DNA of 64,000 nt from Actinomycetota bacterium (GTDB lineage Bacteria > Actinomycetota > Acidimicrobiia > Acidimicrobiales > GCA-2861595), in the NCBI GenBank assembly GCA_052387235.1, contig JBQTJJ010000001.1, positions 7,581 through 71,580 on the forward strand. The letters are read 5' to 3'. Shown one piece after another: positions 1 to 64,000 of the stretch; the stretch's first letter is position 1, and the number at the start of each line of letters is the position of its first letter. The notes below the pieces were generated by a model. The model made no database searches. It was given only the letters and a program-made list of their open reading frames with translations, and was not told the DNA's origin. The translations under genes and the position numbers were made by a program.

Positions 1-2
1 TC

Positions 3-1478
3 GACTTCACCGTCCCCGCCGAGGAGGCCACGGACGGCCCGAGGCGACTGGGGTGGATCCTCGCCTCCGTAACGGTCGCAGCCGTCGCCGTCCGTCTGGC
101 CAGCACCCGGGACTTCTGGATCGACGAGGCGACGAGCGCGCGCGCCGTGGACCGGTCGCTCTCGACCATGCTCGAAGCCGTCCGGGGCAGCGATCCTCAT
201 CCGCCGCTGCACCTGGTGCTCACCTGGCTGGCGCATCAGGCCTTCGGCGAGGGGACGCTGGCTGTGCGGATGCCGTCGGTCGTGGCCGGCACCCTTCTGG
301 TTCCCCTGCTCTACCTCGTGGGCAAGGAGCTCTACGACCGGCGGGTGGGCATCGTGGCCGCCGCCCTGGCGGCGTTCGCGCCTGCGCTCGTGTGGTTCTC
401 CACCGAGGCCCGCCCGCCGGTCCTGGCCGCCTTTCTCGCTGCCCTCTCGCTCCTGGCCATGGTCCGGGCGCTGCGCCGGGGCCGGGCCAGCGACTGGGTC
501 CTGTTCGGATTGGCCGGTGCGGCGCTGATCTGGTCGCACCAGCTGGCCTGGGTGCACGTGGCCGTGCTCCACGCCGCCGCCGGCCTCCTCGTGTGGCGGG
601 GTGAGAAGACAGCCCGGCGCCGGTGCATGACCGGGTGGGCGGGGGCCACCACCGTCGTCGTCCTGGCCGGTGTGGCGCTGGCCGCCTACCGGTCGGGCAT
701 CGGGCCTCCGCCCGCCCTGCCCCCCTTCGAGTACGCGACCCGCGCCGCACCGGGGGAGGGCACGTCGCTGTTCCCGGTGATCGGCAGCGGGGTCAGCGCC
801 CTCATAGGTCTCCACCCGCCCGACGTCACCTCCCGGCTGCTGGCCCTGTGGCCGCTCGGCATCCTGCTGTCGCTGCTAGGTCTGGGGCGGGCCCGGTCGG
901 AGCGCGGCGTGCTGCTCGTCGCCCTGAGTGCCGCCCCCTTCGTGGCCCTGTTCGCCGCCCAGGTGCTGGGCATCCCCCGTCACCCCGCATTCGCCCTCGG
1001 ATGGGCCGCCACCGCCATCCCCATGGTCGTCCTGTTGGCGGCCCGGGCCGTGACCTCGCTGGGAGGTCGCTGGCCCCGCGTGCGCGGCCTCGCCCTGGGG
1101 CTGGCCGCTCTGCTCGCTCTGGGCTTGGTGGACCAGGCCGTACGGGTGCAGCCCATCCCCCGTTACGACGTCGGGCCGCTCGTCGAGCAGGCGGCCGGGC
1201 GGGCGCGGGCGGGGGACGTGGTGGTCTTCGAGCCCCGCGCCCTGCGCGACCTGGTCCGCTTCCGCGCCCCCGACGGCGTCGCCACCCGGTCCGTGTCGGG
1301 CACCTCGTCCGAAGATGTCGAAGGCCAGGGGCGGGTGATCGTCGTGGCCGCCTTCGGACTCAGCACCAGCGACGAAAGCGGGGAGCGGGTGCTGTCGCTG
1401 GTGAAGGAGCTGTCGTCGTCGCGCCGGCTCGTCGCGGAGCGGGGACGACCCGACGTGAAGATGTGGGAGTTCGAATGA
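3..1478 (+). CDS. Membrane glycosyltransferase, GT39 (ArnT/PMT-like); 5' end probably outside the window
   Basis: Frame 3 is open from nt 3. The translation RRLGWILASVTVAAVAVRLAS..FWIDEATSARAV..HPPLHLVLTWL, followed by many hydrophobic helices, matches the N-terminal pattern of GT39/GT83 polyprenyl-phosphate-sugar transferases. The listed ORF start at 147 is an internal GTG. The stop overlaps the next start (ATGA, 1475-1478). Confidence 0.7.
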   Translation, partial: DFTVPAEEATDGPRRLGWILASVTVAAVAVRLASTRDFWIDEATSARAVDRSLSTMLEAVRGSDPHPPLHLVLTWLAHQAFGEGTLAVRMPSVVAGTLLVPLLYLVGKELYDRRVGIVAAALAAFAPALVWFSTEARPPVLAAFLAALSLLAMVRALRRGRASDWVLFGLAGAALIWSHQLAWVHVAVLHAAAGLLVWRGEKTARRRCMTGWAGATTVVVLAGVALAAYRSGIGPPPALPPFEYATRAAPGEGTSLFPVIGSGVSALIGLHPPDVTSRLLALWPLGILLSLLGLGRARSERGVLLVALSAAPFVALFAAQVLGIPRHPAFALGWAATAIPMVVLLAARAVTSLGGRWPRVRGLALGLAALLALGLVDQAVRVQPIPRYDVGPLVEQAAGRARAGDVVVFEPRALRDLVRFRAPDGVATRSVSGTSSEDVEGQGRVIVVAAFGLSTSDESGERVLSLVKELSSSRRLVAERGRPDVKMWEFE

Positions 1479-3001
1479 GCCCGGACACCGACCTCCGCCT
1501 GCAGCGCCCGACGTGGGATCCAAGTCGGAACGAGGGCACCCTTCGCCTCGCCCGGATCCTCGCGCTGGTCAACGGGCCGCTCGCCCTGTGGTACGTGTCC
1601 TGGCTCCTCGAGCCGGGCCGGTCCGCCCACCCGATCCTGTACGTGATGCTAGTCGCCGCCGAACTGTTCAACATGGCGCAGGCGGCGGGCTTCTGGTGGA
1701 CCATCCGTGCCACCCGGCGCCACCGGCCTGCTCCCGCCGGTGGCGTGTCGGCGGCCGTCGACGTCCTGATCCCGACCTACAACGAGCCGGTCGAGGTCGT
1801 GGAGCCGACGTTGGCCGCCGCCCTGCGGATCCGTCATCCGGACCTGAACGTGGTGCTCCTCGACGACGGTGGCCGGCCGGAGATGGAGCGCCTGGCTGGC
1901 CGCTACGGCGTTCGCTACCTGCACCGCACGGAGCGCCACGGCGCCAAGGCGGGTGCAATCAACGCCGCCCTGGAGAAGACCGGCGCCCCCTTCGTCGCCG
2001 TGTTCGACTGCGACCACGTTCCCGACGCCAGGTTCCTCGAGGCAACGCTCACCCATTTCGCCGACGAGAAGGTGGCCTTCGTCCAGACGCCGCAGTACTA
2101 CGCCAACGGCCGGACCGGCGGCGTGGCCAGCGCCAGCTGGTCGCAGCAGTCGCTGTTCTTCGGGCCGATCGCAACTGGCCGTGACGCCCTGGGTGCCATG
2201 TTCTGCTGCGGCACCAACGTGGTGTTCCGCCGAGCGGCGCTGCAGGCGGTGGGTGGCTTCCCCACCGAGTCGCTGACCGAGGACTTCGAACTGTCCCTTG
2301 CCCTCCAGGAGGAAGGCTGGCAGACCCGCTACGTCCCGGAGGTGCTCGCCTCCGGGCTCGGCCCCGAGGACATGGCCTCGTACGTGAGCCAGCAGCTGCG
2401 CTGGGCCCGAGGCTGCCTGTCGGCGGCACCGCGCATCCTCGGGGCCCATCTGCCCTTCCGAGTGAAGCTCAACTACCTCCTGTCGGCCGGCTTCTGGCTC
2501 ACCGGGTGGACGGTCCTCGTCTACGTCAGCTTCCCGATCGTGCGCATCCTCACCGGTGAGCAGCCCGTCACCGTGGCGTCGCCGGACCAGTTCCTCGTCC
2601 ACTGGGCGCCCTACTTCGCCGCGTCCCTCGCCACCGTCGCCCTGTCCGCCCGCGGCAGCTACACCTTCTCGGCCTTCGCTGTCATGTCGGCCAACTTCTG
2701 GATCCACATCCAGGCAACGATCCTGGTTCTTCTCCGCCGCCGGGGCACGTTCGCCGTCACGCCCAAGGAGTCAGCAGGAGGGCGCCAGTTGCGGCCGGTG
2801 GCCGTGCCTCTCGCCGTGTGCACCCTTCTCGGCGGCGTCGCCGCCTACGGACTCGTGCGCGACCAGTCGCCCGCCACCATGAACAACGTCGCCTTCGCTC
2901 TGCTGCACATCACCGTCCTGCTCAGCGGCGCCTGGCCGGCGCTGCAGGGGAGGCCCAGCCCGCAAGAGGCTCCCAGCGCGGCCGCCGTGGAGGCCGCGTG
3001 A
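1475..3001 (+). CDS. Processive beta-glycan synthase, GT2 cellulose-synthase-like (BcsA/CslA type), no PilZ domain
   Basis: ATG 1475 overlaps the upstream stop. Motifs present: VLIPTYNE, LLDDG, FDCDH, LTEDFELS (TED), FCCGT, QQLRWARG (QxxRW), flanked by TM helices. At 508 aa there is no room for a C-terminal PilZ. The listed ORF 623..3001 has an Arg/Pro-rich N-terminus out of frame over the previous gene. Confidence 0.88.
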   Translation: MSPDTDLRLQRPTWDPSRNEGTLRLARILALVNGPLALWYVSWLLEPGRSAHPILYVMLVAAELFNMAQAAGFWWTIRATRRHRPAPAGGVSAAVDVLIPTYNEPVEVVEPTLAAALRIRHPDLNVVLLDDGGRPEMERLAGRYGVRYLHRTERHGAKAGAINAALEKTGAPFVAVFDCDHVPDARFLEATLTHFADEKVAFVQTPQYYANGRTGGVASASWSQQSLFFGPIATGRDALGAMFCCGTNVVFRRAALQAVGGFPTESLTEDFELSLALQEEGWQTRYVPEVLASGLGPEDMASYVSQQLRWARGCLSAAPRILGAHLPFRVKLNYLLSAGFWLTGWTVLVYVSFPIVRILTGEQPVTVASPDQFLVHWAPYFAASLATVALSARGSYTFSAFAVMSANFWIHIQATILVLLRRRGTFAVTPKESAGGRQLRPVAVPLAVCTLLGGVAAYGLVRDQSPATMNNVAFALLHITVLLSGAWPALQGRPSPQEAPSAAAVEAA

Positions 3002-4098
3002 GCCACCGCCCGAGGAGCCGCGGGCCGGTCACGACCCTCGCCGTCCTCGCCGCCTCGGCCTGTGTCGCCGTCCTCACCGCATGCGGTCGCGGCGGGGACG
3101 CCGCTGCCGGTCGCCGCGCCCGAGCCGGCGCGAACGCCTTCCTCGAGCGCTACATGGACGGCAACGGTCGGGTCGTCCGCCACGACCAGGGCGGAGACAC
3201 GGTGAGCGAGGGTCAGGCCTACGCCATGCTCATCGCCCTTGCCATCGGGGACCGGGCGCGCTTCGACCAGGCCTGGCGATGGGCAGGCGAGCACCTCCAG
3301 CGGGACGACGGCCTCCTGTCCTGGCACTGGAAGGACGGCGAGGTCGTCGACCCGAGCCCGGCGGCGGACGCCGACGTGGACGCCGCCCGGGCCCTGGTGC
3401 TGGCCGGTCGCCGCTTCAAGGCGCCCGAGCTCACTGAGGCCGGCGTCGACCTGGCCGAGGCAGTCCTGGCACACCAGACGATCCGGGTAGGCCAGGACGA
3501 GCTCGTCCTGGCCGCCGGGCCCTGGGCCGTGGAGCCCCGGATCGTCAACCCGAGCTACCTGGCAGTATGCGCCTTCGTCGACCCGGAGAAGGCGACGGGG
3601 GACCGGCGCTGGGATCAGCTCCGGACCAGCGCCCACCGTATCCTGGAGGAGCTCACCGCCGACGGCGGCCTCCCGCCCGACTGGTCGAGGCTCGGCACCG
3701 ACGGCCGAGTCCGGCCCATCGGGTCGCCCGACCAGCCCGACCGCTCGCCCCGCTACGGGTTGGATGCTTCCCGGGTGCCGTTCCGCATGGCCGAGCGGTG
3801 CGACGGAGGCGGTAAGGACGTCGCGGCCCGCCTATGGCCGCGGCTCCGGCGCCTCGATGGAGGCGGCGCCGCCATCGCCTACGGGCTCGACGGGGAGCGC
3901 CAGGACGAGGCCGACCACCCGACCGGGCTCGTGGGCGCCGCGGCTGCCGCCTGGGCGGCCGGGGACAGCCAGGCGGCCGAGCGCTTGCTGACACGCGCCG
4001 CCGATCTCGATCAGCGGGTCCCGACCTACTACGGCAGCGCCTGGCTGGCCATGGGCCGCACGTGGCTGGTCGGCGAGCCCGAGGGGGGGGACGGCTGA
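2998..4098 (+). CDS. Glycoside hydrolase family 8 endoglucanase (BcsZ-like), lipoprotein signal
   Basis: GTG 2998 overlaps the upstream stop (GTGA). N-terminus LAVLAASACVAVLTAC. TVSEGQAYAMLIAL and the downstream Trp/Asp-rich blocks are typical of GH8. Confidence 0.85.
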   Translation: MSHRPRSRGPVTTLAVLAASACVAVLTACGRGGDAAAGRRARAGANAFLERYMDGNGRVVRHDQGGDTVSEGQAYAMLIALAIGDRARFDQAWRWAGEHLQRDDGLLSWHWKDGEVVDPSPAADADVDAARALVLAGRRFKAPELTEAGVDLAEAVLAHQTIRVGQDELVLAAGPWAVEPRIVNPSYLAVCAFVDPEKATGDRRWDQLRTSAHRILEELTADGGLPPDWSRLGTDGRVRPIGSPDQPDRSPRYGLDASRVPFRMAERCDGGGKDVAARLWPRLRRLDGGGAAIAYGLDGERQDEADHPTGLVGAAAAAWAAGDSQAAERLLTRAADLDQRVPTYYGSAWLAMGRTWLVGEPEGGDG

Positions 4099-4787
4099 TG
4101 TCGACCAGGCTCGTACGCACGCTGCTGGCGGCGTCCACGGTCGTCCTCTGCCTCGTCGCCCTGCCGGCGGCCGAGGGCCAGATCGACACCACCACCACGA
4201 CCACAGTGGCAACGACGACCACCACCCTCGCTCCGACGACCACGACCTTCGCCACGACGACGACCACGGCCGTCGCCACGACGACGACCACGACCGCCCT
4301 CGAGGAGACCACCACCACCTCGGCCCCGGTGACGGCCACCACCGACGGCACCGTCGTCGACGGCACGACCACGACGTCGCCCGACACGCCCCTGACCACG
4401 GCGACCGTCATCGACCGCACCACCACCACCACCACGCCCGGCACCCCCACGACGCCGCCGCCGCACCGGGACGCCGCCGTCCAGCAGCGCCGCGACCGGG
4501 TGGCCCGGGCCTTCGGCGGCGTGGAGGAGCCGGCCGACACCCCGGACCTGGGGCGGTTCCTGGACGACGGCGGGCGCCGGCCGCGGCCCCGGGCGCGGGA
4601 GCGGACCACCGGCGGTCTGTTCCTCGGCGGCCTGCTCACCGCCGTCGGAGCCGGCGTGGTGCTCGGCGCGAGGGACCGCGCCGCCAACGGCCGGCCGCCG
4701 GACGACCCGCTGGTCCAGGATCGAAAAGGCGAGAGCGGTGACCCGAGCCGCCGTCAGGCGGAGCGCTCGGCCAGACCTACCGCGTAG
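4098..4787 (+). CDS. Thr-rich (mucin-like) secreted protein with C-terminal TM anchor
   Basis: ATG 4098 overlaps the GH8 stop (TGATG). Signal peptide MSTRLVRTLLAASTVVLCLVALPAAEG, then about 90 aa dominated by Thr runs, then a C-terminal hydrophobic helix GGLFLGGLLTAVGAGVVLGA. Low complexity, so no family assignment. Confidence 0.55.
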   Translation: MSTRLVRTLLAASTVVLCLVALPAAEGQIDTTTTTTVATTTTTLAPTTTTFATTTTTAVATTTTTTALEETTTTSAPVTATTDGTVVDGTTTTSPDTPLTTATVIDRTTTTTTPGTPTTPPPHRDAAVQQRRDRVARAFGGVEEPADTPDLGRFLDDGGRRPRPRARERTTGGLFLGGLLTAVGAGVVLGARDRAANGRPPDDPLVQDRKGESGDPSRRQAERSARPTA

Positions 4788-4794
4788 TCGGCCC

Positions 4795-4985
4795 ACGACA
4801 TCCGGGCCGGCGGACCGCTGCGGCTGCTGTCGACGACAAAGGCCTTCTCCCCGAGCCGCTGGGCCAGCGTCCGCCCGTACTCGACCCCCGGCTGCGGTCC
4901 ATTGGAAGTTCGACACGTTCAGGGCGAACCCGCGTGCACCGGCGACACCCGCTCCCGGGAGGGCGCTTGCACCTCCCACCGCAAC
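4795..4985 (-). pseudogene. Remnant of a GH6 glucanase gene (frameshifted, truncated)
   Basis: Minus-strand translation gives ARGFALNVSNFQWT in one frame. After a 1-nt shift it gives VEYGRTLAQRLGEKAFVVDSSRSGPP. Together these resemble the conserved GFAxNVSNY ... VIDTSRNGxGP blocks of GH6 enzymes. There is no start codon, it is cut off by the tRNA on one side, and it decays on the other. Confidence 0.5.
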
Positions 4986-5007
4986 GCGGTGACCTGCGAC
5001 TTCGGGG

Positions 5008-5081
5008 TGGGCCGTAAGGGACTTGAACCCCTGACCCCTTGCGCGTCATGCAAGTGCTCTACCAGGCTGAGCTAACGGCCC
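5008..5081 (-). tRNA. tRNA-Val (anticodon GAC), CCA not encoded
   Basis: The reverse complement GGGCCGTTAGCTCAGCCTGGTAGAGCACTTGCATGACGCGCAAGGGGTCAGGGGTTCAAGTCCCTTACGGCCCA folds into a 74-nt cloverleaf. It has a 7-bp acceptor stem, D arm GCTC/GAGC, anticodon stem CTTGC/GCAAG with loop A-T-GAC-G-C, and T arm AGGGG-TTCAAGT-CCCTT. Isotype was read from the loop by hand. Confidence 0.85.
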
Positions 5082-5086
5082 CCGGA

Positions 5087-5980
5087 TCAGGCGCCGACCT
5101 TAGCATCGGCCCCGGGCGGCACGAGGACGGTGAGGGCTCCGGGAAGGGAGCGGAAGCGCAGGGGCGACGCCAGCTGCACGACCTCGCCGTCGAGGGCGAC
5201 GGACACCGTGGGGGTGCGGAGGGTGACCTCGACATCGCACTCCTCACGCTGGACGAGGAGGGAGGACGCCGTCAGCCGCCCCAGCAGCAGCGCCAGCACC
5301 GTGCGGGTGCGGGCCAGGGCGACGTCGGCGCGCAGCACCCGGACGTCGAGAAGGGCCTGGTCCAGCGCGTCCCGGTGGATCAGGTCGGTCAGGCCCTCGC
5401 CGTAGCAGCCGTTGCCCACGAACACGAGCCAGGCCCGCTGGTTCGCCCCGTTCACGGCGACCCGGAAGCGGTGGCCCCTGCGGGCCTGGGCCCACGCCGC
5501 AGCGGCATTGGCGACCATGGGCGGGAGGCGGCGCTCGTGCCGGCCGCGCTCGCGGACCATGGCGGCGTAGAAGCCGATGCTGGCGTTGTTCACGAAGCGC
5601 TCGCCGTTGACCTCGGCCAGGTCGACCGCCCGGCGCGTCCCGCCCACCGCGGCGGCGGCGTCGGCGACCGTCTCGATCCCCAGCTCCCTGGAGAAGTGGT
5701 TCCTGGTCCCGGTCGGCACCGGGAGCAGAGGGATGCCGGTGCCGGCCAGCAGGCCGGCCACGCAGCGGATGCTGCCGTCCCCGCCGGCGACACCGATGAA
5801 GTCGGGCCGGGCCGCGACCTCCTCCTGCGCCGTCGCCTCGAGGTCGTCACCCTCGCACGTCACCACGCGGGCGGTCGTGAAGCGCTCCTTGACCTCGTCC
5901 ACAGGAGAGCTCCCGGGCCCGGACGCCGGATTGACGAGGATGACCCCTCCGGCGCCGGCGGCGACCCCGCCCGCGTTCAC
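5087..5980 (-). CDS. Diacylglycerol/lipid kinase family protein (DAGK catalytic domain)
   Basis: VILVNPASG ... IGVAGGDGS ... LPVPTGTRNHF motifs. The GTG start overlaps the upstream stop (GTGA). The stop is 5 nt from the tRNA. Confidence 0.85.
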   Translation of the reverse strand: MNAGGVAAGAGGVILVNPASGPGSSPVDEVKERFTTARVVTCEGDDLEATAQEEVAARPDFIGVAGGDGSIRCVAGLLAGTGIPLLPVPTGTRNHFSRELGIETVADAAAAVGGTRRAVDLAEVNGERFVNNASIGFYAAMVRERGRHERRLPPMVANAAAAWAQARRGHRFRVAVNGANQRAWLVFVGNGCYGEGLTDLIHRDALDQALLDVRVLRADVALARTRTVLALLLGRLTASSLLVQREECDVEVTLRTPTVSVALDGEVVQLASPLRFRSLPGALTVLVPPGADAKVGA

Positions 5981-6453
5981 GACGTCTTCTTCTCGTTCGG
6001 CGGGTGCCGATCCCTGTCGAAGGTGATGAACGAGAATGCTCCGTCCGGCTCCAGGAGCGCCACCTCCACCCGGGCCAGGTCACCGATCCCCTGCTGGCGG
6101 GCCTCCTCCAGCACCTCGTCGACGGTGAGGCGCTCCACCCGCAGTGCCTCGACCAGTGGCTCGCCGTTGCGCACGATGAGCACGGGGTCGCCCTCGATCA
6201 CGTTCCGGGCCCGCTGGAAGCGGAACGACACGTAGGCGAACACGAGCACCCACATGGCCAGCGTGCCGGTGGCCAGCATGGCTCCGGTGACCGAGTAGTC
6301 CTCCTGCGTCACGCCCTGCTGCACCAGGTCGCCCAGGGTGATCAGGAGGACGAGCTCGAACGCGCTCATCTGGGCCAGCTCCCGCTTCCCGAGCGCCCGC
6401 GTGAGACCCCAGAGGAAGAAGAAGACGACCGTGGCCCGAAGGGGGATCTCCAT
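5977..6453 (-). CDS. DUF421 (YetF-like) membrane protein
   Basis: MEIPLRATVVFFFLWGLTRALGKRELAQMSAFELVLLITLGD... is the typical DUF421 N-terminus. I chose the ATG at 6453, which overlaps the upstream stop by 1 nt, over the longer listed ORF. Confidence 0.8.
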   Translation of the reverse strand: MEIPLRATVVFFFLWGLTRALGKRELAQMSAFELVLLITLGDLVQQGVTQEDYSVTGAMLATGTLAMWVLVFAYVSFRFQRARNVIEGDPVLIVRNGEPLVEALRVERLTVDEVLEEARQQGIGDLARVEVALLEPDGAFSFITFDRDRHPPNEKKTS

Positions 6454-6911
6454 CAGGGCATGACCCAGGTGCGGTACGCGACGGACGCCACGGGCTCTCC
6501 GTCCACCAGGACGGCGGTCTCTCCCCTCGCTCCCCACTGCACGTTCGGGCCCATGCGGGTGTCGAGGGACACCTCCACGGTGTCACCGGCGTCCGGCGTC
6601 TCGAACTCCCACAGCACCCGCTCGCCGTCGGAGGTACTGGAGGAGGGGTCGGGGTCGAGGGAGTTCTCGTCGAACAGATCGAAGTACGAGGCGGTGCTGG
6701 CCAGGGTGATCGGGCCGTCGAAGCCTCCGCGACGGTGGACCGTGACCGACCACGGCACGGAGAGCCCCGGGCGGGCCACCTCGGGGTACCGGACCTCGAC
6801 GGTGTAGCCGCCCCCCGAGCTGCGCGCGGTGCCGGTGCGGACCCCGAAGACACCGACGGCCCCCAGCGCCACGAACACGGCCACGAACGTGAGGAACGCC
6901 CTGCGGGCCAT
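6453..6911 (-). CDS. Hypothetical N-terminally anchored protein
   Basis: MARRAFLTFVAVFVALGAVGVFGV TM/signal anchor followed by a beta-rich domain. It is first in a three-gene overlapping operon. The start is uncertain because upstream GTGs are possible. Confidence 0.55.
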   Translation of the reverse strand: MARRAFLTFVAVFVALGAVGVFGVRTGTARSSGGGYTVEVRYPEVARPGLSVPWSVTVHRRGGFDGPITLASTASYFDLFDENSLDPDPSSSTSDGERVLWEFETPDAGDTVEVSLDTRMGPNVQWGARGETAVLVDGEPVASVAYRTWVMP

Positions 6912-7057
6912 CCGGGCCCGGCGCAACGCGCCGAGGGGCACCTCGGCCGGGACGGTGGAGCGCGACACGACCCCGCGTACCCGGGCGCTGCCCGGCGCAA
7001 ACGGCCGGGCGCGGCGGCCAGCCTTGCCCCTCCCTGCCTGCGGTCTTACCCTTCCCC

Positions 7058-8743
7058 ATGGCCTCACCGTCGCTCGACCCCCGGTTGGAGGTCGGCGGAC
7101 CGGTTCGCCACGTGCTGGTGGAGGCGGCGCGCGCCCTCCATACCGAGAGCGACCGCACGAGGCTGCTGGCCTGGGCGGTCGACGGAGCGCGGTCGCTCAC
7201 CGGCGCCGAGGTGGCCGGTCTGTGGATGCTGGACGGCGACGAGTCGCCGCAGTGGCGCGTCGCGGCCGGGCGGGCGGCGGCGACCACCGAGCTGGACGGG
7301 CTCGGGGATCCCCGGCTGCATGCCGCCCTGCACCCGGCCGTGCGCCGGGGTGCACCCGTGCATTTCGCCGACCTCAAGGGCGAACAGGGCGATCGCGACC
7401 TGGCCTCGGCCCTGCCCGGCATGGCCAGCGTGCTGGCCGCCCCCGTGCCCGCTGTCGACGGGGCCACCTACGGGGTGCTGCTGGTGGCCGACTCCCGATC
7501 GGGACGGCTGGCGCGCCACACCGACGACCTGGCGGCCCTGGGCGCCCACCTGGGCGTCGCCCTCGACAACGCCGCGAGCCGCCTCGCCCTCGAGCAGCTG
7601 CGAGCCACCGAGCAGCAGATGGTGAACCAGCTCCAGGCCGCGGTGATGCCGAGCCGGCCCGAGGTGCGGTTCACCGAGCTCGGCAGCTACTACTCGCCCG
7701 CCGATCCGGGGGTTGCCACCGGCGGCGACCTGCACGACTGGATCGTCCTGCCCGACGGCGACCTCCACTTCGCGGTGGTCGACGTGATGGGCAAGGGCGT
7801 CGCCGCCACCAAGGACGCCCTGGCCGTGACCCATGCCTTGCGCCTCCTGGTCATCGACGGCTGCCCGCTCGCCGACGTGGTGGCACGGGCCGACGCCATC
7901 GTCACGGCCCAGAACCCAGAGCTCGTGGCCACGCTGCTCGTCGGCCGCTACCGCCCCGCCACCGGCAGGCTCAGGCTGGCGGGCGGCGGGCACCCGCCTG
8001 CGTTCGTCGTGAAGGACGGCACCGCCCGGGAGGTGGCTGCCCCCGGCGTGCCGATCGGCTGGCCCGGCGCCGGCTCGGAGGGAGTGACGGAGGTGTCACT
8101 CGGGCGGACCGACAGCGTGCTCCTCTACACCGACGGGCTGGTGGAGGGCACCAAGGACGTGGTGAGCGGTCTGGCTGCGCTGCGCCGCTTCGCGGAGGAG
8201 ACGGCGCCCTACCCGGCCCAGCAGCAGGCCCGCATCCTGGTGGAGCGCACCCTCGCGGGAGCGGCGCGCCGGGACGACTCCCTCGCGCTGGTCCTTCGCC
8301 GCCGCGTGCCGCCGGCCAAGAGCCACGGCCTGGCCCTCGGACCGTTCGAGCACCGCCTGTCCCGGAGCATGGCTGCGGTGTCGGTGAGCCGGGGCCTCCT
8401 TCGGGAGTGGCTGATCCGGGTCCCGGTCGACGCCGACTCCATCCACGACCTCCTCCTGGCCGCCACCGAGCTGTGCGCCAACGCGGTGGAGCACGCCACC
8501 TGGACGGCCGCAGGCGTGGTGATCCGGGCCCGAACCGAGGGGGCCGACGTCGTCCTCGAGGTGGAGGACGACGGGAGCGGCCTGAGCTGGCCCCTGCTGG
8601 CCCAGGAGCCGCCCGATCCGGAGGCGGACCACGGGCGGGGCCTGTGGCTGGTGCGGACGTTCACCGACGAGGTGGCGCCGCTGACGGTCGACGGCCGGAC
8701 CGTCATCCGCTGCGTCAAACGGTCCGTGGTGGCCGCCGGGTAG
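7058..8743 (+). CDS. Fusion protein: GAF sensor + PP2C/SpoIIE phosphatase + HATPase (RsbW-like anti-sigma kinase) domain
   Basis: N-terminal GAF-like region. SpoIIE block GGDLHDWIVLPDGDLHFAVVDVMGKGVAAT ... LLYTDGLVE. C-terminal ELCANAVEHA ... LEVEDDGSGL ... GRGLWLV. Confidence 0.8.
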   Translation: MASPSLDPRLEVGGPVRHVLVEAARALHTESDRTRLLAWAVDGARSLTGAEVAGLWMLDGDESPQWRVAAGRAAATTELDGLGDPRLHAALHPAVRRGAPVHFADLKGEQGDRDLASALPGMASVLAAPVPAVDGATYGVLLVADSRSGRLARHTDDLAALGAHLGVALDNAASRLALEQLRATEQQMVNQLQAAVMPSRPEVRFTELGSYYSPADPGVATGGDLHDWIVLPDGDLHFAVVDVMGKGVAATKDALAVTHALRLLVIDGCPLADVVARADAIVTAQNPELVATLLVGRYRPATGRLRLAGGGHPPAFVVKDGTAREVAAPGVPIGWPGAGSEGVTEVSLGRTDSVLLYTDGLVEGTKDVVSGLAALRRFAEETAPYPAQQQARILVERTLAGAARRDDSLALVLRRRVPPAKSHGLALGPFEHRLSRSMAAVSVSRGLLREWLIRVPVDADSIHDLLLAATELCANAVEHATWTAAGVVIRARTEGADVVLEVEDDGSGLSWPLLAQEPPDPEADHGRGLWLVRTFTDEVAPLTVDGRTVIRCVKRSVVAAG

Positions 8744-8756
8744 GTTGGTCAGCCTC

Positions 8757-8936
8757 ATGACCGACTCTCCCGACGACTTCGTTCCCGAGGCCGACAGCCA
8801 GGAGCAGCACCAGGCCGCCATCCCTCCCGACATGGGCAACGAGGCGGTGGAGATAGGCGCCGACGTGCCCGAGGCGGATGCCATCGAGCAGGCCCTCCCC
8901 GGCCCGCTGCCGGACGAGGACGAGGCGCCCCGGTAG
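8757..8936 (+). CDS. Small acidic hypothetical protein
   Basis: ATG 8757 (or TTG 8745) lies right after the upstream stop. Third-position GC is high through the ORF. No recognisable family. Confidence 0.35.
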   Translation: MTDSPDDFVPEADSQEQHQAAIPPDMGNEAVEIGADVPEADAIEQALPGPLPDEDEAPR

Positions 8937-9021
8937 GAGCCAGGCCCCGGCGGCTGCGTTCGCCGCCGGCACAGGAGGGGTAAGGGCGCGATGCCCGCCG
9001 TCGCCAAGGAGGACGACGCCC

Positions 9022-10005
9022 ATGCCTGCCATCGAGCTCGGCTTCGCCATCTCGAGCGAGGAGCACCCGCCCCACGACCTGGTGCGCCAGGCCGTGCGGG
9101 CCGAGGAGACCGGGTTCGCCTTCGTCGGCGTCTCGGACCACTACCACCCGTGGGTGCGGGCCCAGGGCCACAGCCCCTTCGTCTGGGGCGTGCTCGGCGC
9201 CATCGCCCAGGCGACGGAGCGCATCCGGGTGGGCACGGGCGTCACCTGTCCAACGGTGCGGCTGCACCCGGCCATCGTGGCCCAGGCCGCGGCCACCGCC
9301 GGATGCCTGATGCCGGGCCGGTTCTTCCTGGGCGTGGGCAGCGGCGAGGCCCTCAACGAGCACATCCTCGGCGACCGCTGGCCGCCAGCGCCGGTGCGCC
9401 TCGAGATGCTGGAGGAGGCCATCGCCGTGATCCGGCTGCTCTGGGAGGGCGGTAGCAGGGACCACTACGGCAGGCACTACACGGTCGAGGACGCCACGGT
9501 GTTCGACCTGCCCGACCCGCTCCCCGAGATCGTGGTGGCCGGATCGGGGGCCAGGGCAGCGTCCCTCGCGGCCCGGGCCGGCGACGGGTTCTGGGGCACG
9601 GCACCGAGCCGGGAGACCTTGGACGCGTTCGAGGCGGACGGTGGCGCCGGCAAGCCCCGCTACGGCCAGGCCACGGTGTGCTGGGCCGAGGACGAGCACC
9701 AGGCCCGCAAGACGGCCCTGCAGGTGTGGCCCAATGCCGGCGTGACCGGCCAGCTGTCGCAGGACCTTCCCACGCCGCTGCACTTCGAGGCGGCCGCCGA
9801 GATGGTGACCCTCGACGATGTGGCCCAGAAGGTGGTGTGCGGTCCCGACCTTGCCCGCCACGTCGGGCTGGTGAGGAAGTACGCCGACGCCGGCTACACC
9901 CACGTCTACCTGCACCAGGTCGGCCCCGACCAGGAGGGCTTCTTCCGGTTCTGCGTGCGCGAGCTGCTGCCGGCCCTGGCCGACCAGGGCCTGCTGGCCG
10001 GCTGA
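9022..10005 (+). CDS. LLM-class F420-dependent oxidoreductase (G6PDH-family type)
   Basis: ATG 9022 is preceded by AAGGAGGA. MPAIELGFAISSEEHPP..GFAFVGVSDHYHPW..FLGVGSGEALNEH is characteristic of this luciferase-like subfamily. Confidence 0.85.
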   Translation: MPAIELGFAISSEEHPPHDLVRQAVRAEETGFAFVGVSDHYHPWVRAQGHSPFVWGVLGAIAQATERIRVGTGVTCPTVRLHPAIVAQAAATAGCLMPGRFFLGVGSGEALNEHILGDRWPPAPVRLEMLEEAIAVIRLLWEGGSRDHYGRHYTVEDATVFDLPDPLPEIVVAGSGARAASLAARAGDGFWGTAPSRETLDAFEADGGAGKPRYGQATVCWAEDEHQARKTALQVWPNAGVTGQLSQDLPTPLHFEAAAEMVTLDDVAQKVVCGPDLARHVGLVRKYADAGYTHVYLHQVGPDQEGFFRFCVRELLPALADQGLLAG

Positions 10006-10029
10006 GCGGGTCGGGAGGCCCGGGACGAC

Positions 10030-11064
10030 GTGCCCCGGCTGCGGCGGGTCGACTGCTCTGCCCCCGGGATCGAGCGCCGGCGGGCCGGCCGCGGCTTCGT
10101 CTACCTCGCCGGTGGCCGCCGGGTCACGGACCCCGACGTGCTGGCCCGGATCCGGGCGCTCGCCATCCCGCCGGCGTGGACCGGCGTGTGGATCTGCTCC
10201 GATCCCGACGGGCACCTCCAAGCCGTGGGGGTCGACGCCGCCGGTCGCAAGCAGTACCGGTACCACGACGCCTGGCGGGTGCGCCAGGACCAGGAGAAGT
10301 TCGACCACATGCTGGACTTCGCGCGGGCCCTGCCCGGGCTTCGCCGTGTGATCGCCTCCGACCTGGCCGGCACCGAGCTGTCGCGACCGAGGGTGCTGGC
10401 GTGCGCCACCCGCCTGCTGGACATCGGGTTCTTCCGCATCGGCACCGAGGGCTACGCAGAGCAGAACCAGAGCTACGGACTCGCCACCATCCGCAAGCGC
10501 CACGTCCGGGTCCTCGATCGGGAGGTCCGCTTCGACTACGTGGCGAAGGGCGGGAAGCAGCGCATCCAGTCGGTGGTCGACCCCGAGGTGGCCGAGGTCG
10601 TGGATGCGCTCAAGCGCCGGCGCGGCGGCGGACCGGAGCTGCTGGCCCACAGGGATGGCCGGCGCTGGCACGACGTCAGGTCCGGGGACATCAACTCCTA
10701 CATCAAGGACGCCACCGGCGCCGACTTCACGGCCAAGGACTTCCGGACCTGGAACGCCACCGTCCTGGCCGCCGTGAGCCTGGCCGTGGCCAGGCACGCG
10801 GCGTCACCCTCCGCCCGCAAGCGGGCGGTGGCATGGACCATGAAGGAGGTGGCGTTCTGGCTCGGCAACACCCCGGCGGTGTGCCGGTCCTCCTACGTGG
10901 ACCCGAGGATCGTGGATCGCTATCGGGCCGGCGTCACCGTCGCCGGCGACCTGACCCGCCTCGGCGAAGGCACGGCGTTCGGCCAGCTGTCGACCCAGGG
11001 TGCGGTGGAGCGGGCCGTCCTCGCCCTGTTGGACGAGGCCCCGGCCGCCGGGGCAGTGGCCTGA
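10030..11064 (+). CDS. DNA topoisomerase IB (bacterial/poxvirus type)
   Basis: GFVYL..G..VTD...L.RIRALAIPPAWTGVWIC...GHLQAVGVDAAGRKQYRYH..W and downstream FTAKDFRTW blocks. Confidence 0.85.
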   Translation: MPRLRRVDCSAPGIERRRAGRGFVYLAGGRRVTDPDVLARIRALAIPPAWTGVWICSDPDGHLQAVGVDAAGRKQYRYHDAWRVRQDQEKFDHMLDFARALPGLRRVIASDLAGTELSRPRVLACATRLLDIGFFRIGTEGYAEQNQSYGLATIRKRHVRVLDREVRFDYVAKGGKQRIQSVVDPEVAEVVDALKRRRGGGPELLAHRDGRRWHDVRSGDINSYIKDATGADFTAKDFRTWNATVLAAVSLAVARHAASPSARKRAVAWTMKEVAFWLGNTPAVCRSSYVDPRIVDRYRAGVTVAGDLTRLGEGTAFGQLSTQGAVERAVLALLDEAPAAGAVA

Positions 11065-11088
11065 GCGCTCGAGCCGGGCCCGGACGCG

Positions 11089-11133
11089 CACGTACCGGGA
11101 AAGCCGGCTATAGCTCGGCTCTCCCGGTACGTG
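11089..11133. terminator. Long hairpin between convergent genes (putative bidirectional terminator)
   Basis: CACGTACCGGGA (11089-11100) pairs perfectly with TCCCGGTACGTG (11122-11133). The inner AGCCG/CGGCT segments also pair. No U-tract. Confidence 0.5.
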
Positions 11134-11248
11134 GGGCTCCCGGGGGGCGGGACGCTCACAGTTCTGCCCACGCCCCGTCGGGCCCAAACACGTTCTCCGA
11201 GAAAAATTCTCCTGGCCTGCCGCTGCTCCGGCGCCTGGAGGCGACCTC

Positions 11249-12427
11249 CTAGCCCGGAGGGGCGATGGTGTCGTCCACGGGCTGGTCCCGGTCTGCCTCC
11301 CCCTCCTCGATGAACCGCTCCTCGCCAGGGCGGGACGGGTCGTCGCCGGCCGTCCGCCGGCGCACGTCGTCGATCTCGTCGCCCAGGGCATCCAGAAGCT
11401 GCTGGGGTTGGCTGTCCGTGCCGCCGTCGGCGGTCGTCGCTTCCGTTTCGTCGTTCATGGCGGTGGTGTACCCCGGGACGCGGCCCCTCCACCCATCGGG
11501 CACGCCCCCCTCGCCCCGAAGGGAGCGGGCGCAGGCCACGCCGGCCGTGGCGCCGCCCGCCGCCGCCACCTGCAGGAGCTGCAGGCCGGGCGTCACGTCA
11601 CCAGCGGCGTACACGCCCGGTACCGACGTGGCCTGCTGGTGGTCGACCTCGATGCAGCCCTCCGGCGTGAGGCGGCAGCCCAGCTGGCGGGCCAGGTCGA
11701 CCCGCGGCTCGTGGGCGATCGAGAAGAACGCCAGCTGGCACGACAGCACGTCGCCACCCCGCAGCCGAACCCCCTCCAGCCGGCCCCGCCGGCCCAGGAG
11801 CTCGACGGCGTCGTCCTCCAGCACGGGCACGCCGGCCTCCGCAAGCCGGCGCCGGCAGCCGGCGTCACCCTCGAACGGCCGGCCGTCGGTGACGATCACC
11901 ACATCGCGGGCCCAGCCGAGGAGGGTGAGGGCGAAGCCGGTGACGTCCTCGTTCCAGCCGAACACCACCACCTCGGCGTCCCGGGCCTCGTAGCCGTCGC
12001 AGGTCGGGCAGTGGAACACGTCTGCCCCGTAGTGCTCGAAGAAGCGATCGACCTCGGGGAAGCGGTCCTCCACGCCGGTGGCCAGCACCAGCCGGCGGGC
12101 CGCGACCTCGCCTCCGCCGGTCGCCACCACGAAGACCCCGTCGTCCCGCCGCCGGGCCCGCGTGGCCGGCGTGGCCCGGAACGTGGCCTCCTCGTACCGG
12201 GACACCTCCTCGCGTGCCCGCTCCAGCAGTGCGCCGGGGTGCACGGGGTCCGCTCCGAGGTAGCCATGGGCCTGGTCGACCCAGCGGTTCCGGGGCTCGC
12301 CGCCGTCGAGCACCACCACCGAGCGGCGGTACCGGGCGATCCAGGTCGCGGCGGCCAGACCGGCGGCGCCGCCCCCCACCACGACGGCGTCGTGGACCGG
12401 CCCGGCCCGCCCGTCGGGCCCGCTCAT
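11249..12427 (-). CDS. Thioredoxin-reductase-like NAD(P)/FAD oxidoreductase with acidic C-terminal tail
   Basis: DAVVVGGGAAGLAAA (FAD GxGxxG), HCPTCDG redox motif, GVYAAGD. The ATG at 12427 overlaps the treZ stop (ATGA). The listed ORF 11249..14137 is a shadow extension over treZ. Confidence 0.8.
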   Translation of the reverse strand: MSGPDGRAGPVHDAVVVGGGAAGLAAATWIARYRRSVVVLDGGEPRNRWVDQAHGYLGADPVHPGALLERAREEVSRYEEATFRATPATRARRRDDGVFVVATGGGEVAARRLVLATGVEDRFPEVDRFFEHYGADVFHCPTCDGYEARDAEVVVFGWNEDVTGFALTLLGWARDVVIVTDGRPFEGDAGCRRRLAEAGVPVLEDDAVELLGRRGRLEGVRLRGGDVLSCQLAFFSIAHEPRVDLARQLGCRLTPEGCIEVDHQQATSVPGVYAAGDVTPGLQLLQVAAAGGATAGVACARSLRGEGGVPDGWRGRVPGYTTAMNDETEATTADGGTDSQPQQLLDALGDEIDDVRRRTAGDDPSRPGEERFIEEGEADRDQPVDDTIAPPG

Positions 12428-14154
12428 CCGGGCCGGGACCCGGTCACGGCCACCGTGTCGGGAGGGAGCCGGACGCCACCCCCGGGCTCGCGCGCCACGC
12501 CGTCCGAGGCCAGCAGGATCGGACCCCCGACCCCGAGCGTCACCGCCTCCGGGCCGAGGTTGACGGCGACGGTCACCGGGCCCCGCTCGAGGACGAGCCA
12601 GCCGGCCTCGTCGTCGACCCGGCACCGGACCCGGTCGAGTCGCCCGTCGCGCAGGGCCGGGAGGGAGCGGCGCAGGCCGATCAGGCGGCGGTGCCAGTCG
12701 AGCAGGGTGGCATGTGGCTCCCGCTCCGGCTCCCGCCAGTCCAGCTTCGAGCGCTCGAAGGTGCCCGGGTCCTGCGGGTCCGGGACCTCGTCGGGCTTCC
12801 ATCCGAAGGCGGCGAACTCGGCCCGGCGCCCGTCGCGCACGGCCGCGCCGAGGGCGGGGTCCGCGTGGTCGGTGAAGTACTGGAAGGGCGTGCGGGCGCC
12901 CCACTCCTCGCCGGCGAAGACCATGGGCACGAAGGGCGCGGTGAGCACCAGCGCGGCGGCGACCTGCAGGCGCTCCGCCGACAGGAGGGCGGCGCTGCGC
13001 TCCCCCAGGGCCCGGTTCCCCACCTGGTCGTGGTTCTGGGCGAACCCGACGAGGCGGTGGCCGGGAAGGGTGGGGTCGAGGCGGCCGTGGCGCCTTTCCC
13101 GGGAGGCGGAGTACTCGCCGGCGTAGACGAAGCCCCGCCGGAGGGCGGTGGCCAGGTGGGCCAGCGAGCCGAAGTCGGCGTAGTAGCCGTCCCGCTCGCC
13201 GGTGAGGGCGGCGTGCAGGGCGTGGTGGAAGTCGTCGCTCCACTGGGCGTCCATCCCGTAGCCCCCGACCTCGCGACGGCGCACGACCCGGGGGTCGTTG
13301 AGGTCGCTCTCGGCCACCACGAACAGGTGGCGGCCGGTGGCCGCGGCCAGGTCCCCCACCGCCTCCCCCAGCTGCTCGAGGAGGTGGACGGCCGAGGTGT
13401 CGACGATGGCGTGCACGGCGTCGAGGCGCAGGCCGTCCACGTGGTAGTCCCGCAGCCACATGAGGGCGTTGTCGACGAAGAAGGCGCGGACCTCGTCGCT
13501 CCCGGGACCGTCCAGGTTGACGGCCCGGCCCCAGGGCGTGGCGTAGCGGTCGGTGAAGTAGGGCCCGAACTCGCCCAGGTGGTTGCCGTCCGGGCCGAGG
13601 TGGTTGTACACGACGTCCAGCACCACGCCGATGCCCCGGGCGTGGCAGGCGTCCACCAGGCGCTTGAGCCCGAGGGGGCCGCCGTAGGCGGAGTGGGGGG
13701 CGAACAGGTCCACCCCGTCGTAGCCCCAGCCCCGGTCCCCCGGGAACTCGGCCACCGGCATCAGCTCCACCGCGTCCACGCCCAGGGCCACCAGGTGGTC
13801 GAGGCGGCCGATGACGGCGTCGAAGGTGCCTTCGGGCGTGAAGGTCCCCACGTGCAGCTCGTAGAGGACGGCAGAGGGCAGGTGGACGCCCCGCCAGCCG
13901 GCGTCGGACCACTCGAACGAGCCGTGGTCGACGATCCGGGACGGGCCGTGGACGCCGGCGGGTTGGAAGGCGGAGCGTGGGTCGGGGCGTACCGGTCCCC
14001 CGTCCAGGACGAACCCGTAGTCGGTGCCGGGACCCGCCTCGGCGACCTCGGCCCGGTGCCAGCCGCCGCCGGCCGGCGCCATCGGCACCCGTCGCCCGCC
14101 CAGGTCGGCCTCGACGGTCCCGGCCAGGGGCGCCCACACCCGGAGCTCTGTCAT
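12424..14154 (-). CDS. treZ: Malto-oligosyltrehalose trehalohydrolase (GH13)
   Basis: MTELRVWAP...GFVLDGGPVRPDPRS.FQP.GVHGPS, GH13 blocks GIGVVLDVVYNH, GLRLDAVH, AESDLND. The start ATG 14154 has an upstream purine-rich RBS. Confidence 0.9.
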   Translation of the reverse strand: MTELRVWAPLAGTVEADLGGRRVPMAPAGGGWHRAEVAEAGPGTDYGFVLDGGPVRPDPRSAFQPAGVHGPSRIVDHGSFEWSDAGWRGVHLPSAVLYELHVGTFTPEGTFDAVIGRLDHLVALGVDAVELMPVAEFPGDRGWGYDGVDLFAPHSAYGGPLGLKRLVDACHARGIGVVLDVVYNHLGPDGNHLGEFGPYFTDRYATPWGRAVNLDGPGSDEVRAFFVDNALMWLRDYHVDGLRLDAVHAIVDTSAVHLLEQLGEAVGDLAAATGRHLFVVAESDLNDPRVVRRREVGGYGMDAQWSDDFHHALHAALTGERDGYYADFGSLAHLATALRRGFVYAGEYSASRERRHGRLDPTLPGHRLVGFAQNHDQVGNRALGERSAALLSAERLQVAAALVLTAPFVPMVFAGEEWGARTPFQYFTDHADPALGAAVRDGRRAEFAAFGWKPDEVPDPQDPGTFERSKLDWREPEREPHATLLDWHRRLIGLRRSLPALRDGRLDRVRCRVDDEAGWLVLERGPVTVAVNLGPEAVTLGVGGPILLASDGVAREPGGGVRLPPDTVAVTGSRPG

Positions 14155-14227
14155 CCGGACACCCTTCCCCGAACTCGTCCGCACGACGACACCAGACCCA
14201 CGCCGCCGTGCGGACCCCTCCGGGAGC

Positions 14228-16913
14228 TCACCCGTCCTGGCGCTCGAGCAGGGCCACCGGGAAGGCGGCCAGGAGGGAGCCGAGGGCCACGGTGCCGCCC
14301 GCCACCGGCTCCCCCGTGAGGACGTTGCGCCACGAGGCGCCGGGCAAGCGGACCGACGTGTCCTCCCAGCGGCCGGCCAGGCCCAGCACCAGGCGGGGCA
14401 CCACCGTCGCCACCCGCCCGCCCCGGCTGAAGGCCACCACGTGACCGGCCCGGGCGCCGGCGGCGTGGAGGGGCTCGTAGGCGCCGCCGGGGCCGAAGGC
14501 CTCGGGCCGGCGCCGGCGGAGGTGGAGGGCCTCGTGCACCACGTGCAGCTTGGGCAGGCCGTCCTCGGCCCGGGCCCAGATGGCGCCGGCGCTGAGCCCG
14601 GGCAGCTCCCCCAGGAGGCGCCGCCGCAGCTCGTAGTCCACGGGCCGGCGGTTGTCGGGGTCCACCAGGCTGAGGTCCCACAGCTCGGTGCCCTGGTAGG
14701 TGTCGGGCACGCCGGGGGCCGTGAGGCGCACCAGCACCTGGGCCAGGGACGTGACCCGTCCCGGCTCCACCAGCGGCGCCACGAAGGCGGCCAGGTCGGC
14801 CTGGAAGCCCTGGTCGGCCATGACGCCCTCCACGAACGAGCGCAGGGCTGCGTCGTAGGCGGGATCGGGGTCGATCCACGACGTGTGGGACTTGGCCTCC
14901 TTGGACGCCTTCTCCATGTAGGTCACGGCCCGCTCCGCCGCGAGGGGCCAGGCGCCCACCAGGGTCTGGTACAGCAGGTACTCGGCGTTGGCGTCCGGCA
15001 GGCCGTCCGTGCGGTGGTCCTGGTTGGCCTTGACCCAGCGCCGCACCGCGTCGGCCCATTCCGCCGGCCGCTCGGACAGCAGGTGGAGGCGGGCCCGCAC
15101 GTCCTCGCTGCGCTTGGTGTCGTGGGTGGACGTGGCCAGCATGGCCGTGGGCCGCCGGCGCTGCGCCTCGCCGGCCCAGCGGTGGAACTCCGACACCCGG
15201 GTGCCCCAGCTCCCCGGCGCGCCGCCCACCTCGTTGAGCGAGACCAGGGGCACGTAGGTGTAGAAGGCGGTGTCCTCGACGCCCTTGGCCATCACCGGCG
15301 CCGTCACCTGCTGGAAGCGCCACACCAGCTCGGCCTCCGCCTCGCCCACCGCCCTCGGAAGTCCCGGGGCCCCGGCTGCCCGCCCCCGCAGCAGGAGCAG
15401 GTCGGCGAGGAAGGCGAACAGCTCGTCATCGAGATCGGGCCGGCGGGACGCGGCGTCGGACACGGCCGCCTCCACGAACCCGACGTCCGAGCCGGACACC
15501 GCCCCGGCGTCGGGCCGGACGTAGGTCCGGTAGACGGGGAACGAGGCCACCACCTCGCGCAGCACCTCGTGCAGCTCGTGGCGGGTGTAGTCCCGGTACC
15601 GCCGGTTCCGCTCGCACACCTGCACGAACTGGCCCGTGAGGCGGTTGAGGTCGGCGCCCAGGATCGACCGCACCACCAGGTGCTTCTTGTCCAGGGCCAC
15701 GTCGTCGAAGGCGGTGGGCTCGCCCGTCGCGCCGGCGTAGACGTCGAGCAGCGGCTCCCGGCCGTCCGGGTCCACGAACAGGCCGCCGACCACGTTGAGG
15801 AAGTCGTACCCCGTGGTGCCCGCCACCGGCCACGAGGGAGGCAGCTCCTCGCCGGGCTCGAGGATCTTCTCGACCACTGTCCAAGCGCCCCCGCTGGCCT
15901 CGTGGAGCCGGTGGAGGTAGCCCTCGGGGTCGCGCAGCCCGTCGGGGTGGTCGATCCGCAGGCCGTCGACCCACCCGTCGGCCACCCAGCGCAGCAGCAG
16001 CTCGGAGGTGTCGTCGAACACGACCGGGTCCTCGACCCGGACGCCGACGAGGGTGTTGATGTCGAAGAAGCGCCGGTAGTCCAGCTCCCGCCCCGCCGTG
16101 CGCCAGTAGGCCAGGCGGTAGTTCTGCCGCTCCAGGAGGCCGTCCAGGGCGTCCCAGTCCGCGTTGATGCGCTCGACCTGGCTGTCCACCGCCGCCGACG
16201 CCTCCGCGTCGCCGAGGAGGAGGGCGGCGAGGCGGGAGCGGAGCACCTCTTTGTCCCGGTGGCGCTCCCGCACGCTCTCCCTGTCGGTGGCGGTGGAGTG
16301 CGGGAGCCGGCCCAGGGCGGCGCCGATCGACTCGAGCTCGTCGTTGCCGCATACCTCGGCCGCGGCCGACAGCAGCCGGTCCAACGAGCGGGGCGCGACC
16401 GGGACGGCGTGCTCGTGGTAGAGGATGGCGAACGACCCGCCCTCCCGGACCAGGCGCAGCTCCCCGGCCTCCAGCACCCGCCCGTAGTGGTCGCCCAGCA
16501 CCGGCAGGAGCACCGTGTCACGGAGCTTGGCCTCGGGCGGGTCCCAGTCCACGTCGAAGTGGGCGGCGTACACGCTGGCCGGGCCGTTCTCCAGCACGTC
16601 CCACCACCAGGCGTTGCCCCGGCCTCCCACCGCCATGTGGTTGGGGACCACGTCGAGCACGTGGCCGAGCCCTGCCTCCCGCAGGGCGGCACGGAGCCTC
16701 CCGTGCCCTGCCTCGCCGCCGAGCTCGGAGCTGACCCGGGTGTGGTCCACCACGTCGTAGCCGTGCGTGCTGCCCGGCGCGGCCTGGAGGACCGGGGAGG
16801 TGTAGAGGTGGGTCACCCCGAGGTCGGCCAGGTAGGCGGCGGCGGCGGCGGCCTCGTCGAACCCGAACCCCGGCGTGAGCTGGACCCGGTAGGTGGACCG
16901 GGCCGGTGCGTCC

Positions 16914-16924
<11 letters not shown>
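14228..16924 (-). CDS. treY: Malto-oligosyltrehalose synthase
   Basis: STYRVQLTPGFGFDEAAAAAAYLADLGVTHLYTSPVLQAAPGSTHGYDVVDH and length (898 aa). GTG start overlaps the glgX end by 11 nt. Confidence 0.9.
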
Positions 16925-19010
<2,086 letters not shown>

Positions 19011-19019
19011 CCGGCAACG

Positions 19020-19145
19020 CTAGTGCTCCGATTCGACCTTTCCCGACGCGTCCGCCGGAGACGCGCCGGCCGCGGCGAAGAGACTGTCGGCCGGACTCAG
19101 GATGCCGTCAGAAATGGGGACCTCGTCGAACTCCGGGAAAGACAT
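19020..19145 (-). CDS. Possible small upstream ORF (41 aa) preceding glgX
   Basis: MSFPEFDEVPISDGILSPADSLFAAAGASPADASGKVESEH ends 9 nt before the glgX ATG. GC3 is fairly high inside an otherwise lower-GC intergenic region. An alternative ATG lies at 19172. No homology known to me. Confidence 0.25.
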   Translation of the reverse strand: MSFPEFDEVPISDGILSPADSLFAAAGASPADASGKVESEH

Positions 19146-19217
19146 TGCATTCGCGACCCCGCAGTGCTTCATTTTGAGCGCTGACGAAGTCCCCGAGCAC
19201 CAGCGGAACGGACGTTG

Positions 19218-20477
19218 ATGGAACTCGCCAGAAGGCGGCCCCGCGTCGTCACCCTGGTCCTCACAGGTGTCCTCGCCCTCGTCGGGGCCGGCTGTGCCGG
19301 CGAATCGGACGATGCCGCCACCACCCTCCGGGTCCTGATGACCGACGACTGGGTCACAGCCCCGTTCGTCTCCGCCGTCAAGGACTTCGAACGGGACCAC
19401 CCCGGCGTCCGGGTCGAGGTGGAGCGGGCGCCGATCAGCCACATGCTGGACACGGTCTCGGCCCAGACGCGCGACGGCCAGGCGCCCGACGTGGTCCAGG
19501 CCCACGCCTTCTCGGCCGCGGCCCAGGGCCTGGCCCAGCCCGTCGACGATCTCTGGGAGGCGTCGCTGAAGACGTCGGAGTTCCTGCCCGGTGCCATCGA
19601 CGACGTGACCTGGGGCGATCGGCTCTACGGCGTGCCCCTGGACACCAACGCCATGTTCCTGATCGTGAACAAGGAGCACTATCAGGCGGCCGGGCTGACC
19701 CCGCCGTCCGGCCGCTCGACGTTCGAGGAGTTCGAGGCCACGGCGCGGTCCCTGGCCGCGGCGGGCGGTGAGCGGCGGGCCATCGCCATTCCCACCAGCA
19801 CCTGGTGGACCTACGGCTGGATCAAGGCCAACGGCGGCGAGGTCATCAGCGTCGACCCCGGCGGGCAGGTGCGCCTCAGCCTCGATGCGCCCGAGGTGGT
19901 GGAGGCCCTCGACTTCCTCTCCCGCCTGGTCAAGGCGGGGCTGGCCTTCCCGCCGCAGGCCGCCGACTCCCACAGCAACGACGCCCTCTCGCTCTTCCGG
20001 TCCGGCCGGGCCGCCACCCTGGCGTCAGGATCGTGGGACCTCAGCATCCTGGGCAAGGACCCCGGCGCGGCGCGCTACGACTCGGCGCTGCTGCCCCAGG
20101 GCGCTGACGCGTCCGGCACCGCCATGGGGGGGAGCAGCCTGTTCGTGCCCACCGGATCGGACAAGCGGGAGCTCGCCTTCGAGTTCATGGCCCACCTCGT
20201 CTCCGACCGGTACGCGCTGCGGCTGGCCAAGGAGGAGGGACGCCTGCCGGTGCGGCCCCGGGTGTACGAGGACCCCTACTTCAAGAGCCCGGCGCTGGCC
20301 ACCGTGATCGAGCAGCTGCCCTCGGCCAGCCCGTTCAAGCTCACCGCCTTCCCCGATGCCCACGACGTGTTCGCCGGCGCCGTCGACGAGATCCTCCGCA
20401 CCGGGGCCGACGCCACCGCTGCCATGAAGGACGCGCAACAGCGGGCCCAGGCCCTCGTGCCGCCGAAGTCCCCGTGA
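19218..20477 (+). CDS. Extracellular solute-binding protein (ABC family-1, sugar type) lipoprotein, no cognate permease/ATPase nearby
   Basis: Lipobox LALVGAGCAG and overall SBP_bac_1-like sequence. TTG 19215 is an alternative start. The stop overlaps the kinase start. Confidence 0.8.
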   Translation: MELARRRPRVVTLVLTGVLALVGAGCAGESDDAATTLRVLMTDDWVTAPFVSAVKDFERDHPGVRVEVERAPISHMLDTVSAQTRDGQAPDVVQAHAFSAAAQGLAQPVDDLWEASLKTSEFLPGAIDDVTWGDRLYGVPLDTNAMFLIVNKEHYQAAGLTPPSGRSTFEEFEATARSLAAAGGERRAIAIPTSTWWTYGWIKANGGEVISVDPGGQVRLSLDAPEVVEALDFLSRLVKAGLAFPPQAADSHSNDALSLFRSGRAATLASGSWDLSILGKDPGAARYDSALLPQGADASGTAMGGSSLFVPTGSDKRELAFEFMAHLVSDRYALRLAKEEGRLPVRPRVYEDPYFKSPALATVIEQLPSASPFKLTAFPDAHDVFAGAVDEILRTGADATAAMKDAQQRAQALVPPKSP

Positions 20478-22255
20478 CACCGGGCCGGCGACGTGGCTCG
20501 GACGCGCCCGCAGGCACGCCCGCACGTCGGCCGGACCCCGTGTCCCGGGTGCAGTCCTCCCTGCTGCTCAAGATCATGGCCGCCCTCCTGGTGGCGGTCG
20601 TCGGATCGAGCACCCTCACCGCCTTCCTCGAGACCCGGCTGGCCCGGTCCGCCCTCCGGTCCCAGGCCCAACGGGTCACCGCCACCAACCTCAGGCTCCT
20701 CGAGCAGGCGTACAACGCCAGGGAGCGCACGCTCAAGGCGAACCTCCGGAACCTGGGCCAGCGCCTCATCGCCGAGCACCGGCTGGACCCGGAGAACCGC
20801 AACGGCCTCATCCAGGACCTGGGCACGGCGCAGCGCGGCCTGGAGCTCGACGTCCTGCAGGTGGTCGACGCCGGCGGCCGGCCCCTCGACGCCGCGGTCG
20901 GCGTAGGCGACGCCCTGGCGGCCGACCCCCGGGTGACCCGGCTCGATCGCCGGGCGCCGTCCAGCCGCCTCGTGACCCTCGCCGACGGGCGCTGGGTCCA
21001 GGTGGTGCTCATGCCGCTGGGCCCGGCTGCCTCCGCGCCCCTGCTGGTGGGGGGCTACGAGTTCAGCGACCCGTTCGCCTACGAGCTGCGCCGGCTCATG
21101 CGCGACGTCGGCGACGTCGTCCTCGTCGCCGACAGCCGCGTCGTCGGCTCCACCTTGACCACCGACCTCGACCGGCCCCCGGCCCGCACCGCCGGGACCC
21201 TCCCCACCGAGCCGACCGTGATCCGCCCCGAGGGCAGGCACACGCTGGTCGCCTACCGGCCGGTGCCGGCCGCCGTCGGCGGCGCCAGCGGGGCCCTCGG
21301 TGTCCTGCTGGCCGACCCGGAGGCACCTCTGGAGCGGTCCCTGGCCGATGCCAGGATGCTGGCGGCCGGGGTCCTGGCCGTGGTGGCGCTGGCCATGGGC
21401 TGGCTCTTCTTCCGGGCCCTGGTGCGCCCGCTGGTGTATCTCAAGAGCATCGCCGGGCGCATCTCCGAGGGTGACCTCGACGCCGCGTTCGAGGTCGCCG
21501 GAAGCGACGAGATCGCGGCCTTGGCCCGGTCCCTGGAGCGCATGCGCCTGGAGCTGCGGACCCAGCTCGAGCTCATCGCGGCCCAGGCCGCGGACCTCAA
21601 GGACAGCTCGCAGCGGATCGTGGCGGCCCAGGACGAGGAGCGGCACCGCCTGGCCCGGGACCTCCACGACGGCATCCAGCAGCAGCTGGTGGTGCTCCGC
21701 ATGGGACTGGGGATGGCGAAGGAGGCGGCCGAGCGCACCCCGGGCGCCCTGCCGGTTTCGCTGGAGGAGCTGAACGCCGAGCTGAACGCCGTGATCGAGC
21801 GGGTCCGGGAGGTGAGCCACGACCTGTACCCGTCCATCCTGGTCGACCGGGGACTGGCTCCCGCCATGCGCACCTGCCTGTCCCGCCTCCCGCTCTCGGC
21901 CCGCCTCGAGTGCACGCCCGACCCGCTCCCCCGCCTCCCTCCGGAGATCGAGAGCGGCGCCTACTTCCTCATGGGCGAGGCCCTGGCCAACGCCCTCAAG
22001 CACGCCGACGCCACCGAGATCACGTTGCGGCTGGAGGTGCGCGACGGCTGGCTGGAGGTGGTGGTGCGAGACGACGGCAAGGGGTTCCCCGCCGGTGAGC
22101 AGCTGGCCCGGCGGTCGGGCGGGCTGCTCCACATCGAGGACCGGGCCCGGTCCTTCGGCGGCACTGTCCGGATCTCGTCGCAGCCGGGGAAGGGCACCGA
22201 GGTGCGGGCCGCCTTCCCGGTCCCCGACCCGGCGATCGCGGCCCCCACGGCCTGA
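20474..22255 (+). CDS. Sensor histidine kinase (2 TM, large extracytoplasmic domain, HAMP, HisKA_3, HATPase)
   Basis: GTG 20474 overlaps the SBP stop (GTGA). HAMP around LVYLKSIAGRISEGDL. H-box DEERHRLARDLHDGIQQQL. C-terminal ATPase blocks. Confidence 0.88.
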   Translation: MTPGRRRGSDAPAGTPARRPDPVSRVQSSLLLKIMAALLVAVVGSSTLTAFLETRLARSALRSQAQRVTATNLRLLEQAYNARERTLKANLRNLGQRLIAEHRLDPENRNGLIQDLGTAQRGLELDVLQVVDAGGRPLDAAVGVGDALAADPRVTRLDRRAPSSRLVTLADGRWVQVVLMPLGPAASAPLLVGGYEFSDPFAYELRRLMRDVGDVVLVADSRVVGSTLTTDLDRPPARTAGTLPTEPTVIRPEGRHTLVAYRPVPAAVGGASGALGVLLADPEAPLERSLADARMLAAGVLAVVALAMGWLFFRALVRPLVYLKSIAGRISEGDLDAAFEVAGSDEIAALARSLERMRLELRTQLELIAAQAADLKDSSQRIVAAQDEERHRLARDLHDGIQQQLVVLRMGLGMAKEAAERTPGALPVSLEELNAELNAVIERVREVSHDLYPSILVDRGLAPAMRTCLSRLPLSARLECTPDPLPRLPPEIESGAYFLMGEALANALKHADATEITLRLEVRDGWLEVVVRDDGKGFPAGEQLARRSGGLLHIEDRARSFGGTVRISSQPGKGTEVRAAFPVPDPAIAAPTA

Positions 22256-22270
22256 GCCGGCTGTTCCCTC

Positions 22271-22960
22271 TCACTCGCCGGGGCCGGCGTTGTGCTGGAG
22301 GAAGAAGAGCACGGCCGCCACGCGGTGGTTGATGTCCAGCTCCTCGTTGAGGCCGAGCTTCCGGAATATGGCATTGATGTGCTTCTCCACCGCCCGCTCG
22401 CTCAGGACGAGGGCGTCACCGATGGCGGCGTTGGTGCGCCCGGTGGCCATCAGCTCAAGCACCTGGTTCTCGCGGGGGGTGAGGCCGTGGAGCCGGGAGA
22501 GGCTGCGGCGGTGCTGCGCCTCGATCAGGGCGTCGACCACCTTCGGATCGAGGACCGAGCCGCCGGCGGCCACCTCCCGGATGGCCTCGGCCAGCTTGGT
22601 GGGCTCGCCCAGCCGCTCCTTCAGCAGGTAGGCCAGCCCCTTCGATCCGCCCCGCAGGAGCTCCAGGGCGTACTCGGGGTCGGCGTACTGCGAGAGGATC
22701 ACGATGCCGATGTCGGGGTCGCCGCCGCGGATGCGGAGGGCGGCATCGATGCCCTCGGTCTGGTACGTGGGCGGCATCCTGATGTCGAGCACCACCGCGG
22801 CGCACGCGGTGGTCTCCATCAGCGCGAACAGCTCGGCGGGGTCGGCGGCCGTGCCGACCACCTCGATGCCGGCGACGGACGACAGCACGCTGCGCGCACC
22901 CTCGCGGACGAGGTACTCGTCGTCGACGACGATGACGCGAAGTGCGCCGCCTGGCGACAT
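22271..22960 (-). CDS. NarL/LuxR-family response regulator
   Basis: LRVIVVDDEYLVREG receiver and C-terminal LTPRENQVLELMATGRTNAAIGDALVLSERAVEKHI HTH. ATG 22960 is preferred over 22987 (GAAAGG RBS). Convergent with the kinase. Confidence 0.88.
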   Translation of the reverse strand: MSPGGALRVIVVDDEYLVREGARSVLSSVAGIEVVGTAADPAELFALMETTACAAVVLDIRMPPTYQTEGIDAALRIRGGDPDIGIVILSQYADPEYALELLRGGSKGLAYLLKERLGEPTKLAEAIREVAAGGSVLDPKVVDALIEAQHRRSLSRLHGLTPRENQVLELMATGRTNAAIGDALVLSERAVEKHINAIFRKLGLNEELDINHRVAAVLFFLQHNAGPGE

Positions 22961-23014
22961 GGCCACCTTTCTCTGCTTCGCCGCCATCGTATTTGAGCGC
23001 AGGCGACGTGACAG

Positions 23015-23030
23015 GGGGTGCTAGCACCCC
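23015..23030. promoter_or_regulatory. Perfect 16-nt palindrome in a divergent intergenic region
   Basis: GGGGTGCTAGCACCCC equals its own reverse complement. It lies 28 nt upstream of the longest response-regulator ORF start and about 100 nt upstream of the 23128 gene. Confidence 0.4.
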
Positions 23031-23127
23031 TTGGAAATACACCTGATCCCACGGTTTCGTATCAAGCCCGGTAGCGGCCACTCTTGCTGGGTCGACGGTC
23101 ATCGGCCGGCGACTGACGGAGGCACCA

Positions 23128-24648
23128 ATGAGCACACTGACGCCCGATGCCACCAGGCCCGGCCCTTGGGGCCCGGGGCAGTTCGTCACGCACGCCGACT
23201 GGGGGTCCCTCGGTCCGGGCGAGCACGGTGCCGTCGACAGGAACTTCCTGGAAGACGCCCTCGCCTCCCACGTGGCCGGCGCCGGTCGAGCCCGGCTCGA
23301 CCCACAGCGCCTGGGAGCCGTCCTGGCCCGCATGGGCCTCCTCGGCCGGCCCCCGCTCACCCTGGCCGAAGCCGGCCGCCTGGCCGGGCTCACGGGCGAG
23401 CGGGTGCGCCAGCTGGAGGCCCGGGTGCGCAAGCACTTCGCCGATGCGGGCCCGACCGCGCTGCCCGAGCTGGACGCGGCGCTGTCGGCGGTGGCCAGGG
23501 CCGCGCCGATGCCGGCCGGCGCCGTGGGGCAACTGCTGGCCGAGCGGGGCGTGAGCGCGGGGCCGTTCTGCGCCGAGAGCCTCGTCCGCGCCGCCGGGCT
23601 CCTGGGCCGGGAGGTGCCGTTCGTCATCCTGGGCGCCGGGTCCACCGCGGTGGTCGTGCCCAGGCTCACGGCCGCCGCCGCCGCCAACGCCGGCGCCATC
23701 GAGCCCCGGGCCCGGCGCCAGGCCGAGCGCACGGGGGCGTTCACCATGGCCACCCTGGAGAAGGAGCTGTCCGAGGAGCGGATCACCGTCTCGCGCCGCC
23801 AGATGAAGCTCGTCATGGCGACCTGCGAGGGGCTGGAGCCCTGCGGGCAGGGGTGGCTGTGCTTCCGGGACGCCCGGCCCGCGGGCAGCTTCGTCCGGGC
23901 ATCCCTGCGCATGCTGGCGGTCACGTCGCCCCTGGCGGTGCACTCGCTGCACGACGGCCTTCGACGCCACAACGCCTTCCGGCGCCTGCCGCCTCCGCCG
24001 CCGGTCCAGGTGCTGGCCGCCGTGTACCGCTCCCATCCCTCCTTCGTCGTCGAGCCGGACGGTCGGGTGGCGCCGGCGCAGCCGGTGGAGCTGTCCATCG
24101 TCGGCCCGCTGAACCAGCGGATCGTCGAGATCATCCGGGCCGCCGGCGGCGTGCTGGCCCGCCCCGATCTGCTGGACGCCTGCCACCGGGCCGAGCTGAA
24201 CCTCACCTCGGTGAACCTCTACACGACCTACTCCGAGTGCCTGGAGCGGGTCGGCCCCGCCCTGTTCGCTCCACGCGGGTCGGCGGTGGCGGCTCCCGTC
24301 GGGCCGGGCCGCAGCACGCGGCGCGATCCGGACCACGCCTTCGGCCGGACCCCGGACGGGCGGCCGTGGATGGTGGCCAGGGTGACGTCCAGCACCTGGG
24401 CCAATGGCGTGGTCCACGTCCCCGCCGGGCTGCGGCCCCTCGTCGAGGACCGCCGATTCGTGGGCGAGTCCGTCGACGGGTCGCCGCTCACCACGCTGGG
24501 GGTCGATCGCCACGGCAACTCCTGGGGCTGGACCGGCTTCCTGCGGCGGGCCGGGGTGCAACCGGGCCAGTTGGTGCGGGCCACGTTCGACCTCGCGGAC
24601 GAGACCGTGCTGCTCGAGGCCGTCGCCCCCGCCGATCCCGGCAGGTAG
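23128..24648 (+). CDS. Hypothetical protein with sigma-70 region-4-like HTH near the N-terminus
   Basis: ATG preceded by GACGGAGG. LTLAEAGRLAGLTGERVRQLEARVRKHF resembles a sigma70_r4 HTH. I do not recognise the rest (about 400 aa). Confidence 0.6.
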   Translation: MSTLTPDATRPGPWGPGQFVTHADWGSLGPGEHGAVDRNFLEDALASHVAGAGRARLDPQRLGAVLARMGLLGRPPLTLAEAGRLAGLTGERVRQLEARVRKHFADAGPTALPELDAALSAVARAAPMPAGAVGQLLAERGVSAGPFCAESLVRAAGLLGREVPFVILGAGSTAVVVPRLTAAAAANAGAIEPRARRQAERTGAFTMATLEKELSEERITVSRRQMKLVMATCEGLEPCGQGWLCFRDARPAGSFVRASLRMLAVTSPLAVHSLHDGLRRHNAFRRLPPPPPVQVLAAVYRSHPSFVVEPDGRVAPAQPVELSIVGPLNQRIVEIIRAAGGVLARPDLLDACHRAELNLTSVNLYTTYSECLERVGPALFAPRGSAVAAPVGPGRSTRRDPDHAFGRTPDGRPWMVARVTSSTWANGVVHVPAGLRPLVEDRRFVGESVDGSPLTTLGVDRHGNSWGWTGFLRRAGVQPGQLVRATFDLADETVLLEAVAPADPGR

Positions 24649-24891
24649 GCACTGAGCCCCGCCGGTCACGCCGGCGGCGGGTGCGCCGGCCGGGCACCGG
24701 AGGCGGGTGGAGGATCCCTGGGCGCCGGCCGGACGCGCCGCCTCGGGTGCCGGGGCTTCCCGAGCCTCTCCCTGCTCTGTCCTCGGCGGCTGCGGCGCGG
24801 TAGATTTTCCGGGCAGCAGCACCATGTGTCGTGCCCGCACGGGCGATGTGACCCCGGCCCACACAGCCGGAGCGAGAGGAGAGAGAGCCGG

Positions 24892-25407
24892 ATGTCCGAC
24901 ATCACCAAAGTGCTGAGGGATGACCACGCCAGGATCAAGCGCCTGTTCCTCCGGGCCAACCAGGCGTCGGAGGACGTTTCCATAGCCCTCGACGTGTGCG
25001 ACGAGCTGGTGATCCACGGCACCATCGAGGAGGAGATCGTCTACCCGGCCCTGGCCGAGCTCGACTCCCGCCTGGCGGAGGAGTCCGAGGACGAGCACGA
25101 GGAGGCCAAGGAGATCATCGCCGAGATCCAGGACCTCGATCCGTACGACCCGGCGGTGGCCGGCCTCATGGTCCAGCTCAAGAAGGCGGTGATGCGCCAC
25201 GTCGACAAGGAGGAGAAGGTCGTATTCCCCGTCCTCGAGCGCGGCCTCCCCGACCAGCTGCTCGAGCTCGGCAGCCAGGCCTTCGCCATGCGCCAGGAGC
25301 TCCTCGGCGCTCGGCCGCCCCGGCGGTCGACCCAGACGACCCAGACCGCCAACGTGGGCTGGAGCCGGGCCCGTCGCAAGTCGGCCACGAGCAACATGGG
25401 GTTCTGA
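24892..25407 (+). CDS. Hemerythrin (HHE cation-binding) domain protein
   Basis: LRDDHARIKRLF ... HGTIEEEIVYP ... DEHEEAKEII ... RHVDKEEKVVFP His/Glu ligand pattern. ATG 24892 follows a purine-rich RBS. Confidence 0.8.
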   Translation: MSDITKVLRDDHARIKRLFLRANQASEDVSIALDVCDELVIHGTIEEEIVYPALAELDSRLAEESEDEHEEAKEIIAEIQDLDPYDPAVAGLMVQLKKAVMRHVDKEEKVVFPVLERGLPDQLLELGSQAFAMRQELLGARPPRRSTQTTQTANVGWSRARRKSATSNMGF

Positions 25408-25474
25408 GCAGCTCCGCCGTTTTTCCGGATCGGGGGGTGTTTCACCCGTTCCGGCGCTTTAGACTCTCCCTCCG

Positions 25475-26641
25475 ATGCATCGCATGGTCCGGCGTCTGCT
25501 GTTCGCGTCCGTCGGTCTGCTCGTCGTTCTCGGGGGGACGGCCGCCGCCGCGGCCTGGTACGACGGCGCCCACCGTGACCGGCTGCTCCCCGGCGTCACG
25601 GTGGGCGGGATCGACGCCGGCGGGAAGCCGGCGGCCGCCATCGTCCAGGCCCTGGACGCCGAGTTGCCGCCCATCGGCGCCACCGCCCTGCGGGTGACGG
25701 CCGGACCGGCCCGCACCACGCTGACGCTCTCCGACCTCGGGCTGCGCTCCGACGCGGCCGAGAGCGTGGCCCGGGCCCGGGCCGAGGCCGACCGGATGGG
25801 CGTCCTGGGCAGGGTGTGGCACCACCTGCTGGACAAGCCGGTGGAGCGGCACTACCCCGTGCGCCTCCAGGTCAGCCGGGCCGAGGTGGAGCGGGCCGTC
25901 CTCCGCCTGTCCAAGCAGGTGCAGCTCGATCCGGTGGACGCCCGGATCGACACCTCGTCGGGCATGGTGAGCATCCTGCCGGCGGCCCGGGGCCGCACCC
26001 TCGACGTGGCCGCCGCCACCGAGCGCGTCCATGCCGCTGCCGTCGACGTCGCCAACGGCACACGCACCGACGTGGAGGTCTCGGCGCCGGTGCGGGCCCT
26101 CGAGCCCCGGATCAAGGGCTTCGACGACGTCATCCTCGTTCGCGTGGCCGAGAACAAGCTCTACCACTACGACAACGGCGTCCTGGCCAAGACCTACAGC
26201 GTGGCCACGGGCACGGCCAGGTACCCCACCCCCAAGGGGAACTTCTCGGTGGTGCTCAAGCGCCGCAACCCCACGTGGGTGAACCCCGACCCTCGCGGCT
26301 GGGGCCGCAGCCTCCCGGCCAGGATCGGGCCCGGGCCCCGCAATCCGCTCGGCACCAGGGCCCTGAACCTCGACGCACCCGGCATCCGGATCCATGGCAC
26401 CGCCAACGTGGCCTCGCTCGGCACGCCGGCGTCGCACGGCTGCATCCGGATGGCCATGCCCGACATCGAGGAGCTGTTCGACAAGGTCGAGCAGGGCACG
26501 CCCGTCGCCATCATCCAGGGCCCGCCCCCGCCCACGCCTGTGCCGCCTGTACCCGGAGCGGCTCCGGTGCCGGCCGCGCCCGCATCGCCGGTCGCCACCA
26601 TCGGCGACCCCGACTCGCCGGTCGACCTGGAGGCCGGGTAG
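25475..26641 (+). CDS. L,D-transpeptidase (YkuD) with N-terminal anchor and accessory domain
   Basis: VATGTARYPTPKGNFSV ... IRIHGT ... SHGCIRM catalytic motif. N-terminal TM helix. Confidence 0.88.
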   Translation: MHRMVRRLLFASVGLLVVLGGTAAAAAWYDGAHRDRLLPGVTVGGIDAGGKPAAAIVQALDAELPPIGATALRVTAGPARTTLTLSDLGLRSDAAESVARARAEADRMGVLGRVWHHLLDKPVERHYPVRLQVSRAEVERAVLRLSKQVQLDPVDARIDTSSGMVSILPAARGRTLDVAAATERVHAAAVDVANGTRTDVEVSAPVRALEPRIKGFDDVILVRVAENKLYHYDNGVLAKTYSVATGTARYPTPKGNFSVVLKRRNPTWVNPDPRGWGRSLPARIGPGPRNPLGTRALNLDAPGIRIHGTANVASLGTPASHGCIRMAMPDIEELFDKVEQGTPVAIIQGPPPPTPVPPVPGAAPVPAAPASPVATIGDPDSPVDLEAG

Positions 26642-26684
26642 AGGACCCGCCGGGCCGGAGGCGCCACGCCGCTAGCGTCCCGCC

Positions 26685-28190
26685 ATGGCCGAGGTTTCCG
26701 ACGACGATCGCGCAACCCCGGTCATCCTCGTGTCCAACCGGGGTCCGGTGGGGTACTCCAGCGAGGGCGGGCGGCGCACCACCAAGCGGGGGGGCGGCGG
26801 CCTGGTCACCGCCCTTTCGGGCCTGGCGGGGCGCTTGGACGACGTGGTGTGGGTCTGCGCCGCCCTGTCGGAGGAGGACGCCGTCGTCGCCGGGGAGCAC
26901 GGAGGCCTGGCTTTCGAGCCCGGCGAGCCGGGTGGCGGGCTCAAGGTCCGCTTCCTCGTCCTCGACCCCGACGAGCAGCACAAGTTCTACAACGTGATCT
27001 CGAACCCGCTGCTCTGGTTCATCCAGCACTACCTGTGGGGGATGAGCACCGCTCCCGACATCACCGGCGTGGAGACCGACGCCTTCGCCCACGGGTACGA
27101 GCCCGTCAACCGGGCCTTCGCCGACGCCGTGGTGGAGGAGGTCGAGGCTCGGGGCGGGAGGGCGATCGTCATGCTGCAGGACTACCACTTCTACCTCGTG
27201 CCGGACACGGTCCGGTCCCGGTGCCCCGACGCCTTCCTCCACCACTTCGTGCACATCCCCTGGCCCCAGCCCGACGCGTGGCTCGTCCTGCCCCCCGCCA
27301 TGCGCGAGGCCGTGCTCCGGGGCGTGCTCGGCAACGACGTGGTGGCCTTCCACACCGAGCGCTACGCCCGGAACTTCCTCCTGGGCTGCCAGGAGCTGCT
27401 GGACCTGCCGGTGGACCTGGAGCGCATGACGGTGGACGTGGACGGCCGCACCGTGCGGGCCCGCTGGTATCCCATCTCGGTCGACGCCGGCGCCCTGGAG
27501 GAGCTGGCCGCCTCCCCCGGCGTGGCCGAGCACCAACGGCGGCTGGCGGAGCGCCAGCGGGACCACCTGGTGCTGCGGGTCGACCGGGCCGACCTCAGCA
27601 AGAACATCGTCCGGGGCTTCCGCGCCTTCGACGTGCTCCTCGACGACCATCCCGAGCTGCTCGAGCGGGTGACCTTCCTGGCCCTGATCCAGCCCAGCCG
27701 CCAGGATGTGGACGCCTACGTCGAGTACCTGGAGCGGGTCCGGCGGGTGGTGGCCGACGTCAACTTGAAGCACGGCACGTCGGACTGGCAGCCCATCGAC
27801 CTCCGCCTCGAGGACGACCTGGAGCAGGCGGTGGCCGCCTACAAGCTGTTCGACGTGCTCGTGGTCAACGCCATCTTCGACGGCATGAACCTGGTGGCGA
27901 AGGAGGCGGTCCTGGTGAACGAGCGGGACGGCGTGCTGGCGCTCTCCGAGAACACCGGTGCCCACGAGGAGCTGGGCGAGTTCGCGGTGACACTGCACCC
28001 CTTCGACATCCAGCAGCAGGCCGATGCCCTGCACGAGGCGCTCGAGATGGAGCCGGCCGAGCGCCGGCGCCGGCTGGCTGCGTGCGCCGAGCTGATCCGG
28101 GAGAACGACATCGGCAAGTGGCTCAGCGAGCAGCTGCGCGACGCGCGCCGGCTGCACCATCCGACGGGGGCGGGGACCGGCGCGGACTAG
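26685..28190 (+). CDS. otsA: Trehalose-6-phosphate synthase (GT20)
   Basis: VILVSNRGP ... GGLVTAL ... FYNVISNPLLWFIQHYLW ... VNAIFDGMNLVAKE. Confidence 0.9.
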   Translation: MAEVSDDDRATPVILVSNRGPVGYSSEGGRRTTKRGGGGLVTALSGLAGRLDDVVWVCAALSEEDAVVAGEHGGLAFEPGEPGGGLKVRFLVLDPDEQHKFYNVISNPLLWFIQHYLWGMSTAPDITGVETDAFAHGYEPVNRAFADAVVEEVEARGGRAIVMLQDYHFYLVPDTVRSRCPDAFLHHFVHIPWPQPDAWLVLPPAMREAVLRGVLGNDVVAFHTERYARNFLLGCQELLDLPVDLERMTVDVDGRTVRARWYPISVDAGALEELAASPGVAEHQRRLAERQRDHLVLRVDRADLSKNIVRGFRAFDVLLDDHPELLERVTFLALIQPSRQDVDAYVEYLERVRRVVADVNLKHGTSDWQPIDLRLEDDLEQAVAAYKLFDVLVVNAIFDGMNLVAKEAVLVNERDGVLALSENTGAHEELGEFAVTLHPFDIQQQADALHEALEMEPAERRRRLAACAELIRENDIGKWLSEQLRDARRLHHPTGAGTGAD

Positions 28191-28305
28191 TGCTCCATCA
28201 GTCATCGTCGGCGATGCGCACGGCGAGCCGGGGGCGCCGCTGGCAGGGCCGCAGGACGAAGGCGCACACCGCGTGCGTCGGGCCGGAACGGGCCACCTCG
28301 GGGCG

Positions 28306-29868
28306 ATGGTCCCGCCCGGCGTCGTAGGGTCGCACGCCGTGACCGGTGTGGACGTGGTGGTCGGCGCCGGCCACAACGGGCTGGTGGCGGCCTGCTACCT
28401 GGCCCGGGCCGGGCGCGACGTGGTCGTGCTGGAGCAGCTCGACCGCCCCGGGGGCGGCTCCCGCACCGAGGAGACCGTGGCCGGCTACCGCTTCGACCTG
28501 CACTCGGCGGCCCACAACATCATCAACATGACCGACATCCCGGCCGAGCTCGACCTGGCCGGCGCCGGCCTCGACTACCTGGAGATGGACCCGTTCTCGA
28601 TCGCCGTCCACGCCGACGGCCGGCGGGTCCGCTTCTTCCGGTCCATCGAGGCCACGCTCGACTCCATCGCCGAGGACTCCCCCACCGAGGCGCTCGCCTA
28701 CCGATGCTTCCTGGACCAGGCGGTGCCGGTGGTGCGGGCCATCCTCCCCGCCGTCCGGGGCGACACCTCGCGCCGGGCCCTCCCCCGCCAGTTGGCAAGT
28801 GTCGTCCGCTGCCTGCGCCGTCACCCGCTGGCCACCGTCCGCGACGTCCTGAGCCCCTACGAGACGCTGCTGGAGCGCTGGCTCCCGTCCGACCTCACCC
28901 GCGGCCCGGTGGCGGCCTTCGCCGCCCACGCCGGCGTCGGCCCCTCCACCCCTGGTGGCGCGCTGTACGCGTTCTGGCAGGCCGCCTACCACCTGTTCGG
29001 GCAGTGGCACGGACGGGGCGGGGCCCAGAACCTCACCGATGCGCTGGCCGCCCGGCTGCGCTCGCTCGGCGGGCAGCTGCGGTGCTCGGCGCCGGTGGCC
29101 AGGATCGAGGCCCCCGGCGGCCGGGTCCGCGCCGTGGTCCTGGAGGACGGGGAGCGGATCGAGGCGGCAACCGTCCTCACCGCCATGGACCCGAAGACCG
29201 CCCTGCTGGAGCTCCTCCAGCCGCCGCTGGCCGGCGAGGCCGGCGCCGACCTGGCCGCGGCCCGGCGCTCCAACGTGGTGCAGGCCGTCGTCCACGTTGC
29301 CACCGACCGCCTGCCCGCCTACCCGGGCGCCCGGCACGGGGACTGGAACGGGCTGCAGTCCTACGTCGACGGGCTGGGTGACCTCAGCCGGGCCTGGGCC
29401 GCGGCCGAAGCCGGGCTGCTCCCGGACCCGCTCCCCCTCTACGCCTTCACCCCGTCCGCGCTCGACGACGGCCTGGCGCCGCCAGGTCACCACACCGTCT
29501 ACCTGGCCTGCCCGGCCTCGCCGGCGGTGGTGGGGGGCGGCTGGCCGGCCCGGCGGGACGAGCTCGTGGAGCGCAGCCTGGACGTGGTGGAGTCCCGCGC
29601 CCCCGGCTTCCGGGCATCGGTGCAGGGCGTCGCCACCTGGACCCCGGACGAGATGGAGCAGGTGGAGCGGTGGCCCGGGGGCCATCCCATGTACCTCGAC
29701 ATCGCCCTCGACCAGCTCGGCCCCTTCCGGCCCACCCGGCAGCTGGGCGGCTGGCGCACACCCGTGCGGGGCCTCTTCATCTCAGGGGCCGGCACCAACC
29801 CGTCCGGCGGCATCGCCGGCACGCCGGGGCGCCAGGCGGCCCGGGCCCTGCTCGCCGACCACACCTGA
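28306..29868 (+). CDS. Phytoene-desaturase-family NAD(P)/FAD oxidoreductase
   Basis: VDVVVGAGHNGLVAACYLARAGRDVVVLE dinucleotide fold and CrtI-like length. GTG 28339 is an alternative start. Confidence 0.8.
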   Translation: MVPPGVVGSHAVTGVDVVVGAGHNGLVAACYLARAGRDVVVLEQLDRPGGGSRTEETVAGYRFDLHSAAHNIINMTDIPAELDLAGAGLDYLEMDPFSIAVHADGRRVRFFRSIEATLDSIAEDSPTEALAYRCFLDQAVPVVRAILPAVRGDTSRRALPRQLASVVRCLRRHPLATVRDVLSPYETLLERWLPSDLTRGPVAAFAAHAGVGPSTPGGALYAFWQAAYHLFGQWHGRGGAQNLTDALAARLRSLGGQLRCSAPVARIEAPGGRVRAVVLEDGERIEAATVLTAMDPKTALLELLQPPLAGEAGADLAAARRSNVVQAVVHVATDRLPAYPGARHGDWNGLQSYVDGLGDLSRAWAAAEAGLLPDPLPLYAFTPSALDDGLAPPGHHTVYLACPASPAVVGGGWPARRDELVERSLDVVESRAPGFRASVQGVATWTPDEMEQVERWPGGHPMYLDIALDQLGPFRPTRQLGGWRTPVRGLFISGAGTNPSGGIAGTPGRQAARALLADHT

Positions 29869-29949
29869 CCGGGCGAGCGAGAGGCCCTGGCGGACCGGCC
29901 CCGGCGGGCGTACGGTGCCCACCTGAACGACGACGAGAGGGGGACGGCA

Positions 29950-30540
29950 ATGTTCGTACAGGTGATCCAGGGGAAGGTCGCGGACGCCGAGGGCATGCGC
30001 CGGCAGGTGGAGCGCTGGCAGGAGGAGCTGCGGCCGGGCGCCACGGGGTACCTCGGCAGCACCGCCGGCATCGCCGACGACGGGACCTTCGTGGCCTTCG
30101 TGCGGTTCGCGTCAGCCGAGGAGGCGCAGCGAAACAGCGAGCGACCGGAGCAGGGCGCCTGGTGGGCCGAGACCGCCACGTGCATCGACGGTGAGGCCAG
30201 CTTCCTCGAGGGCGACGACGTGGAGACGACGCTGGAGGGCGGGTCGGACCAGGCCGGCTTCGTCCAGATCATGCAGGGCACCGTCACCGACCGCGCCGTC
30301 GTCGCGGCGATGGAGCAGGAGTTCCTGCCCCGGCTCCAGGCCATGCGGCCCGACGTCATCGGCTCGGTACGGCTCTGGTCGGGCTCGCAGTTCACCGACG
30401 CCATCTACTTCACCAACGAGTCCGACGCCCGCAAGGGCGAGGAGGCCATGGGCCAGGAGGCCGGCGCCGACCTCGAGCGGTGGGCCGAGGTGATCAAGGA
30501 CGTGAGCTTCATCGACCTCCGGGACCCCTGGCTCCACTAG
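29950..30540 (+). CDS. Hypothetical protein (two similar halves, possibly ABM/dimeric alpha-beta-barrel-like)
   Basis: MFVQVIQGKV... and ...GFVQIMQGTV... begin two related about 90-aa halves. The fold assignment is a guess. Confidence 0.55.
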   Translation: MFVQVIQGKVADAEGMRRQVERWQEELRPGATGYLGSTAGIADDGTFVAFVRFASAEEAQRNSERPEQGAWWAETATCIDGEASFLEGDDVETTLEGGSDQAGFVQIMQGTVTDRAVVAAMEQEFLPRLQAMRPDVIGSVRLWSGSQFTDAIYFTNESDARKGEEAMGQEAGADLERWAEVIKDVSFIDLRDPWLH

Positions 30541-30595
30541 AGGGGCAGGCAAGAGCCCGCACCCTCGAGGGGCCGAGCGTCTACCTTCTGCAGAC

Positions 30596-31195
30596 ATGAG
30601 ACCGGCGTCGGCCCTCGCACTGGCGGCGGCCCTGGCCCTGGCCGGCTGCAGCTCGGGCGACGGCGGGGAGGCACCCACCACCACGAGGGAGCCGGCGTCC
30701 ACCACCAGTGCGCCGGCTTCCACCACCACGACGGCCGGTGCCGCGGCCACCCCCACCACGGGCGTGCCCACCCTGGGCCTGGACGGCATCGGCGCGCTAC
30801 GCCTCGGGATGTCACGCGCCGCCGCCGAGCAGACCAGGATGCTCGGCCCGGTGGGGCCGGCGTGCGAGCTGTCAGGGACCACGGGCGCCGACCTGCTCCC
30901 GCCGCTCGAGGGCAGCGTGGAGTTCGGCCCCGACGGCCGCCTGGAATCGATCAACCTGCGGGCCGGCGCCACCACGGCGGAGGGCGTGGCGCCCACCGCC
31001 AGCCTGGACGAGGTACGCCAGGCCTACGACGGCCGCAACGGCTTCACCCTCACCCGCGACGACAGCCCCGCCGAGGTGTTCGGCATCTTCCTGGAGGAGG
31101 CCTCGAAGGGGGACGCCAGCTACACCTTCGACTTCGACGTGGGCTCGTCCAAGGCGTCGTCGGTGTCGGTGCCGGCTCCCGCGTTCTGCGATTGA
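30596..31195 (+). CDS. Hypothetical lipoprotein
   Basis: Lipobox LALAGCSS followed by a Thr/Ala/Pro-rich linker and a globular domain. Confidence 0.6.
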   Translation: MRPASALALAAALALAGCSSGDGGEAPTTTREPASTTSAPASTTTTAGAAATPTTGVPTLGLDGIGALRLGMSRAAAEQTRMLGPVGPACELSGTTGADLLPPLEGSVEFGPDGRLESINLRAGATTAEGVAPTASLDEVRQAYDGRNGFTLTRDDSPAEVFGIFLEEASKGDASYTFDFDVGSSKASSVSVPAPAFCD

Positions 31196-31659
31196 ACCTC
31201 GACCGGTGCGTACCCGACGGCGGGCGTCCCCGGGGGGTTGTGGACGCCGGGCCGGGCGTCCGGGTTCGGGACGCACACCTCGCCCTCCAGCCCGTCGGGG
31301 TCGCGGAAGAACAGGCTCAGGACCGGGCCGAAATCAGTGACGAACCCGTCCGTGGACCCCAACTCGATGAGCCGGTCGCGGATGGTGTCGAAGGCCTCGA
31401 GTGACGCCGCTTGCAGCCCGAGGTGGTCGATGCGGCCCCGCCCCAGCATCGGCGTCTGTCGCTCGGCCTCGGTGTTCCCCTCGACCTCGAACACGTTGAG
31501 CTGGGCCGTGGGGCCGATGTCGATGAAGGTGAGGAGCGCACCCTCACCTGCCTCCATCTGGCCGCTCGACGTGGCCTCGAACACCTCCTGGTAGAACCGG
31601 ACCAGCCGCTGCGTGTCGCCCGTGAGAAGGGCCACGTGGTTGACGCCGTCGAGGAGCAT
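31120..31659 (-). CDS. VOC (glyoxalase/bleomycin-resistance/dioxygenase) family protein
   Basis: VNHVALLTGD..RLVRFYQEVF ... IDHLGL ... LFFRDPDGLEGEV. The 3' end overlaps the convergent lipoprotein gene by about 75 nt. Confidence 0.75.
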   Translation of the reverse strand: MLLDGVNHVALLTGDTQRLVRFYQEVFEATSSGQMEAGEGALLTFIDIGPTAQLNVFEVEGNTEAERQTPMLGRGRIDHLGLQAASLEAFDTIRDRLIELGSTDGFVTDFGPVLSLFFRDPDGLEGEVCVPNPDARPGVHNPPGTPAVGYAPVEVQSQNAGAGTDTDDALDEPTSKSKV

Positions 31660-31775
31660 GGCCGAAGCGTAGGCCCTGTTCCAGGCACTCCCTCGACGAG
31701 ATCTTTAGGAAAGGCTTGCACCTTCGAGGCGAGCGACCTACCGTTCACATCTCGTTCACGGGGAGGCTGGGAACC

Positions 31776-32990
31776 ATGCATTTTCAGCGGCTGTTTTCGA
31801 TCGTCGCGGTCGTAGCGCTCGTTGCGACCGGTTGCGGTGATGACGACGATGACGACACCGGTGCCACGCAATCGACCCAGGCGGCCGGGGGTGGCGGGGG
31901 CAGGATCACCGTGGACGTCGATGCCGACACCGACGATCCGAACGCGTTCCACCTCGGGTACTTCCCGGCAGCCGTGAAGGTCCGGCCGGGCGACACCGTC
32001 GTCTACAAGTCCAATTTCACGGGCGAGCCGCACACCATCAGCTTCGGCTCGTTGATCACGCCCGCCATCGAGGCAGTCGAGAACGCCACGCCCGAGCAGC
32101 TCGCAGCGGACGAGCCGCCGCCGGCCTTCGAGCCTTTGCTCAAGTACGCCATGCTCCCGGAGGGCCCCGGCGACGCCAACCAGGTCTCCGCCAACCCGTG
32201 CTTCGTCACGAGCGGCGAGCTCCCGGCCGACACCACCCAACCGTGTGCGGAGCAGGAGCCGGTGCCCTTCACGGGCAAGGAGGTGTTCTACAACTCCGGG
32301 TTCCTCGCTGACGAGGAGGAGTTCGAGGTCAAGCTGGCGGACGACATCGCGCCAGGCATCTACAAGGGCTTCTGCATGCTCCATTTCACCGAGATGGTCT
32401 CCACCATCGAGGTGGTCGCGGACGACGCCGACGCGACGAGCGAGGACGAGGCCCGCGCCCAGGCCGGAAAGGAGCTGGAGGCCGTCACGGCCAAGGCCAA
32501 GGAGGCGTACGAGAAGGCAAAGGCATCGGCCCAGCCCGGTACCGTGCTGTCGGGCGATCCCGTGACCGAGGAGGAAGAGCGGACCGGCCCACCGAAGCCC
32601 AACACGACCGTCGGTCTCGCCGAGTTCACTCCGGCCGAGAGCTCTGTGGCCGCGGGGGATTCTGTGACCTGGACCATCAATGGTCCCCACACCATCACGT
32701 TCAACGCTCCAGAGGACGCCAAGGTGGTGATCGCAAAGGGGCCGGACGGCAACACGCACCTGGTCCAGAAGGCGGTGACGCCGGCGAAGTTCAACGTGCC
32801 GCCCCCGCCCGAGGGGGAACCGGAGGGCCCGCCGCCGACCGTCGACCTCGGTTCCTACGACGGCACAGGCTTCGCCAGCACGGGGCTCCAGTTCGGCGGC
32901 TCGTTCAAGGTCACCTTCACCAAGCCGGGCACCTACAACTACGTCTGTGTCGTCCACCCGGAGATGGAGGGCACCGTCAAGGTGACGTAG
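31776..32990 (+). CDS. Cupredoxin (blue-copper) two-domain lipoprotein
   Basis: ATG 31776 after GGGAGG. Lipobox LVATGCGDD. Two Cys-x-x-His-x-x-Met type sites (GFCMLHFTEM and YVCVVHPEMEG). Confidence 0.8.
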   Translation: MHFQRLFSIVAVVALVATGCGDDDDDDTGATQSTQAAGGGGGRITVDVDADTDDPNAFHLGYFPAAVKVRPGDTVVYKSNFTGEPHTISFGSLITPAIEAVENATPEQLAADEPPPAFEPLLKYAMLPEGPGDANQVSANPCFVTSGELPADTTQPCAEQEPVPFTGKEVFYNSGFLADEEEFEVKLADDIAPGIYKGFCMLHFTEMVSTIEVVADDADATSEDEARAQAGKELEAVTAKAKEAYEKAKASAQPGTVLSGDPVTEEEERTGPPKPNTTVGLAEFTPAESSVAAGDSVTWTINGPHTITFNAPEDAKVVIAKGPDGNTHLVQKAVTPAKFNVPPPPEGEPEGPPPTVDLGSYDGTGFASTGLQFGGSFKVTFTKPGTYNYVCVVHPEMEGTVKVT

Positions 32991-32997
32991 CGGTGGC

Positions 32998-33087
32998 CGG
33001 GCGGATGAACCGGCCTTTCGCCTTGACACCCTGAGGGCCATCCACGTCGGTGTCGAGCACGTCGAGCCGCTCGGGGCCTCACCGAAG
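32998..33087 (-). pseudogene. Decayed fragment of a periplasmic (siderophore-type) binding-protein gene
   Basis: The minus-strand frame reads GPERLDVLDTDVDGPQGVKAKGRFIRP and is bounded by stops. PERLDVLDTDV is identical to residues of the intact gene at 58157-59176. An extra C (33077/33078) breaks the frame relative to that gene. Confidence 0.6.
33043..33084 (+). repeat. Left copy of a direct repeat (partner at 58364-58404)
   Basis: CACGTCGGTGTCGAGCACGTCGAGCCGCTCGGGG (34 nt) is identical at 33043-33076 and 58364-58397. After a 1-nt indel, CTCACCG also matches. Confidence 0.9.
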
Positions 33088-33146
33088 CGTCGGCCCGGGC
33101 AGCAGTGCCGACGCGACCAGCCCGCCCGGTCGGGCAGTGGCTCGGC

Positions 33147-33536
33147 TCACGTGCCGTCGACCGTGGCCTGCCCCGGGTTGGTGATGCTGATCACGCCGCC
33201 CCACGTGCACATGCAGGTGCAGACGTCGGTGAGGGCCGGGGTGCCCCCGATGAGCACGGTGGCGGCGCCGGGCGTCCACGGCGCCGTCGTCACCGGGATG
33301 CACGGCTGGGGCGTCAGCACCCCCGACGCGGCCGACGTGGCCGCCGCCACCTGGGGGTTGGACGGCGTGGTGCACATCCCGAACGGGGCCAGGTTGGCCA
33401 TGGGCACGCTGTCCGTGACGACCGCTCCAGGCGGGCCGCCGGCGTTCGTGCGCTTGGCGGGAGGCACGGTGAGGGTGGACGGGTTGGTACCCATCGTGCA
33501 GGCCACCATCGCACCGGACACGACCAGCTTGGGCAC
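33147..33536 (-). CDS. DUF4280 (PAAR-like) spike-tip protein
   Basis: MPKLVVSGAMVACTMGT.PSTL.V ... PFGMCT ... C.P.T..PW.PG ... GG.PAL ... C.C..GG.I is the DUF4280 pattern. GTG start preceded by GGAAGGGAGG. Confidence 0.8.
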   Translation of the reverse strand: MPKLVVSGAMVACTMGTNPSTLTVPPAKRTNAGGPPGAVVTDSVPMANLAPFGMCTTPSNPQVAAATSAASGVLTPQPCIPVTTAPWTPGAATVLIGGTPALTDVCTCMCTWGGVISITNPGQATVDGT

Positions 33537-33559
33537 GGTCGGAGCCTCCCTTCCTGGGG

Positions 33560-34726
33560 TCAGCGATGGACGAGCTGGGTGAGGCGCACGAGTTGGGCCA
33601 CATCCCGGCCCGACGGGGTCACCGTGGGGGGGACCACCAGGAAGGCGGTCGCGGCAGATGGGCCGCCCCCCACCTCCCCCACCGCCTGCCGGGGCCCGGG
33701 GGCGTCGCCCGGCATCACCAGCATCTGCGTGGAGAAGGATCCGGTGGCGTCGGCGGTGACGGCCTTCTCGCCCAGGCCGGGCAGCCAGCGCAGGGTGACG
33801 GCGGCGTTGGCCGGGTAGCCGGTCCCGTTCAGCTGGGTCACGAAGCCCGGCGGCCCGATGCAGGGCGAGCAGGTCAGCACCACCACGCCCGGCACGGTGG
33901 GCGGGATGGTGGTGGTCGTGGTGGGGATGGTGCTGTCCGGGGTGGTGGGCCTCGTCGTCGATGACGAGGAGGACGACGACGAGGACGAGCTGCTGCTGCT
34001 ACTACTACTGCTGCTGCTTGACGAGGTGGTGGTGCCAGGCGGCTTGCAGGGGACGTTCCAGTCCAGGCGGGCGCTCGCGCCTCGCTGGTCGCCGGCCCGC
34101 ACCGTGTAGCTGCCGGCCGCCGCCTCGGGCTGGGCGGGGACGGCCCAGCCCGTGACCTGCCAGGTGCCGCTGGCGGTGACCGTGGCCGTGATGCGGGTGA
34201 TCACGGTCTCCAGGCGGTAGAAGACCACCGTCACGATGTTCTGGGCCGTCGCCCCCCCCTGCCAGAGCGTCCCCGAGGCGGTGACCGACCAGGTGCCCGG
34301 CGCGGCGGGGCCGCACTGCTCCTCGCCGGTAGCCGCGTACGAGGGCTCGTCGTAGGCCCGCATGTCGGGCACGGACAGGAACGGGGCGCTGGCCGTGACG
34401 TTGAAGCAGGTCGTCCCGCACACCGTCTGGGTGGCCATCACGGTGTAGGTGCCGCCCGCCCGCCGGGCGGGCGCGATCGGGAGGGAGAACATGCCCTGGC
34501 CGTTGGCGGCGGTGCCACCGGCCGGGGCGCCGGCGAAGGTGACGTCGACCTTGCCGTTCGGGGCGAACCCGGTGCCGGTGACGGTGATGGACCATGTGCC
34601 GCTGGTGCCGGCCGGGGCCGACGAAGGGGTGAGGGTGATGGCGGCGCTGCTCTGCGCCGACGCGGCCGGGACCAGGACGGCGCCGGCCAGCAGGGCGGCG
34701 GCGACCAGGACCCGGGCCCGGCTCAT
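33560..34726 (-). CDS. Secreted multi-domain (Ig/IPT-like) protein with 22-Ser linker
   Basis: Sec signal MSRARVLVAAALLAGAVLVPAASA. Repeated beta-rich segments such as ITLTPSSAPAGTSGTWSITVTGTGF. ATG 34726 overlaps the upstream stop (ATGA). Confidence 0.65.
   Translation of the reverse strand: MSRARVLVAAALLAGAVLVPAASAQSSAAITLTPSSAPAGTSGTWSITVTGTGFAPNGKVDVTFAGAPAGGTAANGQGMFSLPIAPARRAGGTYTVMATQTVCGTTCFNVTASAPFLSVPDMRAYDEPSYAATGEEQCGPAAPGTWSVTASGTLWQGGATAQNIVTVVFYRLETVITRITATVTASGTWQVTGWAVPAQPEAAAGSYTVRAGDQRGASARLDWNVPCKPPGTTTSSSSSSSSSSSSSSSSSSSSSSTTRPTTPDSTIPTTTTTIPPTVPGVVVLTCSPCIGPPGFVTQLNGTGYPANAAVTLRWLPGLGEKAVTADATGSFSTQMLVMPGDAPGPRQAVGEVGGGPSAATAFLVVPPTVTPSGRDVAQLVRLTQLVHR
33959..34024 (-). 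repeat. Coding homopolymer: 22 consecutive Ser codons, flanked by Thr/Pro-rich linker
   Basis: Mixed TCG/TCA/AGC/AGT/TCC codons, read directly from the reverse complement. Confidence 0.9.
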
Positions 34727-35997
34727 GTCCCGATGGTCTTCACGAACCCCGCGAGGTAGACGGCAGTTGTGCAGGCCGGGCTGGCGCACTCGACGTGGAG
34801 CGTGACCTTGGTTCCTGGGGACACGATGACGGGTGACACGAAGTGGTAGTCCAAGTCCCGGAAGTTGGCCAGGTTGAGGCGAAGCAGGACCCGGTCACCC
34901 CGCTTCAATTCCACGATACCGCTGTCCCCGGCGGGGTTCTGGAGCACGATGTCGGTGAGCGAGAAGACCTGCTTGTCGCCCACCGTGACGGCATCCTCGA
35001 GCACCCCGGGCCCGTTCACGGCCAGCCTGGCGTCGAACGGGTTCCCGAGGTCCGTCTCCACCTCCTCGGCGCCGGCCTGGGCGCCGGGCGGCGTGCCGCC
35101 CGAGTCCCCGCCCCCGGTGTCGATCTGGGGTGCGGCCGCGCCGACCTGCTTGGCCAGGTCCTGCAGGGCTTCCTCGGTCTGCTCCAGGGGCTCCTCCACC
35201 GCCTCCTTCGCCGCCGACTCCACGGTCGGCTTGAGCAGGGTGAACCACAGGATGACCAGCAGGAGCAGGAGGGCCAGCACGGCCAGGAGGACCTTCCAGA
35301 ACCAGCTGGGCAGGCGGGGCTCTTGGAGATAGGAGCCGTCGACGGTGATCGGCGCGGCGCCGTCCGCCTCCACCGACACCTGGAACGGCAGCGTCTTCGG
35401 CCGCCCCCGCCAGAACGTCTTGAGCGGGCGGACCACGACCTTGGAGAACGTGGCGGTGTCGGGCTCGGCCACCAGCGCAGGGGGCCCGAACGAGAAGCGG
35501 AGCAGGTCGGCCGGGTCGGCGGCGGTGAGCACGGCGTTGACGCGGGTGTTGCCCCGGTTGTCGAGGGCCAGCTCGTGGCGCCCGACCCGGCCGCCGTGGG
35601 AAGTCCGCGGAAGCAGCTCGGCCGAGACGTCGACGAAACCGCCGACCTCGAGGGTGCCCTCCTCCACCATCCCGCCGGCCGGGTCCTCCTTGGACGACAC
35701 CTTGACCGCGAAGGGGATGGCGCCGGACCGGGCCTCCGCCGATCGGGGCACGGTGAAGCGGATGTGGGCGACGCCCTCTGCACCGGGGAACAGCGACAGG
35801 CTGGGTGGGTCGGCGGTGGCCCAGGCGGCGGCGTCGCCGAGGATCTCGAAGGTGAACTGGTCCACGACGGTGCCGGTGTTGCGGAGGCGGACGTCGACGA
35901 CGACGGTCCCTCCGGGCTCGACCTGCAGCGCCGAAGACGAGAGGGAGGCGGTCGCGCCCACGGCCCCGCAACATACGCCCGGGACCTGCGCCGTCAA
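34723..35997 (-). CDS. Bitopic membrane protein: N-terminal Ig/CARDB-like domains, one TM, C-terminal beta-rich domain
   Basis: No signal peptide. LQVEPGGTVVVDVRLRNTGTVVDQFTFEILG resembles CARDB/NEW3-type Ig folds. TM helix WFWKVLLAVLALLLLLVILWFTLL sits at about aa 235-258. Start is TTG 35997 or GTG 35961. Confidence 0.65.
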   Translation of the reverse strand: MTAQVPGVCCGAVGATASLSSSALQVEPGGTVVVDVRLRNTGTVVDQFTFEILGDAAAWATADPPSLSLFPGAEGVAHIRFTVPRSAEARSGAIPFAVKVSSKEDPAGGMVEEGTLEVGGFVDVSAELLPRTSHGGRVGRHELALDNRGNTRVNAVLTAADPADLLRFSFGPPALVAEPDTATFSKVVVRPLKTFWRGRPKTLPFQVSVEADGAAPITVDGSYLQEPRLPSWFWKVLLAVLALLLLLVILWFTLLKPTVESAAKEAVEEPLEQTEEALQDLAKQVGAAAPQIDTGGGDSGGTPPGAQAGAEEVETDLGNPFDARLAVNGPGVLEDAVTVGDKQVFSLTDIVLQNPAGDSGIVELKRGDRVLLRLNLANFRDLDYHFVSPVIVSPGTKVTLHVECASPACTTAVYLAGFVKTIGT

Positions 35998-36155
35998 AGG
36001 GCCCCGGGGAAGCCACCGGGGCAGCTCGCACTGCCCGTTCGGGTGACCTTCGCGGGAGGCCCGTTCGGGCCGTCCCGTGTGGAGCGCGCGTAGAGCCGTT
36101 GCGGAGGGGACCGTGCAAGAGTGCGGGCCCGGCGGGGGAAGGAGCAGGAACGAAA

Positions 36156-36782
36156 GTGGCCGATCGCATCCCCGTGTTCGTCTATGCCGCGGACCCGATC
36201 TCCCAGGCCGGGCTGGTGGCGCAGCTCCGCAGCCGGCCGGAGGTGACCGTCGTGGCCGCGGGCGACGTGGACACCGCCGTGGTGGCCATCGTCCTCTGCG
36301 ACGAGATCGACGACGAGGCCCTCAAGGCGGCCCGGGCCGTACAGCGCAACGGCTGTCCCAAGCTGGTGCTGGTGGCCACCCGCCTCGACGACGCCGGCCT
36401 CCTCCGGGCCGCGGAGACCGGCGCCAGCGGCCTCTTGCGCCGGAGCGAGGCCTCGCCCGAGCGCCTGGTGACGTGCGTCCGGTCGGCCCTGGCCGGCGAC
36501 GGGGCCGTCCCGCCCGACCTGCTGGGCCGGCTGCTCGACCAGGTGGGCCGCCTGCAGCGCCAGGTGCTGGCACCCCGCGGCCTCACCATGAGCGGCATGG
36601 CCGAGCGGGAGCTGGAGGTGCTCCGGCTCGTGGCCGACGGCCTCGACACGGCCGAGATCGCCAGCCGGCTCTCCTACTCGGAGCGCACGGTGAAGAACGT
36701 CATCCACGACATCACGTCCCGCTTCCAGCTGCGCAACCGGGCCCACGCCGTCGCCTACGCCGTGCGGGAGGGCCTCATCTGA
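36156..36782 (+). CDS. LuxR-family regulator with receiver-like N-terminal domain (atypical), no adjacent kinase
   Basis: GTG 36156 after GGGGGAAGGAGCAGG. C-terminal ERELEVLRLVADGLDTAEIASRLSYSERTVKNVI HTH. The N-terminal domain has only one Asp in the usual DD position and no clear conserved Lys. Confidence 0.8.
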   Translation: MADRIPVFVYAADPISQAGLVAQLRSRPEVTVVAAGDVDTAVVAIVLCDEIDDEALKAARAVQRNGCPKLVLVATRLDDAGLLRAAETGASGLLRRSEASPERLVTCVRSALAGDGAVPPDLLGRLLDQVGRLQRQVLAPRGLTMSGMAERELEVLRLVADGLDTAEIASRLSYSERTVKNVIHDITSRFQLRNRAHAVAYAVREGLI

Positions 36783-36803
36783 CCGGCTGACCCCGCCGGC
36801 GCC

Positions 36804-36853
36804 GGACTGGTAGCGGAACTGGTGCCCAGGGGGACCGATCCCGCTACCAGTCC
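36804..36853. promoter_or_regulatory. 13-bp perfect inverted repeat (hairpin/operator candidate) between the LuxR gene and the CIS operon
   Basis: GGACTGGTAGCGG (36804-36816) and CCGCTACCAGTCC (36841-36853) are separated by 24 nt that is itself partly self-complementary. Confidence 0.5.
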
Positions 36854-36946
36854 TGGCGGCGCGGGCCGAAAGGGCACCGGGAGCTGCCCGAACGGCTGCA
36901 CGGCGGCGGCTGGGCGGCGGCGGGCGGGGCTGGAATCGTCGCGACG

Positions 36947-37696
36947 GTGATCCACGACGTGGACGAGTCGCTCCGCCGGTTGCTGCGCCGGGACGCCCTC
37001 AACGGCTCCGACGTGGAGGTGGCGTTCGACGCGCCCACCAAGGAGTGGGCCGCGTCCCGGAACACGCCCAGCGTCGACGTCTACCTGTACGACATCCGCG
37101 AGAACATGCGCCGGCGGGACGTGATGTACGAGGAGGTCCGGGACGAGGACGGGCGGGTCCTCGCCCGCCGCCCGCCGCCCCGGCGCTTCGACCTCTCCTA
37201 CCTCCTCACCGCCTGGACGCAGCGGCCCGAGGACGAGCACCGCCTCCTGGCCGCCTGCCTGGGTTGCTTCCTGCGCTACGAGGTCCTCCCCGAGGAGGTG
37301 CTGGCCGGCGCCCTGGCCGACCAGGACCGGCCCGCCCACGTGCACATCGCCCTCCCACCGGCCGAGGACCGCAACATCTCCGACGTGTGGTCGGCGCTCG
37401 GGGGCGAGCTGAAGCCGTCCCTCGACCTGGTGGTGACCGCGCCGTTCGTGACGGGCCGCTCGGTGGACGTGGGCGCCCCGGTGCTGGAGGGACCGCTGCT
37501 GCGCATGCGGGGCGACGGCGTGGGGGAGGCGGCCGGCGCCCCGACCGTGACCGCCGCCAGGCCCGGCGCCGGCGGCCGGCGGCCCCGGGCCCCGGCCCGG
37601 CAGAAGCGGGCCCTGGCCGAGGAGCTGGTGCAGGGTGCCAAGGGCGAGGACCAGCCCGGGCGCAGCTTCTGGCTCAAGCAGCTGGAGTCGCCGTGA
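36947..37696 (+). CDS. CIS tail terminator/cap protein (DUF4255, Afp16/Pvc16-like)
   Basis: MIHDVDESLRRLLRRD ... VEVAFDAPTKEW ... PSVDVYLYDIREN ... DLSYLLTAW is the DUF4255 signature. GTG start. Confidence 0.85.
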   Translation: MIHDVDESLRRLLRRDALNGSDVEVAFDAPTKEWAASRNTPSVDVYLYDIRENMRRRDVMYEEVRDEDGRVLARRPPPRRFDLSYLLTAWTQRPEDEHRLLAACLGCFLRYEVLPEEVLAGALADQDRPAHVHIALPPAEDRNISDVWSALGGELKPSLDLVVTAPFVTGRSVDVGAPVLEGPLLRMRGDGVGEAAGAPTVTAARPGAGGRRPRAPARQKRALAEELVQGAKGEDQPGRSFWLKQLESP

Positions 37697-39810
37697 GCGG
37701 CCCCGGGAGCTCGCCCGTGCGGCCCTCGCCCTCGACAGCGCCGGGACGCAACGGCGGCCCGGTGCCGGCCGGGGCCGACCCGTCGCTGGCCCAGCTGCTG
37801 GCCCGGCTGGCCGCCGTGGAGGCCCGGGTGCGCGAGGAGGTGGGCCGGCGGCGGGCGCGCGACGCGGCCCCCGACGACCGCTTCCGCGGCCTCTACATCT
37901 CCGAGGCCCAGGTCGACGAGCTGCTGTCGGGGCCCCGCCCCCGGCCGGCCGGCCGGACCGCAGCGGCGACGCCGCCACCGGGGAGCCGCGACCGGGCCGG
38001 CGCCGGGCCGACCCGGCTGGAGCGCCTGGCCGGCGCCTTCGCCCTCGACGACGTGGACCTCGACCTGGTCGTCGTCGCCCTGGCGCCAGACCTCGACCCC
38101 CGCTTCGAGCGGCTGTACGGCTACCTCCACGACGACGTGACCAGGCGGCGGGCCAGCACCGGGCTGGCCCTGGAGCTGTGCGGTCTCGGGCTGGCGTCGG
38201 CCGAGCGCCGCCGCCTGGGCGAGGCCGGGGCGCTGTGCCGGGGCGGCGTCCTGGTGGTGGGCGAGCCCGAGCGACCCTTCCCCACCCGCTCCCTGCGCGT
38301 GCCCGACCGGGTCGCCCTCCACCTCCTGGGCGACCCCACGCCGGAGCCGTCGCTGGCGGGGCTCGTCATGACCACGGCCCCCCTCGCCAGCCGGGCGTCG
38401 TCCGATCTGGCCCGCGCCCTGGCCGCCGGGACCCGGCTCGCGTACCTGCGGGAGCGCCCCGGTGCGTCGGGCCACGCCACCGCCGCGGCCGCCTTCGCGG
38501 CTGCGGGGTGGCCGGCCGTCGTCCTGGACCTGCGCCGGCTGGCCCCCGGCGCCGACGCCGCGGTCATGGCCGCCACCGCGGTGAGGGAGGCGCGCCTGCT
38601 CGGCGCCGGCCTGGTGGCCGGCCCGGTCGAGGGGCTGGCCGAGCGGGACGTGGCCGCCCTGCGCACCATGGCCGACGTCACCTGGCCGGTGGTGCTGGTG
38701 GGGGGCCGGGGCTGGGACCCGGGGTGGTCGGCCGACGTGCCGCTGCTCCTGGATGCGCCGGCGCCGGCGCCGTCCCAGCGCGCCTCGCTGTGGCTGGCGG
38801 CCCTGTCCGGCGCGGGGGCGGAGGCCGTCGACGCGGCCGCGGCCACCACCCACTTCACCCTCTCGCCCGACCAGGTGTGGCGGGCGACGGTGACGGCCCG
38901 GCTGCGGGCCGAGGCCGAGGGCCGACCGCTGGGCGCCGGCGACCTGGGGCACGGCGCCCTGGCCCAGAACGGCGCCGGCCTGGAGCGGCTGGCCCGGCGC
39001 GTCGAGCCGGAGGTCGGCTGGGACGACCTGGTGCTGCCGGCGCCGGTGCTGCACCAGCTGCGGGAGCTCACCGTCCGGGCCCGCCTGGGCGACACCGTGT
39101 TCGGCGACTGGGGCCTGGGCCGTGGCCACCGGGGCCACCGCAGCCTCAGCGCCCTGTTCGCCGGGCCGTCGGGCGTCGGCAAGACGATGGCCGCCGAGGT
39201 GGTGGCCGGCGACCTGGGGCTCGACATGTACGCCATCGACCTGGCCACCGTCGTCGACAAGTACATCGGGGAGACGGAGAAGAACCTCGACCGCATCTTC
39301 ACCGAGGCGGAGCGGGTGAACGGGGTGATCTTCTTCGACGAGGCCGACGCCCTGTTCGGCAAGCGCTCCGAGGTCAAGGACGCCAGGGACCGCTACGCCA
39401 ACGTGGAGGTGGCCTACCTGCTCCAGCGGCTGGAGGCGTTCACCGGCATCGCCGTGCTCGCGACCAACCTGCGCAACAACGTGGACGAGGCCTTCGCCCG
39501 CCGCCTCGACGCGGTGGTGGACTTCCCGCTGCCCGAGGAGCCCGAGCGGCTCCGGCTCTGGGAGCACTGCCTGGGCCCGCTGGTGCCGAGGGCGCCCGAC
39601 CTGGACCTGGCCTTCATGGCCCGCTCCTTCAGCCTCTCGGGCGGCAACATCCGCAACGTGACCGTGGCCGCCGCCTTCAGCGCGGCGAGCCGCAGGGAGG
39701 AGGTCACCATGGCCGATCTGGTCCGGGCCACCCAGCGCGAGTACCGCAAGCTGGGCCGCCTGTGCGTGGAGGCCGAGTTCGGCCCCTGGCTCGAGGTGGT
39801 GGCGCCATGA
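37693..39810 (+). CDS. CIS AAA+ ATPase (Afp15/Pvc15-like)
   Basis: GTG 37693 overlaps the upstream stop. Walker A FAGPSGVGKT, Walker B VIFFDEADALF, ATNL...D.A..RR. Long N-terminal non-ATPase region, as in Afp15-type proteins. Confidence 0.88.
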   Translation: MSGPGSSPVRPSPSTAPGRNGGPVPAGADPSLAQLLARLAAVEARVREEVGRRRARDAAPDDRFRGLYISEAQVDELLSGPRPRPAGRTAAATPPPGSRDRAGAGPTRLERLAGAFALDDVDLDLVVVALAPDLDPRFERLYGYLHDDVTRRRASTGLALELCGLGLASAERRRLGEAGALCRGGVLVVGEPERPFPTRSLRVPDRVALHLLGDPTPEPSLAGLVMTTAPLASRASSDLARALAAGTRLAYLRERPGASGHATAAAAFAAAGWPAVVLDLRRLAPGADAAVMAATAVREARLLGAGLVAGPVEGLAERDVAALRTMADVTWPVVLVGGRGWDPGWSADVPLLLDAPAPAPSQRASLWLAALSGAGAEAVDAAAATTHFTLSPDQVWRATVTARLRAEAEGRPLGAGDLGHGALAQNGAGLERLARRVEPEVGWDDLVLPAPVLHQLRELTVRARLGDTVFGDWGLGRGHRGHRSLSALFAGPSGVGKTMAAEVVAGDLGLDMYAIDLATVVDKYIGETEKNLDRIFTEAERVNGVIFFDEADALFGKRSEVKDARDRYANVEVAYLLQRLEAFTGIAVLATNLRNNVDEAFARRLDAVVDFPLPEEPERLRLWEHCLGPLVPRAPDLDLAFMARSFSLSGGNIRNVTVAAAFSAASRREEVTMADLVRATQREYRKLGRLCVEAEFGPWLEVVAP

Positions 39811-40964
39811 GAGGGCGCGCCCATGTCGAGGCCGAGGAACGGGTCCCGGTCGCCAGGCCGGCGCCCGCGCCGGCCGGCCCCGCCGTCGCGACCGAGCCGG
39901 GCCTGGCCGGCGGCCTCCTCGGCCTCCAGGCCACCGCCGGCAACGCGGCGGTGGGGAGTCTGGTGGAGCGGCGCGGGAGCGGCCCGTGCCCCTGCGGCGG
40001 CAGCGGTGGCGACTGTGCCTGCGAGGCCGGGAGGGGCGACGAGCAGGGGGAGGATCGGGCAGGCGAGGCCCTCGACCCCGGCGCCCGCGCCTTCCTGGAG
40101 GCCCGCTTCGGGCGGGACCTGGGCGACGTGCGGGTCCACACCGGTGCCGGGGCGGCCGCCTCGGCCGAGTCGGCCGGCGCCGAGGCGTACACCACCGGCA
40201 AGGACATCGTGTTCGCCCCGGGCGCCTACCGGCCCGACTCGCCCGAGGGCCGCCACCTGCTGGCCCACGAGGTGGCCCACACCCTCCAGCCCGAGCGCGG
40301 GCCGGCCCCGTCCGGGCCCGTCTCCCGCCCCGGCGACCCGGCCGAGGTGGCCGCGGCCCGGGCCGCCGATGCCGTCGCCGCCGGCGCCGCCCCGGCCCGG
40401 CTCGGCAGCCGGCCGGCCGGGGTGGTGCACCGCCAGGCCGAGGACGAGGAGGCCGCTCCCCAGCCGGTGCCGGACATGAGCGGGACCGGGGAGGTGACCG
40501 AGGTGCAGGCCATGGCCAACATCTCCCTGCCCGGACGGACCGATGCCAGCTTCTCCAGCTCGTTCACGACCCAGGGCGCCACCCGCAGGCGCGGCGAGGG
40601 CGGCTGCGACACCGTCGCCGGGAACATGGTGAACACCTTCACCGTGTCGACCACGGTGACGCTGCCGCCGGTCCCGGACGGGCTCACCGAGTGCCAGGCC
40701 GCCAACGCCCAGCGCTTCATCGACACGATCCTCGCCCCGCACGAGCAGGAGCACGTGGCCCACTTCAACACCTACAACGGGACGTCCACCGTGCCGTTCA
40801 GCCTGACGGTCTGCGCCGGCGACGACCTCCAGGCCATGATCCAGGCCGAGCACGACACGGCCCAGTCCACCCGGCAGGCCGCGGCCCAGGCCCTCAGCGA
40901 CTCCATCGACCCGTTCAACGTCGACGTCGACATCGACGCGGGCTGCGAGGCACCGGCGGAGTGA
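39807..40964 (+). CDS. DUF4157 protein (intact HEVAH) with Cys cluster and unknown C-terminal domain carrying a second HExxH; candidate CIS cargo
   Basis: ATG 39807 overlaps the ATPase stop. LQATAGNAAV ... FLEARFGRDLGDVRVHTG ... AYTTGKDIVFAPG ... LLAHEVAHTLQ matches DUF4157. CPCGGSGGDCAC lies upstream. HEQEH at nt 40740-40754. Confidence 0.8.
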   Translation: MRGRAHVEAEERVPVARPAPAPAGPAVATEPGLAGGLLGLQATAGNAAVGSLVERRGSGPCPCGGSGGDCACEAGRGDEQGEDRAGEALDPGARAFLEARFGRDLGDVRVHTGAGAAASAESAGAEAYTTGKDIVFAPGAYRPDSPEGRHLLAHEVAHTLQPERGPAPSGPVSRPGDPAEVAAARAADAVAAGAAPARLGSRPAGVVHRQAEDEEAAPQPVPDMSGTGEVTEVQAMANISLPGRTDASFSSSFTTQGATRRRGEGGCDTVAGNMVNTFTVSTTVTLPPVPDGLTECQAANAQRFIDTILAPHEQEHVAHFNTYNGTSTVPFSLTVCAGDDLQAMIQAEHDTAQSTRQAAAQALSDSIDPFNVDVDIDAGCEAPAE

Positions 40965-41013
40965 TCAAGGCGGGTGCCGGCGCACCCGGACCCGAACGAG
41001 AGGAGCCTGACCG

Positions 41014-42381
41014 ATGGCCGGAGCCGGACGAGCGAGGAGGCCGGGGGGTGAGGAGGCCCGCCACCCGGAGCGCGCCGTGGCCCCGGCCCGGCCGGCGCCG
41101 GCGCCCGCCGACGACGCGGCACCGGAGCACTCCCCCCTGCTCGACCTGCAGCGCCAGGTCGGCAACGCCGGTGTGCAGGAGCTGGTCGACCTGGCCGGGT
41201 CGGAGCCGGGGCGGCCGCTCGACCCCGACGTGCGGGCCTCGATGGAGGCGTCGTTCGGCCGGTCGTTCGCCGGCGTCGAGGTCCATGAGGGACCGGCCGT
41301 CGACCGGGCCGCCGAGGGGCTCGGCGCCGCCGCCTTCGCGGCCGGGGAGGACGTCTTCCTGCGATCCGACGTCGACCCCGGGACGCCGCCGGGCCGGGAG
41401 GTGCTGGGTGAGGAGCTGGCCCACGTGGCCCAGGGGGTGGGCGCGAACCGCGCCGCCCACCTGCTGCCGCCAGAGGGCGGGGTCGAGCAGGAGGCCCACC
41501 GGGCCGCCCACGAGGCGGCCGAAGGGCGGCCCGCGGCGGTGAGCTTCGCCCCGGCCGCCGCCACCGGCGTCGGCCGCTTCCTCGACCCCATCAGCCTCGG
41601 TGTCATCGGGGGCATCGGCTACGGGGTCAAGAAGCTCTACGAGGAGCTCACCGAGGAGGAGGTGGAGGCGACCAAGCCCGACCCCGACCAGCCCACCCAG
41701 GCGACCGTCGATGCGATAAAGGGCGGTGTCCCGCCCCAGCTCGACGCCGCCGTGGCCAAGCTGGGCGGTGACCCGACCCCGGCCAACAGCAAGGCCGCCG
41801 CCGCCTCCCTCTCCTCGGTGAAGGACTTCCTGATCGGCCAGCTGCCCCCCACCAACCAGGGGCCGGTGATGTCCGTGCTGCTCACCGTGACAGGGGCCAT
41901 CAACACCCTGGAGGCGGCGGCCGACCCGACCGGTGTGCTCAAGGAGCTGCAGGGCAGCGTGGCCGCCAAGAAGGCCGAGCTGGACGGGCTCGTGGCCAGC
42001 GCCAAGGAGCCGGCCGTGGGACCGGACGGCAAGGAGCTGCCGCCGGACGCGCTCACGCCCGACCAGGCGTCGATCCTGAGCAGCGGGCCGGTGGTCTGGA
42101 TGGGCGAGGCGGCCACCATGCTGGCCGAGCCGGAGCCCGATCCCGATCTGATCGCCGGCAAGCTCGACGGGGCGGCCGGCGCCATCCGCAGCGTGAACGC
42201 GCCGCCGGCCGTCCTGCCGCAGCTGACCAAGATCGCCTTGAACTGCGGGTTGTACGCGGAGACGGCCAAGGCGACCAAGCTCACCGTGGCCGAGTCCGTC
42301 CCCCAGGCCATGGCGCAGCTCGAGGCGGCCAAGTCGATGATCGCCGAGCTGGGCGTGCCGCCCGAGATCCCGCCGGAGTGA
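41014..42381 (+). CDS. DUF4157 protein (degenerate metal motif EELAH) with helical C-terminal domain; candidate CIS cargo
   Basis: LQRQVGNAGVQELV ... MEASFGRSFAGVEVHEG ... AFAAGEDVFL ... LGEELAHVAQG. The C-terminal about 270 aa is Ala/Leu/Lys/Pro-rich and I do not recognise it. Confidence 0.75.
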   Translation: MAGAGRARRPGGEEARHPERAVAPARPAPAPADDAAPEHSPLLDLQRQVGNAGVQELVDLAGSEPGRPLDPDVRASMEASFGRSFAGVEVHEGPAVDRAAEGLGAAAFAAGEDVFLRSDVDPGTPPGREVLGEELAHVAQGVGANRAAHLLPPEGGVEQEAHRAAHEAAEGRPAAVSFAPAAATGVGRFLDPISLGVIGGIGYGVKKLYEELTEEEVEATKPDPDQPTQATVDAIKGGVPPQLDAAVAKLGGDPTPANSKAAAASLSSVKDFLIGQLPPTNQGPVMSVLLTVTGAINTLEAAADPTGVLKELQGSVAAKKAELDGLVASAKEPAVGPDGKELPPDALTPDQASILSSGPVVWMGEAATMLAEPEPDPDLIAGKLDGAAGAIRSVNAPPAVLPQLTKIALNCGLYAETAKATKLTVAESVPQAMAQLEAAKSMIAELGVPPEIPPE

Positions 42382-42388
42382 CGGGGCC

Positions 42389-42416
42389 GCCGGCCTGCCC
42401 GTAGGGGCAGGCCGGC
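42389..42416 (+). terminator. Perfect 12-bp stem / 4-nt loop hairpin between the cargo genes and the sheath gene
   Basis: GCCGGCCTGCCC-GTAG-GGGCAGGCCGGC starts 8 nt after the stop at 42381. It is followed only by TT, so the U-tract is weak. Confidence 0.5.
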
Positions 42417-42506
42417 TTACCCGGAGGCACGCCCGGCCGGCCCTACCGGCAGCCCGGGCCCGGCGCCATCCTCGCCTCCGACCGACCTTGTGCGAGGAGG
42501 GGCCGC

Positions 42507-44045
42507 ATGCCTCAGTACCTTTCGCCCGGCGTCTACATCGAGGAGAAGGAGCCCGGCGCCCGACCCATCGAAGGGGTGGCGACGGCAGTGGCCGCCTTCG
42601 TCGGCGTGGCGACCCAGGGACCGTTCAACACGCCCACCCTCGTCACGAACTGGACGCAGTTCACCCAGACGTTCGGGGACTTCGCCGAGGGCTCCTACCT
42701 GGCCCACGCCGTCTACGGGTACTTCCTCAACGGCGGCGGCAGCGCCTACATCGTGCGCATCGGCGACGACGCCTCGGCCGGCGCCGCCCCGCCGGCCCGG
42801 GCCGAGCTGATGAGCGCCAGCGACACCACCATCGGCGCCTACCGGGTCAACGCCCTGGAGCCCGGAACGACGGGGAACGACATCACCGTCGAGGTGCAGG
42901 ACGCCTCGGAGCCCGGCCCCGAGACCTTCAAGCTGGTGGTGCGCAAGGGCAGCACCGAGGAGACCTTCGACAACCTCACCACCAGGCGGGGCCGGCAGAA
43001 CGCGGTCACGGTGGTGAACCAGCAGTCGCAGCTCGTCCGGCTGGAGGAGATCGGCACCGCGGCGGCGGTCGAGCGCCGGCCCGCCTCGGGCGTGGCCACC
43101 CTGGGCGGCGGCGGCGCCGTGCCCACGCCGGCCAGCATCTCGGCCGAGGACTACGTGGGCAACTCGGCCGACCGCACCGGCTTCGGTGGGCTGGAGGCCA
43201 TCGACGACGTCACCATGGTGAGCGTCCCCGACATCATCGCCGCCTACGAGCGGAACATGATCGAGCTGGAGGGCCTCCAGGCCGTGCAGCTGGCCATGAT
43301 CGCCCACTGCGAGCTGATGGGCGACCGCATGGCCATCCTCGACCCCCCGCCCGGCCTCAACGCCCAGCAGATCAAGGAGTGGCGGGTCGACAAGGCCGGC
43401 TACGACTCCAAGTACGCAGCCCTCTACTGGCCCCGGATCAGGGTCTTTGACCCCGCCTCGGGCCAGAACATCTACGTGCCGCCCAGCGGGCACATGGCCG
43501 GGATCTGGGCCCGCACCGACGGCACCCGGGGCGTCCACAAGGCCCCGGCCAACGAGGTCGTGCGGGGCGCCATCTCCCTCGAGACGAACATCACCAAGGG
43601 CGAGCACGACAGCCTGAACCCGGTGAACGTGAACTGCATCCGCGCCTTCCCGGGCCGGGGCGTGCGCGTCTGGGGGGCCCGGACCCTGTCCAGCGATCCC
43701 GGGTGGCGCTACGTCAACGTGCGCCGCCTCTTCAACTACGTGGAGAAGTCGATCCTGGGCGGGACCCAGTGGGTGGTGTTCGAGCCCAACGACAACCTGC
43801 TGTGGGGGGCGGTCAAGCGGACCATCGCCGCCTTCCTCTACCGGGTGTGGCTGGACGGCGCCCTCTTCGGCACCACGCCCGAGCAGGCCTTCTACGTGAA
43901 GTGCGACGACGAGACCAACCCCCAGGAGGTCATCGAGGCGGGGCAGGTGGTGTGCGAGATCGGCATCGCCCCCGTCAAGCCGGCCGAGTTCGTGGTGTTC
44001 CGGCTGGCCCAGCTGCCGTCCGGCACGTCGGCCCTCTCCGAGTAG
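42507..44045 (+). CDS. Contractile tail sheath protein (Afp2-4/Pvc2-4-like)
   Basis: MPQYLSPGVYIEE....RPIEGV.T..AAFVG ... NPVN.IR.FPGRG..VWGARTL is the canonical sheath N- and C-terminal signature. Confidence 0.93.
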   Translation: MPQYLSPGVYIEEKEPGARPIEGVATAVAAFVGVATQGPFNTPTLVTNWTQFTQTFGDFAEGSYLAHAVYGYFLNGGGSAYIVRIGDDASAGAAPPARAELMSASDTTIGAYRVNALEPGTTGNDITVEVQDASEPGPETFKLVVRKGSTEETFDNLTTRRGRQNAVTVVNQQSQLVRLEEIGTAAAVERRPASGVATLGGGGAVPTPASISAEDYVGNSADRTGFGGLEAIDDVTMVSVPDIIAAYERNMIELEGLQAVQLAMIAHCELMGDRMAILDPPPGLNAQQIKEWRVDKAGYDSKYAALYWPRIRVFDPASGQNIYVPPSGHMAGIWARTDGTRGVHKAPANEVVRGAISLETNITKGEHDSLNPVNVNCIRAFPGRGVRVWGARTLSSDPGWRYVNVRRLFNYVEKSILGGTQWVVFEPNDNLLWGAVKRTIAAFLYRVWLDGALFGTTPEQAFYVKCDDETNPQEVIEAGQVVCEIGIAPVKPAEFVVFRLAQLPSGTSALSE

Positions 44046-44093
44046 CAGCAGGCCCACCGGCGGCACCACCCCGCCCCAGAAAGGAGCGCGTCC

Positions 44094-44537
44094 ATGCCCA
44101 TCGGCGAACACCCGATCGCGGGTTACAGCTACCACGTCGAGATCAGCGGCGTCACCATGGCCCAGTTCAAGTCGGCCGAGGGCCTCGGCATCAAGATCGG
44201 CGTCATCGAGCACCGGGAGAACAAGCTGACCGGCCTGCCCGTGCTGAAGAAGCTGCCCGGCCACGTCCAGTACAGCGACATCACCCTCAAGCGGGGCAAG
44301 GTCAACGACAAGGTCTTCTGGGACTGGATCAAGCAGGTGGCCGACGGCGACATCGACGGGGCCCGCAAGGAGGGCTCGGTGGTGCTGTTCGACTACGCCC
44401 ACGGCGAGGTGGGGCGCTTCGACTTCGAGGGCGCCTGGCCCAGCGACGTGAACGTGGGCGCCCTGGACGCGGCGGGCGACGAGGTCCTGCTCGAGAGCCT
44501 CACCATCACCATCGAGAAGCTCAACGTCCCGGCCTAG
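44094..44537 (+). CDS. Tail tube protein (T4 gp19-like, Afp1-like)
   Basis: Y.V.I.G...A.F....GL...I.V.E.RE ... G.V.Y.DITLKRG...D..FWDW pattern. RBS AAAGGAG. Confidence 0.9.
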   Translation: MPIGEHPIAGYSYHVEISGVTMAQFKSAEGLGIKIGVIEHRENKLTGLPVLKKLPGHVQYSDITLKRGKVNDKVFWDWIKQVADGDIDGARKEGSVVLFDYAHGEVGRFDFEGAWPSDVNVGALDAAGDEVLLESLTITIEKLNVPA

Positions 44538-44541
44538 GACG

Positions 44542-44949
44542 ATGACCCCGCCCGTCGCCGAGGCCGACCAGCAGGCCGGCCTGCACACCGAGTTCAGCTT
44601 CGAGCTGCCCGTGGGGTACGTGGACGGCTCCGGTGCCGTGCACAGGAGCGGCGTCATGCGCATGGCCACGGCGCGCGACGAGATCATGCCGCTGCGCGAC
44701 CCCCGCGTCCTCGACAACGAGGCCTACCTCTCGGTGATCCTGCTGGCGCGCGTCGTCACCCGGCTGGGCACGGTGACGTCGGTGAACCCCGGGGTCATCG
44801 AGGGCCTGTTCGCCGCCGACCTGGCCTTCCTCCAGGACCTCTACCGGCGGGTCAACCAGGAGGGCCACACCCGCGCCGCCGTCAGCTGCCCGTCCTGCCA
44901 GCACGAGTTCGCGGTCGACGTGGCCGGTGGTCGCCCGGGGGAATCGTGA
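44542..44949 (+). CDS. Conserved CIS protein at the tail-assembly-chaperone position, with C-terminal CxxC
   Basis: Sits between tube and tape-measure-like genes. FELPVGYVDGSG.VHRSGVMRMATARDE ... CPSCQHEF. Function is inferred from position only. Confidence 0.6.
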   Translation: MTPPVAEADQQAGLHTEFSFELPVGYVDGSGAVHRSGVMRMATARDEIMPLRDPRVLDNEAYLSVILLARVVTRLGTVTSVNPGVIEGLFAADLAFLQDLYRRVNQEGHTRAAVSCPSCQHEFAVDVAGGRPGES

Positions 44950-45110
44950 CGTACGCGCCCGACCGTCTGTTCGAGGAGGTCGCGTACGTGGCGTACCACT
45001 TCCACTGGCCGCTCGCCGAGATCATGGACCTGGAGCACCCGCTGCGGCGTCGCTTCGTGGAGGAGATCGGCGCCATCAACCGGCGCCTGTCCGAGCACCA
45101 GGGGGCCTGA
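44946..45110 (+). CDS. Small conserved CIS-associated protein (54 aa; not in the supplied ORF track)
   Basis: GTG 44946 overlaps the upstream stop (GTGA). Translation: VTYAPDRLFEEVAYVAYHFHWPLAEIMDLEHPLRRRFVEEIGAINRRLSEHQGA. It resembles the short protein usually encoded here in actinobacterial CIS loci (I believe DUF6760; to be verified). Confidence 0.6.
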   Translation: MTYAPDRLFEEVAYVAYHFHWPLAEIMDLEHPLRRRFVEEIGAINRRLSEHQGA

Positions 45111-45117
45111 CGAGGCC

Positions 45118-47616
45118 ATGCGCCGGCCCTTCCGGCGGGAGCGCACCGAGCCCGCACCGGCGCCGGCGCCGGCCGCCGCCCCGCCGCCCGCGCCCCCGGC
45201 CTCACCGGACCGGGGCGCCCGCCACGGCCCGTGGGACGAGCTGCCCCGCCTGCGGGCCACGGCCGAGCAGCTGGAGACGACCGCGGCGACAGCGGCGTTC
45301 CTTTCCGAGCTGATCACCCGCCAGCCGGCGCCGGTGGCCCTGCAGCCCCTCAGCCACGACGTCTCGCTCAGCGCGCCGGCCGGCATCGTGCTCGGCATCG
45401 CCACCACCGTGGAGCGGCGGGGGCCGGACGCGGAGCTGCCCCTCGCCCCTCCCCCACCGCCCGCCGGTGCCCCGGCGGGCCGGTCCACACCGGTCCCGGC
45501 GGCCAGGCGGCCGGCGAGCGACGGACCGGCGGTGCGGGCCAGCGGCGACCGCCGACGGGCCCCGGACCAGGGCCGAATCCGGCCCCTCCCCACCGTGGCG
45601 GCCCCGACCCGGGCCGGGCCGGCGAGGGCTCCCGCTCCGCCTCCTGACACCGCCATCGGCTCGGCCCCGGCCGGCGAGGCGGGCGGCGAGGGCACGGGGG
45701 CGGCGACGCTGGGCCGGGCCGGGCGCGCCGCGCCGGTGCCGGCCCGCGCCCCCGGCGACGACCCCGCCGCCCCGCCGGCCGGGCCCGAGCCCACTGCCAC
45801 CGCGCCCGACCTGGTGCTGCCCCCCGTGACCGGCACGACTCGGCCCCCGCCCGGCCACGACCGGACCGCCCCCGCGGGCGCGGCCGCCGCCTCGCCGACC
45901 GGGCTCGACCCCGCCTCGCCGGCCGGGCCCGACCCTGCCCCGCCGGCCGAGCCGGTCCCGGGGCCGGATCCTGCCCCGCCGGCCGAGCCGGGCCCGCGGC
46001 CGGCACCAGCGCTCCGCGAGCCGGCCCCCGTCTCGGTGGACCGGCCCCGCCCGCCGGCCGTCCCGGCGCCGGCCAAGCCCGACCGGCCGCCGCAGCTGCG
46101 GGCTCCCACCCTGGGGCGCCGAGCCGAGGCCCGGCCCCGCATCGGGCCCCCGATGGCGTCGCCGGCCGGCGGCGCCCAGCGGGCCCCCAAGAAGGTGGGC
46201 GGCACGGCCACCGGAGGCAGCTCGCCCGCCCCGGCCACCGGGCCGGTGGCCAAATCGACCGGCGGCGGCGGGCCCGGCGGCGGGGAACCGATGCTGCCGC
46301 CGTCGACCCTCCCCGTGCTCAACCCCGGTGGCGACCTCACGGGCGGGGGTGGATCCGGTGCCGGCCCGGGCGGCGAGACGACCGTGTCCGGCGGCGGGAG
46401 CTTCGGGGGCTCCCTCACCGTGGGCGGCGAGGTCACGGCCGGCGGCGGCCTGACGGCCGGGGGCGGCCTGTCGGCGGGCGGCGAGGGTGTGGTCGGCGGA
46501 GGGGCCACCGTGGGAGGCGGCGTGCTGGCCGGGGGCGACGTCACGGCCGGCGGAGCCGGCACCTTCGGGGGGGCGGCCACGGTGGGCGGCGACCTCTCGG
46601 TGGGCGGGGCCGCATCAGTGGGTGGGGCGGCCGCCGTGGGCGGGGAGATCACGGCCGGCGGGGCCGCCACCGTGGGTGGCTCGGCCACGGTGGGGGCCAA
46701 CCTGTCGGTCGGGTCCACCGTCAGCGCCGGCGCCGGCATGTCGGCGCCCACGCTGGCCGTGGGCAGCCTGATCGCCGGCTCGGTGACGGCCGGGTCGGTG
46801 GAGGCGGCCACCATCAGCGGGGGGGGTGGTGGGGGCGCCGGCGGTGGGGCGGCCCGGGCGCCCGACGCCACCGCGCCCCTGGTGAGCCGGCGCCCGCCCC
46901 TCACCGAGCGGGCCCACCGGCCGGAGGACCTGCCCGACGACGTGCGCCGGGACGTGGAAGCGGCGGCCGGCGTCCCCCTGGCCGGCGTGATGGTGCACCG
47001 GGGCGCGGGCGTCGGCATCGAGGCGGGCCGGCGGGAGGCACGGGCCTTCACCGCCGGCGGCGAGGTGTACCTGCCCAGCGAGCACGGCCCCCTCGACCAG
47101 GAGCCGGCCCGGTCACTGCTGGCCCACGAGCTGGTCCACGTCGGCCAGCAGCGCCGCCTCGGCCGGGCCCTCCCCCACGAGGCCACCACGGAGGGCCGCC
47201 AGCTGGAGGCCGGCGCGGCCGACGTGGAGCACCGGGTCTCCACCCTCCCCACCCGGGCCCACCACCCGCCCGGCGACCGCCCGGCCGCGGCCGCCGTCCG
47301 GGCCGGCGTGGCCAGCGAGGCCGGCGACGGCACGGTCCTGTTCTCCCCCCCGCCCGGCGAGGGGCCGGCCGCGACCGGCGCCGCCTCCGTCCCCGTGGCG
47401 CGCCCGGGACCGCAGCGGGCCGCCGGCGACGCCTCCGACACCGGCGCCAGCGCCCCCGCCGCCACCGGCGAGACCACCGGCCCGGCGCCGGCCGGCGCCG
47501 GCGACGAGGACGTCGAGGAGGTCGTCGACAAGCTCTACCGCCCCATCCTCGACCGCCTCCGCCGCGACCTGCTGATCGAGCGGGAGCGGGCCGGGCTCCT
47601 GCTGGACCGGAGGTAG
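45118..47616 (+). CDS. Tape-measure-position protein: Pro/Ala-rich region + Gly-rich repeats + embedded DUF4157 + conserved C-terminal helix
   Basis: Located between tube/chaperone and tube-initiator genes. DUF4157 block DVRRDVEAAAGVPLAGVMVHRG ... FTAGGEVYLP ... LLAHELVHVGQQ at about 46920-47155. C-terminus DKLYRPILDRLRRDLLIERERAGLLLDRR. Confidence 0.75.
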   Translation: MRRPFRRERTEPAPAPAPAAAPPPAPPASPDRGARHGPWDELPRLRATAEQLETTAATAAFLSELITRQPAPVALQPLSHDVSLSAPAGIVLGIATTVERRGPDAELPLAPPPPPAGAPAGRSTPVPAARRPASDGPAVRASGDRRRAPDQGRIRPLPTVAAPTRAGPARAPAPPPDTAIGSAPAGEAGGEGTGAATLGRAGRAAPVPARAPGDDPAAPPAGPEPTATAPDLVLPPVTGTTRPPPGHDRTAPAGAAAASPTGLDPASPAGPDPAPPAEPVPGPDPAPPAEPGPRPAPALREPAPVSVDRPRPPAVPAPAKPDRPPQLRAPTLGRRAEARPRIGPPMASPAGGAQRAPKKVGGTATGGSSPAPATGPVAKSTGGGGPGGGEPMLPPSTLPVLNPGGDLTGGGGSGAGPGGETTVSGGGSFGGSLTVGGEVTAGGGLTAGGGLSAGGEGVVGGGATVGGGVLAGGDVTAGGAGTFGGAATVGGDLSVGGAASVGGAAAVGGEITAGGAATVGGSATVGANLSVGSTVSAGAGMSAPTLAVGSLIAGSVTAGSVEAATISGGGGGGAGGGAARAPDATAPLVSRRPPLTERAHRPEDLPDDVRRDVEAAAGVPLAGVMVHRGAGVGIEAGRREARAFTAGGEVYLPSEHGPLDQEPARSLLAHELVHVGQQRRLGRALPHEATTEGRQLEAGAADVEHRVSTLPTRAHHPPGDRPAAAAVRAGVASEAGDGTVLFSPPPGEGPAATGAASVPVARPGPQRAAGDASDTGASAPAATGETTGPAPAGAGDEDVEEVVDKLYRPILDRLRRDLLIERERAGLLLDRR
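46381..46850 (+). repeat. In-frame Gly-rich short-period repeats (about 20 units of V/T-G-G-x-x-T/S)
   Basis: SLTVGGEVTAGGGLTAGGGLSAGGEGVVGGGATVGGGVLAGGDVTAGGAGTFGGAATVGGDLSVGGAASVGGAAAVGGEITAGGAATVGGSATVGANLSVGSTVSAG... Confidence 0.85.
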
Positions 47617-47620
47617 GGAG

Positions 47621-48055
47621 GTGGCGGCGTCGAAGGACCCGGGCCTGGCCATCCGCTACGAGGTGAAGGTCGACGGCGTGGACCTGGGCGCCTTCACCGA
47701 GTGCGACGGGCTGGCCGGCGAGTACGAGGTCCTCGAGTACCCGGAGGGCGGCAACAACGGCTTCGTCCACCGCCTCCCGGGCCGCCTCAAGCACACCAAC
47801 GTCACGCTGAAGCGGCCCATCGACGCCGAGTCCGGGAAGCTGGCCGCCTGGTTCAGCAGCCTCAAGGACGCGGTGAGCCGCAAGACGGCCTCGATCACCG
47901 TCTACGACGGCAACAAGAAGAAGATCGCGGGCTGGAGCCTGGTGGGGGTCTGGCCGGCCAGGTACAGCGGCCCGAAGCTGTCGTCCACCGACGAGGGCGT
48001 GGCCATCGAGACCCTGGAGCTGGTCCACGACGGCTTCACCCACGAGGGCGGCTGA
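47621..48055 (+). CDS. Second gp19-like tube-family protein (Afp5-like tube initiator)
   Basis: RYEVKVDGVDLGAFTECDGL..EYEV.EY.EGG ... LKHTNVTLKRP is paralogous to 44094-44537. GTG after GGGAGG. Confidence 0.88.
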   Translation: MAASKDPGLAIRYEVKVDGVDLGAFTECDGLAGEYEVLEYPEGGNNGFVHRLPGRLKHTNVTLKRPIDAESGKLAAWFSSLKDAVSRKTASITVYDGNKKKIAGWSLVGVWPARYSGPKLSSTDEGVAIETLELVHDGFTHEGG

Positions 48056-48058
48056 CCG

Positions 48059-48721
48059 GTGCCCGCCCTCGACAAGGCCTACCTGGCGGTGCAGGGATCG
48101 GGCGACCGGCTCGAGTTCGCCTTCAACCCCACCGAGGTCGACCTGGCCAAGTCCTCGCAGTGGAAGGACTCCAAGAACAAGGGCGCCAAGAAGGCGCCAC
48201 CCAAGGAGTTCATCGGCACCAACGCCCGCACGCTGGCCATGGAGCTGCTGTTCGACGGGTGGAACGACGGGAGCGGCGACGTGTCGGCCGCGGTGGAGAA
48301 GCTGTTCACCTGGACCTGCCCCACCGAGGAGTCGCTCAGCAACAACAAGCCGCAGCCGCCCGTGGTGGTCCTGCACTGGGGCGCGACCTCCTACTTCGAG
48401 GTCTACGTCAAGCAGGTCCAGGCCAAGTACACGCTGTTCGACCAGCAGGGCCACCCGGTGCGGGCCACCGTCAAGGTGACCCTGGAGGAGCTGCCCCAGA
48501 ACCCGGCCGCCCAGAACCCGTCCTCGGGCGGCGTACCCGGCCGGCGCACGTACCAGATGACGGCCGGCGACACCCTGCAGTCGGTGGCCTACCGCGAGTA
48601 CCGCCGGCCCCAGTACTGGCGGGCCCTGGCCGAGGTCAACGGCATCGACGACCCGATCCGGGTGCGGCCCGGGACCCAGCTGCTCGTCCCGCCCGCCACC
48701 GAAGCGGCCCGGCTGTCGTAG
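48059..48721 (+). CDS. LysM-domain baseplate/tube-initiator protein (Afp7-like)
   Basis: The N-terminal tube-like half (LEFAFNPTEVDLAKSSQW) and the C-terminal LysM (YQMTAGDTLQSVAYREY..PQYWRALAEVNGIDDP.RVRPGTQLLVP). Confidence 0.85.
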   Translation: MPALDKAYLAVQGSGDRLEFAFNPTEVDLAKSSQWKDSKNKGAKKAPPKEFIGTNARTLAMELLFDGWNDGSGDVSAAVEKLFTWTCPTEESLSNNKPQPPVVVLHWGATSYFEVYVKQVQAKYTLFDQQGHPVRATVKVTLEELPQNPAAQNPSSGGVPGRRTYQMTAGDTLQSVAYREYRRPQYWRALAEVNGIDDPIRVRPGTQLLVPPATEAARLS

Positions 48722-48731
48722 GGGGAGGAGC

Positions 48732-50465
48732 GTGCCCGACACCCAGCAGTTCGGAGCCAAGCCGGTGATCGAGATCGACGGCAGCCCCCTGCCATCGAGC
48801 GTGGAGCCGGCCCTGGAGGAGGTGGTGGTGGACGACCACCTCCACCTGCCCGACATGTTCCTGCTGCGGCTGCGCGACGACGGCAAGGACGTGTTCCGGC
48901 AGCTGGCGGTGCGCATCGGCAGCAGGGTCACCATCTCGGCCACCCCCGTCGGCGACGGGCGCCAGGACCCGCTCATCGTGGGCGAGGTCACCGCCCTGGA
49001 GGCCGAGTACGACAAGACCGGGACCCACGCACTGGTACGCGGCTACGACCTGTCCCACCGGCTGTGCCGGGGCCGCAGGACCCAGACCTTCAACGACGTC
49101 ACCGACTCCGACCTGGCCGCCCAGATCGCCGAGGGGGCCGGCCTCGACCTGGGCCACGTCGACGCCACCTCCACCACCTACGAGCACGTGTCCCAGGTGA
49201 ACGTCAACGACTGGGAGTTCCTCAAGGCCCGGGCCCGGGAGATCGGCTACGAGGTTGCGGTGGTGCTGGGCAAGTTCGAGTGGCGGCGCCCCGCCGAGTC
49301 GTCGGCCGGCCCGGGCGAGTCGGGCGTGGAGCCGGGAGAGCCCACCCAGCTGGTGCTGGGCTCCAACCTCGAGTGGTTCCGGCCCCGGGTGACGGCCGGC
49401 GAGCAGGTGAAGGAGGCCCAGGTGCGGGGGTGGGACCCCACCACCAAGCAGAAGGTGGTGGCCACTGCCGCGGCCGCCACGACCAGCGCGTCGGTGGGCC
49501 TGGGGCCGGCCGAGCTGGCCGGCACCTTCGGCAACCCCACCTACGTGTGCGTCGACCTGCCCCTGGCCACCCAGGCCGAGGCCGACGCCGCCGCCGCCGC
49601 CCTCATCGAGCAGATCGGCAGCGTCCACTGCGAGGCCGACGGCGTCGCCCAGGGCAACCCGAAGCTCCGGGCCGGCACGGCCGTGAGCGTGTCGCTGGCG
49701 GGCTGGCCCTACGACGGCCGCTACACCATCACGTCCTCCCGCCACTGCTACAGCCCCGGCGGGTACCGGTCGCACTTCCAGGTGAGCGGGCGCAACGAGC
49801 GCTCCCTGCTGGGCCTGGCCTCCATGGGCGCCACCAAGGGCAACGGCAGCGCGGGCGGGCCGCCCATGTACGGCGTGGTGATCGCCCAGGTCACCGACCT
49901 CGACGACCCCGAGGAGCTGGGCCGGGTCAAGCTGGCCATGCCCTGGCTGTCGGACACGTACGAGTCCTGGTGGGCCCGCGTGGTGCAGCTCGGGGCCGGC
50001 GACCAGCGGGGGGCGGTCTGGCTCCCGGAGGTGGACGACGAGGTGCTCGTGGCCTTCGAGCACGGCGACGTGCGCCGGCCCTACGTCATCGGCAGCCTGT
50101 GGAACGGCGTGGACAGGCCGAACCTGGGCTCGCGCCTGTTCGACCACGGCGCCGTGAAGCGGCGTGGCTTCGTGTCCAAGAAGGGCCACCGCCTGGTGTT
50201 CTTCGACGACGACGGCAAGTCGGGAGTGGCCACCATCACGGCTGACGACGGACTGCGCATCTCGCTCAACCAGACCGAGACGACGATCAAGGTGACCAGC
50301 TCGGGCAAGGTCGAGATCCAGGGCACGGGCGAGGTCTCCATCACGTCCAGCAGCAACGTCACGGTGGAGGCCACCGGCAAGCTCGACCTCAAGGGGTCGG
50401 CCGGCGTCAGCATCGACGGCGGCCCCCAGGTGGCCATCACCGGCGGGGTGGTGAAGCTCAATTGA
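48732..50465 (+). CDS. Spike/baseplate hub protein (gpD + gp5-OB + beta-helix; VgrG/Afp8-like)
   Basis: gpD-like N-terminus. VVIAQVTDLDDPEELGRVKL..PWL ... WARVVQ ... GAVWLPEVDDEVLVAFEHGD.RRPYVIGSLWN. Ends in beta-helical repeats. Confidence 0.9.
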   Translation: MPDTQQFGAKPVIEIDGSPLPSSVEPALEEVVVDDHLHLPDMFLLRLRDDGKDVFRQLAVRIGSRVTISATPVGDGRQDPLIVGEVTALEAEYDKTGTHALVRGYDLSHRLCRGRRTQTFNDVTDSDLAAQIAEGAGLDLGHVDATSTTYEHVSQVNVNDWEFLKARAREIGYEVAVVLGKFEWRRPAESSAGPGESGVEPGEPTQLVLGSNLEWFRPRVTAGEQVKEAQVRGWDPTTKQKVVATAAAATTSASVGLGPAELAGTFGNPTYVCVDLPLATQAEADAAAAALIEQIGSVHCEADGVAQGNPKLRAGTAVSVSLAGWPYDGRYTITSSRHCYSPGGYRSHFQVSGRNERSLLGLASMGATKGNGSAGGPPMYGVVIAQVTDLDDPEELGRVKLAMPWLSDTYESWWARVVQLGAGDQRGAVWLPEVDDEVLVAFEHGDVRRPYVIGSLWNGVDRPNLGSRLFDHGAVKRRGFVSKKGHRLVFFDDDGKSGVATITADDGLRISLNQTETTIKVTSSGKVEIQGTGEVSITSSSNVTVEATGKLDLKGSAGVSIDGGPQVAITGGVVKLN

Positions 50466-50538
50466 CGGCGGCGGATGGGGCTGGGGCCCCCATCTCGGCG
50501 AGGAGGCTGGGGTTGGGGCCCCAGCCGGGGAGAGAACA

Positions 50539-50931
50539 TTGAGTAGTGAGTTCATTGGCGCGGGGTGGGCCTATCCCGTTCGCACGGACGCGACCGGGGG
50601 CATCGCCCTGGTGTCGGGGGACCGGGAACTGGCCGAGAGCATCCGGCTCATCCTGGGCACGGCCTACGGCGACCGGCCCATGCGGCCCGAGTTCGGCTGC
50701 GCCATCCACGACTTCGTGTTCTCCCCCGCCGACACCGGGATGGCCGGCCTCATCGCCTACGAGGTCCAGGCCTCGCTGGCCCGCTGGGAGCCCCGCATCG
50801 TGGTGCAGGGGGTGGACGTGAGCTTCGACCCGGACCGGCCCGTCGTCTACATCGACCTGCGCTACTCCACCAGCGACGCCAACGACCCCCGCAACCTCGT
50901 CTTCCCCTTCTACTACCTGCCGGAGGAGTGA
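50539..50931 (+). CDS. Baseplate wedge protein gp25/GPW-like (Afp9-like)
   Basis: GAGWAYPV ... ESIRLILGTAYGDRPMRPEFGC.IHDFVF is the GPW_gp25 signature. TTG start after GGGGAGAG. Confidence 0.88.
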   Translation: MSSEFIGAGWAYPVRTDATGGIALVSGDRELAESIRLILGTAYGDRPMRPEFGCAIHDFVFSPADTGMAGLIAYEVQASLARWEPRIVVQGVDVSFDPDRPVVYIDLRYSTSDANDPRNLVFPFYYLPEE

Positions 50932-50932
50932 G

Positions 50933-52873
50933 ATGGCGCTCCCCGCCCCCAACCTCGACGACCGCCGCTTCCAGGACCTCGTCGACGACTGCAAGCGGCT
51001 GGTGCAGCAGCGGTGCCCCGAGTGGACCGACCACAACGTCCACGACCCCGGGGTCACGCTTCTCGAGACCTTCGCCTGGCTGGCCGACCAGCTCCTCTAC
51101 CGGCTCAACCGGGTGCCGGACAAGAACTACGTGAAGTTCCTGGAGCTGGTGGGCGTGCGCCTGTTCCCGCCCAACGCGGCCCGGGCCGGCGTCACCTTCT
51201 GGCTGTCGGCGCCGCGGCCCGACACCGTCCGCATCCCGTCGGGCACGCGGGTGGCCACGCCCCGCGCCGGCTCCGAGGAGCTGGTGGCCTTCACGACCCT
51301 GGACGACGTCGACGTCGTCCCCTGCCGGGTCGCCCACGTCCTGTCCACCGTGGCCGAGGGGGCCTACCGCCACCACGACGACGCCCTCGGGCTGGAGCAG
51401 GAGTTCGCCTGCTTCGACCAGGTCCCCAAACCCGGCGACAGCCTGCTGGTCGGCCTGGACGACGCCGTCCCGTCCTGCGCCGTGGTGGTGCGCTTCGACG
51501 CGCGCATCGAAGGCATAGGCGTCGACCCCGACCGGCCGCCGCTGGCGTGGGAGGCGTGGGACGGCGAGGGCTGGGCCGCCTGCCAGCTGGACACCGACAC
51601 CACCGGCGGCATCAACCGGGCCGGCGACGTCGTGCTCCACGTGCCGCCCAGCCACACCACGGCCATCGTCGACCGGCTCCGGGCCGGGTGGCTGCGGGCC
51701 CGGGTGCTGGAGGCAGAGGACGACCAGCCCGCCTACAGCGCCTCGCCGTCGGTGCAGCGCCTGTCGGCGTTCACCATCGGAGCCACCACGCCGGCTGTCA
51801 ACGCCGAGGTGGTGGAGGACGAGGTGCTCGGGTTCTCCGACGGCACGCCCGGGCAGTGCTTCCGGGTGAGCCGGCTGCCCATCGTCCCGGTGGGCGACCC
51901 CGTGGTGGTCGAGGTGGCGGGCGACGACTGGGAGCCGTGGGAGGAGGTCGAGGACTGGGCGTCGAGCGGGCCCGACGACGCCCGCTTCGTGGTCGACCGT
52001 GTCAGCGGTGAGGTGCGCTTCGGCCCGGCCGTGCGCCAGCCCGACGGCACCGTGACCTCCTACGGCCGGGTCCCGCCCAAGGGCGCGGCCGTGCGCATCC
52101 GCTCCTACCGCACCGGCGGAGGCCAGCGGGGCAACGTGGCCCGGCGCAGCCTCACCGTGCTCAAGTCCTCGATCCCGTTCGTGGCGCGCGTCGAGAACCG
52201 GTCCGCGGCCTCGGGCGGCCGGGACGGCGAGACGGTGGGGAACGCCAAGGAGCGGGGGCCCATCACCCTTCGGTCGAGGGGCCGGGCCGTCACGGCCGAG
52301 GACTTCGAGTCCATCGCCGGCCAGGCCGCGCTGGAGGTTGCCCGGACCCGCTGCACGCCGGTCACCGACGGCGACGGCGGGAGCGGCGTGCGCGTGCTGA
52401 TCGTCCCCCACGCCACCGACGACCGGGGCCGCCTCTCGTTCGGTCAGATGGTGCCGGCCGACGAGACCTACCAGAAGGTGGCCGCCGCCCTGGACGAGCG
52501 CCGCATCGTGGGCACGCGGGTGGTGGTGGAGCCGCCCGAGTACATGGGCGTCACCGTGGTGGCCCGCCTGCGGCCCCACCCGTCGGCCAACCAGGCCCGC
52601 CTCCGCGAGGCCGCCCTGGAGGCGCTGTTCGGCTACTTCCACCCGCTGCGGGGCGGACCCGACGGGGATGGTTGGCCGTTCGGCCGGCCCGTCCACGTGG
52701 GCGAGGTCTACGCCGTGCTCCAGGGCCTGCCCGGGCTCGGCATCATCGAGGACGCCCGCCTGTTCACCGCCAACCCGGCCACCATCGAGCGGGGCCGCGA
52801 CGCCGTGCCGCGCATCGACCTGGAGCCCAACCAGCTCGTCTTCTCCGTGGACCACCAGGTGGTCCTCCGGTGA
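50933..52873 (+). CDS. Baseplate J-like protein (gp6-like, Afp11-like)
   Basis: LPAPNLDDRRFQDLVDD....Q.RCPEWTDHNVHDPGVTLLE.FAW..D.L.YRLN..P is the typical N-terminus of the putative baseplate assembly protein family. 646 aa. Confidence 0.88.
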   Translation: MALPAPNLDDRRFQDLVDDCKRLVQQRCPEWTDHNVHDPGVTLLETFAWLADQLLYRLNRVPDKNYVKFLELVGVRLFPPNAARAGVTFWLSAPRPDTVRIPSGTRVATPRAGSEELVAFTTLDDVDVVPCRVAHVLSTVAEGAYRHHDDALGLEQEFACFDQVPKPGDSLLVGLDDAVPSCAVVVRFDARIEGIGVDPDRPPLAWEAWDGEGWAACQLDTDTTGGINRAGDVVLHVPPSHTTAIVDRLRAGWLRARVLEAEDDQPAYSASPSVQRLSAFTIGATTPAVNAEVVEDEVLGFSDGTPGQCFRVSRLPIVPVGDPVVVEVAGDDWEPWEEVEDWASSGPDDARFVVDRVSGEVRFGPAVRQPDGTVTSYGRVPPKGAAVRIRSYRTGGGQRGNVARRSLTVLKSSIPFVARVENRSAASGGRDGETVGNAKERGPITLRSRGRAVTAEDFESIAGQAALEVARTRCTPVTDGDGGSGVRVLIVPHATDDRGRLSFGQMVPADETYQKVAAALDERRIVGTRVVVEPPEYMGVTVVARLRPHPSANQARLREAALEALFGYFHPLRGGPDGDGWPFGRPVHVGEVYAVLQGLPGLGIIEDARLFTANPATIERGRDAVPRIDLEPNQLVFSVDHQVVLR

Positions 52874-52925
52874 CGGCCGGGGTGGGTACGATCGTGGCCG
52901 CGGCGGCCGGGAGGGGGTCGATGGC

Positions 52926-53468
52926 GTGCGAGGGCTGATCGAGGGCCTGGCCAGCCCCCACCCGCTCGAACCCATGCTGCCCCCCATGTTGCGGGGCGAG
53001 GACTTCCTGGAGCGCTTCACCGGTGCCCTCGACGATGTGCTGGCACCGGCCTTGTGCGCCCTCGACAACCTGCCCGCCTACCTCGACCCGGTGCTGGCGC
53101 CGCCCGACTTCCTGGCCTGGCTCGGCAGCTGGTTGGGGATGGACCTCGACGACGACTGGCCGCTCGACCGGCGCCGCACCATGGTCGCCCACGCCGCCGG
53201 TCTGTACGAGCGGCGCGGGACGGTGTCCGGACTGGCCGACCTGGTGGCCCTGTACACGGGGGCGGGGCCGGAGATCGTGGAGGGCGGCGGGGTCTCGTGG
53301 TCGGCCACACCGGGCGGCAGCCTCCCGGGCACGGGGTCCCCGCTCGTCCTGGTACGGGCCCGCTTCGCGGGCGACCCGCCAACCGACACCGACCTGGCCC
53401 GTATCGACGGGCTGGTGGCGGCGGCCAAGCCGGCCCATCTCCAGCACACCGTGGAGGTCCTGCCGTGA
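52926..53468 (+). CDS. Phage tail protein I-like baseplate protein (P2 gpI/Afp12-like)
   Basis: LPPMLRGEDFLERF...LD.VLAP....LDNL.AYLDP..AP.DFL.WL..WLG..LD..W ... YE.RGT..GL pattern. GTG 52926 after GGGAGGGGG. The longer listed ORF overlaps the previous gene. Confidence 0.8.
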   Translation: MRGLIEGLASPHPLEPMLPPMLRGEDFLERFTGALDDVLAPALCALDNLPAYLDPVLAPPDFLAWLGSWLGMDLDDDWPLDRRRTMVAHAAGLYERRGTVSGLADLVALYTGAGPEIVEGGGVSWSATPGGSLPGTGSPLVLVRARFAGDPPTDTDLARIDGLVAAAKPAHLQHTVEVLP

Positions 53469-53487
53469 ACGAGAGGGCTGGCGGCCG

Positions 53488-55092
53488 GTGATCATCTGCG
53501 AGGAGTGCGGCAACCAGAACGACTCCACCGACACCTTCTGCGGGTCGTGCGGCGCCTTCCTGGAATGGCAGGGCCAGCGAGTCGAGGAGCCGGCCCCGGA
53601 ACCGGAGCCCGAGGTGGAGGAGACGGCCGAGGAAGCGGCCCGGCCGGGGATCGTGCAGCGGGTCAAGACGGCCATCGGCATCGAGGACCAGCCCGGCGGG
53701 GGCGGTGGGCCCGCCGCAGCCGGTGGGGCCGGGCCCGGCACCGACGAGGCGGTCGAAGCCGAAGAGGCCCGCCGGCTGGCCGCGGCCGAGCGGGCCGGCG
53801 CGGAGGAGGCCGCCGAGCGGGCCCGGCGGGAGGCGGCAGAGGCCCGGGCCGAGGCGGAGCGGGCCGAGCGACTGGCCCGGGAGCAGGCCGAGGCCGCGGC
53901 CCGGGCCCAGCGCGAGGCGGAGGCCCGGGCCCAGCGCGAGCACGCGGCCGGGGCCCAGGCCGAGACCGAGGCGGCCCGCCGGGAGGCGGAGGCGGAGGCG
54001 GCCCGCCGGGAGGCCGAGGCGGAGGCGGAGGCGGCCCGCCGGCGGGCCGAGGAGGTGGCCGGCTCCACCGCCGCGGCCGAGGCGGCTGCGGAGCGGGCCA
54101 GGGCCGAGGAGGCCAGGCGGGAGGAGGCGGCCCGCCGGGCCGCGGCCATGGTGGCCCAGCCCAGACAGGCGCCCACTCCCCCGTCTCCACCGGCGCCGGC
54201 GGCGGTACGGCCGACCGAGCAGCGCCAGCGGCCCGCCCCCCGCCAGCCGGCCGCCCCCGCCCCGGTGGTCAAGCCGGGCGACCTCATCTGCGGGCAGTGC
54301 GGCGAGGGCAACGACCCGGCCCGGAACTTCTGCCGGCGCTGCGGCCACACCCTGGCCACCGCCCTGGTGGCCAGGGTGCCGTGGTACCGCCGCGTGTTCT
54401 CGCGCCGGAAGAAGGCGGTCCCTGCCGGCGCCCGTCCCGGCCGGGCCGGAGGCGCGGTCGCCGCAACGACCGGCGGGCGGGGCCGCCGCGGTGCCGTCCG
54501 CGACGCCAAGATGGCCGGGCGCAAGGCCAAGTCGGTCTACAACAAGTTTCGCAGGGTGGCCGCCCTGCTGGTGATCCTCGGCGTGGGCCTGGCCTTCCTC
54601 GGTCCCTTCCGGGAGCCGGCCAACCGCGCCTACCAGTCGGTCCGGCGGGTCATCAAGCCCGAGTTCGAACCGGTGCGCCCCGTCGCCGCCGTCGCCTCCA
54701 GCTCAGCCCCGGGCCGTGATCCCACCGCCGTCATCGACGGCATCAAGAACACCTTCTGGGCCGAGGGCGCCCCCGGTCCCGGCGACAGGCAGACCCTCAC
54801 CGTCACCTTCTCGGAGCCCACCGACCTCGACAAGTTCGGGATCATCCCGGGGGCGTCGGAGAACCCGGCCCAGTTCGTGGCCCAGCCCCGGCCCCGGACC
54901 CTGCATCTCGTGTTCGACGGCACCACTCCGAGTGCCAAGGACGTCGCGGTCAAGGACTCGGCCAAATTCCAGTCCTTCGACCTGAAGGCCAAGGGCGTCA
55001 CCAGCGTGCTGGTGGAGATCGTGTCGGTCCACGCCAGCACGGGCGGCGAGGACTGCGCCATCACGGAGCTGGAGTTCTTCCGGAAGAAGTGA
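53488..55092 (+). CDS. Zinc-ribbon x2 / Glu-Ala-Arg coiled coil / TM / discoidin-like (glycan-binding type) protein
   Basis: ICEECGNQNDSTDTFCGSCGAFL and ICGQCGEGNDPARNFCRRCGHTL ribbons. TM helix VAALLVILGVGLAFLGPF. C-terminal DGIKNTFWAEG ... ITELEFF resembles F5/8-type-C/NADase-type glycan-binding domains. GTG 53488 is 20 nt after the gpI-like gene. Confidence 0.75.
   Translation: MIICEECGNQNDSTDTFCGSCGAFLEWQGQRVEEPAPEPEPEVEETAEEAARPGIVQRVKTAIGIEDQPGGGGGPAAAGGAGPGTDEAVEAEEARRLAAAERAGAEEAAERARREAAEARAEAERAERLAREQAEAAARAQREAEARAQREHAAGAQAETEAARREAEAEAARREAEAEAEAARRRAEEVAGSTAAAEAAAERARAEEARREEAARRAAAMVAQPRQAPTPPSPPAPAAVRPTEQRQRPAPRQPAAPAPVVKPGDLICGQCGEGNDPARNFCRRCGHTLATALVARVPWYRRVFSRRKKAVPAGARPGRAGGAVAATTGGRGRRGAVRDAKMAGRKAKSVYNKFRRVAALLVILGVGLAFLGPFREPANRAYQSVRRVIKPEFEPVRPVAAVASSSAPGRDPTAVIDGIKNTFWAEGAPGPGDRQTLTVTFSEPTDLDKFGIIPGASENPAQFVAQPRPRTLHLVFDGTTPSAKDVAVKDSAKFQSFDLKAKGVTSVLVEIVSVHASTGGEDCAITELEFFRKK
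53741..54150 (+). repeat. In-frame Glu/Ala/Arg-rich imperfect tandem repeats (coiled-coil coding)
   Basis: ARAQREAEARAQRE and EAARREAEAEAARREAEAEAEAARRRAE units are visible in both the DNA and the protein. Confidence 0.8.
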
Positions 55093-57985
55093 CCGGCTCG
55101 GGCCCCAGCCCCAGCTCGGACAGCGCCTCGTCGTACCCCTTCCGAGCCTTGGTCGCGGCCGCCCGCTCGCCGGCCGCCTCATGGGCCGCGACCAGCAGGC
55201 GCCACAGCCCGTCCCGGTAGCGGTCGATCTGCAGGCCCCGCTCGGCGGCACCGGCCGCGGCCGACGGCCGGCCCAGCGCCAGCTCGGCCTCGGCCAGCGC
55301 GTGGGCGGCATCGACCGCCGCGGCGCCGAGCTGCTCGCGCCGCTTGACCACCCATTCCGCCGGCCCGTCCTCGGGGAGCAGGTCGCCGCGATAGCGGTTG
55401 AGAGCGGCGTGGAAGGCGACCGCGGCATGGGCCGGGTCGCCGGCCCGGAAGGCGGCCCTTCCGTCCTCGACGGCCCGTTCGAAGCCGACCACGTCCACGT
55501 CGGCGCCGGCCGGGAGCTCCAGCCGGTAGGCGTCGCCGTCCCGAACCACGTAGGCGCCGGGCCCGTTTCCGGGGTCCGGCCGGAGCACCTGGCGGAGGGT
55601 GGACACGGCCACCTGGAGCTGGTGGGCGGCGGCGTGGGGGTCGACATCGGGCCAGAAGGCGTCCAGGAGGTGCTCGCGGTGCACGCTGCGGCCGGCCGAC
55701 ACGGCCAGCAGCCGGAGCACGGCGCGGGCGCGGGGGCGGATGCCGCCCAGCTCGACGGCCCGGCCCCGCACCGACACCCGGAAGCCGCCGAAGCAGAGCA
55801 GCTCCACCGGCGGCGGGCCGCCCGCCTCCGGGCCGGCGCCGGTCGGGTGGTGCACCAGGGCCACGGCGGCCAGGCCGCACTCCTCGGCCAGGGTGCGGCC
55901 CAGGGCGGCGTGCTCGGTGGCCCGCTCCCCGCCCATGGCCCCGAGCAGGGCGTGGGCCACCGCCTGTGGGCCCCGAACGCCGGTCGAACGGGCCAGGGCC
56001 TCGGCGTCGAGGGCGGCTCGACGGGCCTCGGTCGAGCCCGACCGCGCGAGGGCGACGGCCAGCAGTGACCGGCACCACGCCTCCAGCACGCTGGAGCCGA
56101 GGCGGCGGAAGCGCCCCGCGGCGTCGTCCAGCAGGGCCAGCGGTGCCCCTCCCCGGGCCAGGAGGCCGAGCGACTCCATCAGCGCGGACAGGCCGGCGCC
56201 CCAGTCGTCGCCGGCCTCCTCGCACGCGACCCGGATGGCCGCCGCCTCGTCCACGCCGGACGGCCTCGGCGTGAGGGCAAGGGCCGCCCTGGCCAGGGCG
56301 GCCAGCCAGGGCAGGCCGCGGCGCTCGGCATAGACGGCGGCCCCCTCGACCTCATCCGGAGCGCCTCCGCCGGGGGTGAGCAGGAGGGCCACCGCAGCCG
56401 CCACCCGGGCCCCCGCCACCACGGCCGGCGAGGCGAACGGGTCGTCGGCGGCCCGGACGAGGTGGTCCCGACCCGGCACTGGGTGCCCGTAGAGCAGGGC
56501 GGCCACCCCGGCCACCAGCTGCCCGGACGGGCCCGGCAGCTCCAGTGCCCTGGTCCAGGCCGCCCTGGGGTCGCGCCGCACCCCGGCCAGGGCCACGCCG
56601 GTCCAGCCGGGCGGCGCCACGGCCGACGGGTCGAACCACGGGGCCACCAGGCGGCGCTCCCGCCGGCAGGCGTCACGGGCGGTGGCCGAACCGGAGGTGG
56701 CGTCGGCCCGCTGGTAGGCGTCCAGGGCCTGGTGCCACTGGCCCTGGGCCAGATGGCGCCGGGCCCGGGCCACCAGCAGCCAGGCTTCGCCGGCCACGAG
56801 GGAGACGGGGAGGGTCTCCACCCAGGCGCACGGGTCGTCCACCAGCTGCTCCCCGTCCCGCCCGAGCAGCCGGGCCGCGGCGGCCCAGTCCTCGGCCCGG
56901 CAGTAGGCGTAGAGCGCCTCGCTCAGGGCGCCGTCTGCCTCCAGGAGGCGGGCTCCCCGCTGGTAGTGGGCCCGGGCCGCCTCCTCGCCCCGCTCCTCGA
57001 ACAGTGCCGTGTCGAGGTGGGAGCGCAGGACTTCGTGATAGCGGTACGAGGTGTCGTCGACGGCGGACGTGAAGATCTGGCGCCGCTCCAGCTCGGCCAG
57101 GACCGCCTCGCTCCCCTGCCGGCCCAGCAGCTCGTCGCACACTGGGCCCCGGAGCCGGCCGAGCACGCACGTGCCGATCAGGAAGGAGCGCAGCTCGTCG
57201 GGGAGCTCGTCCAGAACGTTGCGGGCCAGGTACTCGCGCACGAGGCGGGACCGGCTGCCGAGCGATGACAGGATCCGGCGGCGCTCGGCCGGTGACTTTC
57301 CCGATGTGGCCAGGTGGAACATCTGCAGCCCGGCCGCCCACCCCTCGGTGCGGCGGGCCAGATCGGCCAGCTCGCCGGGCGGGAGCGGGGCGGCATAGAG
57401 GTCGCGGAACAGGGCCTCGGCCTCCCAGGACCGGAAGCGGAGGTCGTCGGGACCGAGCTCGAGCAGGTGGCCGGACACCCGCAGCCGGGACAGGTTGAAC
57501 CCAGGGAGGTGACGCGTCGCGGCCAGGACGGCGGCGTTGGGAGGGAGGTAGTCGATGAGACGCTCGAAGGCGCGCTCGGCCTCCGTGCCCGCCAGGACGT
57601 GGAGGTCGTCGATGGCGAGGAGCACCCGCTGCTCCCACGCCTCCAGGCTCGCGGCCACATCGCCCACGCCGTTCCAGGGCCCGCTCGCGGCGGGCGCGGG
57701 CGCGGGAATGGCGCCGGCCAGGGCCCGTTCCAGGTGGGCCGCCAACGCAGCCTCGCTGCTGTCGCTGGCCTCGGCCCGGTACCAGCCCACCGCACAGTCG
57801 GCCCCCCGGGCGAACTGAGCCAGGAGGGTGGTCTTGCCCGAGCCGGCCGGCGCCACGACCAGGGCCAGGCGCCGGGCCCAGAGGCCGGCCAGGACAGTGT
57901 CGAGACGCTGGCGGGGGATCGCGGCGCAACCGGGGACTCGCGTCTTGGCGGCCAGCACGGCGGGCCGCTCGTCTTCCCCCAGCAT
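55061..57985 (-). CDS. STAND-type ATPase + TPR-like region + C-terminal SARP (OmpR-wHTH + BTAD) regulator
   Basis: N-terminal Walker A VVAPAGSGKTTLL and LLAIDDLH (MalT/LuxR-large-ATPase-like). C-terminal LLCFGGFRVSVRGR ... YRLELPAGADVDVVGFE ... YRGDLLPED ... (BTAD). The 3' end overlaps the convergent CIS gene by 32 nt. Confidence 0.8.
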   Translation of the reverse strand: MLGEDERPAVLAAKTRVPGCAAIPRQRLDTVLAGLWARRLALVVAPAGSGKTTLLAQFARGADCAVGWYRAEASDSSEAALAAHLERALAGAIPAPAPAASGPWNGVGDVAASLEAWEQRVLLAIDDLHVLAGTEAERAFERLIDYLPPNAAVLAATRHLPGFNLSRLRVSGHLLELGPDDLRFRSWEAEALFRDLYAAPLPPGELADLARRTEGWAAGLQMFHLATSGKSPAERRRILSSLGSRSRLVREYLARNVLDELPDELRSFLIGTCVLGRLRGPVCDELLGRQGSEAVLAELERRQIFTSAVDDTSYRYHEVLRSHLDTALFEERGEEAARAHYQRGARLLEADGALSEALYAYCRAEDWAAAARLLGRDGEQLVDDPCAWVETLPVSLVAGEAWLLVARARRHLAQGQWHQALDAYQRADATSGSATARDACRRERRLVAPWFDPSAVAPPGWTGVALAGVRRDPRAAWTRALELPGPSGQLVAGVAALLYGHPVPGRDHLVRAADDPFASPAVVAGARVAAAVALLLTPGGGAPDEVEGAAVYAERRGLPWLAALARAALALTPRPSGVDEAAAIRVACEEAGDDWGAGLSALMESLGLLARGGAPLALLDDAAGRFRRLGSSVLEAWCRSLLAVALARSGSTEARRAALDAEALARSTGVRGPQAVAHALLGAMGGERATEHAALGRTLAEECGLAAVALVHHPTGAGPEAGGPPPVELLCFGGFRVSVRGRAVELGGIRPRARAVLRLLAVSAGRSVHREHLLDAFWPDVDPHAAAHQLQVAVSTLRQVLRPDPGNGPGAYVVRDGDAYRLELPAGADVDVVGFERAVEDGRAAFRAGDPAHAAVAFHAALNRYRGDLLPEDGPAEWVVKRREQLGAAAVDAAHALAEAELALGRPSAAAGAAERGLQIDRYRDGLWRLLVAAHEAAGERAAATKARKGYDEALSELGLGPEPVTSSGRTPAP

Positions 57986-58156
57986 TGGCTTCTCAGGCGG
58001 CGAAGGTACCAGCGCCCGCCGGTCGGCGCTGGCGATCTCCCTGACCCTCGGAGCGCGTCGCGCCTCGGCCGACGAACTCGGGCGACGCTTCGTCGAGGCC
58101 TGAACCCTCGACGCTGGCCGGGTGACCCGCCGGCAACGGACCTGGCCCCTTCCGGG

Positions 58157-59176
58157 CTATGCGACGACGCCGTCCAGCATGGGGACCAGCCGGTCGAGGA
58201 CGAAAGGGAGGCTCAGCACGGAGTTGAAGGCGAAGGCGTTCTCGAGGTCGCCCTCGAGGAACACGGCACGACCGTCCTTCATCACGGCGAGCTGCTGTAC
58301 CAGCGGGTCCGACTTGATGGCCGCCGGACCACCCTCGACATACTGCAGCTGGTCCCACACGAGCACGTCGGTGTCGAGCACGTCGAGCCGCTCGGGGCTC
58401 ACCGTCCCGAAGAACTGGTCGCCGGCGATCTCGTCGAGCGCGGCCGGCACCTTGAAGCCGAGCGAGGTGAAGAAGCGCGACCGGGGATCCTCGGAGGCGA
58501 AGAACCCCGGCCCGGACCCTGGTCCCGAGTACGTGGCGACCGCGACCATCTTCCCGGCGAACGCCCCCTTCTCCGCCTTGATCGCCGCGAAGCGGCCCTC
58601 CAGCGCCTCCACCAGCTCGGTGGCGCGATCCTCCCGGCCGAGCGCCCGGCCGACGGTGCGCGTCATGTCCTGCCACGGCACTCCGTAATCGACGTAGTCG
58701 TCCGTCTGCGCCACCGTCGGTGCGATGGCGGACAGCGTCTCGTAGTCCTTGTCGGTCATGCCCGAGTAGATGCCGAGGATGAGATCGGGCTCCAGGCTGG
58801 CGATCTTCTCGAAGTTGAGGTTGTCGTAGGGCATCTCGAGGATCTCCGGCGTGGCGCCGGCGGCCTCGTCCTCTGCCCACGGGAAGATCACGTCGGTCTT
58901 GTCGCCGAACCAGTAGCGCACCGCGATCGGGGTCACGCCGAGGGCGAAGATGGCGTCGTGCTCCTGGAAGCCGAGGGACAGCACCCGCGCCGGCTCCCCG
59001 GGGATCTCCGTGCTGCCGTACTTGTGCTCGATCGTCACCGGGAACGCGGACTCCTGCGCCCCGCGATCTCCCTCGTCGGTGCCCGAGCTCGTCGCCGATC
59101 CGCCGCCGCACGCCGCCAGCGTCAGCGCTGCCCCCACGACGGCCGACGCCGCCACACGCACGCTCGCCCTGCCCAT
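58157..59176 (-). CDS. Iron-siderophore-type periplasmic binding protein (ABC, lipoprotein)
   Basis: Lipobox LTLAACGGGS. PBP type-2 pattern (RVLSLGFQEHDAIFALGVTPIAV ...). ATG 59176 after AGGAGG. Confidence 0.85.
   Translation of the reverse strand: MGRASVRVAASAVVGAALTLAACGGGSATSSGTDEGDRGAQESAFPVTIEHKYGSTEIPGEPARVLSLGFQEHDAIFALGVTPIAVRYWFGDKTDVIFPWAEDEAAGATPEILEMPYDNLNFEKIASLEPDLILGIYSGMTDKDYETLSAIAPTVAQTDDYVDYGVPWQDMTRTVGRALGREDRATELVEALEGRFAAIKAEKGAFAGKMVAVATYSGPGSGPGFFASEDPRSRFFTSLGFKVPAALDEIAGDQFFGTVSPERLDVLDTDVLVWDQLQYVEGGPAAIKSDPLVQQLAVMKDGRAVFLEGDLENAFAFNSVLSLPFVLDRLVPMLDGVVA
58364..58404 (+). repeat. Right copy of the direct repeat (partner at 33043-33084), inside the binding-protein gene
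   Basis: Encodes SPERLDVLDTDV on the minus strand. 34/34 identity to the left copy, extending to 41/42 with one indel. Confidence 0.9.
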
Positions 59177-59305
59177 GTCCGCCTCCTGTTGGTAGCCAAC
59201 CCTCACCCTTTATCTAAGGCGTCCCTAACATTCGATGTCAAGTCTCCCTAAGATGCAGCTCATGGGCGAGCCGCGAGCGATGCGACGACCGGACACGCCC
59301 CGCGC

Positions 59306-61018
59306 GTGGCACTAGCCGGCGCGCCGCCCGTCGCCGGCCAGGCGTCGGTGCTGCTGCGATCCATCGTCCGGGCCGAGCGCGGCCGGGTGTCCGGCGCGGC
59401 GGCGCTGTTCGTGACGCACCAGGTCGGCGAGATCATGGTCCCCGTCGTCGCCGGCGCCGTCATCGATCGGGCCGTGGTGACCGCAGACGCAGCCGCGCTG
59501 GGCCGGTGGCTCGCGGTGCTGGCCGTGGTGTTCGCCGTGCTGTCGACGTCGTGGCGGTGGGGCGAGCGGCTCCTCACCGTCGCTCTCGAGAACAGCGCCC
59601 ACCGCCTCCGCCTCGACCTGACCTCTCGGATCCTCGCCCCGGCGGGCGTCGACTGCTCCCGCCAGGGCGGGGAGATGGTGAGCGTGGCGAGCGGCGACGC
59701 CGCCGCCGCGGGCCGCGTGCTGGTGGCCGTGGCGGCCGGCATCGCCGGCGGCGCGGCGCTCGTGGTGACCGCCGCCGTCCTCCTCGTGATCTCCGTCGAG
59801 CTGGGGGCGGTCGTGATCCTCGGCCTCCCGCTCGTCGCCTGGCTGCTGCAGCGCCTCGTGCGACCCCTGGAGCGGCGAGCCGCCGCCCAGCGCGCCGACG
59901 CGGCTCACGCTGCTGCCCTCGCCACCGACCTGGTGACGGGCGTCCGCGTCCTCAAGGGCCTGCGGGCCGGCCCCACCGCGGCCGAGCGCTACCGGGCGGC
60001 CAGCCGGCGGTCGCTGGACGCCGGCCTCGCCGCGGCGCGCTCCGCCGCCGTGCACGAGGGGGCCACCGTGATGGCGACGGGTCTGTTCATCGCCGCCGTC
60101 GCCGCGGTCGCCGGCATCCTCGCCGCTCGAGGGGCGATGACCGTCGGCGGCCTCGTCGCCGCCGTGGGCGTGACCCAGTTCCTCGTCGGCCCCCTCTGGC
60201 GGCTCGGCTTCGCCGGCGCCGAGCTGGCCAAGGCCCGCGCCTCGGCGGCCAGGGTGGCCGACCTCCTCCAGGCGCCCGCCCCCGTCGCCGACGGGGTCGG
60301 GGAGGTCCCCGACGGCTGCGGGCGTCTCGCGTTCCGCGGGGTGCGTCACCGCACGCTGCGCGGCTTCGACCTCGACGTGCGCCCAGGCGAGCTCCTGGCC
60401 CTGGCCGCTCTCGAACCCCGCGACGCGGTGGCGGTGCTCGACCTGCTCGCCCGGTCCGCCGATCCCGACGGTGGCACCGTCGAGCTGGAGGGCGTGCCGC
60501 TCCCCTCCCTGCGCCTGCGGGACCTCCGCCGGGCGTTGCTCGTCACCCGCCACGACGCCGTGCTGTTCTCCGGCCAGCTCGTCGACGTGGTGCTCGACGG
60601 CGGCCGGGACGGCCTGACCGGCGTCGACGCCGGGCGCCTCCTCGCCGCCGTGGGAGCCGATGATCTCGGCGATGCCCTCCAGGGCGGCCTCCACGGGCGC
60701 GTCTCGGCCCGCGGGGCCTCGCTGTCCGGCGGCCAGCGCCAGCGCGTCGTCCTGGCCCGGGCGCTGGCCGCGTCGCCGCGCGTGCTGGTGCTCCACGACC
60801 CGACGACCGCCGTGGACCCGGTGACGGAAGCGACGCTCGCCGCCGGGCTGCGCCAGTGGCGCCGAGGCGCCACCACGATCGTCGTCACCACCAGCCCGAC
60901 GCTGCTGGCGACGGCCGACCGGGTGGCCGTCGTGGAACGGGGCGCGGTGATCGCCGAGGGTTCGCACCGGGAGCTGCTCGATCGCTGCCCGGCCTACGCT
61001 CGCACGGTCCTGGCGTGA
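59306..61018 (+). CDS. ABC transporter, fused permease/ATPase (siderophore exporter/importer type, IrtA/YbtP-like)
   Basis: Six-helix TMD followed by an NBD (LSGGQRQRVVLARAL, VLVLHDPT). The start is uncertain (GTG 59306 or 59348). Confidence 0.85.
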   Translation: MALAGAPPVAGQASVLLRSIVRAERGRVSGAAALFVTHQVGEIMVPVVAGAVIDRAVVTADAAALGRWLAVLAVVFAVLSTSWRWGERLLTVALENSAHRLRLDLTSRILAPAGVDCSRQGGEMVSVASGDAAAAGRVLVAVAAGIAGGAALVVTAAVLLVISVELGAVVILGLPLVAWLLQRLVRPLERRAAAQRADAAHAAALATDLVTGVRVLKGLRAGPTAAERYRAASRRSLDAGLAAARSAAVHEGATVMATGLFIAAVAAVAGILAARGAMTVGGLVAAVGVTQFLVGPLWRLGFAGAELAKARASAARVADLLQAPAPVADGVGEVPDGCGRLAFRGVRHRTLRGFDLDVRPGELLALAALEPRDAVAVLDLLARSADPDGGTVELEGVPLPSLRLRDLRRALLVTRHDAVLFSGQLVDVVLDGGRDGLTGVDAGRLLAAVGADDLGDALQGGLHGRVSARGASLSGGQRQRVVLARALAASPRVLVLHDPTTAVDPVTEATLAAGLRQWRRGATTIVVTTSPTLLATADRVAVVERGAVIAEGSHRELLDRCPAYARTVLA

Positions 61019-62793
61019 GCGGCGCCGCCTCCCTCCCCGTCGCGGACGCGCGGGCGATCGGCGCGGTCGTCCGCCGGCTCCTGCGACCCCGGTGGCGCAT
61101 GACCGCCCTCGGCCTGGGCCTGTTCGCGGCCGCAGCCGTGGCCGGCATGGTGGCGCCGATACTGCTCGGCACCATCGTCGACCGGGTGGCCGGCGGCGCC
61201 CCACCGGGGGCGCTGGCCGGGCCCGTCGCCGCCCTGGCCGTGGCCGCCGCCGTCCAGGGCCTGCTTTCAATGGCGGCGCCGGCGGTGGTGGCGCACGCCA
61301 GCGAGCCCGCCCTCGCCGAGCTGCGGGAGGAGTTCGTCACCCGGGCCCTCGACCTGCCCCTCGACCTCCTCGAGGAGGCGGGGACGGGCGACGTGGTGGC
61401 GCGCTGCGACGGCGACGTCGCCGCCGTCTCCGACGCGGTGCGCGCCGCGTTGCCGGAGCTGCTGGTTGCCGCCCTCACCGTGGCCGTGTCGATCGTCGGC
61501 ATCGCCGCCCTCGACTGGCGCCTCGGCGTCGCCGCGCTCTGCGCCGCGCCGGTCCAGGTGTACACCCTGCGCTGGTACCTGCCGCGCTCCGCGCCGCTCT
61601 ACGCCGCCGAGCGCGACGCGGCGGGCCGCCGGGCGGCCCAGCTCCTCGAGACCGTGGCGGGTGCCGACACCGTACGGGCGCTCGGCACGGCCGATCGACA
61701 CCGCGACCTCGTGGCCGAGCGGTCGGCCGGGGCGGCGGCTCTCGTGGTCGACGCCGCCCGCCTGCGCACCCGCTTCTTCGCCCGGCTCAACGTGGCCGAG
61801 GCCGTGGGGCTGAGTGCCGTGCTGGGGGTCGGCTTCCTCCTGGTCCGCGGCGGGGACGTCACCGTCGGAGCGGTCACGGCGGCCGCCCTGTTCGTCCAGC
61901 GTGCGTTCGACCCGGTGAACGTCCTGCTCGGACTGATGGACGAGATCCAGGTCGCGGCCGCCGCCCTCGGCCGGCTCGTGGGGATCACCGCCCTGCCCCG
62001 GCCGGCCCCGCCGCGGGCGACGTCCAGGGCCGCCCCGACCGTCGACCTCGCCGCCGTCACGCACGCCTACCGGCCGGGCCACGACGTGCTCCACGACGTC
62101 CGGCTCCACGTGCGCGCCGGTGAGCGGGTGGCCGTCGTCGGCGCCAGCGGTGCGGGCAAGACCACCCTGGCCAAGCTCGTGGCCGGCGTCCACACGCCGA
62201 GCGCGGGCACCGTCCACGTCGCCGGGCGCCCGGTGGCCGATCTCGCCGAGGTCGGCGGGCGCCGGCCCGTCGTGCTCGTGACCCAGGAGGTCCACGTCTT
62301 CGCCGGCACGCTGGCCGGCGACCTGCGGCTGGCCGCACCGGCGGCGGGCGACGACGACCTGCGGCGGGCGCTCGCGGCCGTCGGGGCGTGGCCGTGGGTG
62401 GACGCGCTGCCCGCGGGGCTCGACACGGTCGTCGGCGAGGGGGGGTGGCCCCTCACCGCCCTCCAGGCGCAGCACCTCGCCCTCGCCCGCCTGCTCCTGG
62501 CCGACCCGGCGGTGGCGATCCTCGACGAGGCGACGGCCGAGACCGGCAGCGCCGGCGCCCGCGTCCTCGAGTCGGCGTCGGCCGCCGCCGTCGCCGGGCG
62601 GACGGCGCTCGTCATCGCCCACCGCCTCACCCAGGCGACCGGTGCCGACCGGGTCGTCGTGCTCGACCACGGCAAGGTGGTCGAGGCGGGCACCCACGCG
62701 GACCTCGCCGCCGCCGGGGGCCGGTACGCCGACCTGTGGCGGGCGTGGTCCGGCCGGGGGCGTGACGCCGGCGACGACGCCGGCGACGGCTGA
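61015..62793 (+). CDS. ABC transporter, fused permease/ATPase (partner subunit)
   Basis: GTG 61015 overlaps the upstream stop. Walker A GASGAGKTTL, Q-loop, ILDEATA. Confidence 0.85.
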   Translation: MSGAASLPVADARAIGAVVRRLLRPRWRMTALGLGLFAAAAVAGMVAPILLGTIVDRVAGGAPPGALAGPVAALAVAAAVQGLLSMAAPAVVAHASEPALAELREEFVTRALDLPLDLLEEAGTGDVVARCDGDVAAVSDAVRAALPELLVAALTVAVSIVGIAALDWRLGVAALCAAPVQVYTLRWYLPRSAPLYAAERDAAGRRAAQLLETVAGADTVRALGTADRHRDLVAERSAGAAALVVDAARLRTRFFARLNVAEAVGLSAVLGVGFLLVRGGDVTVGAVTAAALFVQRAFDPVNVLLGLMDEIQVAAAALGRLVGITALPRPAPPRATSRAAPTVDLAAVTHAYRPGHDVLHDVRLHVRAGERVAVVGASGAGKTTLAKLVAGVHTPSAGTVHVAGRPVADLAEVGGRRPVVLVTQEVHVFAGTLAGDLRLAAPAAGDDDLRRALAAVGAWPWVDALPAGLDTVVGEGGWPLTALQAQHLALARLLLADPAVAILDEATAETGSAGARVLESASAAAVAGRTALVIAHRLTQATGADRVVVLDHGKVVEAGTHADLAAAGGRYADLWRAWSGRGRDAGDDAGDG

Positions 62794-62811
62794 GGCGATC
62801 GCCTCCGACGC

Positions 62812-63021
62812 CTACCCGCCCATGGCGTCGATCAGCGACCTCGGCCGCAGGTCGGTCCAGTGCTGCTCGACGTAGTCGAGGCACCGGGCCCTCGTCTCGT
62901 TCTCCACGACCGCGTGCCAGCCGTCGGGGACGGCGGCGAACGCCGGCCACAGCGAGTGCTGGCCCTCGTCGTTGACGAGGACGTGGAACGTCCCCTCCGG
63001 GTCGTCGAACGGGTTGGTCAT
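62812..63021 (-). CDS. MbtH-like protein
   Basis: [35 protein letters not shown] is the MbtH signature (69 aa). The ATG overlaps the NRPS stop (ATGA). Confidence 0.92.
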
Positions 63022-64000
63022 GACATCCTTTCCATGGTCCGTGACCGGGCTGCCCCGGTCTGGTCGTGCAGCCTGCGTTCGAGGATCGGCCCCCACGCCG
63101 CCAGGGCGTCGGGCTCCACCATGGCCAGGTGGTCCGCCTCCACGTCGTGGTTCTCGACGCGGCCGGCGACGAACGGCTCCCAGAGGGCGGCCGACAACGA
63201 GGTCCCCCCCTTGTCGCCCGTCGCCGTGAAGAACAGGGCGTCGCCGGCGAACAGGCGCGGCGTCGCCGCCCGGGCCAGCCGGGTGGCGTTCGCGGCCACG
63301 TCCACCACCGCCGGCAGCGTCTCGTCGTCGATGGCGCCGAAGAGGCCTCCGGCGGCCCGCACCTCGTCGAGGACGCGTCCCCGGTCCGGCGCGGCGCCGC
63401 CGGGGCGGCCGGGGTCCACCCCCGCCAGCCGGGCCACGAACTCGAGCACGTCCCGCTCGTCGTCGGGCCGGGCGCCGCCAGGGTCCTCGGCGACCAGCGG
63501 GTAGGAGTCCACCAGGGCGAGGAGCCCGACACGCTCCCCCGCCTCCTGGAGGTGGACGGCCATGGCGTGCGCCACCACGCCGCCGAGCGACCAGCCGAGC
63601 AGGTGGTAGGGGCCCTCGGGTTGCACCCGGCGCAGGTGGGCGACGTAGTCGGCGGCCATCTCGTCGAGCGACCGCGGCAGCGCCTCGGTGCGGGCCAGGC
63701 CCCGGGCCTGCAGCCCGTACACCGGGCGCTCCCGGTCGAGATGGCGGACGAGCCGGCCGTAGGGCCACGCCAGGCCGAACAGGGAGTGGACGCAGAACAG
63801 GGGCGCACGCCCGCCGGTGGGGCGCAGCGGGAGGAGGACGTCGAGGGCCGAGCGGTCGCGCCCGCCCGCCCGCCCGAGGTGCTCGGCGAGGGCCGCCACC
63901 GTGGGCCGGGCGACCAGGTCGTGCACGGGGACCCGGCGGCCCAGCACCTCCCACAGCCGGCCCTGGAGCGCCACCAGGAGCAGCGAGTGGCCCCCCAGGT
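63018..64000 (-). CDS. NRPS C-terminal end (PCP + thioesterase domains); 5' part outside the window
   Basis: [12 protein letters not shown] (PCP Ser motif) at the window edge. TE domain with LFCVHS...GWSLGG. The frame is open to nt 64000. Confidence 0.85.

Follow-up and report, generated by a model that had tools for sequence, protein, structure and literature searches.

Two tandem DUF4157 proteins as a probable cargo pair of an actinobacterial contractile injection system

The window, a stretch of 64,000 nucleotides from an Actinomycetota bacterium, holds a complete contractile injection system (CIS) locus with two tandem genes, here called A and B, that each encode a DUF4157 protein. By analogy with Cgo1 and Cgo2 of AlgoCIS, we favor, with moderate confidence, the reading that A and B form a cargo pair of this injection system. 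Such a pair is of a known kind. What is new is the family to which the C-terminal domain of A (CTD-A) belongs, the link of that family to CIS loci across phyla, and a fixed EELAH motif in the B family. In about half of predicted CIS effectors, DUF4157 is the only annotated domain (PMC11297309). The CTD-A family provides a concrete, testable partner for DUF4157 and, used as a marker, could make the cargo of CIS loci easier to predict.

Organization of the locus

The locus encodes Pvc16, an AAA ATPase, a sheath, two gp19-type tube proteins, and CIS_tube/LysM, VgrG-like, gp25, and Baseplate_J proteins. Coordinates and Pfam matches bear out the original prediction that A and B lie in tandem between the ATPase and the sheath. 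The relevant genes are as follows.

37693..39810, + strand: CIS AAA+ ATPase of the Afp15/Pvc15 type (start at 37693 or 37762; Pfam WHD, E = 1e-20; AAA, E = 1.5e-24)
39807..40964, + strand: gene A, 385 aa, with a disordered N-terminus, DUF4157, and a HExxH C-terminal domain (Pfam, third-position GC)
41014..42381, + strand: gene B, 455 aa, with a disordered N-terminus, a degenerate DUF4157, and a helical C-terminal domain (Pfam, third-position GC)
42507..44045, + strand: sheath gene, given for context (Pfam Phage_sheath_1 and Phage_sheath_1C)
45118..47616, + strand: protein C, a third DUF4157 protein of 832 aa in the tape-measure slot, given for context and outside the finding (Pfam PF13699)

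The start of gene A overlaps the ATPase stop codon (ATGA), which confirms the translational coupling proposed for these two genes. The sequence upstream of the gene B ATG is GAGAGGAG. Third-position GC is 0.96 in A and 0.95 in B, similar to the sheath gene (0.98), indicating that both frames are truly coding. Scanning positions 36000-45200 for promoters and terminators returned no sites, and the scan is uninformative because the genome has 75% GC. In protein C, DUF4157 occupies residues 605-680 (PF13699, E = 6.5e-15, 55.5 bits) and has an intact HELVH motif; the gene is preceded by a tail-assembly-chaperone-like ORF.

Loci L001, L002, and L005 keep the ATPase-A-B-sheath order. The distant locus L042 reads ATPase, DUF4157, CTD-A, B-like, Pvc16, and sheath. 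Between the window and L001, the sheath and tube proteins are 93-97% identical and the ATPases 83% identical, while the A and B orthologues share 64-68% identity. A and B thus drift faster than the sheath and tube, as expected of cargo.

DUF4157 domains and N-terminal leaders

Features within A and B are listed here in order of position.

39915..39965, + strand: LQxxxGNxxV motif of A, LLGLQATAGNAAVGSLV, residues 37-53, upstream of DUF4157 and common to B
39987..40022, + strand: cysteine cluster of A, CPCGGSGGDCAC, residues 61-72, kept in close orthologues of A
40071..40301, + strand: DUF4157/eCIS_core of A, residues 89-165 (Pfam PF13699, E = 6.8e-29)
40458..40961, + strand: CTD-A, residues 218-385 of A, predicted to be a DUF922-like metalloenzyme domain, HEQEH lying at 40740-40754 (AlphaFold2, family conservation, DUF922 match)
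41137..41187, + strand: matching motif of B, LLDLQRQVGNAGVQELV, residues 42-58, aligned with the A motif
41215..41436, + strand: DUF4157/eCIS_core of B, residues 68-141, with EELAH at 41410-41424 (Pfam, E = 1.1e-20)
41569..42378, + strand: linker followed by a predicted 10-helix domain (CTD-B), residues 186-455 of B (AlphaFold2)

Both proteins match Pfam PF13699 (eCIS_core, formerly DUF4157) well above its gathering threshold of 22 bits, with scores of 100.3 bits for A and 74.0 bits for B. These matches support the DUF4157 core proposed for both, but the "GN.A...L" element that had been counted as part of it lies upstream, outside the Pfam model. In A, the zinc-binding motif HExxH is intact as HEVAH (residues 154-158, nt 40266-40280). 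The corresponding motif in B is EELAH (residues 133-137), which is invariant in the six-member B family, so HExxH is not intact in B. HExxH is kept in 168 of 174 sampled DUF4157 domains (97%), and five of the six exceptions are B family members. Having lost the first Zn-binding His, the DUF4157 domain of B probably acts non-catalytically. This one operon offers a natural contrast between a DUF4157 domain with an intact motif and one whose motif is fixed in a degenerate form.

Aligning A with B showed that the N-terminal motif and DUF4157 are common to the two proteins (37% identity, E = 3e-11) and that the cysteine cluster CPCGGSGGDCAC is a 25-residue insertion in A. The MRGR.. N-terminus of A is conserved in orthologues P0002-P0005. 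The LQxxxGNxxV motif occurs in 40 of 180 DUF4157 proteins, where it precedes the domain by a median of 37 residues, and also in 31 of 122 CTD-A family members that have no DUF4157. The N-termini of A and B consist of 78-85% disorder-promoting residues, and the linkers have pLDDT values below 50. We found no Sec signal peptides and no transmembrane helix in either protein (maximum Kyte-Doolittle 19-residue mean of 1.07 for A and 1.44 for B).

C-terminal domains

The HEVAH motif, the cysteine cluster, a second HExxH, and several cysteines had been described for A, and all were located in the translated sequence. The second motif, HEQEH, falls exactly at nt 40740-40754 as predicted and corresponds to residues 312-316. 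It exceeds chance: HExxH arises in 0.37% of trials when the composition of CTD-A is shuffled, and the motif is conserved in 154 full-length CTD-A homologues drawn from 50%-identity clusters. H312, H316, R356, and D368 are 100% conserved in these domains, and E313 is 99% conserved. The four cysteines of CTD-A (267, 296, 336, and 380) are near-invariant in the family. CTD-A is a member of a large, unnamed family of predicted metal enzymes with 352 representatives (about 350 clusters at 50% identity), and a lineage-specific reading of the domain was not upheld. A pattern-limited scan of viral contigs and a tblastn search of plasmids gave no CTD-A match.

We compared CTD-A with known domain families. 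The only recurrent Pfam signal is DUF922 (PF06037); other Pfam families appeared as singletons. The window CTD-A matches DUF922 at 19.3 bits (E = 0.0013), below the gathering threshold of 27 bits, with domain residues 27-104 aligned to profile positions 30-102 of 153. Sub-threshold matches recur in 13 of 26 family members at E <= 0.1 (best E = 1.4e-5), and 11 of 146 full-length members match at E <= 0.001. DUF922 is a predicted zincin (Zn protease), its published FFAS score (-7.4) being weak (PMC3650047). In both CTD-A and DUF922, a beta-hairpin region precedes a helix that bears a conserved HExxH. Unlike DUF922, CTD-A proteins are located in CIS loci, lack signal peptides, and have their own invariant R...SDxxDPF motif and, in this comparison, 4-6 conserved cysteines. 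A signal-peptide-like N-terminus was seen in just 3 of 141 CTD-A family members, which argues that these proteins are not Sec-exported and fits cytoplasmic packaging. CTD-A is most likely a Zn-dependent hydrolase or peptidase that is distantly related to DUF922.

The AlphaFold2 model of CTD-A (pLDDT 83, pTM 0.71) places HExxH on helix 78-106. The invariant D368 and the near-invariant S364, located just past the next helix, are candidate third metal ligands. Foldseek found no match to this model in PDB and BFVD at E <= 1e-3 (best TM-scores <= 0.39) and recognized no zincin fold there. Profile searches of PDB sequences with CTD-A profiles of 11 or 26 sequences yielded no relative of solved structure. 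Both the sub-threshold DUF922 scores and the lack of a Foldseek fold for the model count against the favored reading.

Several candidate relationships were rejected. The NDUFB10 hits in the PDB sequence searches were at chance level (E ~0.7-1). The weak top Foldseek hits (the lipoprotein 4kwy, McpS/PilJ sensor bundles, and SmhA/ClyA pore formers) had TM-scores <= 0.35 and were not used. CTD-A does not appear to be a duplicated DUF4157, as hhalign of the family profiles aligned just a 9-residue HExxH stretch with a probability of 2.7%.

The degenerate EELAH and helical C-terminus described for B also stood up, the motif being fixed in its family and 10 helices being predicted. The AlphaFold2 model of CTD-B has a pLDDT of 83.6 and a pTM of 0.75, with values below 50 in the first 33 residues. 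Its C-terminal family comprises 5-6 proteins, and a profile search to widen it still returned just 5. Foldseek against PDB gave no hit at E <= 1e-3. Based on the model, CTD-B is predicted to be a lineage-restricted helical bundle. An NCBIfam PID-CTERM match in B was sub-threshold and spurious. Searches of PADLOC and PHROGs returned no hit of any kind for either protein.

The suggestion that the C-terminal domains could be new effector folds agrees with the lack of Foldseek matches at E <= 1e-3 (PDB for both models, BFVD for that of A), but CTD-A falls into an existing family (about 350 clusters) whose link to DUF922 is recurrent and sub-threshold. The original prediction had named a match to structural CIS components as evidence against cargo. 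Pfam, NCBIfam, PHROGs, PADLOC, and Foldseek returned no structural CIS family (sheath, tube, baseplate, spike, fiber, or tape-measure) for the C-terminal domain of either protein, so no such counter-evidence emerged.

Comparison with AlgoCIS cargo

AlgoCIS from Algoriphagus machipongonensis carries Cgo1 (ALPR1_12695, UniProt A3HTB0, 498 aa) and Cgo2 (ALPR1_12690, 1228 aa). CryoET and mass spectrometry placed both proteins in the tube lumen, which they leave upon contraction, and Cgo1 has one HExxH in DUF4157 and another in its C-terminal domain (PMC8894135). Loading of Cgo1 and Cgo2 requires their disordered N-terminus and is mediated by an AAA+ protein (bioRxiv 10.64898/2026.05.27.728243). 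DUF4157, the signature domain of CIS cargo, is dispensable for loading according to the same study, and its HExxH is dispensable for Cgo1 toxicity.

A and B resemble this pair in several respects. They are two DUF4157 proteins encoded together in a CIS cluster, each with a disordered N-terminus, a central DUF4157, and a variable C-terminal domain that differs between the two. A further likeness, to Cgo1, is that the C-terminal domain of A bears a second HExxH. There are differences as well. AlgoCIS belongs to Bacteroidota rather than Actinomycetota, and the Cgo genes follow the tape-measure gene, whereas A and B lie between the ATPase and the sheath. Compared with Cgo2, B is small (455 aa) and its motif is degenerate. 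Localization in the lumen has been demonstrated for Cgo1 and Cgo2 only. In Bacteroidota-type loci with a protein that combines DUF4157 and CTD-A (L029, L038-L040), its gene adjoins that of an AAA ATPase; L029, L038, and L039 also encode a giant DUF4157 protein close by. The proposal that A and B are loaded effectors or loading adaptors is thus supported by position, architecture, and pairing that match Cgo1 and Cgo2, a support by analogy only.

We infer the following model for loading, delivery, and enzymatic activity of A and B. The disordered Pro/Ala/Arg-rich N-terminus with LQxxxGNxxV would be the signal for loading, specific to the system. This signal would be recognized by the AAA+ ATPase, whose gene is adjacent and translationally coupled and which would thread A and B into the tube lumen, from which they would be expelled upon sheath contraction. 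DUF4157 would be an accessory module (an adaptor/chaperone or a self-processing peptidase) rather than the toxic part. The payload of A would be its 150-residue C-terminal domain with the invariant HExxH, Arg, and Asp, and that of B the lineage-restricted helical bundle. The conserved leader and LQxxxGNxxV are candidate loading tags for engineering actinobacterial CISs.

CTD-A in CIS loci across phyla

CTD-A genes are found near CIS genes in distant bacteria. A CIS-type ATPase is encoded on the same strand within 8 kb of CTD-A in 24 of 33 genome loci from eight phyla, and the two genes are directly adjacent in seven loci. Another DUF4157 ORF is near CTD-A in 22 loci of this set. ATPase-linked loci usually have a giant DUF4157 protein (1200-1950 aa) nearby, and L039 also has a CIS_TMP gene. 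CTD-A is fused to DUF4157 in the window, L021, L025, and L029, and is a separate neighboring gene in L031 and L042. The conservation of CTD-A beside CIS ATPases is no less compatible with a conserved cargo protein or accessory enzyme than with a variable toxin.

A broader reading, which we regard as speculative, is that CTD-A represents an unrecognized near-"shell" CIS component. This small metalloenzyme would belong to a three-gene module, present in at least eight phyla, whose other members are a giant DUF4157 or tape-measure-like protein and the CIS ATPase. In this module CTD-A would process, release, or activate cargo or tube contents rather than poison a target, with DUF4157 as its partner in cis or in trans.

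We also weighed the related, rather unlikely explanation that CTD-A proteins, including A, are conserved accessory metalloproteases and not toxins. Such an enzyme, packaged or not, would process or release giant DUF4157 or tape-measure-like cargo, or would clear or plug the tube. The recurrence of the module of CIS ATPase, giant DUF4157 protein, and small CTD-A protein in 22-24 of the 33 loci, the invariance of the catalytic-looking residues, and the existence of fused and separate forms, suggestive of a physical partnership with DUF4157 modules, are consistent with this role. However, the CTD-A family is missing from many CIS loci, including PVC, Afp, and the characterized Streptomyces systems as described in the publications consulted. 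The A and B orthologues diverge faster than the structural proteins, and CTD-A members bear leader-like N-termini, as in known cargo. Particles without Cgo1, a possible relative, were still assembled and partly filled, so it is not needed for assembly (PMC8894135).

Some observations count against the favored cargo pair and would suit the accessory enzyme. CTD-A stays in one syntenic module across phyla and, in contrast to typical polymorphic toxins, shows no exchange between related loci. Neither A nor B has an immunity gene beside it. Growth inhibition of E. coli by Cgo1 was independent of both of its HExxH motifs (PMC8894135). An immunity gene is also often missing alongside the PVC-metallopeptidase-linked polymorphic toxins described by Zhang et al. 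in 2012, in which an N-terminal DUF4157, proposed to be a peptidase for release, is combined with a toxin domain at the C-terminus (PMC3482391). A shares with these toxins a DUF4157 ahead of its C-terminal domain and the absence of an immunity gene. CTD-A gave no match to Pfam models from that catalogue (Tox-MPTase and similar).

Comparison with other actinobacterial systems

The Sle2/Sle1 proteins of Streptomyces lividans and Tme of S. davawensis also belong to actinobacterial CISs. There, DUF4157 cooperates with a cargo domain in cis as well as in trans, which parallels the fused (window) and split (L031, L042) arrangements of DUF4157 and CTD-A. A, B, or both could be Sle2-type loading adaptors rather than active payload, with DUF4157 binding a spike/tube-initiator complex and the C-terminal domain tethering a different cargo, for instance protein C or some unlinked effector. 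We consider this improbable. In its favor, Tme co-purifies with spike, tip, and tube-initiator proteins (PMC11126660), the fixed EELAH of B argues for a non-catalytic binding role, and the helical bundle of B has no enzyme-like motif. Against it, the C-terminal domains of A and B are well folded and span 150-230 residues, whereas Sle2 is small and has little besides DUF4157. The active-site-like motif is invariant in CTD-A, and AlgoCIS loading did not need DUF4157 (bioRxiv 10.64898/2026.05.27.728243).

The idea that A and B are passenger genes or decayed remnants unrelated to the injection system is highly implausible given the intact ORFs, third-position GC of 0.95-0.96, coupling of the A start to the ATPase gene, synteny kept in several related and distant loci, and the reported eCIS odds ratio of 2614 for DUF4157 (PMC8213781).

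The favored cargo pair also differs from other actinobacterial CIS proteins. Sle1, which resembles a tape-measure protein, is coiled-coil and has a membrane hairpin; A and B contain no coiled-coil tape-measure regions and no transmembrane helices. The effectors Sco4256-4258 of S. coelicolor are likewise encoded within the CIS cluster of an actinobacterium, and filling of the tube lumen depends on them (PMC10066040); all three have one transmembrane domain and two of them a ricin-type lectin domain, features that A and B lack. Tme exceeds 2000 aa and contains a nuclease domain, and its counterpart in the window is protein C rather than A or B.

A CIS locus with two adjacent DUF4157 genes

The window has a GC content of 70-80%, and its proteins have their nearest relatives in metagenome-assembled genomes of Acidimicrobiales. 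We found a complete contractile injection system (CIS) locus on its + strand, comprising the following genes:

36099-36782, + strand: LuxR/GerE regulator
36947-37696, + strand: Pvc16/Afp16
end at 39810, + strand: AAA+ ATPase with winged-helix domain
39807-40964, + strand: gene A, 385 aa (Pfam PF13699)
41014-42381, + strand: gene B, 455 aa (Pfam PF13699)
42507-44045, + strand: sheath
44094-44537, + strand: gp19-type tube protein
44542-44949, + strand: tail-assembly-chaperone-like ORF, 135 aa (phrog_508, E = 8.5e-5)
44946-45110, + strand: DUF6760-like ORF, 54 aa
45118-47616, + strand: protein C, third DUF4157 protein, 832 aa
+ strand, part of the same locus: second tube-like protein, CIS_tube/LysM protein, VgrG-like spike, gp25 and Baseplate_J

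Every element described for A and B was found where the original prediction had placed it. The third-position GC of both genes is 0.95-0.96, indicating that they are real coding frames. A is translationally coupled to the ATPase: the two genes share an ATGA, in which the start codon of A and the stop codon of the ATPase overlap. Both proteins match DUF4157 (PF13699, now eCIS_core) far over the Pfam threshold (E = 6.8e-29 for A and 1.1e-20 for B). A has HEVAH at residues 154-158, a Cys cluster (CPCGGSGGDCAC) at residues 61-72, and a second HExxH motif, HEQEH, at residues 312-316 (nt 40740-40754). B has the degenerate motif EELAH at residues 133-137. The two proteins align with 37% identity (E = 3e-11) over DUF4157 and an upstream LLxLQxxxGNAxVxxLV motif, and the Cys cluster of A forms a 25-residue insert in this alignment. 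The GN-type motif had been assigned to the DUF4157 core; it is present in both proteins, but the Pfam model excludes this stretch.

The C-terminal domain of A defines a CIS-linked HExxH family

A DUF4157 cargo-type pair is of a known kind. The C-terminal HExxH domain of A (CTD-A, residues 218-385) represents a large, unnamed, CIS-linked domain family that is newly recognised here. An HMM search recovered 352 clusters (303 at E <= 1e-10) among 1.84 billion representatives, and the domain is nearly always C-terminal, in proteins of 200-480 aa. Among 154 full-length domains, P287, H312, H316, R356 and D368 are 100% conserved, with E313 at 99%, S364 at 98% and four Cys at 96-97%. Two further Cys found in most members have been lost from the window's clade. 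HExxH arises in just 0.37% of shuffled CTD-A sequences, which indicates that the motif is under strong selection.

We scanned the genomic context of CTD-A using one genome per species, which gave 33 loci spread over eight phyla (Actinomycetota, Cyanobacteriota, Acidobacteriota, Verrucomicrobiota, Pseudomonadota, Chloroflexota, Bacteroidota and Desulfobacterota). In 24 of the 33 loci, a close CIS ATPase homologue (E 1e-53 to 1e-145 against the AAA half of the window ATPase) is encoded in the same orientation no more than 8 kb away, and in seven it directly adjoins CTD-A. Of the nine loci lacking such a match, five are contigs of less than 7 kb. Another DUF4157 ORF, mostly of 1200-1950 aa, lies nearby in 22 of the 33. 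Pfam spot checks of the neighbours confirmed WHD + AAA and eCIS_core, and one metagenomic locus also encodes CIS_TMP. The main rival to reading A as an effector is that CTD-A would serve the cargo module as a conserved accessory protease and not as a toxin; its co-occurrence across phyla with the ATPase and with giant DUF4157 proteins favors this rival.

Fusion of CTD-A to DUF4157, as seen in A, occurs in 4 of 33 loci and 32 of 146 family members. In two other loci (L031 and L042), CTD-A is encoded by a gene of its own that immediately follows one for a small DUF4157 protein. A signal-peptide-like N-terminus is rare in the family (3 of 141 members). Among stand-alone members, those without DUF4157, a strongly basic leader (MxxRRxRRRR...) is found in 49 of 105 and an LQxxxGNxxV motif in about a quarter. 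Ahead of DUF4157, Bacteroidota-type members carry 'FF' motifs in repeated copies together with a QRKCxxC cluster. The basic leaders, 'FF' motifs and QRKCxxC cluster (family proteins P0157-P0303) may be lineage-specific loading signals.

Four proteins are encoded in one compared module (L038/L039, 1020-12866): one of 2489 aa with two DUF4157 domains, one that is ParA-like, one that combines DUF4157 with CTD-A, and an AAA ATPase of 453 aa. The module adjoins genes for a Rep3 replication initiator and a second ParA, and may be plasmid-borne.

Structure and remote homology of the C-terminal domains

The original prediction held that both C-terminal domains could be new effector folds. A confident AlphaFold2 model of CTD-A (11-sequence alignment; pLDDT 83, pTM 0.71) consists of a long beta-hairpin, then a long helix bearing HExxH, and a third strand followed by another long helix. 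Foldseek returned no match at E <= 1e-3 in PDB or BFVD, and profile searches found no relatives among PDB sequences. The sole recurrent Pfam signal in the family is DUF922, which was hit at E <= 0.001 by 11 of the 146 full-length members and at E <= 0.1 by 13 of 26 domains, with a best value of 1.4e-5; the window protein scored below the Pfam threshold (19.3 vs 27 bits). DUF922 carries an annotation as Zn-dependent protease, with a zincin-like prediction from a weak FFAS score only (PMC3650047). Nor is CTD-A a further copy of DUF4157, as hhalign aligned just the 9-residue motif.

The C-terminus of B comes out helical in the model, as the original prediction had it: its last 230 residues were modelled as a 10-helix bundle (pLDDT 83.6, alignment of six sequences). 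We found no significant fold match for this domain in the PDB and no transmembrane helix in B. The proposal of new effector folds is thus supported in part: neither domain has a fold match, but CTD-A belongs to a large family with a weak link to DUF922.

The B family has just 5-6 proteins, even with profile searches included. The order ATPase, A, B, sheath is shared by loci L001, L002 and L005. Locus L043 has ATPase, B-like, sheath, and L042 has ATPase, DUF4157, CTD-A, B-like, Pvc16, sheath. Gene calling divides the L042 ATPase (6113-8050) into a WHD gene (295 aa) and an AAA gene (260 aa); the cause is a frameshift or an error of assembly, or else the ATPase is truly split. EELAH is invariant across the B family. 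HExxH is kept in 168 of 174 sampled DUF4157 domains; of the six that lack it, five are relatives of B.

A and B as candidate CIS cargo

DUF4157 was first described as 'PVC-metallopeptidase', a proposed releasing peptidase for PVC-delivered toxins (PMC3482391), and later as the eCIS core domain, enriched on or beside effectors (PMC8213781, PMC11297309). The AlgoCIS tube lumen of Algoriphagus machipongonensis is filled by two DUF4157 proteins, Cgo1 and Cgo2; Cgo1 has one HExxH in DUF4157 and another in its C-terminal domain, and neither was needed for its toxicity to E. coli (PMC8894135). AlgoCIS loading needs a disordered N-terminus and is mediated by an AAA+ protein, with DUF4157 dispensable (bioRxiv 10.64898/2026.05.27.728243).

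By analogy with this pair, A and B are best read as Cgo1/Cgo2-type cargo. The adjacent ATPase would load both through disordered leaders. The payload of A would be a predicted metallohydrolase resembling DUF922, and that of B a lineage-specific helical domain next to a putatively non-catalytic DUF4157. A and B are 64-68% identical to their L001 orthologues, compared with 93-97% for sheath and tube, and this faster drift fits cargo. A Sle2-type adaptor role is possible, above all for B: in Streptomyces, the cargo Sle1 has a partner in trans in Sle2, a small DUF4157 protein (PMC13277306). The proposal that A and B are loaded effectors or adaptors is supported in part, by strong analogy. Beyond the CTD-A family, the locus sets an intact and a degenerate DUF4157 side by side, a natural pair within one operon.

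Other genes of the locus

The N-terminal 600 residues of protein C are Pro/Ala/Gly-rich, and its DUF4157 (residues 605-680) has an intact HELVH. Its gene occupies the tape-measure slot, directly after the chaperone-like and DUF6760-like ORFs and before a tube-initiator-like gene. Streptomyces Tme is a giant DUF4157 tape-measure-related effector that associates with the spike complex (PMC11126660), and protein C may be the counterpart of Tme or of a tape measure in the window's system.

[quoted passage not shown] A large SARP/AfsR-like regulator (55061-57985, - strand; STAND/AAA_16 NTPase, Trans_reg_C and BTAD) is convergent at the end of the locus, additional to the LuxR/GerE regulator at its start. 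Upstream of the latter are two divergently transcribed genes of ~410-420 aa (33560-35997, - strand), one with bacterial Ig-like domains. The same pair is found in L001 (3507-6322), and since it is accompanied there by a DUF4280 (PAAR-like) gene, the pair may belong to the CIS locus.

Follow-up and report, generated by a model that had tools for sequence, protein, structure and literature searches.

The window, a 64,000-nt stretch of DNA from an Actinomycetota bacterium (Acidimicrobiales; GCA-2861595), spans positions 7,581 to 71,580 on the forward strand of contig JBQTJJ010000001.1 in assembly GCA_052387235.1. It holds a locus with cap, AAA+, sheath, tube, VgrG, gp25, baseplate J and P2-I genes, of what would be a lineage-II contractile injection system (CIS) similar to the Streptomyces CIS-Sc/subtype IId type. 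The largest ORF of the cluster encodes an 832-aa protein, here called the slot protein, lying between a tail-assembly-chaperone homologue and the tube initiator. The features of this interval are:

44542-44949, + strand: tail-assembly-chaperone homologue (phrog_508), 135 aa with a conserved CxxC, directly 3' of the tube gene
44946-45110, + strand: small DUF6760 ORF (PF20546), 54 aa, in the -1 frame relative to the chaperone gene and overlapping its stop (GTGA)
45118-47616, + strand: slot-protein gene, 832 aa
45118-45417, + strand: conserved N-terminal part, with a basic MRRPFRR start, a predicted helix (aa 38-67) and the motif FLxxLxxRQPAxxALQPLSHDVSLSAPAGIV
45418-46326, + strand: Pro/Ala/Gly-rich region without predicted structure (aa 101-403), delimited by composition and low pLDDT
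46381-46812, + strand: 24 hexapeptide repeats [T/S][V/A]GGxx (aa 422-565), a predicted beta-solenoid with 18 residues per turn
46930-47157, + strand: DUF4157/eCIS_core domain (PF13699) with HELVH (aa 605-680; E 6.5e-15)
47506-47616, + strand: C-terminal amphipathic helix and stop codon (aa 797-832), signature LYxxIxxRLRxxLLxERERAG
47621-48055, + strand: tube initiator (Cis1b/Cis5-like; PF06841, E 1.5e-33), 4 nt after the slot gene

The ORF at 45118-47616 is coding, with GC3 of 0.88-1.00 in 16 of its 17 150-nt blocks and 0.80 in the last, and its ATG start is supported because the N-terminal motif MRxPFRR/MRWPLRR is common to relatives. An antisense 896-aa ORF (44841-47531) is the usual high-GC shadow of the gene. 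No transmembrane segment is present in the protein (maximum 19-residue hydropathy 1.36), and a membrane-spanning reading was rejected. Downstream, the tube initiator scores 88 bits against NCBIfam CIS5_fam, below the curated cutoff of 260.

Upstream, the chaperone homologue matches phrog_508, 'tail assembly chaperone', at E 8.5e-5, as do all 12 of its 12 orthologues (best E 1.6e-8), and mean column identity across loci is 58%; a tblastn search of phage genomes with the chaperone homologue gave no match, and the chaperone link is through the one PHROG family. At approximately 44934, 2-3 codons 5' of the chaperone stop, lies a G-run slippery site (C CCG GGG), and a G-run at this distance from the stop is conserved across loci. 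The 168 nt between 44949 and 45118 are not an intergenic spacer, as they encode DUF6760 (PF20546 E 3.2e-13; GC3 0.95), whose reading frame is -1 relative to that of the chaperone gene in all 14 of 14 loci. Its ORF has no start codon in L014 and L016 and only a CTG in L086, and its amino-acid conservation (PGGI) reaches 5' of the nominal start. Judged from these signatures, DUF6760 probably extends the chaperone by frameshifting, the two forming a G/GT-like pair. G/GT chaperone pairs normally precede the tape-measure gene.

Modules of the slot protein

The slot protein comprises, in linear arrangement, a conserved N-terminus, a Pro/Ala-rich segment, the hexapeptide block, DUF4157, a linker and the C-terminal helix. 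As the original prediction held, approximately the first 100 residues are ordinary, of mixed composition, and the sequence that follows is rich in Pro, Ala and Gly (25%, 20% and 16%, respectively, over aa 101-420). The N-terminal part is common to two relatives, L003 (E 8e-13) and P0005 (63% identity). In the AF2 model the only helices outside DUF4157 are those at aa 38-67 (pLDDT 66-71) and aa 797-830 (pLDDT 90-96), and no structure is predicted for approximately aa 70-403, pLDDT being mostly below 50 over aa 70-417. The matching region of relatives is just as Pro/Ala-rich and varies in length.

The hexapeptide block consists of 24 units in register, uninterrupted by any indel, 17-19 of them canonical ([T/S][V/A/F]GGxx); the array of about 20 repeats at nt 46381-46850 noted earlier is real, and its count and end are corrected here. 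In-phase GG pairs number 18, whereas 20,000 shuffles average 6.4 and never exceed 13, and none of these shuffles reaches the observed periodicity. Self-identity peaks at lags 6, 12, 18, 24 and 36, with periods of 18, 54 and 108 nt in the DNA. The copies are only 65-76% identical in DNA, and the block has therefore undergone no recent expansion. A strand every six residues is predicted by AF2 (pLDDT 77-87; aa 421-548 beta), and the nearest library proteins matching the block are bactofilin or hexapeptide-repeat proteins carrying Bactofilin/Hexapep Pfam domains, in agreement with the beta-solenoid that had been proposed and that we retain as a predicted fold. The slot protein itself has no Pfam hexapeptide or bactofilin match, and PDB searches with sequence and fold returned nothing significant (LpxA at E 0.07-0.3 by sequence; bactofilin at E 0.43, with rmsd above 10 Å, as the best Foldseek beta-helix match, and YbeY at E 4 by fold), and these searches assigned no fold to DUF4157 either. 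In a pooled sample of approximately 190 other sequences with the C-terminal motif the block is absent, and it is therefore taken as a lineage-specific insertion. Neither the contig scan seeded with the tube initiator nor the search with the N-terminal 140 aa recovered close orthologues showing copy-number variation.

The DUF4157 domain (PF13699, now named eCIS_core) scores 55.5 bits against a cutoff of 22 and falls within a domain modelled at pLDDT 96-98 (aa 600-712). Its HELVH is intact, as first read, with H670, E671 and H674 invariant in 47 aligned sequences. The C-terminal helix, likewise correctly predicted, is the most conserved signature of the slot-protein family: R-E-R and G are invariant in the family alignment, and of the 150 best-matching representatives in the library, 120 carry the signature LYxRIRxRLRxELLVDRERAG. 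This invariant, confidently modelled helix is consistent with a C-terminus anchored within the baseplate hub.

The slot-protein family

The slot protein is no orphan but a genuine, if unusually built, representative of a family that is large and uncharacterised. An exhaustive representative search found 364 library clusters at E <1e-10, the full-length members having a median length of 625 aa; besides it, only a profile search was productive. Word-indexed searches were swamped by low-complexity words, the C-terminal module alone giving six matches and the N-terminal 140 aa none; a metagenome scan selected on the HExxH pattern only yielded 80 loci, most of them generic DUF4157 loci and approximately a dozen useful (phmmer annotation), and the contig scan seeded with the tube initiator yielded two loci only. 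In all related loci that cover this interval the position is taken by a relative, and the order sheath, tube, chaperone homologue, DUF6760, slot protein, tube initiator, LysM hub and VgrG is conserved in sixteen loci. The C-terminal motif is found also in L001, L002, L086, L087 and L090-L092.

The versions in Streptomyces plasmid CIS are often unannotated or truncated, and include WP_327341076.1 and WP_112443019.1 (both 'hypothetical proteins') and unannotated ORFs in S. clavuligerus and Streptomyces sp. NBC_01426. Like the window protein they have the same position, a Pro/Ala-rich chain and the C-terminal motif; they begin with M(A/G)W..RLR and are extremely rich in P, A, G, S and T, but differ in their length (1009-1381 aa) and in having neither DUF4157 with its HExxH nor the Gly-hexapeptide array. 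The same C-terminus is encoded 5' of S. coelicolor cis1b, at a place for which publications report no tape-measure gene. In L014 and L073 a 230-aa DUF4157 protein is accompanied by a separate low-complexity protein of 537-663 aa, both ending in the motif. Because the Streptomyces versions without HExxH keep the motif, and because both split proteins carry it, it is the C-terminal motif and not DUF4157 that defines the slot. By sequence comparison, the C-terminal helix, DUF4157 and the long disordered part are independent modules, joined in the slot protein and occurring apart in other loci, a picture close to the earlier suggestion of a cargo fused to a minimal tape-measure C-terminus.

Members of 230-400 aa in L003, L004 and L005 do not constitute a short subfamily, being gene-caller truncations of 595-727-aa ORFs; the slot proteins of L014, L018 and L073 are truly short, and there a second motif-bearing protein is present. 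Automatic annotation often truncates or misses slot-protein genes.

Candidate roles of the slot protein

The slot gene follows a chaperone gene with a -1 frameshift signature and precedes the tube initiator, LysM hub and VgrG, which is the position of a phage tape-measure gene. The same order of tube, chaperone with -1 extension, long protein and hub is found in phage lambda (G/GT/H) and P2 (E/E'/T), where the long protein also has a conserved C-terminus. Unlike the phage tape measures, however, the slot protein is Pro/Ala-rich and has no predicted structure where they are helical, bears a DUF4157 zinc-motif domain, and shows no similarity to tape-measure families in Pfam, PHROGs or NCBIfam (in NCBIfam, no family at E<=0.01). 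An HMM scan of the Streptomyces and L014 orthologues likewise gave no match to such families, and tblastn of the C-terminal module against phage genomes gave none. The original prediction placed the gene in the Afp14 slot, and it was right as to a tape-measure position, with the chaperone homologue and probable -1 frameshift partner upstream, but the place is that of phages, after tube and chaperone and before the hub, whereas afp14 lies after afp13 in the Afp operon with no chaperone gene before it. Homology to Afp14 (at NCBI, 'contractile injection system tape measure protein') was rejected, as Afp14 from pADAP has no motif or C-terminus in common with the slot protein and there is no NCBIfam match. 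Afp14 is largely alpha-helical, whereas the AF2 model of the slot protein has no long, mainly helical central region. Afp14/Pvc14/Alg14 (Cis14) of lineage-I systems and AlgoCIS lie in the lumen, start assembly at the baseplate through the C-terminus, and set particle length by their own length (Rybakova 2015; preprint 10.64898/2026.05.27.728243); the likeness of the slot protein to these is in presumed role only, with no sequence similarity. Scans of the locus turned up no alternative tape-measure gene of the alpha-helical kind.

Our best explanation, which we regard as evenly balanced between right and wrong, places the slot protein in the lumen at the tape-measure position, with the C-terminal helix holding it to the baseplate; there it would work as a scaffold or ruler until firing ejects it. 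At the start of assembly the amphipathic helix would dock the protein, probably as an oligomer, on the tube-initiator/hub/spike complex; the chaperone homologue and its DUF6760 frameshift extension would keep the Pro/Ala-rich chain extended and recruit tube subunits round it. The chain would run along the tube lumen, its basic N-terminus cap-ward, as an assembly scaffold and probably a length ruler, and contraction would expel it together with its DUF4157 domain. The Gly-hexapeptide solenoid would be an insertion in the variable spacer of the chain, and may fold only after ejection. Published precedents are that the C-terminus of the tape measure binds the baseplate (preprint 10.64898/2026.05.27.728243), that DUF4157 proteins reside in the tube lumen (PMC8894135) and undergo secretion (PMC11566945), that Sle2, a DUF4157 protein of S. 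lividans, binds the tube initiator SlpT2 (PMC13277306), and that Tme, which occupies this slot in S. davawensis, is co-purified along with VgrG, the PAAR tip and the tube initiator (PMC11126660).

The same preprint gives 0.2156 nm per residue, a coefficient from helical rulers, by which the orthologue of approximately 1235 aa in Streptomyces sp. NBC_01426, a stand-in for the S. coelicolor ORF, would measure 266 nm, compared with 268 nm for the CIS-Sc particle (PMC12237407); at its C-terminus this orthologue almost matches the S. coelicolor sequence. Against a ruler, the chain is predicted by AF2 to be unstructured or beta where known rulers form a long alpha-helix, some loci have a slot protein of only approximately 230 aa, and the DUF4157 proteins characterised so far are cargo. 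In AlgoCIS, DUF4157 is dispensable for loading (preprint 10.64898/2026.05.27.728243). Published CIS-Sc cryo-EM models assign no slot protein, and mass spectrometry found one peptide, for an ORF apparently annotated on the other strand.

A purely cargo role, in which the protein would be a third DUF4157 effector or a loading adaptor, loaded into the lumen by means of the AAA+ ATPase and its own disordered N-terminal part before injection, with tail length set otherwise, we consider rather unlikely. A disordered N-terminal region followed by DUF4157 is the layout of AlgoCIS Cgo1/Cgo2, lumen proteins whose disordered N-terminus is the loading signal (PMC8894135), and of S. lividans Sle2; DUF4157 proteins are among the substrates that CIS secrete (PMC11566945), two further ones are encoded upstream in this locus, and the invariant HExxH residues suggest an enzymatic role. 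Cgo1/Cgo2 and Sle2 carry an effector domain at the C-terminus or work with partner effectors, their genes lie outside the stretch from tube to hub, and the C-terminal motif was not seen in them, nor is it present in the other two DUF4157 proteins of the window. In the slot protein the Pfam scan and AF2 model reveal no effector domain after DUF4157, only linker and helix. Cargo genes usually lie at operon ends (PMC8213781), and a fixed place behind a chaperone/frameshift pair is not a cargo-gene trait; the Streptomyces orthologues keep position, length and C-terminal motif although they have no DUF4157 at all. A further parallel is Tme of the Streptomyces davawensis CIS (BN159_7576; PMC11126660). 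Compared by published description, it too lies immediately 5' of the tube initiator/baseplate genes, is the largest ORF of its cluster, is largely disordered and carries DUF4157. Tme differs in its 2247 aa, a DUF4157 near the N-terminus, predicted transmembrane helices, coiled coils, remote phage tape-measure similarity and a C-terminal EndA-type nuclease; the DUF4157 of the slot protein is near the C-terminus (aa 605-680 of 832), and the protein ends in the conserved helix. Of the features by which Tme-like effectors are defined, relative ORF length, N-terminal DUF4157 and synteny (PMC11126660), the slot protein shares the first and last, and it has neither the transmembrane helices nor the nuclease.

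Two further readings centre on the hexapeptide block. That its copy number tunes tail length, as originally proposed, is most improbable and finds no support here. The array is clean and tandem, its 18/54/108-nt periodicity could allow expansion or contraction, and an unfolded 18-residue unit at 0.2156-0.229 nm per residue would span approximately 4 nm, roughly one tube ring by our own estimate (268 nm over approximately 60 tube layers; PMC12237407). Yet family members without the block are the rule, the divergence of the copies argues against recent expansion, no orthologue varying in copy number came to light, and, folded as predicted, the entire block would add only approximately 4 nm. It is also improbable, if a little less so, that solenoid and DUF4157 form an effector module acting after ejection, as a rigid needle or adhesin binding an envelope component or as a self-processing metallopeptidase, with the rest of the chain as tether. 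The solenoid does lie directly N-terminal to DUF4157, and the block matches giant proteins that combine Bactofilin/Hexapep repeats with a Peptidase_S74 tail-fibre chaperone domain; against this stand the insignificant Foldseek matches, the lack of a Pfam hexapeptide or bactofilin hit in the slot protein, and the restriction of the block to one lineage.

Tail length in lineage-II systems

Streptomyces-type or lineage-II systems are described as having no tape-measure gene (PMC6899500, PMC10066040, PMC10286715, PMC12237407). One of these four papers also gives the particles a single exact length, 268 nm. This raises the question of what sets that length, and the slot-protein family provides a concrete ruler candidate. 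We put forward tentatively, at somewhat short of even confidence, that lineage-II CIS, including Streptomyces CIS-Sc/SLP, do have a ruler: a Pro/Ala-rich unstructured chain of 540 to approximately 1400 aa, defined through its C-terminal hub-docking helix, served by a phage-like chaperone/DUF6760 frameshift pair, and missed since the ORF is low-complexity, truncated, unannotated or annotated on the wrong strand. The window protein would then be a variant with a fused DUF4157 and a beta-solenoid insert.

If this is true, longer unstructured chains should go with proportionally longer particles, the hub should contain the C-terminal helix and a chaperone-DUF6760 fusion protein should exist, predictions that are testable in S. 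coelicolor or S. lividans, where genetics and cryo-EM are established. It would also be an example of a tail ruler made of a non-helical, Pro-rich chain, and would give engineers of programmable injection systems a simple handle on particle length and cargo capacity.

The injection-system locus and its 832-aa slot protein

The window (70-80% GC) carries a complete contractile injection system (CIS) cluster on the + strand, from ~35.8 to 55 kb, closed by a convergent regulator.

Genes of the CIS cluster (window coordinates, strand, product)
35856-36782, +, LuxR regulator
36947-37696, +, Pvc16_N cap
about 37693-39810, +, AAA+ ATPase
39807-40964, +, DUF4157 protein 1 (385 aa; start ATGA overlaps the ATPase stop)
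41014-42381, +, DUF4157 protein 2 (455 aa)
42507-44045, +, sheath
44094-44537, +, tube
44542-44949, +, chaperone homologue (135 aa)
45118-47616, +, target (832 aa)
47621-48055, +, second gp19-like tube protein (tube initiator)
48059-48721, +, CIS_tube + LysM hub
48732-50465, +, VgrG
50539-50931, +, gp25
50933-52873, +, baseplate J
ending at 53468, +, Tail_P2_I
about 53488-55092, +, zinc-ribbon / F5-F8 type C protein (F5/8 type C / NADase_transloc-like domain)
55061-57985, -, SARP-type (BTAD) regulator with AAA/STAND domain

The system resembles in gene order the Streptomyces CIS-Sc cluster, assigned to subtype IId by its authors (PMC12237407). Both upstream DUF4157 proteins recall the putative effectors 5' of the sheath in Streptomyces clusters; the first has a second H-E-x-x-H (HEQEH) in its C-terminal part, and the second bears its domain N-terminally, followed by ~300 residues without a family match. 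A mechanical 1109-aa ORF here (37635-40964) is misleading, its first ~720 codons being an out-of-frame shadow of the AAA+ gene (GC3 0.3-0.7). The zinc-ribbon gene also follows Tail_P2_I in the related loci L003 and L005; no PAAR gene is seen between VgrG and gp25 in the window, though relatives do have one.

Every element of the target described in the original prediction was found. The ORF has a GC3 of 0.88-1.00 in 16 of 17 150-nt blocks (0.80 in the last); the exact target sequence is also present on an 11.9-kb Logan contig (L089; SRR34758881). Residues 101-420 are 25% P, 20% A and 16% G, and residues 422-565 form 24 hexapeptides in a single register (column consensus T/S, V/A, G, G, x, x), with 18 in-phase GG against a maximum of 13 in 20,000 shuffles. 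PF13699 (DUF4157, currently named 'eCIS core domain') matches residues 605-680 (E 6.5e-15). The AlphaFold2 model, built with a 47-sequence alignment holding practically no homologues across the repeat block, predicts a helix at residues 38-67 and has mostly pLDDT <50 at 70-417. DUF4157 (residues 600-712) is modelled with very high confidence, pLDDT 96-98, and the C-terminal helix at residues 797-830 reaches pLDDT 90-96. At residues 421-548 the model places a strand every six residues (pLDDT 77-87), a solenoid, in agreement with the fold suggested for the repeats.

The further suggestion that repeat number is a tunable ruler gained no comparative support. The block is confined to the target's lineage and would span ~4 nm if folded; the array occurs in none of ~190 other motif-bearing sequences (library proteins pooled with open frames of fetched loci), in which the in-phase count never exceeds 5 (19 in the target). 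The closest tube-initiator relative (88% identity) lies on a short Acidimicrobiales MAG contig (L001 1-180), where no more than the final 59 residues of the slot protein survive, leaving nothing to set against the block. Beyond the slot family, the block matches giant proteins with Bactofilin, Hexapep/LbH and Peptidase_S74 domains. At the DNA level the array shows nested 18-, 54- and 108-nt periods with 65-76% identity and is therefore old rather than recently expanded.

A family with a common terminal helix

HMMER, run exhaustively with the target against 1.84 billion cluster representatives, gave 1417 matches at E <1e-3 and 364 at E <1e-10. The signature (D/E)ELAxxLYxRIRxRLRxELLVDRERAGxLxDxR terminates 120 of the 150 best representatives and is absent from both DUF4157 proteins upstream (39807-40964, 41014-42381). 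Family members at least 430 aa long number 63, with a median of 625 aa and 11-19% Pro. In the aligned module a variable linker separates the conserved DUF4157 core from the conserved terminal helix, and the N-terminus is conserved too, with an MRWPLRR-like start followed by the motif FL..L..RQPA..AL.PL.HDV.L.AP.GIV. Contigs recovered via family members show one constant order: sheath, tube, 120-160-aa protein, 52-aa DUF6760, family member, tube initiator, hub, VgrG.

The modules are separable. A Kitasatospora plasmid slot protein of 1243 aa has its DUF4157 domain ~400 residues in, then ~700 more residues before the motif. Slot ORFs in four Streptomyces plasmid clusters (1009, 1020, about 1235 and 1381 aa) are P/A/G/S/T-rich and end in the motif, and HExxH is absent from all four. 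The slot of the lower-GC loci L014 and L073 is filled by a 230-aa DUF4157 protein with the motif at its end, and a separate low-complexity protein beyond the tube initiator (663 and 537 aa, respectively) is also motif-terminated (L014 1433-2137 and 2636-4627; L073 4064-4750 and 5266-6879). The target thus unites DUF4157 and the long chain, which are separate elsewhere. As the motif is kept across fused, DUF4157-less and split forms, the C-terminal helix is the defining element, and its presence on two different proteins around the tube initiator suggests a shared docking signal.

Annotation often misses or shortens these genes: slot ORFs are missing or truncated in L087 (11786-15937), L091 (10766-14500), L003 (6978-8858) and L005 (7035-9218), and metagenome gene callers retain only the last 285-405 aa. 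Members were shortened to 285, 374 and 405 aa; frames there are open for 629 and 729 codons from directly behind the DUF6760 stop; in one case a probable assembly frameshift splits the gene. Two of the four Streptomyces ORFs are annotated 'hypothetical protein', NBC_01426 has its last 255 aa only, and the 1384-codon frame of S. clavuligerus has no matching CDS in the PLSDB table, which is incomplete.

A probable frameshift pair and the tape-measure position

In tailed phages a programmed -1 frameshift yields the G and GT chaperones, and the pair directly precedes the tape-measure gene. The 135-aa protein and 11 of 11 orthologues tested match PHROG 508 'tail assembly chaperone' (best E 1.6e-8), and the apparently intergenic 168 nt upstream of the target encode DUF6760 (PF20546, E 3.2e-13), in the -1 frame relative to the chaperone gene and overlapping its stop. 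The pair occupies 44542-45110 in the window and recurs in L003, L005, L006, L008, L009, L013, L014, L016, L018, L030, L073, L086 and L087. Across these 14 loci, whose GC spans 50% to 75%, DUF6760 is without exception in the -1 frame, and a conserved NNG GGG G(A/G) run, mostly the heptamer C CCG GGG or G GGG GGA, lies 2 or 3 codons before the chaperone stop. The DUF6760 frame lacks a start codon in L014 and L016, begins with CTG in L086 and has only internal ATGs in L013 and L018, and conserved residues (PGGI) reach upstream of its nominal start. The two thus look like a phage G/GT pair, probably produced by programmed -1 frameshifting; DUF6760 is unmentioned in the literature searched.

The original prediction assigned the target to the Afp14 slot. 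The phage-type tape-measure position, behind tube and chaperone and before the hub, stands; kinship with Afp14 does not. Afp14, read from pADAP, has 535 aa, its gene follows afp13 and its C-terminus is unrelated. Scans against Pfam, PHROGs and NCBIfam also placed the target in no tape-measure family, and it is therefore not in the Cis14/Afp14 family. A tblastn search of phage genomes gave no match for its C-terminal module, and the target would be a tape measure in the phage sense by gene position only.

Cargo or ruler

Sle2, a DUF4157 protein, binds the tube initiator (PMC13277306), Cgo1/Cgo2 are located in the tube lumen (PMC8894135), and AlgoCIS loading needs a disordered N-terminal region, not DUF4157 (preprint 10.64898/2026.05.27.728243). 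The closest characterised protein, Tme of S. davawensis, shares slot and DUF4157; about 70% of it is disordered, and tip, VgrG and tube initiator co-purify with it (PMC11126660). It differs from the target in the N-terminal location of DUF4157 and in having transmembrane helices and a nuclease domain. The main rival to a ruler role, that the target is simply cargo, would account for its DUF4157 domain but leaves unexplained both the fixed position behind the chaperone pair and the DUF4157-less Streptomyces orthologues. As a ruler, the protein would dock by its C-terminal helix onto the tube-initiator/hub complex, tube rings would stack around the Pro/Ala chain, kept extended by the chaperone pair, the N-terminus would end growth at the cap, and firing would expel the chain together with the DUF4157 domain. 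In AlgoCIS each ruler residue corresponds to 0.216-0.229 nm of particle length (preprint 10.64898/2026.05.27.728243), a coefficient from helical rulers that predicts about 180-190 nm for 832 aa. For ~1235 aa, the length of the NBC_01426 ORF, the prediction is 266-283 nm; CIS-Sc of S. coelicolor measures 268 nm, a match across species that is suggestive only.

A tape-measure gene is reported absent from CIS-Sc, whose particles are all 268 nm (Casu et al., PMC12237407; also PMC10066040), from the S. lividans particle (Nagakubo et al., PMC10286715) and from lineage II generally (Chen et al., PMC6899500). The 'sco4248-49 promoter region' printed in Supplementary Fig. 7 of Vladimirov et al. 2023 encodes, on its reverse complement (the cis1b strand), DFQLDELVHRIIGRVTRLVRTEL..MDRERIGRARD, and is 79% identical to the NBC_01426 slot ORF 3' end and cis1b start (L091 14327-14839). 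Single-base gaps are scattered through cis1b as well and are therefore text-extraction losses. The family C-terminus is thus encoded just 5' of S. coelicolor cis1b, the printed region covering this end only of the slot ORF. SCO4249 as annotated is drawn divergent, and proteomics gave one unique peptide and no assigned role; it may lie on the wrong strand, the real gene having been overlooked.

The target is a real, unusual variant within a widespread, uncharacterised family of slot proteins, and the family as a whole is a credible candidate for the ruler that lineage-II injection systems have been said to lack. More important than the repeat block, which first singled out the gene, are this family, the probable frameshift pair of chaperones and the gaps in annotation.

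Follow-up and report, generated by a model that had tools for sequence, protein, structure and literature searches.

The gene at positions 53488–55092 of the window (the whole stretch of DNA that was analysed, 64,000 nucleotides in length) most probably encodes a membrane adaptor or trigger of the CisA family, serving a predicted cytoplasmic (type IId-like) contractile injection system (CIS). As judged by sequence comparison, its product is a divergent relative of CisA (SCO4242) from Streptomyces coelicolor, and the gene can be named cisA-like. The earlier note on this DNA had proposed an inside-out analogue of a receptor-binding fibre, with a cytoplasmic part that could dock on the baseplate and an external domain that binds glycan, by which the CIS would be tethered or triggered at the membrane. 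The proposal is supported as essentially right; it agrees with the published model of the CisA family and was already in print in 2023–2025 (PMC12237407, PMC10020575, PMC10066040). For the window by itself, the outcome is the annotation as cisA-like, and what is specific to the lineage is a repeat-encoded helical spacer with a predicted length of about 20 nm in a protein about 28% identical to Streptomyces CisA.

Position of the gene in the baseplate operon

The open reading frame is confirmed as genuine, and the GTG at 53488 is taken as its true start because the resulting N-terminus, M-I-x-C-x-x-C-G, is found family-wide and conserved in 33 homologues. Features of the gene, its product and its surroundings are listed in Table 1. 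The cisA-like gene is, as proposed before, the final gene of the baseplate operon and follows the gpI-like (Tail_P2_I) gene, whose stop codon lies at 53466–53468, with a measured gap of 19 nt before the GTG. Since the listed gpI-like ORF overlaps the preceding gene, its actual start is probably near 52870–52930; gpI-like homologues are 179–256 aa in length, and the encoded protein is 44–51% identical to its counterparts from Streptomycetaceae and Nitriliruptor. The adjoining baseplate genes stand in the same order as in the Streptomycetaceae loci and are 30–64% identical to their counterparts there. Like CisA, the window protein is thus encoded directly 3′ of the cis11/cis12 wedge genes, at the position of a tail-fibre gene. 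At its other end, the cisA-like gene shares 32 nt with the 3′ end of the convergent BTAD regulator gene. Scanning of positions 52600–55400 for sigma-70 promoters and intrinsic terminators yielded 0 sites against about 0 expected, a comparison that is uninformative at 76% GC, and neither the tRNA nor the Rfam scan of the window returned anything bearing on the cisA-like gene.

The synteny with CIS loci, on whose conservation in relatives the earlier note had made its proposal depend, is kept. The cisA-like gene is found immediately 3′ of Tail_P2_I in all six homologue contigs (36–76% identity), and in four of these it shares 4 nt with Tail_P2_I, an arrangement indicative of co-translation in a single operon. 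Of the 62 loci from GTDB species genomes with enough upstream DNA, 58 carry Baseplate_J upstream in the same orientation and 55 carry gpI there. This position after the baseplate genes is conserved across Actinomycetota and MAGs of Chloroflexota/Dormibacterota.

Table 1. Coordinates of the cisA-like gene, the segments of its product and the adjoining features (positions in the window; aa, residues of the window protein).
Feature	Position	Strand	Details
Baseplate_J gene (Cis11 equivalent)	50933..52873	+	Pfam PF04865; 52–55% identical to Streptomycetaceae Cis11
gpI-like baseplate wedge gene (Tail_P2_I; Cis12 equivalent)	52668..53468	+	Pfam PF09684, E 1.3e-12
Shine-Dalgarno-like GAGAGGG	53471..53477	+	10 nt 5′ of the GTG, within the 19-nt gap; direct sequence reading
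cisA-like gene	53488..55092	+	534 aa ORF; GTG start; stop codon 55090–55092
N-terminal zinc ribbon, aa 1–28	53488..53571	+	C4, C7, C18, C21; CxxCG-x9-FCxxCGxFLxW
Acidic Pro/Gly-rich disordered linker, aa 29–85	53572..53742	+	composition; pLDDT 37–59
Ala/Glu/Arg-rich continuous helix (predicted), aa 86–222	53743..54153	+	AlphaFold, pLDDT 84–97
Pro-rich spacer, aa 223–258	54154..54261	+	residues 226–258 are 33% Pro; pLDDT <50
Second zinc ribbon, aa 259–292 (PGDLICGQCGEGNDPARNFCRRCG)	54262..54363	+	C268, C271, C282, C285
Basic juxtamembrane region, aa 293–356	54364..54555	+	31% K/R; motifs PWYRR, AGxRP
Single transmembrane helix, aa 357–374 (VAALLVILGVGLAFLGPF)	54556..54609	+	Kyte-Doolittle maximum 2.09
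Extracytoplasmic part (predicted), aa 375–534	54610..55089	+	stalk helix 375–389, then beta-sandwich ~392–534
AAA/winged-helix/BTAD (SARP-type) regulator gene	55061..57985	-	Pfam BTAD, Trans_reg_C, AAA_16

Domain organization and relationship to CisA

Comparison of alignment A1 with the Streptomycetaceae CisA homologues (A2) using hhalign gave a probability of 100% and an E-value of 2.7e-43 over 226 columns, and this match spans the C-terminal domain. The family profile also matches residues 1–310 of SCO4242 (probability 98.5%, E 3.6e-15), which is the portion read from the published AF3 model file, of a protein extending to aa 468; in this match C268/271/282/285 together with PWYRR and AGARP align to residues 222–278. 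The comparison of the C-terminal domain rests on the homologues from S. clavuligerus (584 aa, BLASTP 1e-13) and S. cattleya (SCATT_p13520, 320 aa, BLASTP 2e-13), both listed by Casu et al. as reciprocal CisA hits. It establishes that the C-terminal domain of about 150 aa is homologous to that of the Streptomycetaceae CisA homologues, and NF047619 matches each of the three proteins tested. Sequence identity amounts to approximately 25–31% for Streptomycetaceae CisA and about 28% for Streptomyces CisA. The shared core comprises the N-terminal ribbon, the second ribbon, the PW(W/Y)RR and AGxRP motifs, the transmembrane (TM) helix and the NADase_discoid beta-sandwich (approximately 150–160 aa), and these elements follow each other in the same order in CisA, with a variable linker between the two ribbons. 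The linker differs, being Pro/Ala-rich and disordered in Streptomycetaceae CisA whereas the window protein carries an Ala/Glu/Arg helix of 137 residues; the hosts differ as well, Streptomyces in the one case and an uncultured high-GC bacterium in the other.

Cysteines 4/7/18/21 and 268/271/282/285 form the two CxxC-x10-CxxC ribbons already recognized in the earlier note, and Pfam Zn_Ribbon_1 and DZR exceed their cut-offs. These two families match the N-terminal ribbon (aa 4–25; model pLDDT 87–90), which is invariant in 33 relatives and in 14 CisA homologues from Streptomycetaceae and Pseudonocardiaceae, and whose counterpart in SCO4242 is C6/C9/C20/C23. The second ribbon, matched below cut-off by Pfam Zn_ribbon_15 and DZR_2 (aa 261–292), aligns to C223–C240 of SCO4242 and belongs to a Cys-rich domain, some 50 residues long, that probably binds Zn and lies just N-terminal of the TM helix, as in CisA. 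The PWYRR and AGxRP motifs are conserved in alignment A1 and correspond to PWWRR (256–260) and AGDRP (272–276) in SCO4242.

The segment V357–F374 is the sole hydrophobic one, helical in the structure model, so that the single TM helix described before is borne out; as in CisA, it precedes the conserved C-terminal domain. A hydrophobic segment exceeding 1.6 on the Kyte-Doolittle scale is present in 208 of 211 relatives. Lysine and arginine residues number 11 in the 30 residues on the N-terminal side of the helix against 5 on the C-terminal side, and an N-in topology is therefore predicted from the positive-inside rule. For SCO4242, the PhoA/LacZ topology experiments of Casu et al. gave N-in/C-out.

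The C-terminal domain scores 35.8 bits with Pfam PF25302 NADase_transloc, whose cut-off is 27, and 84.4 bits with NCBIfam NF047619, whose cut-off is 38; Pfam PF00754 (F5/8 type C) stays below its own (25.5 against 28.2 bits), only aa 401–464 being matched. In the model (pLDDT 88–98), the domain adopts a predicted galactose-binding-like beta-sandwich fold of the CBM32/F5-8C type. Foldseek retrieved 7blg (TM 0.81), 2v72 (TM 0.77) and 1jhj (TM 0.68), with TM 0.71–0.81 for the CBM32 modules. The identity of the domain as discoidin/NADase-like thus holds, but its assigned length of about 190 aa does not, since only 160 residues remain past the TM helix and the beta-sandwich itself takes up some 140. 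By sequence, the closest solved structure is 7ji1_A (E 1.2e-20), the translocation domain of the Streptococcus pyogenes NAD+ glycohydrolase. The catalytic NADase domain of this enzyme is absent from the window protein and, whereas the streptococcal domain rides on a secreted toxin, the domain described here would be tethered outside the producer's own membrane. CBM32 and F5-8 type C modules and APC10/Doc1 have the beta-sandwich fold in common with it but only 10–22% sequence identity. APC10/Doc1 heads the Foldseek list, and members of the APC10 type bind protein, not sugar.

Two further claims of the earlier note concern the stretch between the ribbons. The Pro-rich spacer is present (Table 1); the coiled coil is not upheld. 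Ala makes up 42% of residues 91–225, Glu 24% and Arg 20%, bulky hydrophobic residues amount to 4%, and hydrophobic residues at positions a and d do not exceed 7% in any of the seven registers; on the other hand, there are 26 opposite-charge pairs spaced i/i+4, against 13.4 ± 2.9 in shuffled sequences. Together with the continuous helix drawn by AlphaFold, low hydrophobicity, the lack of a heptad and the charge pairs rule out a canonical coiled coil. The segment (137 residues, about 20 nm if straight in the manner of the model) looks instead like a charged single-alpha-helix-like spacer, although oligomeric packing is conceivable. Single alpha-helix (SAH) spacers of the ER/K type are known from myosin VI/X and caldesmon; the high charge, the scarcity of hydrophobic residues, the enrichment of i/i+4 opposite-charge pairs and the one long modelled helix are common to both, whereas the helix of the window protein is unusually rich in alanine. 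At the DNA level, tandem repeats of 24, 27, 33 and 48 nt, all in frame, underlie the helix. Across relatives the inter-ribbon linker varies from 55 to 494 residues, and helical spacers of the Ala/Glu/Arg type occur in 83 of 186 window-type relatives versus none of 109 Streptomycetaceae-type proteins.

Proposed function and alternative explanations

Vladimirov et al. (2023, PMC10020575) termed Sco4242 a 'putative fiber' that has a C-terminal domain of carbohydrate type and might be attached to the baseplate through its Cys-rich Zn domain. Casu et al. (2023, 2025; PMC12237407), who call the C-terminal domain solute-binding-like, describe CisA as a bitopic, membrane-bound protein with N-in/C-out orientation, required in S. 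coelicolor, the only species concerned, both for the CIS to contract and for cells to die under stress. In the strain without CisA, CIS particles are assembled but stay extended, and developmental timing is altered. CisA is missing in the cryoEM structure and does not stay stably with the particle on purification, and AlphaFold-Multimer points to Cis11 (Baseplate_J) as its possible partner (Casu et al. 2025, PMC12237407).

By analogy, the zinc ribbons would be the likely contact with the baseplate wedge (Cis11 in the S. coelicolor prediction), because no other cytoplasmic element is strongly conserved. The long charged helix and the disordered linkers may extend this contact tens of nanometres from the membrane, and the external CBM32/NADase-translocation-like domain would be a putative binder or sensor of an envelope component, probably a glycan. 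Under envelope stress, a free-floating CIS would then be recruited to the membrane and contract. It is conceivable, if doubtful, that the repeat-encoded rigid SAH of about 20 nm, in place of the disordered Pro-rich linker of CisA, works as a molecular ruler or lever: as a ruler it might set the distance from the membrane at which the N-terminal ribbon captures the baseplate, and as a lever it might relay the signal of the external domain.

A different role on the particle itself, namely that of a fibre or receptor-binding protein which after lysis or extrusion binds glycans on the surface of neighbouring or target cells, would fit the fibre position of the gene in phages and eCIS, the carbohydrate-binding-module fold of a C-terminal domain related to the cell-binding domain of the streptococcal NADase, and the detection of Sco4242 peptides by mass spectrometry in all three particle purifications (Vladimirov et al., PMC10020575). 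We nevertheless consider it quite improbable, given a strongly predicted TM helix with positive-inside bias, the N-in/C-out topology determined experimentally for CisA, a 3.5 Å baseplate map devoid of fibre density, and the absence of trimeric fibre, beta-helix and collagen-like domains in both the Pfam analysis and the structure model.

Zinc anti-sigma factors also combine a zinc-binding cytoplasmic N-terminus with one TM helix and a sensor domain outside, a layout that the window protein resembles. An envelope-stress sensor working through gene regulation, anti-sigma-like or one-component-like, could signal to the adjacent BTAD/AAA regulator, whose gene is convergent downstream in five of the six homologue contigs (as the next gene in four, with one gene in between in L007), has the same orientation at the S. 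clavuligerus locus and is found near the cisA-like gene, convergent every time, in 19 of 69 GTDB loci. This linkage is much weaker than that to the baseplate genes (58/62); anti-sigma families gave no match in Pfam or NCBIfam, and the S. coelicolor ΔcisA mutant still makes CIS particles, contraction alone failing, which makes this explanation very unlikely. A membrane protein associated with the cell wall and independent of the CIS, hitch-hiking beside CIS loci, seems hardly credible. It draws on four Acidimicrobiaceae relatives that have the same domains amid unrelated genes (FG-GAP, amine oxidase) and lack CIS genes in the surrounding 6 kb, from which it follows that the CisA-like family is not strictly CIS-bound; yet different classes and phyla keep the adjacency, in which stop and start codons overlap, Sco4242 homologues are reported missing in CIS-negative Streptomyces, and CisA is genetically required in S. 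coelicolor. The membrane adaptor or trigger of the CisA family is therefore retained as the preferred reading.

Comparison with other systems and distribution of the family

Phage and eCIS tail fibres (e.g. Afp13) share with the CisA type the gene position after the wedge genes and the presumed coupling of membrane or surface contact to firing; proteins of the CisA type, in contrast, are anchored in the producer's membrane, have no fibre fold and are not stable components of the particle. Membership of the window protein among tail fibres was considered and excluded, since no fibre family is matched in Pfam and the model consists of ribbons, helix, TM segment and beta-sandwich. Other membrane anchors are the trans-envelope complex of the T6SS and the baseplate extension of the cyanobacterial thylakoid-bound tCIS (PMC12237407). 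Like CisA, these hold a contractile machine at the producer membrane before firing, but they are unrelated to it and stable, whereas the contact of the CisA type appears transient and conditional. No factor other than CisA is so far known to couple a CIS floating free in the cytoplasm to the membrane and enable its firing.

The window protein and its several hundred relatives reveal what is constant in the family across phyla, namely both ribbons, PW(W/Y)RR, AGxRP, the TM helix and the NADase_discoid domain, and what varies freely, namely the linker, a long charged helix in the window protein; this offers concrete targets for mutagenesis and complex prediction. Genes of the cisA type are also present at CIS loci in Acidimicrobiia, Nitriliruptoria and Dormibacterota/Chloroflexota, a hint that the CisA mechanism is not confined to Streptomyces; if this is true, membrane-triggered, self-directed CIS firing would be widespread well beyond the filamentous Streptomyces. 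One locus, L029 ('Streptomyces sp. MN03-5084-2B'), was left out as a representative of Streptomyces because its protein is near-identical, as judged by eye over the stretch compared, to the one from Amycolatopsis. Scanning of 185,579 GTDB species genomes with the second zinc ribbon motif, the most conserved of the family, as the search pattern identified a protein from an Acidimicrobiales MAG as the closest match, with 45% identity.

Architecture of the protein

The protein carries two CxxC-x10-CxxC ribbons (cysteines 4/7/18/21 and 268/271/282/285), and the Pfam families Zn_Ribbon_1 and DZR both score above their cut-offs. A segment dominated by alanine, glutamate and arginine (residues 91–225; 42% Ala, 24% Glu, 20% Arg) and a proline-rich stretch (residues 226–258; 33% Pro) lie between the ribbons, and a basic region (residues 296–350; 31% Arg/Lys) follows the second one. 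The sole hydrophobic segment, V357–F374, has 11 Lys/Arg among the 30 residues preceding it against 5 on its far side, a bias that predicts a cytoplasmic N-terminus. Over the last 160 residues there are matches to PF25302 NADase_transloc (35.8 bits against a cut-off of 27) and, with 84.4 bits against 38, to NCBIfam NF047619 NADase_discoid; PF00754 F5/8-type-C stays slightly under threshold on this part. In the AlphaFold model the C-terminal module is a confident (pLDDT >90) galactose-binding-like β-sandwich, whose best Foldseek matches are CBM32 (7blg, TM 0.81; 2v72, TM 0.77) and APC10/Doc1; by sequence, the nearest solved structure is 7ji1_A (E 1.2e-20), the S. pyogenes NADase translocation domain. 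Cysteines, composition, Pfam/NCBIfam and AlphaFold thus bear out the architecture described in the earlier note (two ribbons, Pro-rich spacer, TM helix, discoidin/NADase-type domain), with an external part of about 160 residues instead of about 190.

The Glu/Ala/Arg segment, previously read as a coiled coil of about 135 residues, is better described otherwise. A canonical coiled coil was rejected on account of the content of bulky hydrophobic residues (4%) and of the heptad register, of which none was found in this segment. Opposite-charge pairs at i/i+4 number 26, twofold the expected 13.4 ± 2.9 and attained in 0 of 2000 shuffles, and AlphaFold models residues 86–222 as one uninterrupted helix (pLDDT 84–97). 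By composition, register, charge pairs and model, the segment looks like a charged single α-helix of about 20 nm. Its DNA (window 53743–54153) consists of imperfect in-frame tandem repeats with periods of 24, 27, 33 and 48 nt (AARREAEAEA, for example, occurs at residues 162 and 171). As linker length ranges from 55 to 494 residues across relatives, the sequences suggest that the helix linker evolved through repeat expansion and contraction. A long charged helix replaces the Pro-rich linker in 83 of 186 close-family relatives vs. none of 109 Streptomycetaceae-type proteins.

Genomic context and relatives

The window (GC about 74%) contains a complete CIS locus on the forward strand (see table). 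A gap of 19 nt separates the gpI stop codon from the GTG start of the cisA-like gene, and a GAGAGGG motif lies 10 nt upstream of that start. At its 3' end the gene overlaps by 32 nt (55061–55092) the 3' end of the convergent BTAD regulator gene, whose product may be a dedicated regulator of the CIS locus.

Features of the CIS locus and its surroundings (window coordinates)
Feature	Position	Strand	Remark
tRNA-Val (GAC)	5006–5081	-	sole RNA gene detected in the window
ORFs near the Big_6 ORF	31317–33041, 33079–33603, 34895–36169	-	no Pfam match
ORF with bacterial Ig-like (Big_6) domain	33560–34789	-	409 aa; upstream of the CIS genes
eCIS_core/DUF4157 proteins (three)	37635–40964, 41014–42381, 45118–47616	+	
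Sheath	42507–44045	+	
Tube proteins	44094–44537, 47621–48055	+	
CIS_tube/LysM	48059–48721	+	
VgrG-like spike	48732–50465	+	
gp25	50539–50931	+	
Baseplate_J	50933–52873	+	
Tail_P2_I/gpI-like protein (ORF)	52668–53468	+	
cisA-like gene	53488–55092	+	534 aa
AAA/winged-helix/BTAD (SARP-type) regulator	55061–57985	-	974 aa; convergent on the cisA-like gene

More than 200 relatives came out of the searches, and nearly all are built alike: the first ribbon stands at residue 4, a variable linker separates it from a second one, and a TM helix and a C-terminal part of some 160 residues follow. Both ribbons are found in 186 of 211, and 208 of 211 have a hydrophobic segment that scores >1.6. The synteny proposed as a check in the earlier note, which named its absence as a refutation, is clearly kept: on all six contigs on which relatives were placed (36–76% identity, including Nitriliruptor alkaliphilus and 'Chloroflexi' MAGs) the gene directly follows Tail_P2_I and ends the same gene order, in four with a 4-nt stop/start codon overlap. 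A GTDB scan with one genome per species gave 332 relatives, the best 80 of which belong to Acidimicrobiia, Pseudonocardiaceae (many Amycolatopsis) and Chloroflexi/Dormibacterota MAGs; of the loci that extend far enough upstream, 58 of 62 have Baseplate_J ahead of the gene on the same strand and 55 of 62 have gpI upstream. In one locus titled Streptomyces sp. MN03-5084-2B (5737–6780), the CisA-like protein has a degenerate first ribbon (C-x-H ... CxxC) and is, over the stretch compared by eye, nearly identical to one of Amycolatopsis sp. MtRt-6; the record may carry a wrong name or contain contaminating DNA.

Relationship to CisA

A protein encoded at this very position is already on record from S. 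coelicolor. Vladimirov et al. 2023 (PMC10020575) termed Sco4242, whose gene lies where fibre genes do, the putative fibre; they detected it by mass spectrometry in purified particles, and in their account a Cys-rich domain that probably binds zinc comes ahead of a strong TM helix, with a C-terminal domain (about 150 residues) of carbohydrate type. A membrane adaptor role was put forward by Casu et al. 2023, and Casu et al. 2025 (PMC12237407) named the protein CisA. It is found in the membrane fraction with its N-terminus cytoplasmic and its C-terminus external, it is missing from the 3.5 Å particle structure, and AlphaFold-Multimer picked Cis11 (Baseplate_J) as its predicted partner; in ΔcisA hyphae the CIS stay extended even in dying cells, and cell death under stress, the timing of sporulation and actinorhodin production are altered (PMC12237407).

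A tblastn search of plasmids hit the CIS loci of pSCL4 (S. clavuligerus) and pSCATT (S. cattleya), where the matched genes encode proteins of 584 and 320 residues whose lengths agree with the reciprocal CisA table of Casu et al. for both species; pairwise BLASTP gave 1e-13 and 2e-13, respectively. In hhalign, the window-family profile aligns over 226 columns with one built from 14 Streptomycetaceae/Pseudonocardiaceae CisA homologues (probability 100%, E 2.7e-43); the alignment begins at the second ribbon and reaches the C-terminus. Residues 1–310 of SCO4242, as given by the AF3 model file supplied with the eLife paper, match the window family at 98.5% probability (E 3.6e-15) and the Streptomycetaceae profile with E 3.7e-25; they share as landmarks the ribbons (C6/C9/C20/C23 and C223/C226/C237/C240), PWWRR (256–260), AGDRP (272–276) and the TM helix (285–305). 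The neighbouring baseplate genes keep the order of the Streptomycetaceae loci at 30–64% identity; within this block cisA has diverged most.

We conclude from these sequence comparisons that the gene encodes a divergent CisA-family member. Compared with Streptomyces CisA, its identity is low (about 25–31%), a long charged helix stands in place of the Pro-rich linker, and the host is an uncultured bacterium. There is evidence that the CisA family, with both ribbons conserved, reaches Acidimicrobiia, Nitriliruptoria and Dormibacterota/Chloroflexota. This kind of protein is already known and experimentally characterised, and the mechanism put forward in the earlier note repeats the published model.

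Probable mode of action and alternatives

Position, architecture and homology come from the present analysis; for the prototype, others have shown its topology, its place in the membrane and that contraction and cell death require it. Both ribbons, conserved well beyond the zinc ligands, would form the baseplate-contacting module, direct docking being putative throughout the family, and the helix and disordered linkers may let the N-terminal ribbon reach far from the membrane. The external β-sandwich would bind or sense an envelope component, glycan binding being likewise putative throughout; the fold is also found in protein-binding domains such as APC10. Upon envelope stress, free CIS would be captured at the membrane and fire.

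Three other readings are disfavoured, each on one or other of three grounds: TM topology, the ΔcisA phenotype (particles are made, without contraction) and the strength of baseplate linkage vs. regulator linkage. One is a true particle-bound fibre. Another is a regulatory sensor acting via the neighbouring BTAD regulator. The gene of such a regulator is convergent in five of the six homologue contigs (adjacent in four, one gene away in the fifth, L007) and follows the gene in 19 of 69 GTDB loci, convergent every time. The last is a CIS-independent wall protein. Four Acidimicrobiaceae MAG loci (L010, L011, L012, L018) hold family members with a zinc ribbon and the NADase_transloc domain that lie among unrelated genes, no CIS genes being present within 6 kb; they are orphans or paralogues. 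The one in L011 (about 5056–6804) has FG-GAP and amine oxidase genes as neighbours.

The 73 nt that separate the VgrG-like gene of the window from gp25 (50466–50538) showed no ORF of PAAR length. PAAR-motif genes occur in several related loci: L003 (6413–6799), L004 of N. alkaliphilus (6728–7030) and L007 (12803–13288, reverse strand), in the last just after the cisA-like gene. Of the three eCIS_core genes of the window, two sit upstream of the sheath gene; cargo, tape-measure-like or assembly roles are possible for all three products.
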